DNA of 43,270 nt, from sequence record SRR20825006_314; one strand, 5' to 3'. The notes below the pieces were generated by a model. That model was not told the DNA's origin, did no database searches, and was given only the letters and a program-made list of their open reading frames with translations. Shown piece by piece: positions 1 through 43,270 of this stretch. The first letter of the stretch is position 1. Every line of letters starts with the position of its first letter. The position numbers were made by a program, and so were the translations under genes.

Positions 1-1229
1 TCGCGGACGAACCCACCACCGCGCTGGATGTGACCATTCAGGCGCAAATGCTGTCTTTGATGAAAGAATTACAGCGCGAATTTAACACCGGTCTGATTTT
101 AATCACTCACGATATGGGCGTGGTGGCCGAAATGGCGGATCGCGTGCTTGTGGTCAATCGAGGTGAAATGGTGGAAGAGGGGGATGTGAACGCCATCTTC
201 TCCACACCGAAGCAACCCTATACGCAAGAATTGTTGGCAGACTTGCCGAAGCTCGGTTCCATGCAAGGCACCGTGAAAGAATTGGCAGTGCCGCCAGCCG
301 CTCTTCAAATGGCGAAAGATCGTCCCTTATTGAAGGTCAAAGATTTGACTGTGCGCTTTGACATAATTGGTGGCGTGTTGCGGCGACCAGTTAAGCGCGT
401 GCATGCGGTTGAAAAAGTGTCGTTTGATCTGCGGGCAGGCGAAACCTTGTCGCTGGTGGGCGAAAGTGGCTGCGGCAAATCCACAACGGGCAGGGCGCTG
501 CTTAATCTGGTGGATTGGCAGGGCGAAATTGAACTGGAAGGGCAAAGCACCCGCACATTGTTCAAGCAAGACCCAATGGCCGCGCGGCGACAAATTCAAA
601 TGATTTTTCAGGACCCTTATGCGTCCCTTAACCCTCGCATGAGTGTAGGTGATTTGGTGGGTGAACCCCTCGTCATCCACCAAATCGGCACATCGGCTCA
701 GCGCAAGGAGCGTGTGGCAGATTTGTTTAAGCGCGTGGGGCTGTCACCAGATCAAATGGATAGGTATCCGCATGAATTTTCCGGTGGCCAGCGTCAGCGC
801 ATTTGCATTGCGCGGGCTTTAGCCTTGAACCCGAAAATCATTGTGGCTGATGAAAGCGTGTCTGCACTGGACGTGACGGTGCAAGCGCAAGTTTTGGATT
901 TGCTGCAGGAGTTGCAGGAAGAATTGGGCCTATCCTACATCTTTATCTCACACGATATGGCAGTGGTTGAACAGGTTAGCCATCGCGTCGCCGTTATGTA
1001 TATGGGGCAAATTGTGGAGATTGGTGCGCGTGAAGCCGTGTTTGAAAATCCGGCTCATGATTATACCAAAGCTTTGCTGGAGGCCGTGCCAATTCCAGAC
1101 CCGACCATTAAGCGCGAGCGGATTTTGATGAGCGGTGGTGAGATTCCTAGCCCGGTGCATGGGCTGAATTATCAGCCGCAATATGTCGATTTAAAACACA
1201 TTGCGGCCGAACATTATGCTGCGATTTAG
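1..1229 (+). CDS. Dipeptide/oligopeptide ABC transporter ATP-binding protein with duplicated ATPase domains (5'-partial)
   Basis: Frame is open from the window edge (ADEPTTALDVTIQAQ, Walker B/D-loop of domain 1). Domain 2 has Walker A GESGCGKS, signature FSGGQRQR and IIVADESVSALD. Confidence 0.93.
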   Translation, partial: ADEPTTALDVTIQAQMLSLMKELQREFNTGLILITHDMGVVAEMADRVLVVNRGEMVEEGDVNAIFSTPKQPYTQELLADLPKLGSMQGTVKELAVPPAALQMAKDRPLLKVKDLTVRFDIIGGVLRRPVKRVHAVEKVSFDLRAGETLSLVGESGCGKSTTGRALLNLVDWQGEIELEGQSTRTLFKQDPMAARRQIQMIFQDPYASLNPRMSVGDLVGEPLVIHQIGTSAQRKERVADLFKRVGLSPDQMDRYPHEFSGGQRQRICIARALALNPKIIVADESVSALDVTVQAQVLDLLQELQEELGLSYIFISHDMAVVEQVSHRVAVMYMGQIVEIGAREAVFENPAHDYTKALLEAVPIPDPTIKRERILMSGGEIPSPVHGLNYQPQYVDLKHIAAEHYAAI

Positions 1230-1230
1230 G

Positions 1231-1410
1231 TTAGCTTTTTGGTCCCAAAAGGTACCAAATGATCAAGCCGACCAATGGCAGGAACAAGATGATCAAAATC
1301 CAGAGGATTTTTGACATTGTTGAACTAGATGATTGGGCGATTTTGATAATTGCCCAGATGTCGAGAATGAGAATAATCAGCCCTAAAAGGCCACCAACTT
1401 CAAAACCCAT
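1231..1410 (-). CDS. Small membrane protein, stand-alone PLDc_N-like domain, 59 aa (not in ORF track)
   Basis: Manual translation MGFEVGGLLGLIILILDIWAIIKIAQSSSSTMSKILWILIILFLPLVGLIIWYLLGPKS. AAGGA RBS. K-x-x-W...P-x-x-G-x-I-x-Y pattern. Lies directly downstream of mscS. Confidence 0.85.
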   Translation of the reverse strand: MGFEVGGLLGLIILILDIWAIIKIAQSSSSTMSKILWILIILFLPLVGLIIWYLLGPKS

Positions 1411-1442
1411 TTTATTGTCCTTTCATGATGTGCGGCGTGGCT

Positions 1443-2327
1443 TTAAGCGTTTGCGGCACTTTTTTGATTGTCGTTTAGGCTTTCGATTAGTTCGTCTTGC
1501 ACCATGATTTGGCGATGAGGATATGGAATTTCAATCTCTGCCTTATCCATGGCTTTTTTCACCGCTTCCAGCACAGCCATGCGGGCAGCGTAGAAGTCGT
1601 CTGTTGTGGTCCACCAGCGGGCACGCAGATTGACCGAGCTATCAGCAAAATCCCACACGCCAATGTCTGGTTCTGGATCTGTCGATACGGCTTCAATTGA
1701 TTTAATCGCCTCTAGGATTGTCGCTTTGGCGTGGTCGATATCCGCGTCATAGCTGATGCCGAATTGATAGTCGGTCCGCATGATTGGGTCGCGGGTGACA
1801 ATGGTGAACGCATTGGTGAACACTTCACCATTGGGGATGGAGACATCCTGACCGTCAAATGTGCGTATCCAAGTGGATCGCGTGGAGATTTCACGCACTA
1901 TGCCCTCATAGCCTTCGGCCTTAATCCAATCACCTGCGCGGAAGGGTTGGCGCAGCAAAATGATGAGACCTGCCAAAAAGTTTTGCAAAATATCGCGAAA
2001 GGCAAAGCCGATGGCGACAGAGCCAACGCCCAATATTTGGATCAATTCTGCGGCGCCGACGCTTGGCGCGATTATGGCGACAGCCACAAGCAGGCCGGCA
2101 AAAATAATCGCCATATGCGCGATGCGGCCAAGGGCCAAGCCAACACTTCTGTTGGCGCGGCTCGCGACGATTTTTGTGGTGATTTGTTTGACAAAACCCG
2201 CAATGACCAAAATCACGATGAACACAAACAACGCGATTAAGATCTGCGGGACCATGGCAAAGAAGCCTTGGATCATTTCAGATACAGTGTCGATAGAGGT
2301 GTTTGCCTGCTCGACAAGCGGTTCCAT
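1443..2327 (-). CDS. mscS: Small-conductance mechanosensitive channel, MscS family
   Basis: GVGSVAIGFAFRDILQNFLAG, QPFRAGDWI, IPNGEV and EIPYPHR motifs. ATG at 2327 has a GGGAG RBS. Confidence 0.92.
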   Translation of the reverse strand: MEPLVEQANTSIDTVSEMIQGFFAMVPQILIALFVFIVILVIAGFVKQITTKIVASRANRSVGLALGRIAHMAIIFAGLLVAVAIIAPSVGAAELIQILGVGSVAIGFAFRDILQNFLAGLIILLRQPFRAGDWIKAEGYEGIVREISTRSTWIRTFDGQDVSIPNGEVFTNAFTIVTRDPIMRTDYQFGISYDADIDHAKATILEAIKSIEAVSTDPEPDIGVWDFADSSVNLRARWWTTTDDFYAARMAVLEAVKKAMDKAEIEIPYPHRQIMVQDELIESLNDNQKSAANA

Positions 2328-2370
2328 ATTATTTCTCCCCAAATACACAATTGTGCGCTTGGTAAGAAAT

Positions 2371-2395
2371 AACGGGCAACGCCGGATTTGGTTCC
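2371..2395 (-). promoter_or_regulatory. EcfG (sigma-T/RpoE2-type) promoter for mscS-PLDc_N
   Basis: Exact GGAAC-N16-CGTT on the minus strand, 44 nt upstream of the mscS ATG. Confidence 0.88.
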
Positions 2396-2433
2396 GAATT
2401 AATCCAGTCTATTGTTCAAATGACACAATAAAA

Positions 2434-4029
2434 TCAACGGCTCAGTGGAATATCGATAATAACGCTCAGGCCGTCTTTATCGAATTCACGTTCAATGCTG
2501 CCGCTTAATTCTCCGCGAATATTTGCGTCGATCAATTTAGTGCCGAACCCCTTCTTGTCCGAAGGTGGATTTGCATTTTCCGCAAACTCACGCCAATGCA
2601 GCTTTAGTCTGCGTTTGGCTTTTTTGCCTGAGAGACTCCATTCAACCTTCAACCTGCCGCCTGGTTCTGTCACCCCGCCATATTTAAGCGCGTTGGTTGC
2701 CAGTTCGTGGCATACAAGGCCGATGGCTTGCGTGGCTTGTTCGTTCAGTTCGGTTTTAGGGCCTTCCAGCACCACATGGTCGGAACCGTCGCCAAACACT
2801 TGTTCCAGCTCGGCGCTGAGCAGGGTGCGCAAATCGGCGCGTTGCCATTTGGAGCGTGTCAGCAAATCTTGGGATTTGGACATGGCGTGCAAGCGGGCCG
2901 TGAAGCTTTCTGAAAAATCTTCAATCGTCTCGGCGCTATTGGCTGTTTGCCGGGCAATGGCCAGCACGCGCGCAATAGAGTTTTTGATCCGATGCCGCAT
3001 TTCTTGCAGCAGCATTTCTTTCTCTTTTAGCGTCTCTTCCACCAGCCGCTTCACTTCATGCGCCTGGCGCACGGCATTTTGCTGCGCCACAATGGCGATG
3101 GCCAATGCAAAGGCCAAAATGGCAGACAAAGTGCCCAAGATGAGTGAACTTAGATGCGGGAAGGGGGCGTCATAAAAGATAGAAGTTTCGTGCAGTTCAA
3201 TGTTCCAAATGCGACCGGCAAATTCCAATTCACGCACCACATTATATGTGGCGTTCTCTGGCGCGAACTTTGCTGTTTGAAACAAAAACTGGTCGCCATC
3301 GGATGAGCGCAAAGCAACGCCACGCGTTTCCTGCGGTGTGAGCGCCGCCAGATGAAGATCGCCAGCACGGAATGGGGCATAGATAAAGCCGCGCACTTCG
3401 TCCTCAACAATGGTTGAGGCATCTGAGCGGCCAAAGGGGAAATAGACCAAAAAGCCGGCCTGTTTGTGGCTTGTGATTTCCTGCACCAATTCTACCGGGG
3501 CGCTCGCGGCGGCCTGACCACTTTGTAGTGCGCGCATAATTGCGGCGCGGCGTGAAGGCTCTTCAAACATATCGTAGCCCAAAGCGGCTTTGTTGCGCTC
3601 GTCCTGCGGTTCAAGCAGCACAATTGGGGTGCGATATTCTTGTTCAGTTTCCGGCCAAACGGCACGGCCTAGTGCGTAATTGGTTGAAATATCAAGCTGC
3701 GCTTTGATCTCCTCGCCCGTTTTGATGAAACGAGCATAACCAATGCCTTGAATGCCCGCATACTGGTCGTCAATGCCAAGTCCAGCAACAAATTGTTTGA
3801 ACGCGGTGCCATCGACTTCACCGTCAGTCGCAGCGAAAAGCGCACGCGTGGCAGAAAGAAGCGCGATATGTTGGCGCAACCGCTCACGCAGCTGGTTCAC
3901 GGCTTCTTCGGCCATAATTTCAAATCGTTTCTGCTCAGCATTAAGCTCCGCGCGATAGACGACGGTGGTCATGCCAATGCCTAGGCTGGTGACCAGCAAG
4001 AAAACGATAAATGGTAAAAAGCGCTTCAT
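2434..4029 (-). CDS. Membrane-bound CHASE-domain HWE-type sensor histidine kinase
   Basis: N-terminal TM, CHASE-like region (ALGYDMF...R.AI.RA), second TM, H-box EMRHRIKN, N-box HELATNALKYG, WRE and GFG motifs. Confidence 0.9.
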   Translation of the reverse strand: MKRFLPFIVFLLVTSLGIGMTTVVYRAELNAEQKRFEIMAEEAVNQLRERLRQHIALLSATRALFAATDGEVDGTAFKQFVAGLGIDDQYAGIQGIGYARFIKTGEEIKAQLDISTNYALGRAVWPETEQEYRTPIVLLEPQDERNKAALGYDMFEEPSRRAAIMRALQSGQAAASAPVELVQEITSHKQAGFLVYFPFGRSDASTIVEDEVRGFIYAPFRAGDLHLAALTPQETRGVALRSSDGDQFLFQTAKFAPENATYNVVRELEFAGRIWNIELHETSIFYDAPFPHLSSLILGTLSAILAFALAIAIVAQQNAVRQAHEVKRLVEETLKEKEMLLQEMRHRIKNSIARVLAIARQTANSAETIEDFSESFTARLHAMSKSQDLLTRSKWQRADLRTLLSAELEQVFGDGSDHVVLEGPKTELNEQATQAIGLVCHELATNALKYGGVTEPGGRLKVEWSLSGKKAKRRLKLHWREFAENANPPSDKKGFGTKLIDANIRGELSGSIEREFDKDGLSVIIDIPLSR

Positions 4030-4112
4030 ATAGGGCTTAAATCTCCGCGTCAGATTTTATATGACCAAACAGAATTGGCCGCAAGATGGTCCATGTACGG
4101 TTTGGTCTTAGA

Positions 4113-4137
4113 GGAACAATTGCCTTTAATTAACGTT
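4113..4137 (+). promoter_or_regulatory. EcfG promoter for csbD
   Basis: GGAAC-aattgcctttaattaa-CGTT (N16). Confidence 0.9.
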
Positions 4138-4167
4138 CTTCTTTCACAGCTAAGAAAGGAGAATATC

Positions 4168-4401
4168 ATGACTTGGCAAAACAGCTCAGCCAAATGGGAG
4201 CAAATCTCTGGCAAATGGGAGCAATTTAAAGGCGAAGCGCAAGTGCAGTGGGGTAAACTCACGGATGATGATCTCGATGTTATTGACGGGAACCGCAAAA
4301 AGCTTGTGGGCAAATTGCAAGAGAAATACGGGAAAGCCCAGGAAGACGTTGAAGAAGAAGTCGATCTTTGGATCGTAAATTCACGTCTGGATGAGCACTG
4401 A
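4168..4401 (+). CDS. csbD: CsbD/YjbJ family general stress protein, 77 aa
   Basis: WEQISGKWEQFKG...WGKLTDDDLDVIDGNRKKLVGKLQEKYG. AAGGAG RBS before ATG at 4168. Confidence 0.92.
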   Translation: MTWQNSSAKWEQISGKWEQFKGEAQVQWGKLTDDDLDVIDGNRKKLVGKLQEKYGKAQEDVEEEVDLWIVNSRLDEH

Positions 4402-4423
4402 TAATCCAGTGAAACTCAGAACC

Positions 4424-4453
4424 AAAATGGCGGCCATTCTGGTCGCCTTTTTT
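4424..4453. terminator. Intrinsic terminator between convergent csbD and HWE kinase, probably bidirectional
   Basis: AAAA-t-GGCGGCCA-ttc-TGGTCGCC-TTTTTT. Confidence 0.7.
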
Positions 4454-5441
4454 ATGCGTTAGAGGGGAAAGATATGGCATATCTCAGGGTATCCTCGCTG
4501 CGCGTATAGTCTGCCTTGCCACCAACGGCGTTTGGCACAACTCTCTCTAAGATCGTGCTTCCGAAACGTTTTTCAGTTTGTTCTTCTTGTTCGTCTTTGG
4601 TTGGCTCCGCCCAGTTCAACGTTAGGGTAGGGGTGGTACTGTGCAGTTGCTGCAATTTTGTGGAGACAATAATTTGCTTTTGCTCTTGTACAAAGCATCC
4701 GTAATTTACAGCATTGGACAGTAATTCATGGAGTGCTAAACCAATATGCACCGCGGCATTGGGGCTGATCACCACATCCTCACCTTCAAAAACCACAAGC
4801 TTTTTGATCTGCAATGGAAAATAGCTAAGTTGACGCTCCAACATGTCTTTCAAGCTTGAGCCTTGCCAGTCTGTTTCCATGATTGAATCTTGAGACAGCG
4901 AAAGGCTTTGCAGACGGCCATGAAAGCTTTCCACAAATCGTTCCAATGTTGGGGCATGTCTTGCTGTTTGTGAAGCAACGCTTTGGATGATGGCCATCAG
5001 ATTTTTGGACCGGTGGCTGACTTCTTTGAGCAATGTGCGCAAGGTTTTTTCGCGCCGCCGTTCGTCGGTCAAATCATTTACAGTTGTGAAAACTTGTTTG
5101 CCATCTTCGCGGTCGAAGACTTGTTCAACCAAAAAGTGGTAGGTGCGTCCGTGATCATCCAGCCATTCGAACTCATGTTTTTGGCCAGTTTCGAGGATCT
5201 TTTGCTTCTCTTTTGTGAGTTTTTCGCCCAGTCTTTTGCCAAAGATGCTGAGGTCGGAAGGCGTGTCTTGGGTGTTTGGCGAATTCCAATCAGTGGGGAG
5301 GTTGGCAATATATTGATATTGCAATTGTTCATCTTGCAACATCACGCAAACACCTGAACGAACCAGGGCGAAGGTAAGGTAATCCCGCTGTCGGTTTGGG
5401 TCTGTTTGCTGTTTTTCCCAAGTGAGTGAATGAGTGTGCAT
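4452..5441 (-). CDS. Cytoplasmic HWE-type histidine kinase with PAS-like N-terminus (PhyR-associated)
   Basis: EVSHRSKNL H-box, HELLSNAVNYG N-box, WAE and RFGS. No TM segment. Located near phyR. Confidence 0.88.
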   Translation of the reverse strand: MHTHSLTWEKQQTDPNRQRDYLTFALVRSGVCVMLQDEQLQYQYIANLPTDWNSPNTQDTPSDLSIFGKRLGEKLTKEKQKILETGQKHEFEWLDDHGRTYHFLVEQVFDREDGKQVFTTVNDLTDERRREKTLRTLLKEVSHRSKNLMAIIQSVASQTARHAPTLERFVESFHGRLQSLSLSQDSIMETDWQGSSLKDMLERQLSYFPLQIKKLVVFEGEDVVISPNAAVHIGLALHELLSNAVNYGCFVQEQKQIIVSTKLQQLHSTTPTLTLNWAEPTKDEQEEQTEKRFGSTILERVVPNAVGGKADYTRSEDTLRYAISFPSNA

Positions 5442-5460
5442 AGAGGGTTCTTAAATTGAA

Positions 5461-5491
5461 TTACAGGCGGTGCCAAAGGCACCACCTGTAA
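5461..5491 (-). terminator. Hairpin (terminator or attenuator) downstream of the DUF1328 gene
   Basis: TTACAGGCGGTGCC-aaa-GGCACCACCTGTAA, a 14-bp stem with one G-U pair on the minus strand. Weak U-tract. Confidence 0.6.
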
Positions 5492-5505
5492 GATTTATAC
5501 CATTT

Positions 5506-5673
5506 CTATGGTTTCCGCCGAACAAATCCGGTGATCACTGAAACGACCAAGAAGATCAGGAACAGATAGAACAAGATCTGCGCGATACCTGCTGATGCGC
5601 CGGCAATTCCGGAGAAACCAAATATACCTGCAATTACGGCGACAGCCAAAAAGATCAGTGCATAATAAAGCAT
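5506..5673 (-). CDS. DUF1328 (YtjA/UPF0391) small membrane protein, 55 aa (not in ORF track)
   Basis: Manual translation [64 protein letters not shown]. Confidence 0.93.
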
Positions 5674-5703
5674 TGTTTTTTCTCCTTTTGTTACTGTCTA
5701 ATA

Positions 5704-5728
5704 AACGCCGCTAGGCCGATTTGGTTCC
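5704..5728 (-). promoter_or_regulatory. EcfG promoter for DUF1328, with -35 inside the phyR 3' end
   Basis: Exact GGAAC-N16-CGTT on the minus strand. Confidence 0.88.
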
Positions 5729-6517
5729 CTCCTCGGCGCTGTGACCATCAAAAAACAGTGCTTGGCTGATCAATGCTTTCACTGTTTCTTCGCGGAATGG
5801 CTTGGTCACCAAGAAAGTTGGCTCAGGCCGTTCACCTGTGAGCAAGCGTTCAGGATACGCTGTGATGAAAATCACAGGTAACGCATCTTGCGCCAAAATT
5901 TCGTTCACCGCATCAATGCCAGAGCTGCCATCGGCCAATTGAATGTCAGCCAACACCAAGCCTGGGCGTTCTTTTGCGAAAAGTTCGCGGGCTTCGTCGT
6001 GGGTGCGGGCAATGCCGGTGACGGAATGGCCAAGATCATCCACCAATTGCTCAATATCCATGGCAATGAGCGGCTCATCTTCAATGATCATGACGCGGGT
6101 TGTGACCTGACGTGCAATATCTTGGTGCGCCTGATCCAGTAGCTGCAGTACATTCGCGCGATCTGTATCGAGAATCTCAGCAATTTCATCATGTGAAAAT
6201 TCTTCAACACTGTGCAGCAAAAATGCATGGCGTGCATTTGATGGCATGGCGGAAAGGTTCGCAGTGGCGCGTTTTTCCCAGCTGAAGGGACTGTCCATCG
6301 CCTGCAAATCTACTTTTGCAGAATTATGCAGAATGCAGAATAATTTATAGATAGCAACTTTGTCGCTTGATGCTTTTGGGAAGCTGCTTACATCTTCAAT
6401 AAGTGTTTCCAACAGCAGCGCAACATAGGCGTCGCCAGAAGATTGAGAGCCAGTTGTGGCCCGGGCGAAGCGTCTCAAATAAGGTAGGTGAGCCGCGATA
6501 CGTGTGGATAGTGACAT
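5711..6517 (-). CDS. phyR: Anti-anti-sigma response regulator PhyR
   Basis: Sigma-like N-terminus MSLSTRIAAHLPYLRRFARATTGSQSSGDAYV. Receiver domain IIEDEPLIA...LADIQLADGSSG...FITAYPERLLTGERPEP. ATG at 6517 has a GGAG RBS. Confidence 0.96.
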   Translation of the reverse strand: MSLSTRIAAHLPYLRRFARATTGSQSSGDAYVALLLETLIEDVSSFPKASSDKVAIYKLFCILHNSAKVDLQAMDSPFSWEKRATANLSAMPSNARHAFLLHSVEEFSHDEIAEILDTDRANVLQLLDQAHQDIARQVTTRVMIIEDEPLIAMDIEQLVDDLGHSVTGIARTHDEARELFAKERPGLVLADIQLADGSSGIDAVNEILAQDALPVIFITAYPERLLTGERPEPTFLVTKPFREETVKALISQALFFDGHSAEEGTKSA

Positions 6518-6557
6518 AAATTTCTCCATTCCCCAGAACAGGTATACTTCTACACCA

Positions 6558-6582
6558 AACGCGCGCTTCAAAAAAAAGTTCC
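6558..6582 (-). promoter_or_regulatory. EcfG promoter for phyR
   Basis: GGAAC-N16-CGTT on the minus strand. Confidence 0.9.
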
Positions 6583-6590
6583 AACGGGTG

Positions 6591-6615
6591 GGAACTTTTT
6601 TTTTAGAGCGGCGTT
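6591..6615 (+). promoter_or_regulatory. EcfG promoter for nepR-ecfG
   Basis: GGAAC-tttttttttagagcgg-CGTT (N16), back-to-back with the phyR promoter. Confidence 0.9.
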
Positions 6616-6657
6616 TATTGTACAGCACTACGTAGTTTTCGAGAAATAGGCCGTGTA

Positions 6658-6861
6658 ATGACAAAGAATGCCAACAAAAATGGCGTACACCTAAATGGAA
6701 ATGCCGCAGGGTCGGCAGATGGAAGTGAAATGATTTCAGAAAAACTGAAGCAATTATACGATTCCGTATGTGATGAAGGTATTTCTGACCGGTTTTTGGA
6801 TTTGTTGGAAAAGCTGGACGCTGCGGAGAAAAATTCTTCTGATGAGGAGCAATCCTCATGA
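6658..6861 (+). CDS. nepR: Anti-sigma factor NepR
   Basis: ISEKLKQLYDSVCDEGISDRFLDLLEKLD core. ATGA overlap with the sigma factor gene. Divergent from phyR. Confidence 0.93.
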   Translation: MTKNANKNGVHLNGNAAGSADGSEMISEKLKQLYDSVCDEGISDRFLDLLEKLDAAEKNSSDEEQSS

Positions 6862-7418
6862 GTGAGTCTAAACAGACTGATCCTTTTAAGCGCGAGCTTT
6901 TAAGTTGCTTGCCGGGCTTGCGTGGTTTTGCCATTTCATTGATTGGTCGACATGACCGTGCTGATGATTTGGTGCAAGACACGATTGTGAAGGCCTGGGC
7001 CAACAAAACAAAGTTTGAGCCTGGCACCAATATGAAGGCATGGCTGTTCACCATTTTGCGCAACGAATTTTATTCGCAAATGCGCAAGAAGGGTCGTGAG
7101 GTTCAAGATACGGATGGTGCCTTCACCGATTCATTATCTACCCACGCAGCTCAACAAGGGTCCATGGACTTGCAGGACTTCAAAAAAGCGCTCAGCCAAT
7201 TGCCGGACGATCAACGCGAAGCCATTGTTTTGGTGGGTGCATCTGGTTTGTCTTATGAAGAAGCAGCCGAGATTTGTGGTTGCGCTATTGGCACCATCAA
7301 AAGTCGCGTTAATCGTGCGCGTGAGAAGTTGAAAGAGATTTTGGACGTCTCTGGGCATCAAGATTATGGTCCAGACGCTGGAACTTCCGCGGTGACAAAA
7401 GCACCGATTGCACTTTAG
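6858..7418 (+). CDS. ecfG: ECF15 general stress sigma factor EcfG (SigT/RpoE2)
   Basis: ADDLVQDT..KAW, FEPGTNMKAWLFTILRN, SYEEAAEICGCAIGTIKSRVNRAR. phyR/nepR context. Confidence 0.95.
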   Translation: MSESKQTDPFKRELLSCLPGLRGFAISLIGRHDRADDLVQDTIVKAWANKTKFEPGTNMKAWLFTILRNEFYSQMRKKGREVQDTDGAFTDSLSTHAAQQGSMDLQDFKKALSQLPDDQREAIVLVGASGLSYEEAAEICGCAIGTIKSRVNRAREKLKEILDVSGHQDYGPDAGTSAVTKAPIAL

Positions 7419-7438
7419 ATAAGTGCAATATCCTCACC

Positions 7439-7468
7439 AAAAAGCAGGGCGCAAGCCCTGCTTTTTTT
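7439..7468 (+). terminator. Intrinsic terminator after ecfG
   Basis: AAAAAGCAGGGC-GCAA-GCCCTGCTTTTTTT. Confidence 0.88.
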
Positions 7469-7489
7469 ATTTCCATAAATTTGATGCAC

Positions 7490-7516
7490 AAAAAAGGGTC
7501 GGTGGAAACCGACCCT
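7490..7516 (-). terminator. Intrinsic terminator after dps
   Basis: Minus strand AGGGTCGGT-TTCC-ACCGACCCT-TTTTT. Confidence 0.85.
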
Positions 7517-7542
7517 GATCACATATCTATGTTGAGATGATG

Positions 7543-8055
7543 TTATTCGCTTGCTGTTGCGCGGAGCATCCAGATTGCCTTTTCGTGGAAGGCCAAGCGT
7601 TCTGTCATCAGATCTTCAGTCACCATATCTTTGTTGTCGCCAGCTTTCTCGGCTGCTTCGCGCATTTTGCGACAAATCGCTTCGTGTTCGGCGATCAAAT
7701 CGTCCACCATGTCGATGGCGGTTAGGTGTTCAACTTCTTTGCCTTCTGGCGCAAATTCTGATGCATTGCCGATTGTATATGGTGCAACATTGCCCAAAGC
7801 GCGCACGCGTTCGGCAATCACGTCAATTGCAGCGAACAAATCTTCATAGTGCTCTTCGGTCAATTCGTGCAGCGGTTTGAACAATGGGCCAACCACATTC
7901 CAGTGATAAACGTGACTTTTGATCATCAAGCGATAGCTGGCGCCCAAAACATCAGACAATGTTTTGGAAATGTCTTTGCGGAAGCCCTCATCGAGGCCAG
8001 TATTAATGTCTTCTGACGTTGATTTGGCATTCATAATTGATGAAACATTGGACAT
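7543..8055 (-). CDS. dps: Dps family DNA-protection / ferritin-like protein
   Basis: KSHVYHWNVVGPLFKPLHEL...DVIAERVRALG...HEKAIWML ferroxidase motifs. Confidence 0.95.
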   Translation of the reverse strand: MSNVSSIMNAKSTSEDINTGLDEGFRKDISKTLSDVLGASYRLMIKSHVYHWNVVGPLFKPLHELTEEHYEDLFAAIDVIAERVRALGNVAPYTIGNASEFAPEGKEVEHLTAIDMVDDLIAEHEAICRKMREAAEKAGDNKDMVTEDLMTERLAFHEKAIWMLRATASE

Positions 8056-8130
8056 AGTTTTATCCTTTCGTTGAAGGCTTTTACTTTGTTATTGCAGGGC
8101 GAATGGGCTCAGCCCCGCTCTCATTATCAA

Positions 8131-8155
8131 AACGGATTGGGCGGGCTTTGGTTCC
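8131..8155 (-). promoter_or_regulatory. EcfG promoter for dps
   Basis: Exact GGAAC-N16-CGTT on the minus strand. Confidence 0.88.
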
Positions 8156-8158
8156 CAA

Positions 8159-9259
8159 TTATTCAGCGATTTCGTCAGCGTTTTTTGTGTCGGATTTGCT
8201 GTTTGGCACCGCTACAGTTTCATTGAGATTTTGCACAATGGTGTTCACGATCAACAGCATTGGAACCGCAATAAAGCCGCCCAATGGTCCCCACGCCCAA
8301 ATCCAGTAGGTCAAGGTGACGAACACCAGAAATGGATTCAGCATCATGGCGCGGCCGATGATGGTTGGGGTGACAAATTGTGCTTCGATGCCATTGATGA
8401 TTGTGTAGATGATCACGGGGATCAGCGCCGCATTAAGCGTGTCAAATGTCACAAGGCCAACGCCGAAAAGGCTGGCGATCATGATTACGGGGCCGATATA
8501 TGTGATGTAATTTAATACGCCGGCCAACATGCCCCACAAGAAAGGTGCAGGAATGCCTGCGGCCCACAGCGCAAATGAGATGGTGAGGCCTAGGCCTATA
8601 TTGATGAAGGTGATGGACAGCAAATAGCGTGAGATAAACTGCTCCACATCATCGAAAATGTGGGACACAGCCCGCCGTGTTCTTTCGACAGAGAACAGGC
8701 CGATCACGAAGGTTTTGATTTGCTCGCGTGTCGCGATGAAAAAATAAAGGCTGACCAGAAAAATCAGAATTTGTGCAAAGAAAGTGGGCGCAGAGAAGGC
8801 TACGGTTTCAATTGGTGAGCCGTCTTCTACCTGCACCACCATATCTGCCGATTGGCTGGTGAACTTGTTTAACTGTTCGCGCGCACCTTCCACGGCCGAC
8901 ATCATGCCTTGCCAATCGGCAAGGATGCCTTGCAGTTTGCGCCACAATTCAGGCAGGCGCGAAATCCAGCCGGAAAGCGGCAAGATGACCGCGGTGAGCA
9001 TGGTGCTCAAGATCAAGAAGAAGGCAACCACCACAGCGCCGCCTGAGACGGCGGGCGAAACGCCAAACTTTTCAATGCGGTCGGCGAGGGGGCCGAACAT
9101 GAGGCCAATCACGATTGACGAGACGAGGGGTGCCAAGATGACTTGCCCCCAAATCAGAAGCGCTGAGCCACCTAGCACAATGACCAAGGTCAAGGCACCC
9201 AATTGCAACAGGCTGATCACCCATGGGGCGGGCTGCAAATTTTCAAAATGATTGGACAT
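8159..9259 (-). CDS. AI-2E (UPF0118/PerM) family transporter
   Basis: Multi-TM protein with LNYITYIGP, IEAQFVTP.IIGR...LNP and WGPLGGFIAVP motifs. Confidence 0.88.
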   Translation of the reverse strand: MSNHFENLQPAPWVISLLQLGALTLVIVLGGSALLIWGQVILAPLVSSIVIGLMFGPLADRIEKFGVSPAVSGGAVVVAFFLILSTMLTAVILPLSGWISRLPELWRKLQGILADWQGMMSAVEGAREQLNKFTSQSADMVVQVEDGSPIETVAFSAPTFFAQILIFLVSLYFFIATREQIKTFVIGLFSVERTRRAVSHIFDDVEQFISRYLLSITFINIGLGLTISFALWAAGIPAPFLWGMLAGVLNYITYIGPVIMIASLFGVGLVTFDTLNAALIPVIIYTIINGIEAQFVTPTIIGRAMMLNPFLVFVTLTYWIWAWGPLGGFIAVPMLLIVNTIVQNLNETVAVPNSKSDTKNADEIAE

Positions 9260-9330
9260 AGGTGATCGTCTCACAGCTCTAATGATGACAAAGGGGCAAA
9301 AAATAAAGCCGACAGCGCAGCGGGGCGGCG

Positions 9331-9759
9331 CTATCGGGGGAGTTGTTTTAGATCGGCTTTTTTGTCTTGTTCATTGCTCAGCAATGACCAGCCGATCAAC
9401 GCCACAGCGGGGGCAAGCAACTTGTTTTTTTCCAAAGCACGGTCCACCGTTTCGTGTGCCAAGGTGGCCAGCAATTGTGTTTGCGCTGCGGTTTGGCGTT
9501 CGCGGGCGCGTCGATCGCGCACGCTTTTGATCAGCCAAACAAGCGCTGTGAGCACCAGCATGGACGCGGCGACGATCAAGGAGGCATAGACCGGATCTAA
9601 TGCGCGTTCGAGGGCGAACCAAGCCGCCGCAATAAGCGCAATGTAGGCTACGATGCCAGTTGCAGCGCACACCAGCACCATGATGGAGTTGGTTTGCACC
9701 CTATTCATCATGATGCTGGTGAGATGTGTGGTCAAAATGCTGATCGCGTTGTTTGACAT
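9331..9759 (-). CDS. Hypothetical 2-TM membrane protein (YqjE/holin-like position after DUF883)
   Basis: Two hydrophobic helices followed by a basic stretch. Starts 4 nt after the DUF883 stop. Confidence 0.65.
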   Translation of the reverse strand: MSNNAISILTTHLTSIMMNRVQTNSIMVLVCAATGIVAYIALIAAAWFALERALDPVYASLIVAASMLVLTALVWLIKSVRDRRARERQTAAQTQLLATLAHETVDRALEKNKLLAPAVALIGWSLLSNEQDKKADLKQLPR

Positions 9760-9763
9760 TGGC

Positions 9764-10072
9764 TTATCCGCGTGAAGAAAGAAGCGCGATGGCGATGCCG
9801 GCACCTAGTGCCAAGCCAACGGATTTCAACGGCTGCTTCTTAATGTAAGTGCGGATTTGCTCCATCTCTTCATTGGCCAGTTCGGCAGTTTTCTGCGTTG
9901 TTTCGCTCACTGCTTCTGCGGCCTGATCCATTTTGCTCTCGCCCTTATCGCTTACGGCTTTCATCAAAGCGTGCACATCGCTTTGCAAACCTTCGATTTG
10001 GGACTCTAGCGCTTTAACGAGATCGGTTTGGTTGGTCGTACTTGTTTTGCGTGTTGTTGTTTTTGTAGCCAT
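9764..10072 (-). CDS. DUF883 / ElaB-YqjD-like tail-anchored protein
   Basis: Helical body ending YIKKQPLKSVGLALGAGIAIALLSSR. AAGGAG RBS before ATG at 10072. Confidence 0.85.
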   Translation of the reverse strand: MATKTTTRKTSTTNQTDLVKALESQIEGLQSDVHALMKAVSDKGESKMDQAAEAVSETTQKTAELANEEMEQIRTYIKKQPLKSVGLALGAGIAIALLSSRG

Positions 10073-10103
10073 GGTGATCTCCTTTTCAGGTTGGTAAAAG
10101 TTA

Positions 10104-10128
10104 AACGCCACGCTTTTACTTTGGTTCC
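10104..10128 (-). promoter_or_regulatory. EcfG promoter for the DUF883 operon
   Basis: Exact GGAAC-N16-CGTT on the minus strand. Confidence 0.88.
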
Positions 10129-10130
10129 AC

Positions 10131-10161
10131 AAAAAAAGAGGCGCTGAAAACAGCGCCTCTT
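10131..10161 (-). terminator. Intrinsic terminator after the PRC-barrel operon
   Basis: Minus strand AAGAGGCGCTG-TTTT-CAGCGCCTCTT-TTTTT. Confidence 0.85.
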
Positions 10162-10181
10162 GTGCAGATATTTTGAAATAT

Positions 10182-11309
10182 CTATTTGATGATGATGCCA
10201 TCAGGATTGTTTGTATATTCTTCTTCAGAATATGTTGGGCCTGATTCAAGTGTTGCTTTTGTGAAGTCAGAGCGTACACGCAAGCCACCATTGGCATCAG
10301 TGTAGATTTTCAATTCACTAGCAGCCAATGCTACTGGCTTTTCGCCAAGGCCCAAGAAGCCACCTACATCAACGATATAAGCTGTCACTTGGCCATCTTG
10401 TGTCATCAACACGTCTGAGATTTCGCCAACATCTTCACGGTCTGGACCGTAAACACGAGTGCCCATCAATTCTTCGGCGCTCAATTCACCAGTGGCCACA
10501 GTTTCCATGCCTTCATCTTCCCAGTTCCAACCCATGTCGGTGTTCATCTGGGTAGAGCCATCAGTGTTCATTTCACCTTCAGCTGACATTTCAGTGTCGG
10601 CGTTCATGTCACCTTCGGCAGACATTTCTGTGTTTTCACCATCTTGTGGTGGTGTTGGTGCTTGCTCACCATCATTGTTGGTGGCGTTGTCCATTGTGTT
10701 TTCAACATTCTGCTGAGTTTCATTCAGCCATTGCTGGCCTTCCTCAGTCCAAGACAAACGCTCAGATGTGTATTCACCTTCTGATTCAAGCTTTGCACGG
10801 TCAAATGCCGGTGCTGCTTCCAGGTCAGCTTTGGTCATGCTGGTCACGATAACGCGTTCGCCATCGCGCTCAACCCAAGTGATGTCTTCAACTGACAGGG
10901 CAACTTCTTTTTCGCCCAGGCCGAGGAAGCCACCAACACCAATGATGATCCATTCAGCGTTGCCTTTTTCGTCCATCACAACATCGTGGATGTTGCCAAC
11001 AGATTCTGCGCCAGATTCACCTTCAACAAACACTTGCTTGTCGAGAAGGTTGGTGGCCAACAAAGCATTGGCGTCAACACCTGCATTGGTGCCCATTGCG
11101 CCGTCTTTGCCCATTGTGGCTGCATCGGCGTTTACATCTGTGTTCACTTCACCGTCAACTTGAACACCATCTTGTGTGTCCACGCTTACATCAGCTTCAA
11201 CACCAGTTTGGGTGTCAGTTGAAAGTGTGTGGTTGTCAGCAAAACCAGCTGGGGCCATCAGGGCCAACAAAGCGGTTGTTGTAAGCAGTTTTGATGTCAT
11301 CTTTTTCAT
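10182..11309 (-). CDS. Secreted acidic protein with two PRC-barrel domains
   Basis: Signal peptide ending APAGFA. Two G-x-I-x-D...VGGFLGLGEK motifs. Confidence 0.88.
   Translation of the reverse strand: MKKMTSKLLTTTALLALMAPAGFADNHTLSTDTQTGVEADVSVDTQDGVQVDGEVNTDVNADAATMGKDGAMGTNAGVDANALLATNLLDKQVFVEGESGAESVGNIHDVVMDEKGNAEWIIIGVGGFLGLGEKEVALSVEDITWVERDGERVIVTSMTKADLEAAPAFDRAKLESEGEYTSERLSWTEEGQQWLNETQQNVENTMDNATNNDGEQAPTPPQDGENTEMSAEGDMNADTEMSAEGEMNTDGSTQMNTDMGWNWEDEGMETVATGELSAEELMGTRVYGPDREDVGEISDVLMTQDGQVTAYIVDVGGFLGLGEKPVALAASELKIYTDANGGLRVRSDFTKATLESGPTYSEEEYTNNPDGIIIK
10566..10633. repeat. Imperfect 36-nt tandem duplication in the PRC-barrel linker (TEMSAEG[D/E]MN x2)
   Basis: gttcatttcaccttcagctgacatttcagtgt at 10566 and gttcatgtcaccttcggcagacatttctgtgt at 10602. 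Confidence 0.8.
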
Positions 11310-11355
11310 TTTTATTCTCCTTGATAACTCTTTGACGCTTCCTAGGGGGAGGAAA

Positions 11356-12078
11356 TTATTGTTGTTCTGCGCTCAGGCGTGCTTCGCCTTCAGCGGTCCA
11401 TGAAAATTCATCGACTGTGTATTCGCCGCTGGCTTCAATTGCTGCGCGGTCAAACTCTTCTGCCGCTTCAAGTTCAGCCTGGGTCATTTGGGTTACGACA
11501 ATTTGCTCATTGTCGATGTTTGCCCAAGCAACTTGTTCTGCTGCGATGGCAACTTCTTTTTCGCCAAGGCCGAGGAAGCCACCTACGCCAACGATTACCC
11601 AGTCAGCATTGCCTTCATCGTCCATCACAACGTCGTTTACATCGCCAACAACTTGAACATCGGCATCAGCGCTTGTGTGCACTTCTTGACCCAACAGGTC
11701 AGTTGCCAAAATTGCGCCGGCAGAAAGGTCGGCAGACAATGATGTTTCTTCACCATTGTTTAGGTCCACAGTGCCGTCTACAGAAGCATCAGCGCTTGTG
11801 TCGCCATTTTCGCTGGTGTCGGTATCAACGCTTGTGTCAACAGTGGCGTCTACCCCGGCATCCACACTGCCGTCAGTGTTGTTTTCGTCGGTGTCAATAC
11901 CAGCGTCCACGCCAACGCCTGCACCCAAATCAACATTGAGGCCGTCATTGTTTTCGTCAGAGCTGGTTTCAACACCTGCATCAAGATTTGTGTCAACGCC
12001 TACATTAAGGCTGTCGGCAAATGCTGGTGCAGATAGCAAAGTAATAATTGCTGTTGTTGCGAAAAGTTTCTTTGACAT
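11356..12078 (-). CDS. Secreted acidic protein with low-complexity D/V/G/T N-region and one PRC-barrel domain
   Basis: Signal peptide ending SAPAFA. VGDVNDVVMD...WVIVGVGGFLGLGEKEVA. Paralogous to the downstream gene. Confidence 0.87.
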   Translation of the reverse strand: MSKKLFATTAIITLLSAPAFADSLNVGVDTNLDAGVETSSDENNDGLNVDLGAGVGVDAGIDTDENNTDGSVDAGVDATVDTSVDTDTSENGDTSADASVDGTVDLNNGEETSLSADLSAGAILATDLLGQEVHTSADADVQVVGDVNDVVMDDEGNADWVIVGVGGFLGLGEKEVAIAAEQVAWANIDNEQIVVTQMTQAELEAAEEFDRAAIEASGEYTVDEFSWTAEGEARLSAEQQ

Positions 12079-12137
12079 GTTTCTCTCCTTTTGTATTCAC
12101 TCCATTTATATTTGTTTTATTGTGGAGCTGGGTGAGG

Positions 12138-12162
12138 AACGTAATATTTAATATTTAGTTCC
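12138..12162 (-). promoter_or_regulatory. EcfG promoter for the PRC-barrel genes
   Basis: Minus strand GGAAC-taaatattaaatatta-CGTT. Confidence 0.88.
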
Positions 12163-12185
12163 TAAAAATTTTTATTTTATTTTTC

Positions 12186-12344
12186 TTAGATGTAGCCGAG
12201 CATCCAAATAAGTAGGAACACGACCAGAATAAGGCCTATGCCGCCAACTGGGCGATAGCCCCAGCCGCGTGAATATGGCCATGCCGGTGCGGCGCCAACT
12301 ACAGAAATAATGAGAAGTAGTAGTATAAGTGTGGTTATACCCAT
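12186..12344 (-). CDS. DUF3309 family small membrane protein, 52 aa
   Basis: VGAAPAWPYSRGWGYRPVGGIGLIL signature. AGAGG RBS before ATG at 12344. Confidence 0.9.
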   Translation of the reverse strand: MGITTLILLLLIISVVGAAPAWPYSRGWGYRPVGGIGLILVVFLLIWMLGYI

Positions 12345-12391
12345 GATGTCCTCTGTTATGTTTTGGATCACTATTTGTTGATCACTAACAG

Positions 12392-12416
12392 AACGGTATA
12401 TTACTGGGTTTGTTCC
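12392..12416 (-). promoter_or_regulatory. EcfG promoter for DUF3309
   Basis: Exact GGAAC-N16-CGTT on the minus strand. Confidence 0.88.
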
Positions 12417-12442
12417 AAACTATATTGTGGTTTTATTTAGGC

Positions 12443-12508
12443 AAAAAATGGGCCAATTGTGAAGCAAGGGCTGGTTGGGGGGAGGGGAGGTGCTCCGCAA
12501 TTGGCCCA
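12443..12508 (-). ncRNA. Candidate 3'-UTR sRNA / terminator hairpin with a C-rich loop
   Basis: 18-bp stem (one mismatch, one G-U), 24-nt loop CCUCCCCUCCCCCCAACCAGCCCU, then UUUUUU. Confidence 0.5.
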
Positions 12509-12527
12509 ATTCTGGAGGTCGTCTATT

Positions 12528-12722
12528 TTATTCGCTTGGTGTCAGTTCTTCGGGAACTTTCAGTTCAACTGATACGCTTTCGCTGCCGCTGAAATAGCCG
12601 CTGTAAGCCAAGTAGCCTACAAAAATCACCGCGGCTGCTAGGACGATGGCAACAAATACGCCTAGCGGGTTCGATGATGAGTTTGAAACGACAACTGTTT
12701 CTCTTTCATTATTATCTGACAT
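12528..12722 (-). CDS. Small single-TM hypothetical protein, 64 aa
   Basis: MSDNNERETVVVSNSSSNPLGVFVAIVLAAAVIFVGYLAYSG... AAGGAG RBS and its own EcfG promoter. Confidence 0.82.
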   Translation of the reverse strand: MSDNNERETVVVSNSSSNPLGVFVAIVLAAAVIFVGYLAYSGYFSGSESVSVELKVPEELTPSE

Positions 12723-12750
12723 CTCGTCGCTCCTTTCGTGCTGCCTGAAC

Positions 12751-12775
12751 AACGTGCGACGCTCAACTTGGTTCC
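12751..12775 (-). promoter_or_regulatory. EcfG promoter for the 64-aa protein
   Basis: Exact GGAAC-N16-CGTT on the minus strand. Confidence 0.88.
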
Positions 12776-12825
12776 TGCAAAATTTAAAAGTTTTTTGCGT
12801 ATGGACGGAAAAATTATTTAGACAC

Positions 12826-12855
12826 AAAAAAGCCGCCCGGTTGGGGCGGCTTTTT
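12826..12855 (-). terminator. Intrinsic terminator after ask-ect
   Basis: AAAAAAGCCGCCC-ggttg-GGGCGGCTTTTT. Confidence 0.85.
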
Positions 12856-12874
12856 CACAATTATATCATGCAGA

Positions 12875-14311
12875 TTATGCAGCGATCTTTTTCTCGAGTG
12901 CTTCGGTTTTTTCAACCAGCGCTTCGTGCAGAATTTTGATTGATGCATCATAGTCTGATCGATCGACGATGATTTGCACATCCACCTTGCGCAGCAGGTC
13001 TTGCATGCTAAGCGGGGTGATGCCGGCTTTGGCTAGGGCCAAAATGGCTTGTGCCGCCACATCGCAACCTTTTAAATTGCGGCCAATGGCGGAGATGAAC
13101 GCCACCTTGCGCGAGCTGATTTCTGCGGCCGGAAATTCTTTTGAAAGATCCGATTCAACTCGCTTGATGTTTTTCAGTGACCCTTTCAAAAAGTGGGTGA
13201 TGGTGTTGGCGTTAGATGTTTTGGAGATGATCTGCACCTTGTGGCGTGTCAACGCATCCAAAATGCGAGTGTCATATCCTTTAACGCCCACCATATCTTG
13301 TTCGAAAAACTCAAAGGCAATCACATTGTCGAGGCCGGTGATGATTTCCACGCCGGCTTTTTCGCCTTGGTCGGTGGCGTTGATTGTGGTGCCTGGGTGT
13401 TCCGGCTCGAATGAGTTTTTGATCCGCAATGGAATATTTGCTTGGCGCAAGCCCTTCGCGGCAGAGGGGTGAATGGCTTCCATGCCCATATTGGACAATT
13501 GGTCAGCCACATCATAATTGGTGTCGCCGATCACTTGCACTGCATCTTCACCCACCACTTTCGGGTCAGCAGAGGACAAGTGGAATTCCTTATGGATGAT
13601 CGCTTCTTTTGCTTCGGTGATCACCGCGATGCGTGACAGTGTCACCTCGCTATAGCCGCGGTCGTAGGTTTTCATCAACGCTTCTTTGGATTGGGCGTAA
13701 CCTGTGACAATTGGCAGTTCTTTGCTCACATCGATGTCTTTGAACGCATTTTTGATGTTCTCATCAAGGCTATATTGCTCTTCATTGCGCCAGCCTGAAA
13801 GGTCAACCATGCGCGCATTGACGCCATTCAACTGCAGCAGCAACGCGGTGTTGTGTGCAGAATGAACTTCGCCCAATGCGGATAGCATTTCGCGAACAGT
13901 CAGCAGGTGATTGTCTAGACGGAAATGGCCATATGAGCACAGACGGTGCAAATCGATCAGGCAAGAGCGTACGCCTTCGATCCGTTCGCGCACGAAAGCG
14001 TTGGCGGTGCTAAGCGCCTGCTGGTCGCTGAAGATTTCGGCGTTAATTTCCTGCATGCGCTTGGCCAATTTGTCCAAGGCATCGCCCCAAGCCCAGTCGC
14101 TTTCAGCGCTGGCAAAAAGAGCGTACACGCCAGGGGCGCCGGATTTTTTGTGCTCAAGCAGATCATTGGTGATGCCGCCATAGGCAGACACAACAAAGAT
14201 ACGATTGTAAAGCGCGTCACCTTTACGGTCCCCGATCAGAACATTTTCTAAAAGTTCGTGGGTACGTGACATAGATGTCCCGCCGATTTTCTCAACTGTG
14301 TGGTTCGGCAT
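12875..14311 (-). CDS. ask: Ectoine-associated aspartate kinase (Ask_Ect)
   Basis: HTVEKIGGTSMS, VVSAYGGIT, DRGYSE and SADP motifs. Last gene of the ect operon. Confidence 0.94.
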   Translation of the reverse strand: MPNHTVEKIGGTSMSRTHELLENVLIGDRKGDALYNRIFVVSAYGGITNDLLEHKKSGAPGVYALFASAESDWAWGDALDKLAKRMQEINAEIFSDQQALSTANAFVRERIEGVRSCLIDLHRLCSYGHFRLDNHLLTVREMLSALGEVHSAHNTALLLQLNGVNARMVDLSGWRNEEQYSLDENIKNAFKDIDVSKELPIVTGYAQSKEALMKTYDRGYSEVTLSRIAVITEAKEAIIHKEFHLSSADPKVVGEDAVQVIGDTNYDVADQLSNMGMEAIHPSAAKGLRQANIPLRIKNSFEPEHPGTTINATDQGEKAGVEIITGLDNVIAFEFFEQDMVGVKGYDTRILDALTRHKVQIISKTSNANTITHFLKGSLKNIKRVESDLSKEFPAAEISSRKVAFISAIGRNLKGCDVAAQAILALAKAGITPLSMQDLLRKVDVQIIVDRSDYDASIKILHEALVEKTEALEKKIAA

Positions 14312-14387
14312 GGTTACTCCTTATTTGGACGCTTAAAATGTGCATCAGCGTGGGGCTGATGCACGGATTGGCGAATTTCAATGTCGC

Positions 14388-15323
14388 CTATTCAATATGC
14401 CCTTCGCGCAGGGTCAGCGGTTGTTTTGGCTGGCGGCGCGCCAAGAAATTCGGGCGCGGTTTTTCTGCGCCGAACGGGGCTTCAAGTTGGTTCGACCACG
14501 CATTGTAAACAAAGAAAGCATTTGAGCGTGGGAAGGGGGTGATGTTGCCATTTGAGCCGTGCATGGTGTTGCAGTCAAAAAGGATTACGGTGCCTTTTTT
14601 GCCTGCCGCATATTCAATGCCATGCTTTTGCGCCATCTTGGATAGCGTTTCGGCTGAAGGCACGCCCACTTCTTGTTTTTTCAATGAACTTTTATGGTTG
14701 TCTTCCGGTGTTTTGCCCGCGCAGGACACAAAAGTGTTCTGCGAGCCCGGCATCAACATCAGTGGCCCGTTCAGCGCATCATTGTCTGTGAGCAAAACGG
14801 AAGCTGAGATGGCGCGCATGCGCGGCATGCCATCTTCGGCGTGCCAGGTTTCAAAATCTGAGTGCCAGTAGAACTCTTTGCCCGTTAGGCCCGGCTTATA
14901 ATTTAAGCGAGATTGGTGCACATAGATTTCGTCATCCAGCAGAAACCGCACTGGTTCTGCAATGCGCACATCTTCGGCCAAACGAGAAAAGACTTCGCTT
15001 TGCAAGTCCAGATCGAAGATTGTGCGCACATCGTTGGTGTCCGGCTCGGTCACCAGGCTTTCTTGAGAGAGTTTTGTGCTATCTGAACGTAGGCGCGCGC
15101 TTTCTTCGACCAGGGCGTCAATTTCACCAGGCAAAAAGATTTTCTCAAGGATGAGAAAGCCATCACGTTGGAACTTTTCAACCTGATCTGTGGCCAGTGG
15201 CGCACCGGGGCGCCATTCGGACCAGACAACAGGGTCCTTCCGCTCAACCCAGCTTTCGCCATCTGTCAAACGTGTTACGTAATGATCTTCTTGTTCTATC
15301 GGCTTAATTGCAACGCTGCTCAT
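14388..15323 (-). CDS. ectD: Ectoine hydroxylase
   Basis: Signature FYWHSDFETWHAEDGMP and FDCNTMHGSNGNITPFPRSN. GGAG RBS before ATG at 15323. Confidence 0.96.
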   Translation of the reverse strand: MSSVAIKPIEQEDHYVTRLTDGESWVERKDPVVWSEWRPGAPLATDQVEKFQRDGFLILEKIFLPGEIDALVEESARLRSDSTKLSQESLVTEPDTNDVRTIFDLDLQSEVFSRLAEDVRIAEPVRFLLDDEIYVHQSRLNYKPGLTGKEFYWHSDFETWHAEDGMPRMRAISASVLLTDNDALNGPLMLMPGSQNTFVSCAGKTPEDNHKSSLKKQEVGVPSAETLSKMAQKHGIEYAAGKKGTVILFDCNTMHGSNGNITPFPRSNAFFVYNAWSNQLEAPFGAEKPRPNFLARRQPKQPLTLREGHIE

Positions 15324-15361
15324 AGCTCGCTCCTTTTCGTTGGAAAACAAAAACTCACTCT

Positions 15362-15760
15362 CTATTCTGCCGCGACCTCCGGTGCAGGTGCGTATGAACC
15401 GTCTTCCCGGTGCACTTCGTTGCCCGTTACTGGCGGGTTGAAGGTGCATGCAAAGGTGATTTGGCTTTTGGCTGACAACTCATGCTTGTCATTTTTGTCC
15501 AAGGCATAGATCACACCTGGTTTGATTTCATGCACTTCGCCTGTTGCCAAGTCTTTGATCTGGCCTTCGCCCTCAATGCAGAACACTGCTTCTAGGTGAT
15601 GCTTATAATGGAATACGTGTGAGGTGCCTGCTTTGATGCGGGTGATATGGAACGAGAAGCCCATATTGTCATCCGCTAGCAGCAGGCGGGTGCTGTCCCA
15701 CCCATCGGTGGAAATCAGTCGGTCAGTTTCACGTGCTTTGTTTAAATCGCGTACAATCAT
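15362..15760 (-). CDS. ectC: L-ectoine synthase
   Basis: MIVR...[20 protein letters not shown]...YKHHLEAV...[11 protein letters not shown]. Confidence 0.97.
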
Positions 15761-15763
15761 TTT

Positions 15764-17056
15764 TTACTCCGCTGCTGAGCGTTGGTTCTTGTCGACAAGG
15801 GTGCAATCAAATGCTGTCTCGATGATGTCGAGGCCCTTGGCGAAGGTTTCTTTTTCAATGGTCAATGGCGCGAGAATTTTCACGATCTCATCGTCACTGC
15901 CTGAAGTTTCCACGATCACGCCATTTTCAAATGCGTGCTCGCAAATGTCCGCAGCAGCTTCGCCGCTGCCGCAATCGATGCCTTTCATCATGCCGCGGCC
16001 TTTAAGGCTGAAGCCGTATTTATCGGCGATGGACTGAAGGCGTTGCTCCAAAAACTCAGACTTCTCTTTAATTTCCGCTTGGAAAGTGTCGTCTGACCAG
16101 AATTTCTCGATCGCCACTTTTGCTGTGATGAACGCATGGTTGTTGCCACGGAATGTGCCGTTGTGCTCACCCGGCTTCCAGATGTCCAATTCAGGTTTAA
16201 AAAGGGTCACTGCAAATGGCAGGCCCATGCCTGAAAGTGACTTGGCCATGGTGATGATGTCCGGCTCAATGTCCATTTCTTCGAATGAGAAGAAGGTGCC
16301 AGTGCGGCCGCAACCCGCTTGAATGTCATCAACGATGAACAGCGCGCCATGCTTTTTGGCGATGGCTTGCATTTTCTGCATCCATTCTTTTGAGGCAACG
16401 TTCAAGCCGCCTTCGCCTTGCACAGCTTCCACCAAAATGGCTGCCGGGGCATCAATGCCAGCTGAGCTGTCGCTCAACAAAATGTCGAGCTGTTCTGCTG
16501 TATCTACATTGTCGCCAAAGTAGCCATCAAATGGCGCGCGGTGCACGCCAGACAGTTCGGTGCCTGCGCCGCCACGTTTACCAGCGTTGCCCGTTGTGGC
16601 CAATGCGCCCAAGGTCATGCCGTGGAAGCCATTGGTGAATGAGATCACATTGGTGCGGCCGGTCACTTTGCGCGCAAGCTTCAACGCAGCTTCAACTGCG
16701 TTTGCACCTGTCGGGCCAGTGAACATGGTGCGATAGTCCATGTTGCGTGGGGCCAAAATGCGGCTATGAAATGTTTCCAGAAAATCGCGCTTTGCATTGG
16801 TGTGCATGTCCAAGCCATGCGCAATGCCGTCGCGGCTGATGAAATCGATCAGCGCTTGCTTCATGTCTGGGTCGTTATGCCCATAGTTTAGCGAGGCGCA
16901 ACCGGCCAAAAAGTCGATATATTCTTTGTCGTCAGCGCCATAAATAGTGGCGTTGACCGCGCGATCAAACATCTTTGGAAAGGCACGGCAATAGCTGCGC
17001 ACGGCACTTTCGCGACGTTCAAATACGAGAAGGTCTTTTTGTTCACTATTGGTCAT
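15764..17056 (-). CDS. ectB: Diaminobutyrate-2-oxoglutarate transaminase
   Basis: ESAVRSYCR, LNYGHN, DDIQAGCGRTG, AKSLSG and HNGTFRGNN motifs. Confidence 0.97.
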   Translation of the reverse strand: MTNSEQKDLLVFERRESAVRSYCRAFPKMFDRAVNATIYGADDKEYIDFLAGCASLNYGHNDPDMKQALIDFISRDGIAHGLDMHTNAKRDFLETFHSRILAPRNMDYRTMFTGPTGANAVEAALKLARKVTGRTNVISFTNGFHGMTLGALATTGNAGKRGGAGTELSGVHRAPFDGYFGDNVDTAEQLDILLSDSSAGIDAPAAILVEAVQGEGGLNVASKEWMQKMQAIAKKHGALFIVDDIQAGCGRTGTFFSFEEMDIEPDIITMAKSLSGMGLPFAVTLFKPELDIWKPGEHNGTFRGNNHAFITAKVAIEKFWSDDTFQAEIKEKSEFLEQRLQSIADKYGFSLKGRGMMKGIDCGSGEAAADICEHAFENGVIVETSGSDDEIVKILAPLTIEKETFAKGLDIIETAFDCTLVDKNQRSAAE

Positions 17057-17089
17057 TGTGTGTCCTTGAAATTTTGATGATTGTCGGCG

Positions 17090-17623
17090 CTACGCTACTG
17101 AACGCAACACAGGGTGATTTTGTTTCACGGGCGCAATTGAAACCAAGTGCTCTGTGTCGCCTTGGCCGTCTAAATGCTTCTCTTCGTCAAACATCACTTT
17201 TTTGTCTAAGTCCGCGCCGAAAGCGTCAGCGATGGCACCAAACAGGGCCCAGCTTGCTTCATTGTCTTTGGTGATGGTGCTTTCGATTTTGCGCACGTCT
17301 TCACACACATCCCGTTTGAGGATGGTGTGGATCAATTGCTTCGCGATGCCCAAACCGCGGGCTTCTTCAGCAACACAAACTTGCCAAACAAATAGAGTGT
17401 CGGGCTTTTGTGGTGGAATGTAAGCGGAAATCCAGCCCACTGGTTTGCCGTCCAGCTCTGCGATCACGCAGGTATCTGCAAAGTGCGTGCATTGCAGCAA
17501 ATTGCAGTAGATTGAGTTTTCGTCCAGCTTCCCAGAGTTCTTTACGATGTCCCAAACGACGGACCCATCATTTGCAGTTGGTTTGCGGAATGTGGGGCGT
17601 GCTTTGGTGCTATTTGTTTTCAT
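17090..17623 (-). CDS. ectA: Diaminobutyrate acetyltransferase
   Basis: LDENSIYCNLLQCTHFADT, LFVWQV and N.ASWALF motifs. Confidence 0.96.
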   Translation of the reverse strand: MKTNSTKARPTFRKPTANDGSVVWDIVKNSGKLDENSIYCNLLQCTHFADTCVIAELDGKPVGWISAYIPPQKPDTLFVWQVCVAEEARGLGIAKQLIHTILKRDVCEDVRKIESTITKDNEASWALFGAIADAFGADLDKKVMFDEEKHLDGQGDTEHLVSIAPVKQNHPVLRSVA

Positions 17624-17665
17624 TTTTCAACAATCCATGTGTTGTGAAAATTCAAATTCGCTTTT

Positions 17666-17693
17666 TATTTAGCTTCAACTAACTAAATGTCAA
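17666..17693 (-). promoter_or_regulatory. Putative sigma70 promoter of ectA overlapped by an inverted repeat (candidate EctR operator)
   Basis: Minus-strand TTGACA at 17693-17688. ATTTAG-N10-CTAAAT inverted repeat at 17667-17688 spans the spacer. Confidence 0.45.
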
Positions 17694-17906
17694 CTCTTAA
17701 CGGGTCGAAAAGTTTCGTGGAAAATGCTGAAATCGTGCGTTTTTGGGGATTTATGTCAAAAATATGAGACTGAAACCCTTTGATCGTATTAAAGAAAATA
17801 GAATGTCAACCGACATATAATTTGTTTTTACAAACTTATTTTATGTCTTGGTCGATGGTAAAGATTGGGCTAAACTTTCTCGTCTGAATATGGTGATGAG
17901 GGCGGT

Positions 17907-18404
17907 GTGGAAGAGAAAACAAAATCGGTTTTGAGTTCAATTCGGCGAATCTTGCGGGCTGCGGATACAAACTCAAAAGCTTTGATGCGTGCGTCTGGTA
18001 TCACGCCTTCGCAGTTGGTTTTGTTGCGTCTTTTGGATGAAGGCGGCGAACGCAGCGCGGGCCAAATCGCGCAGTCCATGGGTATTACCCAGGCTACCAC
18101 CACGGGTTTGGTGCATAAGCTTGAGGCGCGGGGCCTGATTGAGCGTAAGCGCGGAGAAACCGACAAGCGCCAGGTCTGGTTGTCGCTGACAGAAGCGGGG
18201 CATGCCGCTTTGAGCCAATCGCCAGATGGTATTCATGAGCAGTTTGAACAAGAGTTTGAAGAGCTTTCTGATTGGGAGCAATCCATGTTGCTTGCTTCGC
18301 TGGAGCGCATTGCGGCCATGTTGGATGGCGGGCAGGAAGATGTTGCACCAATCTTTGATGCGGCAGAGCTGACACCATTTTCCAAAGCAGAACCAAAAAT
18401 TTAA
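17907..18404 (+). CDS. ectR: MarR-family regulator divergent from ectA (EctR)
   Basis: IRRILRA...GITPSQL...LEARGLIER...DKRQVWL...WEQSMLLASLERIAAML. Position divergent from ectA. Confidence 0.85.
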   Translation: MEEKTKSVLSSIRRILRAADTNSKALMRASGITPSQLVLLRLLDEGGERSAGQIAQSMGITQATTTGLVHKLEARGLIERKRGETDKRQVWLSLTEAGHAALSQSPDGIHEQFEQEFEELSDWEQSMLLASLERIAAMLDGGQEDVAPIFDAAELTPFSKAEPKI

Positions 18405-18531
18405 CGGCTCGCTTGGACGTCAATCGAAATCAGCATTATCACCAAGCTACACGCATGCTCGCATGCGGTGAGGGGCATTTTCTACGTGCGCGGACAAATT
18501 GCGGATAGGCCGTGATCAGGCGCGTTTTGGC

Positions 18532-18573
18532 TTGCATCACACTGCTCTAAGCGCTAGTACAAACGTGTATACA
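18532..18573 (+). promoter_or_regulatory. Putative sigma70 promoter of gntR with TGTATACA palindrome at about +1
   Basis: TTGCAT-N17-TAGTAC, followed by TGTATACA at 18566-18573. Confidence 0.5.
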
Positions 18574-18613
18574 ATATGTATTACCGCTGATTTTTGCGAT
18601 TGAGAGGCCGCCA

Positions 18614-19252
18614 ATGGCAACCTTAGCTGACGAGACTTACGACCGTATCCGTAACATGATTTTAGCGGGCGAGTTGAAAGCGGGATTGGCCATTCAGGAA
18701 AATGGATTGGCGAAGAAGCTCAACGTGTCTCGAACGCCGGTGCGCGAAGCGATTGGTCGCCTGATTACTGAAGGTCTGATCACGCGATATGCGGGGCAAA
18801 CGCCGACGGTGCAAACCGTTTCACTTACCGATTATATTGAAATTTTGCACATGCGCCGCCTTTTAGAGGGTGAAGCTGCGGCTTTGGCTGCTAAATCTGC
18901 TGATAAGTCACGGTTGGAGCCAATCGCAGCACGCAATCAACAAATGATTGAGGCGGGGGAGCTGGGCACTGATGAATATGTTGCCCTTGATGAGGAGTTG
19001 CATCTCACCATCGCAGAGCTTTCTGGCAGCCGATTGCTTGCGCAAAATATCAAGGATTTGCGCCTTAAAACCAGAATTTTTGATCTGGGTGGCGTGACCA
19101 AGCGGTTGGTGCCGAGCGGGCAGGAACATGTGGACATTCTAGATGCCATTCAAAATGGTGACAGTGAGATGGCTCGACAGAAAATGGCCGCCCATATTGA
19201 GCAAGTGCGGCGGTCAATTTTGGAGGAACTGGGCAACCTGTTCGACAATTGA
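18614..19252 (+). CDS. GntR family (FCD) transcriptional regulator
   Basis: wHTH LNVSRTPVREAI. FCD histidines DEELH, EH..I and M.AHI. Confidence 0.93.
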   Translation: MATLADETYDRIRNMILAGELKAGLAIQENGLAKKLNVSRTPVREAIGRLITEGLITRYAGQTPTVQTVSLTDYIEILHMRRLLEGEAAALAAKSADKSRLEPIAARNQQMIEAGELGTDEYVALDEELHLTIAELSGSRLLAQNIKDLRLKTRIFDLGGVTKRLVPSGQEHVDILDAIQNGDSEMARQKMAAHIEQVRRSILEELGNLFDN

Positions 19253-20433
19253 TGAGCCAGTCCGCTTCTCTTAAGATTGGGCGTACATTTTTGCATACGC
19301 CAGGCCCCACTTACATTCCCCAATCTGTGCGCAACGCCATGCAGCGCCAGTCATATGATTTGGCGGACCAAACTTTCTTCGATATTTGCAATCGCTGCGT
19401 TGAGGCGTTGAAGCCCATTTTTGGCACCCGGCACAATGTGTTTATTTACGCCGCAAATGGCCATGGCGCGTGGGATGCGGTGGCGCAAAATCTCTTCACT
19501 GAGGGTGATCAGGTGTTGCTGGTCAATAATGGTGGCTTTTCCTATTGGTGGAGCGAGCATCTCAGCACCCTTGGGGTGAAGGTGCACTCGGTTGGCCAAG
19601 GCACGCACGCTGCTGCGGGCATTGATGCCATTCAACGCGCCTTGGCTGATGATAAATCGAAGAAGATTAAAGCTGTTTTGGTTGCGCAGATCGATACTGC
19701 ATCTTCCATCAAGGCTGATGTGCCTGCCATCCGCAGCGTTATGGATACGTTAGATCATAACGCCTTGTTGCTGGCTGACGTGGTTGCGTCGCTCGGCACT
19801 ATGCCCTTTGAAATGGATGCATGGGGTGTTGATGTAGCATTTTCTGCATCGCAAAAAGCGATGATGGGGCCTGCGGGTTTGGCGATGGTGGCGGTGAGCC
19901 AAAAGGCGATGGATGTCGCTGCCGCAAATCCTGTTAAATCTGTCTATTGGAACTGGGCTATGCGTCATGGCGCTGATAATTACACGCAATTTGGCGGCAC
20001 TGCACCTCAGCATGGTATTTTCGGGTTGGAAGCCGCTTTGGATCGGCTCAATCAGGAAGGGTTGGCGGCTGCGCAACAGCGGCATGATCGGCTGGCCGCA
20101 GCGGTGCATGCGGCTGTTGCCTGTTGGGCTGCGCCGGGCGCGATGGCCTTCAACGTGAATGCGCCACAGGATCGTGCCAATTCGGTGACCACCATATTGA
20201 CGCCGGAAGGGTTCGCCTCGGAAAAGTTGCGCAATTATGCGCGGTCAGATTTGAATTTGGTTTTGGCTGGGGGCTTAGGGCCGTTGTCCAACAAAGCCAT
20301 TCGCATTGGCCATATGGGCGATTTGAACGAGGCGATGATTTTAGGTTGCCTGGCGGCCACAGAGGTCGCCATGCGCAAATTTGATCTGCCCTTTGAGAGC
20401 GGGCTTGATGCCGCTGTCAAAGCGCTCGCCTAG
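19252..20433 (+). CDS. Class V PLP aminotransferase (serine/alanine-glyoxylate type)
   Basis: GRTFLHTPGPT, D.VASLG, SASQKAMMGPAG (PLP lysine) and IRIGHMG. Start is ATG 19252 or TTG 19249. Confidence 0.9.
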   Translation: MSQSASLKIGRTFLHTPGPTYIPQSVRNAMQRQSYDLADQTFFDICNRCVEALKPIFGTRHNVFIYAANGHGAWDAVAQNLFTEGDQVLLVNNGGFSYWWSEHLSTLGVKVHSVGQGTHAAAGIDAIQRALADDKSKKIKAVLVAQIDTASSIKADVPAIRSVMDTLDHNALLLADVVASLGTMPFEMDAWGVDVAFSASQKAMMGPAGLAMVAVSQKAMDVAAANPVKSVYWNWAMRHGADNYTQFGGTAPQHGIFGLEAALDRLNQEGLAAAQQRHDRLAAAVHAAVACWAAPGAMAFNVNAPQDRANSVTTILTPEGFASEKLRNYARSDLNLVLAGGLGPLSNKAIRIGHMGDLNEAMILGCLAATEVAMRKFDLPFESGLDAAVKALA

Positions 20434-22052
20434 GCGTTGCGGTCAAAGGCAATCTCGCCGCCAACAATGGTCATATCCACATGCGACTGGCGAATGGTTT
20501 CCGCATCGCATTGGCTGATGTCACGATCAATCACGGCAATATCTGCCAATTGACCGGGCAACAACCTCCCTTTGATGTTTTCTTCATGCGCCGCATAGGC
20601 CCCATTAAAAGTCATGGCTTCAATGGCACGATCCAAATCGATGGTTTGGTCTGCGCCATAGATTTTGCCGCTTGGCCCTTTGCGCGTCATCATGGCGGCG
20701 ATGTTGGGCAAAGTGTCTGGCGGACACACAGGCGTGTCCGTGCTGGCGCCGGGATACATGCCGCGCTCCACCCATGTGCGCATGGGGTAGGATTTTGAGG
20801 TGAGCTCTTCGCCCACCGCGTCAGCATAAAGATCACTGAAATGGTTGAAGAAGCAGGGTTGCGGGATCGGCAGAATATTGGCTTTCTGCATCCGTTGAAG
20901 CTGATTTTCGGTGACGAACCCGCAATGCTCCAGCCGATGGCGGCGGGCACGGATTTCGTCATTGGTAATGGCGCGTTCATAGGCGGTCAGCACTTGCTCA
21001 ATCGCCGCGTCGCCAATGGTGTGGGTCGCGATCTGATAGCCACGAGCCACATAATCAGCCACCATGTCGTTCATTTCTTTGTCGGCATAAATGAACAGGC
21101 CCTTATTGTCGCCATCGTTCAGATATGGCGTGGTCATCGCGGCGGTGTGGCCGCCTGTTGAACCATCGGCAAAGAGTTTGGCGGGGCCAATGCGCAACAT
21201 ATCATCGCCCGTGCCTGTGATCAGGCCGAGAGGGCTGCATTGCTCCATAATGCCGGAAGGGCCAGCCAAAATGGTGAGATAAGAGCGGACATGAAGGCGC
21301 TTGTCGCGGCGGGCCATTTGAAAGCCGGCCATATCCGTCATGCCTTCATTCATGCCCACGCCCGCATCCATGATGGACGCGACGCCGAAGCTCAGCATGT
21401 GCTTTGCTGCGTCTTCAATGGCGGTTACCACTTCATCAAGCGTTAGGGGCGGGATTTGGTCCATCACCAAACGCTGAGCCGTTTCCTGCAATTGTCCGGT
21501 CAGGTCGCCATTTTTCTTTTCAATATGTCCGCCTTCTGGATCAGGCGTGTTGGCATCAATGCCCGCTGCGCGGAAGGCAAGGCTGTTGCCTACGCCCACA
21601 TGGCCGCAGCGGCGCTTTAGATAAACCGGATTATTCGGCGCGACACTGTCCAGCTCGGCGATGGTGGGGTGGCGCTTTTCAGCAAATTCAAAATGATCAT
21701 AGCGCCCGCCATAAATCCACTCGCCTTGATTGGCAGAGTCTGCACGTTTTTTAATCTCGGCCAGCGCTTCGGGAATGGATTTCACCTTTTGCGGGCTGAG
21801 ATTAACTTCGCCCAGCGACCGCCCGAGCGAGATCATATGCAAGTGGCAATCATTAAAGGCAGGCACAGCCATGCGGCCTTCAAGGTCGATCAGTTTTGTG
21901 TCCGGCCCTTTCAGCGGGGCCAGTTCCTCAGCGCTGCCTGTGGCCAGCACTTTGCCATCTTTAATGGCCACCGCTTGGGCATAGGCTTGACCATAGGCCA
22001 CATAAACAGGCCCATTGGTGAGCAACATATCTGCGTAAAGTGAGAACCCCAT
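20430..22052 (-). CDS. Amidohydrolase_3 / YtcJ-like metal-dependent hydrolase
   Basis: NDCHLH, KLFADGS, HTIGD, RLEH and STD motifs. Confidence 0.9.
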   Translation of the reverse strand: MGFSLYADMLLTNGPVYVAYGQAYAQAVAIKDGKVLATGSAEELAPLKGPDTKLIDLEGRMAVPAFNDCHLHMISLGRSLGEVNLSPQKVKSIPEALAEIKKRADSANQGEWIYGGRYDHFEFAEKRHPTIAELDSVAPNNPVYLKRRCGHVGVGNSLAFRAAGIDANTPDPEGGHIEKKNGDLTGQLQETAQRLVMDQIPPLTLDEVVTAIEDAAKHMLSFGVASIMDAGVGMNEGMTDMAGFQMARRDKRLHVRSYLTILAGPSGIMEQCSPLGLITGTGDDMLRIGPAKLFADGSTGGHTAAMTTPYLNDGDNKGLFIYADKEMNDMVADYVARGYQIATHTIGDAAIEQVLTAYERAITNDEIRARRHRLEHCGFVTENQLQRMQKANILPIPQPCFFNHFSDLYADAVGEELTSKSYPMRTWVERGMYPGASTDTPVCPPDTLPNIAAMMTRKGPSGKIYGADQTIDLDRAIEAMTFNGAYAAHEENIKGRLLPGQLADIAVIDRDISQCDAETIRQSHVDMTIVGGEIAFDRNA

Positions 22053-22062
22053 CTAACTTGCC

Positions 22063-23496
22063 TTATTTTTGAGGAAACACCATGGGCGACATCTCTTCGA
22101 TTTGTCGGCCCGCCCAATCGCGTTCTGAAACAGTGGCCACTGTTTCGCGCTGGAATTCTTCGAGTTGGTCTAAGGCGCTATCCATGTCCACATAGATGGC
22201 CTTGCCATCACGTACCACCTGTTGCCCGTCCACATAGACATCTTTCACCGCACGTTCTGCGGCTGTGTAAATCAAGCTGCGCAAGGGTTCGCGGCAGGGG
22301 CGCATTAAAGGGTGTTTGGTGTCGACGATTGAGAAGTCTGCCTTCATGCCCACCGCCAATTTGCCAATATCATCGCGCCCAATCGCCTCCGCGCCCCACA
22401 CCGTGGCGGCGTTGAAGGCTTGATCGGTTGATCCGGCCAGATAGTTGCGGGTGTTGACCCGCGACATCAGGCAGGCATGGCGCATTTCTTCAATCTGATT
22501 GTGCGGGAAGGAGTCTGTACCAATTCCCACGCGAATGCCCGCCTTGGCATATCGATCAAGCGTGTTGAGGGCGATGCCGCGACGCGAGAAAATGGTGGGG
22601 CAGTGAGCCACTTGGGCACCAGACTCTGCCAATGTTTCAAAGTCGTTTGCCGCAGGCCAATGCAGCATCGGGTGGTCATTGAGGAAAATGCCATGGCCGA
22701 TAATTGTGTCTGGCCCCAGTGCGTCCAAATGGGCCAGATATTCAATCGGCGTATAGCCAAAGCGCCGCATGATCACTTCAAATTCAATCACGCTTTGCGC
22801 CGCGTGAATTTGCATGCGCATGTTGCGCTTCTTGGCTTCGGCCAAGCTGTCTTTGATCAACCCTTCGGTGCAGGTGTCTAATTGCGATGGCCCCAACATA
22901 CCGTCCATGCGGCCAGAGGGGTGGTTGCGGGCATCATCAACGGTTTTAAGGGCCTGTTCAAAGGCTGCTTCGCCTGCTTTTTCGTCCCATTCATATTCAA
23001 CGGAGTGGCCATCCTTGGTGAACCAGCGGGCGGAACGGTACATGGGGCACAACACGCCGCGAATGCCTGTTTCGGCGACTTCGTTGGCCCAGTTCTCGCG
23101 GCTGCCAGACATATCGACAATGGTGGTGACGCCGCTTTGCAGCATTTCGCCCATGGCGACTTTGGTGGCCACTGGCGCTGCTTCTTGCGGCACGCGAAAC
23201 ACGGGCATAAATTCATAAAGCGAGCTTTGGCCGAGGCGTTTTGACCCCAATTCTTCCAGCAAACCTTTATTGCCGGGTTCGGAGGTGGGGTGCGAGTGGA
23301 TGTCCACCAGCCCCGGCATAATCATTTTGCCACGGCCATCAATTTCCTGATCCGCTTCGCCGTCCCAAGTGCCGCCGATCTGGACAAATTTATTGTCTTT
23401 AAACACAACATCTTGGTTGGTGAGATAGGTGTGTGATTTGAGCTGATCGTCCCACGCGATGATCCAATCAGCATTGCGAATAAGTGTGGTGCTCAT
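22063..23496 (-). CDS. Amidohydrolase (MtaD/AtzA/TrzA-like subgroup), paralog 2
   Basis: PGLVDIHSH, QIHAAQS, IIGHGI, AHCP and GIGTD motifs. Confidence 0.88.
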   Translation of the reverse strand: MSTTLIRNADWIIAWDDQLKSHTYLTNQDVVFKDNKFVQIGGTWDGEADQEIDGRGKMIMPGLVDIHSHPTSEPGNKGLLEELGSKRLGQSSLYEFMPVFRVPQEAAPVATKVAMGEMLQSGVTTIVDMSGSRENWANEVAETGIRGVLCPMYRSARWFTKDGHSVEYEWDEKAGEAAFEQALKTVDDARNHPSGRMDGMLGPSQLDTCTEGLIKDSLAEAKKRNMRMQIHAAQSVIEFEVIMRRFGYTPIEYLAHLDALGPDTIIGHGIFLNDHPMLHWPAANDFETLAESGAQVAHCPTIFSRRGIALNTLDRYAKAGIRVGIGTDSFPHNQIEEMRHACLMSRVNTRNYLAGSTDQAFNAATVWGAEAIGRDDIGKLAVGMKADFSIVDTKHPLMRPCREPLRSLIYTAAERAVKDVYVDGQQVVRDGKAIYVDMDSALDQLEEFQRETVATVSERDWAGRQIEEMSPMVFPQK

Positions 23497-24954
23497 CTAT
23501 CTGCTTTCAAATGTTAGCGGGGCCAGCTCGTCCATGCTGCGATGCTGCGGGTCATTTTGCGGCGCTTTTGCCACGGCTTTGTTTTGCGCATCGGTCAAAA
23601 TCTCGGCATTGGCCTGATGGTCGATATGGCAATGTTCGCCATCGCGCACCGCAAAATCACCATCCACAATTACATGTGAGATGGCCCGGTCTGCCGCATT
23701 GTGCAGGAAGGAGCGGATGGGATCATATACAGGCAACATGCTGGGGTGATTGGTGTTCACCAGCACCATGTCGGCCTTGGCGCCGACTTTCAGCCTTCCA
23801 ATGTCGTCGCGTTGCAATGCCTTTGCGCCGCCGATGGTGGCAGCGTTGAAAATGTCAGCAGAGGACACGTCAAAAACCGACTTGGCCGAAATTCGGGCCG
23901 CCAGCATGCCGATGCGCATTTCTTCTGCATAATTGTTGGGGTAGGTGTCCGTGCCAATGCCCAGATTTACACCAGCGCGCTGATAGCGGCCAATGGTTTG
24001 CAGCGTCATGCCCGAACGGGCGAAGGCCACCGGGCAATGAGCGACGGAAGTGCCGGTTTCAGCCAAAAGGGCGAGATCATTTTCCGTGCGCTGCCGTGTC
24101 CAGCTGTGATGGTCCAAAAAGATGCAATGGCCCAATACCAAATTTGGACCCAGCACGCCCAAGCTGTTCAGATATTGCGGTGCGGTCATACCATGTCGCC
24201 GCAGCAATTCTTCATGCTCGGCCATGGTTTGGGCCGCATGAATGGTCAGTGGTACGCCCATGGATTTGGCTGCTTCTGCTCCGTCGGCCAGCAATTTTTC
24301 GCTGCAGGTTTCAATTTGTGAGGGGGCAAGCGCGCCACGAATGCGGTCTGATGGGTGATCTTCGGCTTCTTTCACGCAGGCTTTCGCGCGTTCAAAGGCA
24401 TCTCGGCCTTTGGCTTCATCCCAGACAAAATCGAGCCGATGGCTATTGTGCACATGCCAGGAGGCCTCGCGGAATCCGGGGGCGACATAGCCGCGAATGC
24501 CGGACTTATACATGGTGTCGATCCAGCGATCATGCGGGCGGGTGAGGTCCATCAAAGTGGTCACGCCACTTTTCATCAGGTCCGCCAGCATCACGTTCAA
24601 CCCAGCCTCAAGCGCCTCTGGATTATCATCAAAATCCAAAACCCCGGAATATTCATAAAGAGCTTGGCCATATAGGGCAGGGGTGCCGATATCATCGAAC
24701 ACGCCTTTGGCCATTGGCTCATCGCCCGAATGGGCATGAATGTCCACAAAGCCCGGCATCACCATGAAGTTGCGGCCATCTATTTCGCTATCCGCATGGC
24801 CATCATAGCTTTTGCCGATAAAGCAGATTTCATTGCCTTTGTAGGCCAAGTCGCCATCGCGCAGATAATAGTGTTTTTGGGCGGCTTCGTCCCACGCAAC
24901 AAGCCAGTCGATATCTCTAATGACGCTTATTTTATTGTTGTTTTTATCAGTCAT
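23497..24954 (-). CDS. Amidohydrolase (MtaD/AtzA/TrzA-like subgroup), paralog 1
   Basis: PGFVDIHAH, TIHAAQT, VLGHCI, AHCP and GIGTD motifs. Confidence 0.88.
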   Translation of the reverse strand: MTDKNNNKISVIRDIDWLVAWDEAAQKHYYLRDGDLAYKGNEICFIGKSYDGHADSEIDGRNFMVMPGFVDIHAHSGDEPMAKGVFDDIGTPALYGQALYEYSGVLDFDDNPEALEAGLNVMLADLMKSGVTTLMDLTRPHDRWIDTMYKSGIRGYVAPGFREASWHVHNSHRLDFVWDEAKGRDAFERAKACVKEAEDHPSDRIRGALAPSQIETCSEKLLADGAEAAKSMGVPLTIHAAQTMAEHEELLRRHGMTAPQYLNSLGVLGPNLVLGHCIFLDHHSWTRQRTENDLALLAETGTSVAHCPVAFARSGMTLQTIGRYQRAGVNLGIGTDTYPNNYAEEMRIGMLAARISAKSVFDVSSADIFNAATIGGAKALQRDDIGRLKVGAKADMVLVNTNHPSMLPVYDPIRSFLHNAADRAISHVIVDGDFAVRDGEHCHIDHQANAEILTDAQNKAVAKAPQNDPQHRSMDELAPLTFESR

Positions 24955-26044
24955 GAGATGTTTTCAACCTTCTTTCGAGATAGCGCGAATAGGCGCCCAT
25001 AATGTAACTAAAGACGAGATAGACCACGGCCGCGAAGGCATAGCCTTCCAACACGGCGATGCCTTGCCAATTTGGGTCGCGCATGGCACCGCGGATGGTG
25101 TTCAAAAAGTCGAACAGGCCGATGATGGTCACCAAAGTGGTGTCTTGGAAAAAGCCAATGAAAACCATCACGAGTGGGGGGATAACGATCTTCAAGCTTT
25201 GCGGCAGAATGATCAGCCGCATGGATTGCCAGTAGGAAAGGCCAAGCGCTTTGGCTGCTTCATATTGGCCATCGTCGATGGCCTGTAGGCCGCCGCGCAC
25301 CACTTCGGCGATATAGGCTGCTGCAAACATGATCACGGCCACTTGCGCGCGCAACACCTGATTGATGGTCATGCCATCAGGCAGGAATAATGGAAACATC
25401 ACCGAGGCCATGAACAGCAGGCTGATCAGCGGTACGCCGCGGATCAATTCAATATAGGTGATGGAAATGGTGCGAATGGCAGGCAATTTGGAGCGGCGGC
25501 CCAAGGCCAACAACACGCCAAAAGGGAAGCCAGCAGCAATGCCCACGAATGAGAGCATGATGGTGAGCGGCAAGCCACCCCACTTGCTGGTGCTGACAGG
25601 CTCCAAGCCAAATACGCCGCCGCTCATCAGAATAAACATCGCAATCAAAGCGACGATCCAACCGTAAAAGAGTTCCTTTCGCCACATGATGGGCAGCATG
25701 GAAAGGGCCGTCATGCCCAGCATGAGGCCGACTGCAGATGCAGGCCGCCAATGATCTTCAAACGGGAAATAGCCGAACAGGAAGAACCGGATTTTTGTGG
25801 CGACGAACGGCCAGCAAGCGCCATTATTGATGCGGCAATCTTCTGGCGTGCCTGTCCACAGCGCATCAATGAAAGCCCATTTGATGAGCAACCAGCTCAC
25901 CCAAACAAAGGCGATAATGCAAATGCTGGAGACAATGGCGTTAAAAGGCGTGCCGAAATAGTTTTTGCGGATATGGTCCGCAACGCTTGTGGTGTCTTCT
26001 GGTGGGCGGCGCGAAGAAATCAGAACTTTTGCAACATTTGACAT
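24947..26044 (-). CDS. Amino acid ABC transporter permease (AapM/BztC-like)
   Basis: GACW.F, WGGL.LT, ELIRGVPLI and EAA loop AEVVRGGLQAI..GQYEAA. Confidence 0.92.
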   Translation of the reverse strand: MSNVAKVLISSRRPPEDTTSVADHIRKNYFGTPFNAIVSSICIIAFVWVSWLLIKWAFIDALWTGTPEDCRINNGACWPFVATKIRFFLFGYFPFEDHWRPASAVGLMLGMTALSMLPIMWRKELFYGWIVALIAMFILMSGGVFGLEPVSTSKWGGLPLTIMLSFVGIAAGFPFGVLLALGRRSKLPAIRTISITYIELIRGVPLISLLFMASVMFPLFLPDGMTINQVLRAQVAVIMFAAAYIAEVVRGGLQAIDDGQYEAAKALGLSYWQSMRLIILPQSLKIVIPPLVMVFIGFFQDTTLVTIIGLFDFLNTIRGAMRDPNWQGIAVLEGYAFAAVVYLVFSYIMGAYSRYLERRLKTSHD

Positions 26045-26045
26045 C

Positions 26046-27239
26046 TTAGCGTCCTTTCAAGGCCACGCGGCCATTATACCAATTCATCGCCACAGATGTG
26101 AGCAAGCTGAGGCCGAGATAGACCGCCATAAAAATGGCGATGCCTTCGATGGCTTGCCCGGTCTGGTTCATGGTTGTGTTGGACACCATCACCAAGTCTG
26201 GATAGCCGATGGCAATGGCCAGCGTGCTGTTTTTGGTGACATTGAGATAGTTCGATGTCAGCGGCGGAATAATTACGCGTAATGCTTGAGGTAAAATCAC
26301 GGACTTCATTACGCGATTGCCTTTTAGCCCCAGCGACCGTGCCGCCTCCCACTGACCCTTATTGACCGATTGGATGCCGGACCGCACGATTTCGGCAACA
26401 TTGGCGGTTGCCGTCAAGGTCAGGCCGATCAGCAGCGCTGCAAATTCGGCGGTGATCCGACCACCCCCGCTAAAGCGGAAGCGCCCTAATTCGGGGAAGT
26501 TCCAGTTAAATTCTGGCGTGAAGAGAAAATAGGCCAAAGCCAACGGCAGTGCGATGATGGCCAGATGGACTGGCCAAATGCGCACTTTTTCACCGGTTTT
26601 GATGCGTTTTTGAATGGCCCATTTATTGGTGAAATAGGCTGCAACCATTGATGCAATCAAAGTGATCAGCAACATAGTATGGGCAAATGACCATTCCAAA
26701 ACCGGCACATAAAAGCCGCCATTGGAGATGTAAACGCCGGGGGCCAGCTGCAATGCTTCACGCACCGGCGGGAAAATGAACACGATGATTGTGTACCAGA
26801 AGAAGAGGTGCAACAATAACGGGATGTTGCGCATGATCTCGACATAGATCAGCATCAGCTTCGACAAAAGCGGGTTGGGAGATAGGCGCAAAACGCCGAT
26901 AAAGGTGCCCAAAAATGTGCAGAGCACACAGGCCAGCAGCGACACATAGATGGTGTTCAATAGCCCAACCAAAAGGGCGCGCGCATAGCTGTCTGCTGGG
27001 GAAAACTCAATCAGTCGATCACTGATTTCAAAACCTGCTTCTAGCCCAAGATAGTCAAAGCCAGAGGCGATATTTTGTTGCCGCAAGTTTGTGGCGGCGT
27101 TGAACCAGAGGAAATAGGCGACAAGCGCAACGCCTGCAACGGCCAGCACCTGATAGAGGATTGCACGCACACGCTCATCATAAAATAAGCTCGACCAGCT
27201 TGTGGCCTGCGCGGATTTTGTTTGCCGATTTATTGACAT
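26046..27239 (-). CDS. Amino acid ABC transporter permease (AapQ/BztB-like)
   Basis: RALLVGLLNT, RNIPLLL, AEIVRSGI.SV..GQWEAA and NQTGQAIE. GGGAGG RBS before ATG at 27239. Confidence 0.92.
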   Translation of the reverse strand: MSINRQTKSAQATSWSSLFYDERVRAILYQVLAVAGVALVAYFLWFNAATNLRQQNIASGFDYLGLEAGFEISDRLIEFSPADSYARALLVGLLNTIYVSLLACVLCTFLGTFIGVLRLSPNPLLSKLMLIYVEIMRNIPLLLHLFFWYTIIVFIFPPVREALQLAPGVYISNGGFYVPVLEWSFAHTMLLITLIASMVAAYFTNKWAIQKRIKTGEKVRIWPVHLAIIALPLALAYFLFTPEFNWNFPELGRFRFSGGGRITAEFAALLIGLTLTATANVAEIVRSGIQSVNKGQWEAARSLGLKGNRVMKSVILPQALRVIIPPLTSNYLNVTKNSTLAIAIGYPDLVMVSNTTMNQTGQAIEGIAIFMAVYLGLSLLTSVAMNWYNGRVALKGR

Positions 27240-27330
27240 TATTGGCCCTCCCATCCCCAAGGTTCGGGCACCCGCGCCGCAGCGCGAATGCCAAGCTTTT
27301 GATCATGCTCTTATGAAAAGAGCTTCAGGA

Positions 27331-28350
27331 TCAACGGAATGGAGGTGAGTAAAGCAGGCCGCCATCCGTATGTAGTTTGTTTTGAGCACGGCTCAAACCA
27401 AGTGGGGTGTCGGGACCCAGGTGACGATTGAAGATTTCACCATAATTGCCCACGCTTTTGATGATTTGGTAGGCCCAATCATCGTTCAAGCCGAGCTGTT
27501 TGCCCAATTCACCAGTTGTGCCCAAGAAGCGCTGGATTTCTGGGTTTTCGCTGTTGAGCATTTCATCCACATTGGCTTGGGTGATGCCGTTTTCTTCAGC
27601 AAAAATCAGCGCGTAGACAGACCATGTCAAAATGTCGAGCCATTGGTCATCATCGTGGCGTACCACAGGGCCCAATGGTTCTTTTGAAATGGTTTCTGGC
27701 AACACAACATAAGCGCTTGGATCGTTGGCCACAGCTTTTGTTGAAGCAAGGTCTGACCGGTCAGAGGTCAATACATCACAACGGCCAGAGAAGAAGGCAT
27801 TGCGCCATTCATCCGTGTTTTCAAATACGACAGATTCAAAGCTGATATTGTTGGTGCGGAAAAAGTCCGACAGGTTTTGCTGGGTTGTGGTGCCCGGCAA
27901 AATACATACGGCTGCACCATCCAAATCATATGCGCTTTCAACGCCCAGATCTTTTGGCACCATCACGCCTTGGCCATCATAGAAAACGATGGGGCCGAAG
28001 TTGAGGCCTAATGAGTTGTCGCGTGAGAATGTGTGTGTGGTTTGGCGAGACAGAATGTCGATTTCGCCAGATTGCAGCGCTTGAAAGCGAGTGTTTGTGT
28101 TGGTTGGAATAAATTCAACTTTGTCACCGTCAGCAAAAACCGCCGCAGAAACGGCACGGCAGATATCTGCATCCAAGCCTTGAACCTTGCCTTGGTCATC
28201 GGCATAGGCAAAGCCCGCTGATGAAGGTGAAACACCGCACAAAACGTGACCACGCTCTTTCGTGGCGTCCAATGTGCCTGCTGCATGCGCTGCAACACTG
28301 CTCACGCTGAGCATGGCGGCGGCAAGAAGTACGCTCTTTTTAAGTGTCAT
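27331..28350 (-). CDS. Amino acid ABC transporter substrate-binding protein (AapJ/BztA-like)
   Basis: Signal peptide. RF.ALQSGEIDILSR.TT, FYDGQG, ISKEPLGP, VGNYGEIF.R and GLLYSPPFR motifs. Confidence 0.93.
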   Translation of the reverse strand: MTLKKSVLLAAAMLSVSSVAAHAAGTLDATKERGHVLCGVSPSSAGFAYADDQGKVQGLDADICRAVSAAVFADGDKVEFIPTNTNTRFQALQSGEIDILSRQTTHTFSRDNSLGLNFGPIVFYDGQGVMVPKDLGVESAYDLDGAAVCILPGTTTQQNLSDFFRTNNISFESVVFENTDEWRNAFFSGRCDVLTSDRSDLASTKAVANDPSAYVVLPETISKEPLGPVVRHDDDQWLDILTWSVYALIFAEENGITQANVDEMLNSENPEIQRFLGTTGELGKQLGLNDDWAYQIIKSVGNYGEIFNRHLGPDTPLGLSRAQNKLHTDGGLLYSPPFR

Positions 28351-28686
28351 GATTTCCTCCCTATTGCCTCTTGAATTTGGCAATTGGTCTCTATGACAAA
28401 GAGACCATTATCCAGTATGCATACAAGCTGGATGCAATGTAAAAGAAAAAATGATCATTAACTCATTATTAATAATCATCAATCTGTCAGGCTTGTTGTA
28501 AGACTTTGATAATTAAAGAAATATTGTATAAATTTGATTGTGCACAGGCAGCTTATCGCTGTTCGTTGGGGCGATCAAGCGACGTAAATAAGATAAATTT
28601 TAGTCTAATTTTGCCAAAGTATTTGGCGGAATTGTTAGGGCTGTATACAGTCCAAATTAATACCTTTGAAGGTAAGTCTTTGAGGC

Positions 28687-28893
28687 TTAGTCATTGTTTA
28701 GGCGGTTTTGCAAATCTTCTTTGATTTGCTTTTCAGTCGCTTGTTTTTTGAACACAATTGCCCCGAGCACTGCACCAACAAAGCCAAGTAGAATGAAGAC
28801 AATCAGGCCAATGGTGTTGGGCAAGATGACCCACATAAATAGGCCGAACAGCAAAAAGCCAAATGTGATCAAGAAACGGTTGAAATGCGCCAT
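28687..28893 (-). CDS. Small 2-TM hypothetical protein, 68 aa
   Basis: GGAGG RBS, two hydrophobic segments and a charged tail. Located 47 nt downstream of the PfkB gene. Confidence 0.65.
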   Translation of the reverse strand: MAHFNRFLITFGFLLFGLFMWVILPNTIGLIVFILLGFVGAVLGAIVFKKQATEKQIKEDLQNRLNND

Positions 28894-28940
28894 AGCAATG
28901 CCTCCATTTCGCTAGCCATACCGGGAGTTGCTGATCGTGT

Positions 28941-29852
28941 CTAGCTGCCCGTTTGCTTGATCAGTGCTGCGCCAGTTGCACCACCAATTGACCCAATGGA
29001 AGAAGCTGCGAAGCGATTGCCTTCTTCCAAGGCTTGCTGGTCGGGTTGACCATTTAGCCATGCCGTCAGAAAACCGGCATTGAAGGCATCGCCGGCCCCT
29101 GTTGGGTCAACAATGGTGCAGGGAAGCGCGGACGCGGATGAATATTGGCCGTTATGAAACAAAGTCGCGCCATCTGCGCCGCGCTTCACGATAATTTTGG
29201 TGGTCCAATCGCTTAGCTCTGATGCAAAAAATTCAATCTCACCGGTCACGTCAAACACCCGTTTGAACTCTGACAGATTAGGCAAAAACAGATCGACTTG
29301 CTGGATCAGGTCGCGCACTTCTCCGGCATCCATTGCGGCTTCGTCCCAGGCGCAATCCAGCGAAATACTTAGCCCTGCTGCCTTTGCCTTGTCCAGAATA
29401 AAGGGCGCCTCGAGCAGCGTTGCCAATTCAGCGATATGCAAATGTTTGATGCTTGGGTCCGCAATGGCTTGATCGAAATTATTGGGGATCGGTTCTCCGC
29501 CACGGCGTGTCAGGAACGCCCGGTCATCATTTAATGCCATAGCCACAGTGAGCTGTGTGCCCCACTTTTCATCCGCGGTTACGGCATAGCGGTCACCAAT
29601 GCCAGATTGGGCAAGATCGTTTTGCACAAAGCTACCGATTGGTCCGTGGGGCAGATAGGCACAAATCTCAGTTGGTTGTCCCGCTGCGGCCAAATAAGCG
29701 GCAGTTATATAGGCGCCGCCGCCAGCATGGGCGCTAAAGCTATCAGCGTAAACTTCTTCGCCCAGCCTTGGCATGTGCGGCAGGCCAGCGAACACGAGGT
29801 CGCAATAGATGCGACCTACGCATAAAACGCCTTTTCGGTTTCCGTCTGTCAC
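28941..29852 (-). CDS. PfkB/ribokinase family carbohydrate kinase
   Basis: AGGGA.ITA, VK.GADGA and VDPTGAGDAFNAG. GTGA overlap with the ATPase gene. Confidence 0.92.
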   Translation of the reverse strand: MTDGNRKGVLCVGRIYCDLVFAGLPHMPRLGEEVYADSFSAHAGGGAYITAAYLAAAGQPTEICAYLPHGPIGSFVQNDLAQSGIGDRYAVTADEKWGTQLTVAMALNDDRAFLTRRGGEPIPNNFDQAIADPSIKHLHIAELATLLEAPFILDKAKAAGLSISLDCAWDEAAMDAGEVRDLIQQVDLFLPNLSEFKRVFDVTGEIEFFASELSDWTTKIIVKRGADGATLFHNGQYSSASALPCTIVDPTGAGDAFNAGFLTAWLNGQPDQQALEEGNRFAASSIGSIGGATGAALIKQTGS

Positions 29853-30913
29853 GCAAGGGCCTCTTGCGTGTTGGTGTCGAACATGTGGATTTCTTCTGCG
29901 TCAGCATAGAGGGCGATCTTTTCGCCTGGCTGCGGATGCACACGGCCCGGTGCCGACGCGATGACCTCATGGCCGCCCACATCAAGATAGAGCAGGGTTT
30001 CGGTGCCCAATGGCTCCACAAGTGAAACGGTGCCTTCCATCAATGGCGTTTGGCCTTCCTTCGCAGTGGTCAGGGCACTTGGGCGGATGCCAATTGTGAT
30101 GTCTTTCACATCTGCTTTATGTGGCATTTTGATCGTTGGTCCGGCTTCTAGCTTCACGCTTTCGCCTTCAGCTGTGCCTTTGAGCATATTCATGGAAGGG
30201 GCGCCAATAAATTGGGCCACAAACATGTTTTTGGGCTTCAGGAACACTTCTGACGGTGTGCCCACTTGCTGGATGTATCCGTCTTTCATGATCACAATGC
30301 GGTCGGCCAATGTCATGGCTTCCACTTGGTCGTGGGTCACGAAAATGATGGTGGTGCCTACCCGCTGGTGAAGCTTCTTGATTTCAAGGCGCATTTGCGT
30401 GCGCAACTGCGCATCCAGGTTTGAGAGCGGTTCATCGAAAAGGAAAACCGATGGGTCACGCACCATCGCGCGGCCAATGGCCACCCGTTGGCGTTGCCCA
30501 CCGGAAAGTTGCGAGGGTTTGCGCTCAAGTAGTTCAGTCATGCCCAGAATTGCGGCGACTTCGTCGATCCGCTTTTCTTTTTCGGGCTTGCTCATTTTAG
30601 AGGTGTGCAGGCCAAAACCGATATTTTTGCGCACGCTCATATGGGGATAGATGGCATAATTTTGGAACACCATGGCGATGTTGCGTTCTTTGGGTTCCAA
30701 ATTGTTCACCACGCGGTCGCCGATGGAGATTTCACCAGAGGTGATTTCTTCCAGCCCAGCCAGCATGCGCAACGTGGTGGATTTGCCGCAACCGGAAGGG
30801 CCAACCAACACGACAAATTCGCCGTCTTTCACATCCAAATTGATGCCGTGTAGCACTTCGGCTTTGCCATAGGCTTTGGTCAAGTCTGATAAAGTTACGG
30901 TTGCCACAATCAT
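29849..30913 (-). CDS. Sugar ABC transporter ATP-binding protein (MalK/UgpC type)
   Basis: GPSGCGKS, VFQNYAIYPH, LSGGQRQRVAIGR and FDEPLSNLDA motifs. Confidence 0.95.
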   Translation of the reverse strand: MIVATVTLSDLTKAYGKAEVLHGINLDVKDGEFVVLVGPSGCGKSTTLRMLAGLEEITSGEISIGDRVVNNLEPKERNIAMVFQNYAIYPHMSVRKNIGFGLHTSKMSKPEKEKRIDEVAAILGMTELLERKPSQLSGGQRQRVAIGRAMVRDPSVFLFDEPLSNLDAQLRTQMRLEIKKLHQRVGTTIIFVTHDQVEAMTLADRIVIMKDGYIQQVGTPSEVFLKPKNMFVAQFIGAPSMNMLKGTAEGESVKLEAGPTIKMPHKADVKDITIGIRPSALTTAKEGQTPLMEGTVSLVEPLGTETLLYLDVGGHEVIASAPGRVHPQPGEKIALYADAEEIHMFDTNTQEALA

Positions 30914-32406
30914 TCCCCCCGATTGTTGAGTAGGGCGTCAAATGCTTTTTCGCGCATTTGGTTCGCGTTGTTTTTTCTTGTTTGGATGTGCTCAAATTCT
31001 GTTTTGAGCTGATCGAAATGAGCGATTTGTCGCTCTAATGAGGCATCAATAGCCACAGGTGCCGGGCCGCCAAACCGCTTGCGCACATTTACGAAATGTC
31101 GGGCTGAAACCGCTTTGCGATAGGCCGCTTCGTTCAGATGCGTATCGCGCTCTGTCATTTTTTCAAATGCAGCGTGGAAATCCTCATAGGCCTCGGCCAA
31201 GGATTTGCCATCGGCGATCACCTTTTTGGCGGTCGCTGCTGCAATTTCATGTGCTTGACGGAAAGAGATGCTTTCCTCGCGCACCAATGTGTCCGCCAGC
31301 TCGGTAATGGTGATGCAGGCTGCATCGCTGGTTTTGGCCACGTGTTCTTCGTTGATGGAGAGGGCGGGGATAAACGCCGCCAACAGATCGATAGCGCGGC
31401 CGCCGCTTTCAAATGTTGCATAGCCCGCCTGTTGCACTTCGCCTTCGCTGTCATTCATGTCGGTGAAAGGCGTGTTGTGCATGGTGTTGACCATCATGTC
31501 GCAACGCCCTGCGGTGACAGAGCAGAGATGGCGCATATGCTCGATGGGTACAGGATTGCGCTTTTGCGGCATGATCGAGCTGATCTGCACCAGAGCGTTC
31601 GGCACATAGAGCTGACCCACTTCAAAGGCGCTCCAAAACTGGAAGTCTTGGATCACGCGGCCCAGATGCACAAAGATCAGTTTGATCGCGCTATAAAGGC
31701 CAGTGATGTAGTCCACGCTGGCAATGCATCCATATGCATTTTCCAACGGCGCTTCAAAGCCCAGCAATTCAGCAATATAGGTGCGGCTTATTGGAAAGCC
31801 AGACGTGGTGATGGCGGCTGCGCCCATGGGGCATTTTTCAATTTGATGCCGTGCCAACATTAGTCGATCAAGGTCGCGCAGCAGCACTTCAGATGCGGCC
31901 AATAGATAATGGCCGAATGTGCTTGGTTGCGCTGGTTGGCCATGGGTATAGGCAACAATCAGTGTTTCTTTTTCTCTCGCCGCTGTCTCGTGCATGGCCT
32001 GCACAAGGCTATAGAGCGAGCGGATCAATTCATCGGCGCGCTTTTGCAGGCCAAGCTTGAACACGGTATGGTCCATATCATTGCGGCTGCGTGCCGTGTG
32101 CAGTGCACCAGCCAAATCTGGGCCAAGCCGCTTCTTCAGCTCGGCTTCAACCAGGAAGAAATAGTCTTCCACTTCACCGGTATAGGTGAGGGATTGCACG
32201 TCCACTTCTTCATCGATGGCGCGCAAAGCAGTAGCCAGTTTGTGGCCCGTGCTTTGAGGCAAAATGCCTTCTTCCACCAGCATCACCAAATGGGCTTGGT
32301 TGATGCGACGGAACGCGTCCACATGGTGGGCCTTGGCGCCTTCAAAAAGAGGTGCCAACACCGCATCTTTGTAGACTGGATGTGGGAAAACGGAGTTATC
32401 ACTCAT
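30910..32406 (-). CDS. Argininosuccinate-lyase-like enzyme (fumarase/aspartase superfamily), divergent ArgH paralog
   Basis: C1 LHTARSRND, C2 AYTHGQPAQP, C3 ISSIMPQKRNP, and FRQAH. True start ATG 32406 (ATGA overlap with the permease). Confidence 0.88.
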   Translation of the reverse strand: MSDNSVFPHPVYKDAVLAPLFEGAKAHHVDAFRRINQAHLVMLVEEGILPQSTGHKLATALRAIDEEVDVQSLTYTGEVEDYFFLVEAELKKRLGPDLAGALHTARSRNDMDHTVFKLGLQKRADELIRSLYSLVQAMHETAAREKETLIVAYTHGQPAQPSTFGHYLLAASEVLLRDLDRLMLARHQIEKCPMGAAAITTSGFPISRTYIAELLGFEAPLENAYGCIASVDYITGLYSAIKLIFVHLGRVIQDFQFWSAFEVGQLYVPNALVQISSIMPQKRNPVPIEHMRHLCSVTAGRCDMMVNTMHNTPFTDMNDSEGEVQQAGYATFESGGRAIDLLAAFIPALSINEEHVAKTSDAACITITELADTLVREESISFRQAHEIAAATAKKVIADGKSLAEAYEDFHAAFEKMTERDTHLNEAAYRKAVSARHFVNVRKRFGGPAPVAIDASLERQIAHFDQLKTEFEHIQTRKNNANQMREKAFDALLNNRGE

Positions 32407-33287
32407 CCTTTTAGCCCCGCCATAACCACGCCGCGAATAATAAAGCGCTGGAAGATCAGGAACACGATCAGTGTTGGAATGGTCGCCAAAGCAGCCCCCG
32501 TCATGATCAGCTCCCACTGCACCGATTGCTCAACACTAAAGGTGGTGAGGCCAACGGGCAGGGTGTAAAGTTCTGGCGAGTTGGTCACGATTAGCGGCCA
32601 GATAAAGGCTGTCCAGTTGCCCAAGAAGATGAAAATGGCAAGCGCAGCAAGCGCAGGTTTCACCATTGGCATTGCCACGCGCCACCAGATTTGGAATTCG
32701 TTCAACCCGTCGATCCGCGCGGCTTCCAAAAAGTCGTCTGGCACTGATTCAAAGAATTGCTTCATCAAAAATGTGCCGAAGGCAGTCATGATTCCGGGGA
32801 ACATGATGCCCCAGTAGGTGTCGAGCCAGCCGAAGTTTTTCGCCATCAAATACCATGGGATCACCAGCATTTCGGTTGGGATCATCAAGGTAGAGAGAAT
32901 GGCAACAAAGACAATCATGCGGCCACGGAACTGGAATTTACACAAGGTATATCCCACCAAGGCATCGAACAGCACGGCCGACACTGTGGTGACTGTGGCG
33001 ATGATCAGTGAGTTGAGGAACCACATATAGAAGCGGCCATCCTCAAGCACATAGGCGTAATTGTCGAGAGTGGGTTCTTCAGGGATGATCGACAGATTAT
33101 AGATTTCATGTGGCCATTTCAACGACGTGGAAATCATATAAACAATCGGCATCACCATCAAAATGCCGCCGGCCATAAGCAATATCCAACGCAAAATCGC
33201 GATGGGGTCTTGTTTGCGGGCATGGCGTTTTGGAGTGGCTTTGTCCAACGCGTCAGCGGTGACTTTAATATCTGCAGTGTTGGCCAT
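32403..33287 (-). CDS. Carbohydrate ABC transporter permease (MalG type)
   Basis: FLEAARIDG EAA loop and WTAFIWPL motif. Confidence 0.93.
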   Translation of the reverse strand: MANTADIKVTADALDKATPKRHARKQDPIAILRWILLMAGGILMVMPIVYMISTSLKWPHEIYNLSIIPEEPTLDNYAYVLEDGRFYMWFLNSLIIATVTTVSAVLFDALVGYTLCKFQFRGRMIVFVAILSTLMIPTEMLVIPWYLMAKNFGWLDTYWGIMFPGIMTAFGTFLMKQFFESVPDDFLEAARIDGLNEFQIWWRVAMPMVKPALAALAIFIFLGNWTAFIWPLIVTNSPELYTLPVGLTTFSVEQSVQWELIMTGAALATIPTLIVFLIFQRFIIRGVVMAGLKG

Positions 33288-33288
33288 T

Positions 33289-34182
33289 TTATTTGTCCCT
33301 CATGATATAAAGTTGCGCCAAGCTGACGGCCAAGAGAATGATAAAGAGCACCACAGTTTGCGCAGCGGCATAGCCCATATCGAACGAGTCAAAAGCGGTT
33401 TCGTAAATCATCAAAACGAGCGGTTTGGTTGAGTTAAGCGGCCCGCCCGGATTGTTTGAGGTCATGTTGAAGACCTGGTCGAAAATCCTCAAAAAGCCGA
33501 TTGAAGACAGCACCACGAGGAAAACTATAGTGGGCTTCAAGAGTGGCAGGGTGATGCGCCACAGAATGGTCCATGGTCCTACACCGTCGATGCGCGCGGC
33601 TTCATAATAGGTTTGCGGAATGGCGCGGAGGCCCGCCATAAAGATGATGATTTGAAAGCCCAATCCTGCCCACACCGCTGGCGCCAAAATGGATGGCAAT
33701 GCCCATGTGGTGGAGGAAAGGAAGGGAAATTGTGGAATGCCCACACTGGCCAGCGCGTTGTTGAACAAGCCAATGGGTACGGGTTGATAGAACCAGCGCC
33801 ATAGCCAGGCCATCGCGACAGTAGATGTCATAAAGGGTAGGAAATAGAGCGCGCGGATTGTGCCGTGCATAAAGCGCACTTTGTCTAAGTGGTAGGCCAC
33901 GATAAACGAGAACACCAAACTTACTGGTGTGCCCAGCAGCAAATAGACAAAGGTGTTTTTGAACACTTTCCAGAAAACGGGATCAGCAAATAGTTTGCCG
34001 TAATTGTCCAGCCCATTCCAAGTGCGATCGCCCAATAGGTTCCAATCTTGAAAAGAAAGGGTGATGGCGTTCAGCGTTGGGTAGAAGCGGATGACGCAAT
34101 AAAACAGGATTGGCAGTGACAAGAAGGTCCATGCCCACACTACCTGTTTTTGCTTAATGGTCAGATTGGCATACCAGCCCAT
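33289..34182 (-). CDS. Carbohydrate ABC transporter permease (MalF type)
   Basis: GLDNY, YYEAARIDG, GGP.NST and MGYAAA motifs. Confidence 0.93.
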   Translation of the reverse strand: MGWYANLTIKQKQVVWAWTFLSLPILFYCVIRFYPTLNAITLSFQDWNLLGDRTWNGLDNYGKLFADPVFWKVFKNTFVYLLLGTPVSLVFSFIVAYHLDKVRFMHGTIRALYFLPFMTSTVAMAWLWRWFYQPVPIGLFNNALASVGIPQFPFLSSTTWALPSILAPAVWAGLGFQIIIFMAGLRAIPQTYYEAARIDGVGPWTILWRITLPLLKPTIVFLVVLSSIGFLRIFDQVFNMTSNNPGGPLNSTKPLVLMIYETAFDSFDMGYAAAQTVVLFIILLAVSLAQLYIMRDK

Positions 34183-34202
34183 AATATTCCCCCCAGGAAA
34201 GT

Positions 34203-34227
34203 GAAGGGGCAGCGTGGCCGCCCCTTC
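34203..34227 (-). other. Intergenic stem-loop after the sugar SBP gene (mRNA stabiliser or partial terminator)
   Basis: GAAGGGGC-agcgtggcc-GCCCCTTC. Confidence 0.55.
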
Positions 34228-34233
34228 AAGATC

Positions 34234-35493
34234 TTATTCTTCGTAATATTCGTCGAGGATTTTTTGTTCTTCTTCTGCTGCAATGGCGATGGCCTGTTCA
34301 GCAGTTTGTCCCTCAAGGAAGATGCGTTGGGTGGCATCCATCAATACTTGGCGTTGGCCAGATTCTTCCGCAAAGATTGTGGTTTTGGCATAGCCCAAAC
34401 CTTCAATGAACGGACCGAACACTGGATCTGCCTTGTTGGCATCAGTCAATGCAGCTGATGGTTTGGCTGGCAATTCGCCAACTGTGTCCAACCAGATTTG
34501 CATCGCTTCGTCAGAGGTGATGAAGGCCAAGAATTTCTTCGCAGCTTCTTCTTTTTCACCGTCTGCTTTAGACGTTACGGCATTTACCCAATAGCTTGAG
34601 TAGTTGGATTTTGTGCCGTCAGGGCCAGCAGGCAATTCGGCAACGCCCCATTTCAAACCGCGTGTGCTTTCAAGGGCACCAATACGGAATGACCCATCAA
34701 TATGCATGCCCGCGCGACCAGCTTTAAAGGCAGCTTGTGGCTCATCCATAAAGCCTGCTTGGGTTACGCCGTGCACATTTTGCAAATCAGTGTACCATTT
34801 CAATGCTGCAGCGCCGCTGCCATCATCGTCATAATTCACGTTGCGATAATTGTCAGTGTAAGGTTCGCCGCCAAACTGGCGGGTTAGCACTTCGCGCCAC
34901 CAATGGTGATCCTGCGCGTTCATGCCGGTGGTGATGCCCACTTGGGTAATGTTGCCTGAACCATCTTTTTTGGTCAGTTTTTTCGCCACTTCAACCAACT
35001 CGTCCAATGTGGCCGGTGGGTTTTCAATGCCTGCTTCTTCAAACAAACGTTCATTGTAGAACAGAGCCAATGAGCGCACAGCGGTTGGCAATGCCATATA
35101 TTGGCCATCGCGTTTCATGGCGCTAACCATTGGGAAAAATTCAGCCTCGATTTGCTCCGGTGGGAACATATCTGTTGGCAATGGCGTGATCAGCTCAGCT
35201 TCCACATAATCATTCAACCAACCATAGAACAATTGAACCACATCTGGACCTTCGCCAGCAGGAATCGCTGCGGCAACCTTTGTGCGGTAGTCCGCATAAG
35301 GGAAGGTTGTGTGCTTCACTGTGATGTCTGGATTTTCGGCTTCAAACTTTTCGATCAGCGTATCAATTGCCTTTACGCGTGCTTCGAAAAAATATTGCCA
35401 ATATTCGATTTCCACAGCCCAAGATGAACCTGCGCTGAGGGCAAAAATAGCACCTGATGCGAAACCAAGTAGCTTGTTCTTCCAAGATTTCAT
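34234..35493 (-). CDS. Carbohydrate ABC transporter substrate-binding protein
   Basis: Signal peptide ending SSWA. FEAENPDI.V, GPDV, LFYN..LFEEAG and AFKAGRAGM motifs. Confidence 0.92.
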   Translation of the reverse strand: MKSWKNKLLGFASGAIFALSAGSSWAVEIEYWQYFFEARVKAIDTLIEKFEAENPDITVKHTTFPYADYRTKVAAAIPAGEGPDVVQLFYGWLNDYVEAELITPLPTDMFPPEQIEAEFFPMVSAMKRDGQYMALPTAVRSLALFYNERLFEEAGIENPPATLDELVEVAKKLTKKDGSGNITQVGITTGMNAQDHHWWREVLTRQFGGEPYTDNYRNVNYDDDGSGAAALKWYTDLQNVHGVTQAGFMDEPQAAFKAGRAGMHIDGSFRIGALESTRGLKWGVAELPAGPDGTKSNYSSYWVNAVTSKADGEKEEAAKKFLAFITSDEAMQIWLDTVGELPAKPSAALTDANKADPVFGPFIEGLGYAKTTIFAEESGQRQVLMDATQRIFLEGQTAEQAIAIAAEEEQKILDEYYEE

Positions 35494-35613
35494 TTTCGGA
35501 TCCCTCCACTATAAGTTGTGCCCGAATTTTAGAATTCTTATTGTTTTTCAATGGCTTGAAACTCTAAATTTCGGCCATTTTTGCTTTTTTCTTCACCGGG
35601 TCGGCCTTTAGTG

Positions 35614-35661
35614 TTGACCATTTGCGAAAACAAATCAATACTTAACTCAAGTTAATTGAGT
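35614..35661 (+). promoter_or_regulatory. Putative promoter of the ROK gene plus inverted-repeat operator
   Basis: TTGACC-N17-AATACT at 35614-35642. ACTCAA-N5-TTGAGT at 35645-35661. Confidence 0.5.
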
Positions 35662-35677
35662 AAATAAATTTCGATAG

Positions 35678-36877
35678 ATGGCGACTAAAGGCACAACAGG
35701 CATTATTGGCGGCAACGCGCTGCGCAATCGCGACCACAATCAAAAAGTGGTGCTCGACTATGTGCGGGCAAATGAACCTGCGGGGCGGGCAGAGATTGCG
35801 CGTAGCTGTGGGCTCAGCATTCAAGCTGTGTCCAATATTACGGCTGATCTTGAGCAGCAAAAATTGCTGATGCCGGATGGTCATCGGACGGAAGGGAAGC
35901 GCGGCAAGCCCGCGCTGCAATATCGGTTTAATCCGGAAGGGGCGTTTGCCATCGGCGTTGAATTGCGGCCCGATGCCGTGGTGACGACCGCGCTCAACTT
36001 GTCAGGCAAAAAAATCTACAATGCGCGGGTGCCTTTGGAGGATGCGCGGCCTAAGCCAGCCATTAAAGCGGTGGGCGATGAGGTGCGCAAAGCCATCGAG
36101 GCGAGCGGCTTTGATCCGAAAAGTTTGCTTGGTGTGGGCGTTGTGATGCCAGGTCCGTTTGGCGATACAGCCATTTCGCGGGCAGGGGATGCGGTTTTGC
36201 CGGATTGGGAAGAGGTTGAGCCGCAATCTGCATTTGAGCAGGAAATTGGCTATCCGGTATTGATTGAAAATGACGCCACGGCCGCTGCCGTTTCTGAGCG
36301 GGTGGCAGGAGTAGCGTCTGATTTGGATGATTTTTGCTTCGTCTATTTCGGTTCAGGTATCGGCCTAGGTGTCGTGACCAAAGGGCATGTGCTGCGCGGC
36401 GCATTTGGCAATGCGGGTGAGATCGGGCACATCATGACCCAGATTGATGGGCATCAATGCCCCTGCGGCAATCGCGGTTGTCTTGAGACCTATGCTAGCC
36501 GGATTGCGGCACGTAATTATTTGCAACCTTTCGGCATTGATCCGCAAAGCGGCGCCGATTTTGCCGACCTGGTTGATCAGCGAAACCCGCATTTTCTGGC
36601 GTGGATTGATCAGGCAGCAAAGCATTTGTCGCCGGTTATTGGTACTTTGGAAAATCTGTTTGATCCCCAAAGCATCATTTTGGGCGGTGCCATGCCTGAC
36701 GCGGTGATTGATGCGTTGATTGCCCGGCTCGACCTGCCCAAAGGCTCCGTCGCTAACCGAGATGAGCGGGCCTGTCCTCGCGTTATGCGCGGCTTTTCGG
36801 GTCGGCTAACCGCGGCGCTTGGCGCTGGAGCTATGGTGATTCACCAAACCATCACCCCCAATAAACATTCTTACTGA
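35678..36877 (+). CDS. ROK family transcriptional regulator (NagC/XylR type)
   Basis: N-terminal HTH RAEIARSCGLS..AVS, RGKP linker, ENDA, G.AGEIGH and Zn motif CPCGNRGCLE. Confidence 0.93.
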   Translation: MATKGTTGIIGGNALRNRDHNQKVVLDYVRANEPAGRAEIARSCGLSIQAVSNITADLEQQKLLMPDGHRTEGKRGKPALQYRFNPEGAFAIGVELRPDAVVTTALNLSGKKIYNARVPLEDARPKPAIKAVGDEVRKAIEASGFDPKSLLGVGVVMPGPFGDTAISRAGDAVLPDWEEVEPQSAFEQEIGYPVLIENDATAAAVSERVAGVASDLDDFCFVYFGSGIGLGVVTKGHVLRGAFGNAGEIGHIMTQIDGHQCPCGNRGCLETYASRIAARNYLQPFGIDPQSGADFADLVDQRNPHFLAWIDQAAKHLSPVIGTLENLFDPQSIILGGAMPDAVIDALIARLDLPKGSVANRDERACPRVMRGFSGRLTAALGAGAMVIHQTITPNKHSY

Positions 36878-36891
36878 ACGCGAGGAAAACT

Positions 36892-39270
36892 ATGTCTAAG
36901 CCAGAAGCTGATCGATTGATAAATGCGTTTGCGCAACCGCGTTCCGTGCAATTGTGGCGGGCATTGCTTCCGCTTAAATCCTGTACAAGTTTTATGAACA
37001 CTGGCGCGCATCCGGATGATGAAATTTCTACCATGTTGGCGGCCTTGATTTATCGCGATGGCATCAATTTATCTCATGCTTGTTCTACCCGCGGAGAAGG
37101 TGGCCAAAATGCTATTGGCACTGAAACAGGTGTGGATCTTGGTGTGGTGCGGACCCGAGAAATGGAGCGGGCCGCTGAGATTTTAGACATGACGCAATAT
37201 TGGCTTTGCCAATATCCGGGTGATCCGCTGGCCGATTTCGGCTTTTCCAAAACCGGGGAAGAAACACTTGGTTATTGGGGTGAAGAGCGCACCTTGGAGC
37301 GCTTTGTGTGGATTTTGCGCACAGAACGTCCCGATATGATTTGCACCACATTCTTGGATGTGCCGGGGCAGCATGGGCACCACCGCGCGATGACACAAAG
37401 CGCGTTTAAAGCTGTGAAGCTAGCCGCTGATCCGAACGCGTTTCCTGAACAGAATTTGCCAGTGTGGCAGGTGAAAAAGCTTTATTTGCCTGCTTGGTCT
37501 GGCGCTGGCGATGCTTATGATGATGATTTGCCACCGCCGCCCACAAGCGTTGTGACGGACGGCACGGGCCAAGATCCCATCATTGGCATGGATTATGCGC
37601 AGTTGGGTCAGGTTTCGCGGGCCTATCACCAAACACAAGGCATGGGGACTTGGGTATCGCCGGGTGTTGAAAAGAAATGGCCACTTCATTTGGCGTGGAC
37701 GGCAAATGGTGAACCGCATGATGAGCAATCGATTTTTGATGGCTTACCACAAACGCTGGATGATTTGGCTGATTATGCGCAAGCGCCAGCAATAGGGTCA
37801 TCGCTTTACATTGCGCAACATGCCATTGAGCAGGCGATAGAGGCGTGGCCGAAAACGGAGCAAATGGTTACTTCCTTGCTGGCCGCATTGGAAGCCGTGA
37901 GAGAAGCGCGGGCAAACTGTCCGGATGCCGCGAAAGCGGAAGTTGTGCATCGGCTTGATGCGAAGGAGCTGCAATTGCAGCGTGCGCTTTATCTGGCAAG
38001 CCCAATTCGTGCTTCTCTAAAGCCGCAACAGATTTATGCGCGTCCGGGCGAGGTGGTGAAGTTTGACCTTGAGCTCGATAGTCCTTTGGCTGTTGGGGCT
38101 TCAATTGCCGCGCCGGATGGCTGGCTTGTTGAAGAGACTGACGCTAAACATTTTCAGGTGCAGGTGCCTTCAGATGCTGAGCCAAGTGACCCTTTGCCAG
38201 ATATTTGGTCACCCGTTCAAGGCAATGAAAGTGTGCATTTGCGCCTTGTTTGGGCGTTGCACGGGGTCAATGTTGAAGTATCACTCGACCCGATTGAACG
38301 ATTGAACATTTTGCCTGCCAATGAAGTTGGCTTGGAGCCACGAGCACTGCTGTTCAATAAGCAGAATATAGCGACCAAAATTGTAGAGCGCATAGGTTCC
38401 CGCCAATTCGATATTTCGATTGCTAAGGCCGGAGATTTTGACATTATTTCAAATGAGGCTGATCTCACAGTGACTGCGCATAGCGATGTTGCCGAAGGGC
38501 TATATGATTTGCCCGTGCAGCAAAATGGTGCGGCCGCGCAGTTTGTCCGACGGATGCATTATCCGCATACGGGGCCGTTGGTTCGTGCTGAGGATGCGGC
38601 GTTGTCCGTCAGGGTTTTGGATGCAAAATTGCCCACGGGGCGCATCGGCTATGTGGCTGGTGGTAGTGATCGGGTGGATTATTGGCTTACCCAGTTTGGC
38701 TTGGACGTCACTGCAATTGATGATGACGCGTTGGCGGCGGGGCGGCTTGATCAATTTGACAGCATTATTGTCGGCGTGTTCGCATTTCGCACGCGGCCTG
38801 CATTGCTGGACAATGTTTCGGCGTTGCATGCTTGGGTGCGCAATGGCGGTAATCTGGTTACGCTTTATCATCGTCCATGGGACAATTGGGATAAGGACAC
38901 TGTGCCACTCGCACCCATTGAGATTGGCAAACCATCTTTGCGCTGGCGGGTAACTGACCAAAATGCAGAAGTGCGCTATTTGCAGCCAGATCATTTGTTG
39001 TTTGCGGGACCAAACAAAATCGGTGATCAGGATTGGGCCGATTGGCATAAAGAACGCGGGCTTTATTTCGCTTCCAGCTGGGACAGCGCATATACCCCGC
39101 TTTTATCCATGAATGATGCAGGTGAGAAGCCGCTTGAGGGCAGCTTGCTTGTGGGTGAATTTGGCAAGGGGCGGCATATTCACACCAGCCTTATCCTGCA
39201 TCACCAGCTTGATAAGTTGGTGCCGGGTGCCTACCGCTTGATGGCAAATATGCTGGATTGGACGGCCTAG
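36892..39270 (+). CDS. Multidomain PIG-L/LmbE family de-N-acylase
   Basis: GAHPDDE, TRGEGGQN..G.E, R..E...AA, DFGFSK and HGHH motifs, with a long C-terminal extension. Confidence 0.88.
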   Translation: MSKPEADRLINAFAQPRSVQLWRALLPLKSCTSFMNTGAHPDDEISTMLAALIYRDGINLSHACSTRGEGGQNAIGTETGVDLGVVRTREMERAAEILDMTQYWLCQYPGDPLADFGFSKTGEETLGYWGEERTLERFVWILRTERPDMICTTFLDVPGQHGHHRAMTQSAFKAVKLAADPNAFPEQNLPVWQVKKLYLPAWSGAGDAYDDDLPPPPTSVVTDGTGQDPIIGMDYAQLGQVSRAYHQTQGMGTWVSPGVEKKWPLHLAWTANGEPHDEQSIFDGLPQTLDDLADYAQAPAIGSSLYIAQHAIEQAIEAWPKTEQMVTSLLAALEAVREARANCPDAAKAEVVHRLDAKELQLQRALYLASPIRASLKPQQIYARPGEVVKFDLELDSPLAVGASIAAPDGWLVEETDAKHFQVQVPSDAEPSDPLPDIWSPVQGNESVHLRLVWALHGVNVEVSLDPIERLNILPANEVGLEPRALLFNKQNIATKIVERIGSRQFDISIAKAGDFDIISNEADLTVTAHSDVAEGLYDLPVQQNGAAAQFVRRMHYPHTGPLVRAEDAALSVRVLDAKLPTGRIGYVAGGSDRVDYWLTQFGLDVTAIDDDALAAGRLDQFDSIIVGVFAFRTRPALLDNVSALHAWVRNGGNLVTLYHRPWDNWDKDTVPLAPIEIGKPSLRWRVTDQNAEVRYLQPDHLLFAGPNKIGDQDWADWHKERGLYFASSWDSAYTPLLSMNDAGEKPLEGSLLVGEFGKGRHIHTSLILHHQLDKLVPGAYRLMANMLDWTA

Positions 39271-40190
39271 CCAAACAGTCCGCCTGGTTCTTGTGCCACG
39301 GGAGCCAACACGCTGAGTGCTTTGGGGTGAATTTTCACCTCAAAGCGATTTTGCCCCGTGACCAACTCTCCATCAATCGTAACATCTGGCTTTTTCTTGC
39401 TGTGTTCGAATGACAGCACAGCGGATTTGGCGCCGCGCTCTATCAGGTCGGGGTTGGTATCCCAGGTGCCAAGCAACAAGTCAGATGCTAATTTTAGATT
39501 AGCCTGGGTGGGCAGAGGTCGTGCCGAATAGATGCCGAGCTCACCTTGCTGCGGAAAGTCTGCATAAGGCATATGTCCACGGCCATATTTATTGTTGGCA
39601 ATCGCAATAAGGCTCAAATTTTCTTGGTGATTTTCGCCATCTAGCTCAAGGTCGATCATATAGCGTGGTGGGCGGCTAAATGTGCTGAGCGCAGCTCTGA
39701 TCCCGCCAAAAATCTTTTGAAACCGCGACTGGTGTTGCTGCTGATCGCGCAGCTTCACAATCTTGGGGTGCATGCCCACGGAGATTTGGTGCAAAAACAG
39801 GTGATCGTTGGCTGTGGCAATATCTACGCGCTCCGGCTTTGCCTCTACCAAGGCATCAATCGCATCGTCAAGATTGAGCGGAATGCCCAAAGATCGTGCA
39901 AACAGATTCATCGTGCCCGCAGGGATTACGCCAAGTGTCTTTCCATGCTGCCAGCAATGTTGAGCGGCAGCGGAAATTGTTCCATCGCCACCGCCGGCCA
40001 ACACCGCTTCGCATTCCGCATCATTTGTGAGCTGATCCAGCGTTTCAATCAGTTCTGGGCCGCTGATGATTTGGATATTTATGGTGTGCCCCGCCGCTTC
40101 GAAACGCTGGCGAATTTGCGTGGCGAATTGCTCCACATCCATTGTGCGTAGCGTACCACCATCCTTATTCAACACTGTGCAGATATGCAT
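39267..40190 (-). CDS. Diacylglycerol/lipid kinase family protein (YegS/DagK-like)
   Basis: AGGGDGTI, IPAGTMNLFARSLGIP and IDGE motifs. Confidence 0.92.
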   Translation of the reverse strand: MHICTVLNKDGGTLRTMDVEQFATQIRQRFEAAGHTINIQIISGPELIETLDQLTNDAECEAVLAGGGDGTISAAAQHCWQHGKTLGVIPAGTMNLFARSLGIPLNLDDAIDALVEAKPERVDIATANDHLFLHQISVGMHPKIVKLRDQQQHQSRFQKIFGGIRAALSTFSRPPRYMIDLELDGENHQENLSLIAIANNKYGRGHMPYADFPQQGELGIYSARPLPTQANLKLASDLLLGTWDTNPDLIERGAKSAVLSFEHSKKKPDVTIDGELVTGQNRFEVKIHPKALSVLAPVAQEPGGLFG

Positions 40191-40227
40191 GATTTTGCTT
40201 TTCTTTTAATGCGATGACCATCGCCAT

Positions 40228-40252
40228 AACGCGCTGCGCATGTGGATGTTCC
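40228..40252 (-). promoter_or_regulatory. EcfG promoter for the lipid kinase gene
   Basis: Minus strand GGAAC-atccacatgcgcagcg-CGTT, 38 nt upstream of the ATG. Confidence 0.83.
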
Positions 40253-40275
40253 GGCAAAAGTCCGTCGGTGAAAAA

Positions 40276-40998
40276 TTATTGCAAAATGCCGAAGCGAAAG
40301 GCAAGGCTCACCGCATGGGTCGTGTTGGTCGCGTTAAATTTTGAGCGAATTTGTTTTAGCCCGTGCTCAACGGTTTTCTCGGAGATGTCGAGAATACGGC
40401 TGGTTTCCCAAGCTGTTTTGCCCTCTGCAATCCAGTAGAGAATTTCCACTTCGCGATATTTCAATTCTGGCCGGTTGAGCAAGGCGCCACGTACATCAAT
40501 GGTGGCCATATGGAATTGTAGCGAAAACAGAATGAGGTTGCCCATCTGCTTGGCGCAGAAAAATTGCCAATCTTTGGCTGGTAGGTCAGAGGCAACAGAA
40601 AAAATAGCTTTATCGGCCTTCGCCCCGTGAATGGGAATGGTCAGGCCTTGCCCGCCGAGTCCGTGTTGTTCCGCATCGATGAAAAACGCTTTGGTGTCTT
40701 CATTATCATTATCGCACTCCGCCCAGAAAAAAGGCCGCGTATGCTCATTGGCCAATTTAATCACCGGGTCGGAGTGAATGTAATTCTGGTTCAGATAGCG
40801 ATCTATCCATTTTTCTGGATAGGTGGTGACCAAACAGGCGGTTTTCGGATTCAGGTCATTTAGGTCTGTTGCAAGATAGGCCATATGGCGCACATCAAAA
40901 CACTCAGCCCAATATTCCAAACACTTTTTTGCGTCATCCAGCGAATGAAACTTTTGCAGGGGAGTATTGTGTAGATGTGCCAGTTGGTCCAAGGCCAC
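40276..40998 (-). CDS. LuxR-family regulator with autoinducer-binding domain (LuxR solo)
   Basis: YPEKWIDRY...DPV...PFFW...GLTIP and HTH RE.EIL.WIAEGKT.WE...IL.ISE.TV. Start uncertain (GTG 40998 chosen; frame is open to 41082). Confidence 0.9.
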   Translation of the reverse strand: MALDQLAHLHNTPLQKFHSLDDAKKCLEYWAECFDVRHMAYLATDLNDLNPKTACLVTTYPEKWIDRYLNQNYIHSDPVIKLANEHTRPFFWAECDNDNEDTKAFFIDAEQHGLGGQGLTIPIHGAKADKAIFSVASDLPAKDWQFFCAKQMGNLILFSLQFHMATIDVRGALLNRPELKYREVEILYWIAEGKTAWETSRILDISEKTVEHGLKQIRSKFNATNTTHAVSLAFRFGILQ

Positions 40999-41454
40999 GC
41001 CAGAACCCTTTTTCGGTGATGCCTGTAGAATATACCAAATGATCAGGAAAATTTTGTCAATGGCTGATGTAACCATTTTCATAAAATTGCATCAAAAATT
41101 TGTCATTATATTCAATAATTTAGATGGGTTTGAAGTTGCATTCAATCTGTATAATCAGTGGATTAAAAGAACAGATTTAGTGTGTGCAAAGTAAAATTAT
41201 TGAGATTTTGAATAAGAAATTTCAGCGGATATGGAGCGAAAATCGACTAAAATAATGATGATAAATTCTTGTGTGAGAACAAAGAGATGAACTTATAAAC
41301 AGTATGTTTCATTCAATATTTTGCAACTTATAACTTGCGGTTGAAACTGTTTGATTTCGCAATCGTTTCTATCCAAGCAACGGGAGTAAGATAGACTTGG
41401 TTCAACCAATATATGGCGTGAACGACTTTATTTAAGGAAATCTTATCTTAACAA

Positions 41455-41474
41455 ACCTGTGTAATTCTGCAGAT
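41455..41474 (+). promoter_or_regulatory. lux-box-like 20-mer upstream of the chemoreceptor gene
   Basis: ACCTGTGTAATTCTGCAGAT fits NNCTG-N10-CAGNN. A TAGCTT -10-like hexamer is at 41495-41500. Confidence 0.5.
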
Positions 41475-41530
41475 TCAATGCCCTTTTAGCACAATAGCTT
41501 GAGGGTTATCTTGATTTGGAGAGTGCCAGC

Positions 41531-43270
41531 ATGAAATTAGGTGTTGCAACAAAGGCGATGCTCGCAACCGTAGGCGTAGTTGTCGTATGTTTTACTGCAT
41601 TTGCCGTTTTTTTGGATGTGAATCGCAGCGCGCAGGCTGAGGCCACGATGCGCGAGGAAATTGCTTCCGTCGGCGCAAGCATGAGTGATCGCGTGTCAGC
41701 TTGGTTTGAAGAGCGGACCTTATTGGTTGAGCTGCAAGCCGAGAAAATTGCGGGGCTCGATGCTGAAGCTGATGCCACCAATGAGCTTAAATATAAGATA
41801 TTGGAGGAAAAGTTTAACGCGGTTTATTTTGGTGAAGACGCCACGGGCAACTTCATGATCCACCCGCCGCAAGACTTGCCAGCGGATTATGATCCACGGC
41901 AACGGCCTTGGTATCAAGATGTTGCGAGCAATCAAGCCACGGCATTGACCGAGCCTTATCAAGATGCATCGACTGGCAATCTTACCGTAACAGTTGCTTC
42001 GCCCGTATTGGCGGGCAACAAAATCAAAGGTGTGATCGGCGGCGATTTCACCATCAACACCATTGCTGACATGCTGGCGGACGTGAATCATAACGGCACT
42101 TATGCATTCTTGGCTTCCGGCGATGGCAATGTGATTATCCATTCAAATGCAGACGCGATTGGCCAGCCCGTGAACGACGTGTTCGGCACTGAAGGTTTGG
42201 CATTTGATGGCAGTATTCAAGATGTTGATGATGCAGGCACCCCAAGCTTTATTGGCTTCAACAAGATCGCAGATTTGCCTGCAGTTGATTGGTATGTGGG
42301 CGTTGTGGTGGATAAAGGTGTTGTGTTTGCACCATTGAATGAAAGCCGCCGCGACGCGGTGATTGCAACTATCTTTGCGGCCTTGGTTGCTGTTGGCGTG
42401 ATCTTCCTTGTGTTCCAAAAAGTCATCACCGGCCCATTGAAATCTATGACCAAAGGCATGAAGGAAATTGCTGGCGGTGATTATGATGTGGAAGTGGGCT
42501 TTGGCGAACGCGAAGACGAAATCGGCGATATGGCGCGTGCTGTTGAGGTGTTCCGCGCCAATGGTCATCGTATTACCGAAATGACCGAAGAGGAGAAAAT
42601 TGCTGCTGATAACCGCATTCGTGAGCGTGCGGAAATGATGCGGGAATTGGGGGCTTCATTTGGTGATGTGGTTGATGCTGCGGTGATGGGCGATTTCTCA
42701 TTGCGCGTGGATAAAGAGTTCCCAGACGCTGAATTGAACAATTTGGCCCATGGGGTGAACAGCCTTGTGGAGACCGTGGATCAAGGTATCACCGAAGTTG
42801 GTCGCGTTTTGGCGTCTTTGGCCAATACCGATTTGACCCAACGGGTGCAGGGTGAATATCACGGTGCATTCTTGCAGTTGAAAAACGACACGAATGAAGT
42901 GGGCGACAAGTTGGCCGACGTCATTTCGCGCCTGCGCAGCACGTCGCGTCAGCTAAAAGTGGCCACCAGCGAGATTTTGTCTGGCGCCAATGATTTGTCA
43001 GACCGGACAACCCGCCAGGCGGCAACCATTGAGGAAACATCTGCTGCGATGGAGCAATTGTCCAACACCGTGTTGGAAAATGCACAGGAAGCTTCTGACG
43101 CCAGCACCAATGCCGAAAAAGTTCGCCAAACAGCGGAAGAGGGCGGCGAAGTGATGCGTCAGGCCAATAAGGCGATGGAGCGGATCACCACCTCATCTAA
43201 TGAGATTTCGAAAATCATTGGCATGATTGATGACATTGCCTTCCAAACCAACTTGCTGGCCTTGAACGCT
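41531..43270 (+). CDS. Methyl-accepting chemotaxis protein with dCache_1 sensor and HAMP domains (3'-partial; absent from the ORF track because there is no stop in the window)
   Basis: Manual translation MKLGVATKAMLATVGVVVVCFTAFAVFL...DYDPRQRPWY...TEPYQDASTG...GVIGGDF...REDEIGDMARAVEVFR...IDDIAFQTNLLALNA. GGAG RBS. The end is in frame with the start (1740 nt). Confidence 0.95.
   Translation, partial: MKLGVATKAMLATVGVVVVCFTAFAVFLDVNRSAQAEATMREEIASVGASMSDRVSAWFEERTLLVELQAEKIAGLDAEADATNELKYKILEEKFNAVYFGEDATGNFMIHPPQDLPADYDPRQRPWYQDVASNQATALTEPYQDASTGNLTVTVASPVLAGNKIKGVIGGDFTINTIADMLADVNHNGTYAFLASGDGNVIIHSNADAIGQPVNDVFGTEGLAFDGSIQDVDDAGTPSFIGFNKIADLPAVDWYVGVVVDKGVVFAPLNESRRDAVIATIFAALVAVGVIFLVFQKVITGPLKSMTKGMKEIAGGDYDVEVGFGEREDEIGDMARAVEVFRANGHRITEMTEEEKIAADNRIRERAEMMRELGASFGDVVDAAVMGDFSLRVDKEFPDAELNNLAHGVNSLVETVDQGITEVGRVLASLANTDLTQRVQGEYHGAFLQLKNDTNEVGDKLADVISRLRSTSRQLKVATSEILSGANDLSDRTTRQAATIEETSAAMEQLSNTVLENAQEASDASTNAEKVRQTAEEGGEVMRQANKAMERITTSSNEISKIIGMIDDIAFQTNLLALNA

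Follow-up and report, generated by a model that had tools for sequence, protein, structure and literature searches.

A distinct relative of argininosuccinate lyase built into an amino-sugar import operon, with a probable role in the catabolism of a small glucosamine conjugate

The window, a 43,270-nucleotide stretch of DNA (SRR20825006_314), carries at 28941–39270 a six-gene minus-strand operon encoding a solute-binding protein (SBP), two permeases, a lyase, an ATPase, and a PfkB-family kinase, in that order, divergent from genes for a ROK regulator and a 792-aa PIG-L fusion protein. This is the gene order given in the original prediction; every ORF was recovered where it had been placed, and Pfam and NCBIfam bear out each named family. 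The first gene encodes a CUT1-type periplasmic SBP (419 aa; 34234–35493; PF13416 and PF01547) whose N terminus, MKSWKNKLLGFASGAIFALSAGSSWA, looks like a signal peptide. It is followed by permease 1 (297 aa; 33289–34182; PF00528), UgpA/MalF-like with UgpA as top NCBIfam match (103 bits), and permease 2 (294 aa; 32403–33287; PF00528), UgpE/MalG-like with UgpE as top match (136 bits), both matches falling below cut-off. Between the permeases and the ATPase lies an ArgH-like class I lyase of the aspartase/fumarase superfamily (498 aa; 30910–32406; PF00206 and PF14698). Its longest ORF begins at a GTG at 32517, but we took the ATG at 32406 as the start, since homologs have 493–499 aa and this ATG overlaps the permease stop. 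The UgpC/MalK-type ATPase with a TOBE domain (354 aa; 29849–30913; PF00005 and TOBE_2) matches NF008653 UgpC at 497.9 bits, over the cut-off of 432, and the last gene encodes the PfkB-family sugar kinase (303 aa; 28941–29852; PF00294, 111.8 bits). The claimed 4-nt overlaps are present, namely, ATGA at 32403–32406, ATGA at 30910–30913, and GTGA at 29849–29852, where the GTG start of the kinase sits on the ATPase stop.

The closest solved relatives of the SBP are alpha-glucoside binders (82–88 bits), i.e., GacH (3jzj), Atu4361 (4qrz), and Lmo0181 (5f7v). Their ligands are neutral alpha-glucosides and not acids, which counts against the conjugate substrate considered below.

On the plus strand, the ROK-family transcriptional regulator (399 aa; 35678–36877; PF00480, 152.6 bits) combines an N-terminal wHTH, with a weak MarR_2 match at residues 22–64, and a ROK sugar-sensing domain; its NCBIfam matches to NagC (107 bits) and Mlc (106 bits) are both below cut-off. 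The PIG-L gene follows at 36892–39270 (plus strand; PF02585, 60.9 bits). The divergent intergenic control region (35494–35677) contains an imperfect palindrome at 35642–35664, TTAACTCAA-N5-TTGAGTAAA, which is a candidate ROK operator. A promoter-like match lies at 35614–35642 (plus strand), and such matches are no more frequent in this region than in shuffles of it.

All public names that we saw for homologs of the lyase read "argininosuccinate lyase", and the protein exceeds the cut-off of TIGR00838 argH (297 versus 279.5 bits), as a second argininosuccinate lyase isozyme placed in a sugar operon by happenstance would. Its score against NF005218 is 325 bits, where the cut-off is 883. We consider such an isozyme highly improbable. 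In the nearest genome compared (G001), 96% identical in DNA across the locus, a canonical argH is present elsewhere, scoring 624 bits versus 300 bits for the operon paralog. A FastTree phylogeny of 107 lyases split 7 canonical ArgH rows from 100 paralog rows with a support of 100, and the operon lyase belongs to a separate clade of ~500-aa proteins. In keeping with the original prediction, no arg genes were found in the window, whose sole amino-acid kinase (12875–14311) belongs to an ectoine cluster. Among 401 sampled alphaproteobacterial genomes, only 11 had a match above 500 bits; the next scored 326 bits, followed by the ArgH level of 185–212 bits. Furthermore, at 19 ArgH-invariant positions, pocket positions among them, the family carries a different residue, each conserved in ≥90% of its members. 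Since the curated ArgH model is still passed, the lyase may retain residual ArgH activity.

The fumarate-forming machinery nevertheless appears intact, judging by the retained catalytic and fumarate-binding motifs SRND, THxQxAQP, and SSIMPQKRNP. When six canonical ArgH proteins were aligned with 49 PIG-L-linked lyases from Proteobacteria, Firmicutes, and Acidobacteria, S107-R-N-D110, T154-H155, and S276-S277..K282..N284 were invariant throughout.

We then assessed conservation of the cassette across 80 genome loci with lyases 62–99% identical, counting only loci with enough flank. PIG-L stands beside the lyase in 68/68 assessable loci, and ROK is present in 70/71, the SBP in 72/72, permease 1 in 74/74, permease 2 in 78/78, and the ATPase in 76/76. 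The kinase is the exception, being found in 61/69 (39–99% identity) and missing in eight. This gene arrangement is far beyond chance, and it bears out the predicted tie of the lyase to the sugar ABC transporter, ROK, and PIG-L; the strict linkage to transporter and PIG-L across phyla is a further point against an ArgH isozyme. Three outcomes had been named as telling against the original prediction, i.e., a lyase grouping with canonical ArgH, a lyase that is the only argH of its genome, and an association that is not conserved. All three were examined and none was found. Together, these results indicate that the protein labeled argininosuccinate lyase in databases is a paralog in its own right, integrated in an operon for amino-sugar uptake.

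The PIG-L fusion protein is cytoplasmic, with a hydrophilic N terminus and no signal peptide. It comprises an N-terminal LmbE/PIG-L (CE14-type) zinc deacylase domain (residues ~1–285), a three-helix bundle (~289–369), two beta-sandwich domains (~373–576), and a C-terminal alpha/beta domain (~585–792). H40-P-D42-D43 and H161/H164 are invariant across 38 homologs. Residues 201–792 gave no Pfam match at E ≤ 10, while NPCBM_assoc was found in homologs from Paenibacillus and Acidobacteria. An AlphaFold model (pLDDT 89.7, pTM 0.88) gave MshB (1q7t), the diacetylchitobiose deacetylases 8bgn and 4xm0, BC1534, and BshB (6ull) as top Foldseek matches; a match to STM3548 (2gk3) probably belongs to the C-terminal domain. 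Characterized LmbE-like enzymes are described as all using GlcNAc- or N-acyl-GlcN-containing substrates, with GlcNAc-Mal deacetylated by BshB and N-acyl-GlcN-Mal cleaved by Bca (PMC4101496). Since the NCBIfam matches of the PIG-L domain are weak (Mca 37, MshB 24, and BshB2 21 bits) and chitobiose deacetylases are among the fold matches, there is no specific tie of this protein to malate conjugates.

The lyase/PIG-L pair is retained in other phyla although the transporter type differs. It occurs beside a Dpp-type ABC transporter with a family-5 SBP in three loci (L095, L088, and L089; the first has a LacI regulator in place of ROK), with a PhnS-like ABC transporter in Paenibacillus and Neobacillus, and, in Acidobacteria and Woeseiaceae (L134 and L138), with a TonB-type outer-membrane protein and either an SSF or an APC permease; there, PIG-L abuts the lyase. 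This variety of transporters (CUT1, Dpp, PhnS-like, SSF, and APC) makes more than one related substrate likely. A PIG-L-fusion match was present in 31/80 profile-scan loci, and the PIG-L label required 16 changes on the lyase tree, compared to a shuffled mean of 35.6 (0/500 shuffles as low). Against this, 41/107 tree rows had no PIG-L fusion within 9 kb; among them are Bosea (where the cassette is otherwise full), loci of the Lysinibacillus type, and many from Acidobacteria. An Amidohydro_2 protein occupies the position in Chloroflexi, Pseudothermotoga, and one Paenibacillus. The kinase slot is filled by a ROK kinase in L093 and by a BadF-type kinase in Paenibacillus, Neobacillus, Lysinibacillus, and Solibacillus, for which the sole NCBIfam match in these Firmicute loci is NagK (73–103 bits; cut-off 370). 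The L091 operon is flanked by NagB-II (311 bits, short of the 430-bit cut-off) and by NagA (300 bits, above cut-off), and Bosea carries a SIS protein and RidA 3′ of the PfkB gene. The original prediction of an amino sugar gains support from these NagB-II, NagA, ROK kinase, and BadF-type, GlcNAc-kinase-like genes.

We propose, with a probability of about 0.6, that the locus serves the breakdown of a small glucosamine conjugate under control of the ROK regulator. What is imported, which bond is cut, in what sequence the enzymes act, and what the kinase does are inferred from families and neighbors. The CUT1-type ABC importer would take in an N-acyl-glucosamine, most simply N-acetyl-glucosamine, joined via O or N to C2 of succinate, i.e., bearing a malyl- or aspartyl-type moiety. 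Inside the cell, the cytoplasmic PIG-L/LmbE fusion would strip the N-acyl group. The ArgH-like lyase, by the conserved serine-loop chemistry of its superfamily, would then deprotonate C3 of the succinyl unit and expel the sugar, yielding fumarate and glucosamine. The PfkB kinase would then convert the freed sugar to GlcN-6-P, which NagB, encoded elsewhere in the genome, would turn into fructose-6-P. G001 is able to complete such a pathway (nagB 315 bits, nagA 310 bits).

The original prediction had favored a different substrate, a sugar-aspartate of the Amadori or opine type, for example fructose-aspartate, phosphorylated first by PfkB and then cleaved at C–N to free fumarate in place of an FrlB/FraB deglycase. 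The lyase does sit in the C–N-cleaving ArgH/EDDS-lyase branch, SIS proteins (the FrlB/FraB fold) occur in the Bosea and L091 variants, and the APC permease of one acidobacterial variant is weakly FrlA-like (90 bits). The kinase also matches FrlD (54 bits), but this falls far short of the 247 required, and no NCBIfam equivalog was reached (best IolC 77 and ribokinase 73 bits). Moreover, this substrate leaves PIG-L/LmbE without a role, its known relatives being described as needing a 2-acylamido sugar (PMC4101496), and the SIS protein of L091 matches NagB-II far better than FrlB (311 versus 26 bits), with NagA adjoining. Phosphorylation ahead of cleavage fares no better: of all members, the kinase shows the weakest conservation, and it is swapped for ROK or BadF monosaccharide-type kinases, a poor fit to an enzyme acting on the conjugate, which suggests action on the freed sugar. 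A fructose-aspartate substrate thus appears quite unlikely.

The same pattern bears on whether the lyase might instead act on a kinase-made phosphorylated sugar acid, expelling phosphate or some other leaving group in an XcbC-like manner, with PfkB as a KDG-kinase-like enzyme. The lyase matches NF052535 XcbC at 204 bits, and IolC and KDG kinase are the top NCBIfam families of PfkB. The XcbC score, however, falls far short of its cut-off (575) and is lower than those for ArgH-type models, the kinase is dispensable and interchangeable with hexose/hexosamine-type kinases, and the companions are NagB-II, NagA, and SIS proteins, not Eda-type aldolases; we judge this reaction decidedly unlikely. The top PDB sequence match of PfkB, its closest solved relative, is the KDG kinase 1v19 (63 bits), which would equally suit a sugar-acid product and counts against glucosamine.

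The succino group could also reside on the N-acyl side chain, where the PIG-L amidase would free an N- or S-succinated amino acid, e.g., from a succinated thiol conjugate, for the lyase to de-succinate, like 2SC lyase. Mca and Bca are described as amidases splitting acyl-GlcN conjugates (PMC4101496), a class I lyase cleaving N-acetyl-S-(2-succino)cysteine is on record (PMC9706529), loci of Solibacillus and the B. cereus group have GNAT acetyltransferases beside the lyase, and EamA-type transporters recur. We nonetheless regard this arrangement as unlikely, since loci without the PIG-L fusion (Bosea and Lysinibacillus) still combine the lyase with an SIS deaminase and a kinase for sugars, tying it to the sugar branch, and the cassette has no conserved thiol- or cysteine-handling enzyme.

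For a small glucosamine conjugate, GlcNAc-malate, GlcN-malate, and bacillithiol (Cys-GlcN-malate) are, to our knowledge, the only known natural compounds suiting both enzymes. The most specific substrate candidate is GlcNAc-malate or bacillithiol. In G001, BshC was not found and no BshA scored above cut-off, so a bacillithiol-type compound would be external in origin. Marine Polaribacter is described as containing ~1150 pmol N-Me-BSH per mg dry weight, and bshA-C genes as known from Bacteroidetes, Acidobacteria, and Firmicutes (PMC6282198).

An EamA/DMT transporter lies 3′ of the PIG-L gene in 29/68 loci and also occurs in Solibacillus and Lysinibacillus lyase operons, and a Paenibacillus tyrfis operon encodes a small PIG-L whose best match is BshB2 (123 bits, below cut-off). 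We counted both as pointers to a bacillithiol-type substrate.

Our literature search found no paper on a lyase/PIG-L amino-sugar system, and the pairing of lyase and glucosamine deacylase across several phyla points to an undescribed catabolism of a glucosamine compound bearing a fumarate-yielding acid group. Characterized members of the ArgH branch cleave C–N bonds, and we know of no precedent in this branch for a C–O malyl-glycoside lyase. By alignment, the leaving-group pocket is remodeled family-wide while the residues of catalysis are retained, the replaced ArgH-invariant positions including D to V286, Y to D316, Q to E321, and K to Q325. The amine pocket of EDDS lyase is described as lined by Asp290 and Tyr320 (PMC6973171); in the alignment, its Asp290 falls at V286, and its Tyr320 position adjoins D316, E321, and Q325.

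Family searches of the window's open reading frames returned the gene content and order at 28941–39270 as the original prediction had described them, and the three 4-nt start/stop overlaps on which it had remarked are real. The minus strand carries a family-1 solute-binding protein (SBP; 34234–35493, PF13416/PF01547), two MalF/MalG-type permeases (33289–34182 and 32403–33287, both PF00528), a Lyase_1/ASL_C2 protein (30910–32406, PF00206 at 138 bits), a UgpC/MalK-type ATPase with a TOBE domain (29849–30913, NF008653 at 498 bits, above the cut-off), and a PfkB kinase (28941–29852). Divergent from these, on the plus strand, are a ROK regulator (35678–36877) and a 792-residue protein with a PIG-L domain (PF02585) at its N terminus, here called the PIG-L fusion (36892–39270). 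By its family-1 SBP, MalF/MalG-type permease pair and MalK/UgpC-type ATPase with TOBE domain, the transporter is a CUT1 carbohydrate ABC importer. The SBP carries a signal peptide and the PIG-L fusion does not, so import would come before the enzymatic steps. PDB sequence searches with the SBP and the PfkB protein gave distant relatives only, and the closest solved relatives of the SBP are binders of neutral alpha-glucosides. The lyase starts at the ATG at 32406, which overlaps the permease stop, rather than at an upstream GTG; its homologs are 493–499 residues long. A promoter and terminator scan gave match counts not above those of shuffles. The locus is 99% identical in protein to that of Maritalea mobilis CGMCC 1.7002 (locus L008) and 96% identical across its whole 10.3 kb to G001, the nearest comparison genome.

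Elsewhere in the window, an ectoine/hydroxyectoine cluster (12875–18404, minus strand) holds a GNAT gene (17090–17623), a class-III aminotransferase (15764–17056), a small open reading frame (15362–15760), a PhyH-type dioxygenase (14388–15449) and an amino-acid kinase (12875–14311), all on the minus strand, with a divergent MarR regulator at 17907–18404; from the family names, these genes are probably ectABCD-ask. A second uptake/catabolic block (18614–28383) comprises an amino-acid-type SBP (27331–28383), two unusually long HEQRo-type permeases (404 and 365 residues; 24947–27260), three consecutive amidohydrolases (20430–24954) and, on the opposite strand, a GntR/FCD regulator with a class-V aminotransferase (18614–20433); its position beside the lyase cassette is conserved in the M. 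mobilis locus only. General-stress-type signaling genes occupy 2434–7063, with two HWE histidine kinases (2434–4029, which has a CHASE domain, and 4452–5441) and a PhyR-like anti-anti-sigma response regulator (5711–7063), and a Dps/ferritin-like gene lies at 7543–8055. At the other end (39267–43270), a DAGK/MamU-like lipid kinase gene (39267–40190) is convergent with the PIG-L gene, with a 4-nt overlap, and is followed by a LuxR-type autoinducer-binding regulator and a dCache/HAMP chemoreceptor truncated by the window end; no luxI was seen in the window. The DAGK/MamU-like and LuxR genes were left out of the system, being conserved within Maritalea only.

A pattern scan at one genome per species gave 111 relatives, the best 80 of which, with lyases 62–99% identical, were kept. 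These came from Hyphomicrobiales (Maritalea, Pseudovibrio, Nitratireductor, Ahrensia and Hoeflea), Rhodobacterales (Ruegeria, Pseudorhodobacter, Tropicimonas and others) and Stappiaceae, together with the gammaproteobacterium Granulosicoccus and a SUP05-labeled single-cell assembly. Counting only those of the best 80 loci with enough flank, the SBP was present in 72/72, the permeases in 74/74 and 78/78, the ATPase in 76/76, the PIG-L fusion in 68/68, the ROK regulator in 70/71 (missing in locus L038) and PfkB in 61/69 (missing in L011, L047, L052, L057, L062, L064, L079 and L080). Thus, the proposed association of the lyase with sugar ABC, PfkB and PIG-L genes is kept. The sole further recurrent neighbor in this set was an EamA/DMT transporter, directly 3' of the PIG-L gene in 29 of 68 loci, and no other conserved enzyme was found in the best 80 loci besides the cassette members.

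The lyase belongs to the aspartase/fumarase (class I lyase) superfamily, with a PF00206 match and all three conserved regions, the GSSxMPxKxN serine loop among them. Its motifs HTARSRND, YTHGQPAQP and SSIMPQKRNP align with those of ArgH and are invariant in 49 family members. Every public name found for its homologs is "argininosuccinate lyase", which would fit a plain second ArgH, as would a marginal pass of the argH model TIGR00838 (297.2 bits; cut-off 279.5). However, the canonical argH of G001 sits on a separate contig (G001:C3:104294–105652) and scores 624 bits to the same model, versus 300 bits for that genome's copy of the lyase, and there are no arginine genes in the 43-kb window. We built a FastTree phylogeny of 107 lyases, using every fifth locus of the close-relative set with a lyase reading frame of at least 480 residues and all other loci with one of at least 400 residues. 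The 7 canonical ArgH rows stood apart from the 100 rows of a clade of ~500-residue paralogs with SH-like support of 100, in a tree whose inner topology we gave little weight, as FastTree readily joins long branches and the rows of two distant loci (L095 and L166) are long. Of 401 alphaproteobacterial genomes sampled evenly, 11 gave a match to the lyase above 500 bits; the next best matches were at 326 and then 243 bits, canonical ArgH scored 185–212 bits, and one genome (G241) gave a canonical-level match only. A 644-bit match at 61% identity in another genome of this sample (G244:C60:1174–2655) contains an in-frame TAG and may be a pseudogene or a sequencing error. The best solved relatives are Thermus thermophilus ArgH (192 bits) and the EDDS-lyase entries 6G3D and 6RX8 (158–162 bits). 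Given its separate clade, the canonical argH elsewhere in G001 and the lack of arg genes nearby, the lyase is almost certainly a distinct paralog and not the cell's ArgH, as the original prediction had held.

Six canonical ArgH were set against 49 lyases linked to PIG-L, drawn from Proteobacteria, Firmicutes and Acidobacteria. Both groups keep, without variation, the blocks for catalysis and fumarate binding (S107-R-N-D110, T154-H155 and S276-S277-I-M-P-Q-K282-R-N284-P). In contrast, 19 ArgH-invariant positions were swapped for a different residue that at least 90% of the PIG-L-linked lyases share, and 16 of these 19 were invariant there; they include H to F83, H to Y167, AG to T200-T201, T to Q274, D to V286, L to H290, K to H310, Y to D316, Q to E321 and K to Q325. 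EDDS-lyase Asp290 aligns with V286 of the lyase and Tyr320 with M317, the neighbor of D316, so that neither residue is kept. We place the swapped positions in the leaving-group pocket because of these two EDDS-lyase residues and of the presumably corresponding Y323/Q328/K331 of delta-crystallin. Asp290 and Tyr320 are described as lining the amine-binding pocket of EDDS lyase, with Ser280 as the catalytic base (PMC6973171). With the catalytic blocks kept and the pocket residues swapped, the lyase should, on sequence grounds, still form fumarate but from a non-arginine leaving group that is conserved across several phyla. Having gained Asp, Glu and His and lost two Lys, the enzyme would be suited to a ligand rich in hydroxyls and amines.

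The PIG-L domain of the fusion protein matches PF02585 at 60.9 bits (cut-off 28.2). Its zinc/general-base motif, H40-P41-D42-D43 and H161/H164, is invariant in 38 homologs, and the HxDD...H spacing lies within the range of 97–148 given for the LmbE family in PMC4101496. An AlphaFold model from the 38 homologs (pLDDT 89.7, pTM 0.88) comprises an LmbE-type alpha/beta domain (residues ~1–285), a three-helix bundle (~289–369), two beta-sandwiches (~373–576) and a C-terminal alpha/beta domain (~585–792); Pfam gave no match at E ≤ 10 in residues 201–792. Foldseek with this model placed MshB first (1q7t, E = 1.8e-7), indicating the Rossmann-like LmbE fold, followed by diacetylchitobiose deacetylases (8bgn, 4xm0), LnmX, TT1542, BC1534 and BshB (6ull); a match to STM3548 (2gk3) probably belongs to the C-terminal domain. 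For the fusion, a protein atlas gave only unnamed or LmbE-like clusters of Bacteroidota and Acidobacteriota; NPCBM_assoc, present in 13–41% of their members, is a lead and no more. Characterized LmbE members are summarized in PMC4101496 as all hydrolyzing an N-acetyl-glucosamine core, with N-acyl-glucosamine for Mca and Bca. The fusion scored below the cut-offs of both BshB2 TIGR04000 (21 bits; cut-off 195) and Mca (37 bits; cut-off 277), values that would still accommodate the same kind of substrate.

The distant set comprised lyases at 51–57% identity (loci L088–L094), one at 37% (L095) and 80 loci from a profile scan (L108–L187). L095 has a family-5 SBP (best NCBIfam match GsiB at 181 bits, below the cut-off), the lyase and DppBCDF on one strand, with a LacI regulator and an 806-residue PIG-L fusion divergent, and in L088 and L089 the lyase is divergent from the PIG-L fusion, a family-5 SBP and a Dpp-type permease. 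L093 has a ROK sugar kinase in place of PfkB. L091 has, divergent from the SBP, an SIS protein that is NagB-II-like (311 bits against a cut-off of 430, versus 26 bits for FrlB), a GFO/MocA oxidoreductase after the ATPase, and NagA (300 bits, above the cut-off) close by on the opposite strand. Loci of Paenibacillus and Neobacillus combine a ROK regulator, a PhnS-like SBP, an ATPase, a fused permease, the lyase and a BadF-type kinase (only NCBIfam match NagK, 103 bits against a cut-off of 370) with an 869-residue PIG-L fusion carrying NPCBM_assoc. The fusion gene is immediately upstream of the lyase in Paenibacillus; for Neobacillus (L162), its sole match was by tblastn, at the locus edge, on the opposite strand and ~6.6 kb from the lyase. 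Paenibacillus tyrfis then adds a small PIG-L, with BshB2 as best match (123 bits, below the cut-off). A creatininase-family amidohydrolase also lies just upstream of the lyase in P. tyrfis (L146:8127–8981, between PIG-L fusion and lyase) and in Neobacillus niacini (L162:8226–8957, between fused permease and lyase).

Acidobacteria and Woeseiaceae pair the lyase with a TonB-type outer-membrane protein, an SSF or APC permease and a PIG-L fusion of ~880 residues, which abuts the lyase in L134 and L138. In Lysinibacillus and Solibacillus, EamA, a PhnS-like ABC system (in Lysinibacillus), the lyase and a BadF kinase occur without the PIG-L fusion. Bosea has ROK and a CUT1 cassette with lyase and PfkB, after which come genes for an SIS protein and for RidA; no PIG-L fusion lies within 9 kb. 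In Chloroflexi/Chloroflexia (L187), Pseudothermotoga (L166) and one Paenibacillus sp. (L132), an Amidohydro_2 protein (PF04909) sits beside the lyase and a CUT1 SBP and may be a non-homologous replacement of the deacylase. The PRK06705-type lyases of the Bacillus cereus group, at 33–38% identity, have neighbors of an unrelated kind; in L169:5154–11380 and L141 the gene order is SSF symporter, inosine-uridine nucleoside hydrolase, beta-lactamase-like protein, lyase, GNAT. We speculate that this paralog acts on a different succino compound, perhaps a succino-nucleoside.

A PIG-L-fusion match was found in 31 of the 80 profile-scan loci, two of the 31 being repeats of contigs from the close-relative set. 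Mapped on the tree, the PIG-L label needed 16 changes, versus a mean of 35.6 in shuffles, and 0/500 shuffles were as low, a statistic that shows clustering rather than independent events, as kin share labels. What stays constant is the lyase and a system for uptake, in most cases together with the PIG-L fusion; sugar kinases of three non-homologous families occupy the kinase position, and the extra enzymes, where present, are those of GlcNAc/GlcN catabolism. Amino-sugar genes thus accompany the lyase/deacylase pair in Proteobacteria, Firmicutes and Acidobacteria, while a Chloroflexi/Thermotogae version has another amidohydrolase instead of PIG-L, and this cross-phylum spread implies a widespread nutrient with no catabolic pathway described in the literature searched.

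We propose that an N-acyl-glucosamine (N-acyl-GlcN) conjugate would be imported, deacylated by the PIG-L fusion and cleaved through beta-elimination by the lyase into fumarate and GlcN, which PfkB would phosphorylate and NagB would then deaminate. G001 encodes nagB (315 bits) and nagA (310 bits), both away from the locus. The kinase probably acts after cleavage, since some loci do without it and others have a different kinase in its place. The original prediction had the locus import a sugar-aspartate conjugate, such as a fructose-aspartate-like Amadori product or an opine-like compound, phosphorylate it and release fumarate. Its outline, a non-ArgH fumarate lyase acting on an imported amino-sugar conjugate, stood, but the specific substrate and the order of steps gave way before the PIG-L enzyme, the NagB-II-like SIS protein and the dispensable, interchangeable kinase. 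Nor does the window contain the Amadori enzymes of the Frl/Fra type: the best score to FrlD was 53.9 bits (cut-off 247), and there is no SIS gene in the window. The fructose-aspartate model, action on a succinated acyl side chain, an XcbC-like elimination of phosphate and a plain second ArgH each account for fewer of the conserved features than an N-acyl-GlcN conjugate does.

The substrate would need to be jointly a 2-acylamido sugar and a 2-substituted succinate; the known natural compounds that combine the two are GlcNAc-malate, GlcN-malate and bacillithiol, the very ones on which BshB and Bca act (PMC4101496). The N-linked analog N-(1,2-dicarboxyethyl)-glucosamine would suit the lyase just as well, but would leave the deacylase without an obvious role. 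Several other compounds were set aside: GlcNAc-asparagine, an amide without a succinate-type carboxylate for the lyase chemistry and with no glycosylasparaginase present; MurNAc, whose lactyl ether has one carboxylate only; and succinyl esters and succinamopine-type opines, which have no amino sugar. A more far-reaching reading, to which we give a probability of roughly one in four, is that the cassette scavenges bacillithiol, N-methyl-bacillithiol or their core GlcN(Ac)-alpha-1-O-L-malate, with the PIG-L fusion acting like BshB/Bca, the lyase as the first glycosyl-malate C-O lyase and EamA exporting a cysteine-type moiety. Such compounds would be shed by Bacteroidota, Firmicutes and Acidobacteria and eaten by non-producers. 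Since G001 lacks BshC and its BshA match is below the cut-off, the compound would be externally supplied. The family-5 and PhnS-like SBPs and APC permeases of the variants are consistent with a small zwitterion. One EamA-family protein of E. coli exports cysteine and O-acetylserine, and by analogy the EamA transporter would fit disposal of a cysteine moiety. On supply, PMC6282198 reports ~1150 pmol N-methyl-bacillithiol per mg dry weight in marine Polaribacter and bshA-C genes in Bacteroidetes, Acidobacteria and Firmicutes. Against a bacillithiol-type substrate speak the weak sequence similarity of the PIG-L domain to BshB/Mca, the neutral alpha-glucosides bound by relatives of the SBP, and the many relatives without a PIG-L fusion. 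We also know of no member of the ArgH branch that cleaves a C-O bond.

Full-text searches, with most subscription journals outside their scope, found no paper on the gene combination, none from 2019 and later on a GlcN-malate lyase, and none on bacillithiol catabolism or uptake. If the bacillithiol reading is true, a major bacterial thiol would be recycled in sea and soil to supply carbon, nitrogen and sulfur, by a first catabolic route for bacillithiol that would entail cross-feeding from Bacteroidota or Firmicutes to Alphaproteobacteria. For annotation, the uniform public naming means that metabolic reconstructions count a second ArgH, and for enzymology, the conserved retooling of the leaving-group pocket relative to ArgH is relevant to C-N/C-O lyase biocatalysis, for which EDDS lyase offers a comparison.

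Among known systems, ArgH/delta-crystallin (EC 4.3.2.1; T. thermophilus 2E9F, E. coli 1TJ7) shares the fold, length class, three conserved regions and catalytic SS loop with the lyase. In contrast to ArgH, to which it is ~33% identical, the lyase is ~35 residues longer, forms a separate clade with swapped pocket residues, and is encoded among the transporter genes of one operon, not in an arg context, while a canonical ArgH coexists. EDDS lyase of Chelativorans sp. BNC1 (6G3D–6G3I, 6RX8) is likewise an ArgH-like protein of ~500 residues; it works in catabolism, cleaving the C-N bond of an N-substituted aspartate to release fumarate, which indicates that the ArgH branch can take non-arginine leaving groups. 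Its substrate, however, has no sugar, its amine-pocket residues are V286 and M317 in our lyase, and to our knowledge it has no linkage to PIG-L, ROK or kinase genes. BshB/Bca of bacillithiol and MshB/Mca of mycothiol metabolism have the HxDD+H zinc motif and fold in common with the N-terminal domain of the PIG-L fusion, and their substrates are GlcNAc-X or acyl-GlcN-X, among which GlcNAc-malate is relevant because its succinate-derived group is of the type that a fumarate lyase needs. They are single-domain, biosynthetic or detoxifying enzymes of 220–300 residues, whereas the fusion has 792 residues and several domains and scores weakly against them (21–37 bits), in a host (G001) where BshC is missing.

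The S-(2-succino)cysteine pathway is built from an amino-acid-type transporter, a GNAT and an M20 deacetylase around its lyase, and it is not known to include a sugar regulator, kinase or PIG-L enzyme. It resembles the cassette in that a class I lyase, encoded in an operon for uptake and (de)acetylation, takes fumarate off a succinated metabolite, as outlined in PMC9706529. The Frl/Fra systems (FrlD/FraD kinase with FrlB/FraB deglycase) likewise import a sugar-amino-acid conjugate through an operon that includes a PfkB kinase, but have no PIG-L enzyme, while the window has no SIS deglycase. The archaeal chitin pathway uses a diacetylchitobiose deacetylase (Dac), a GlcN kinase and an SIS GlcN-6-P deaminase, with the aglycone removed by a glycosidase. 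Dac is the best PDB match of the PIG-L fusion by sequence profile, as well as being among the top Foldseek matches, and the logic is shared: PIG-L deacetylation of a GlcNAc glycoside, after which GlcN is freed, phosphorylated and deaminated. The cassette differs in having no conserved glycosidase and a fumarate-type lyase in its place. Overall, the system assembles known kinds of enzymes into an undescribed, widespread pathway.
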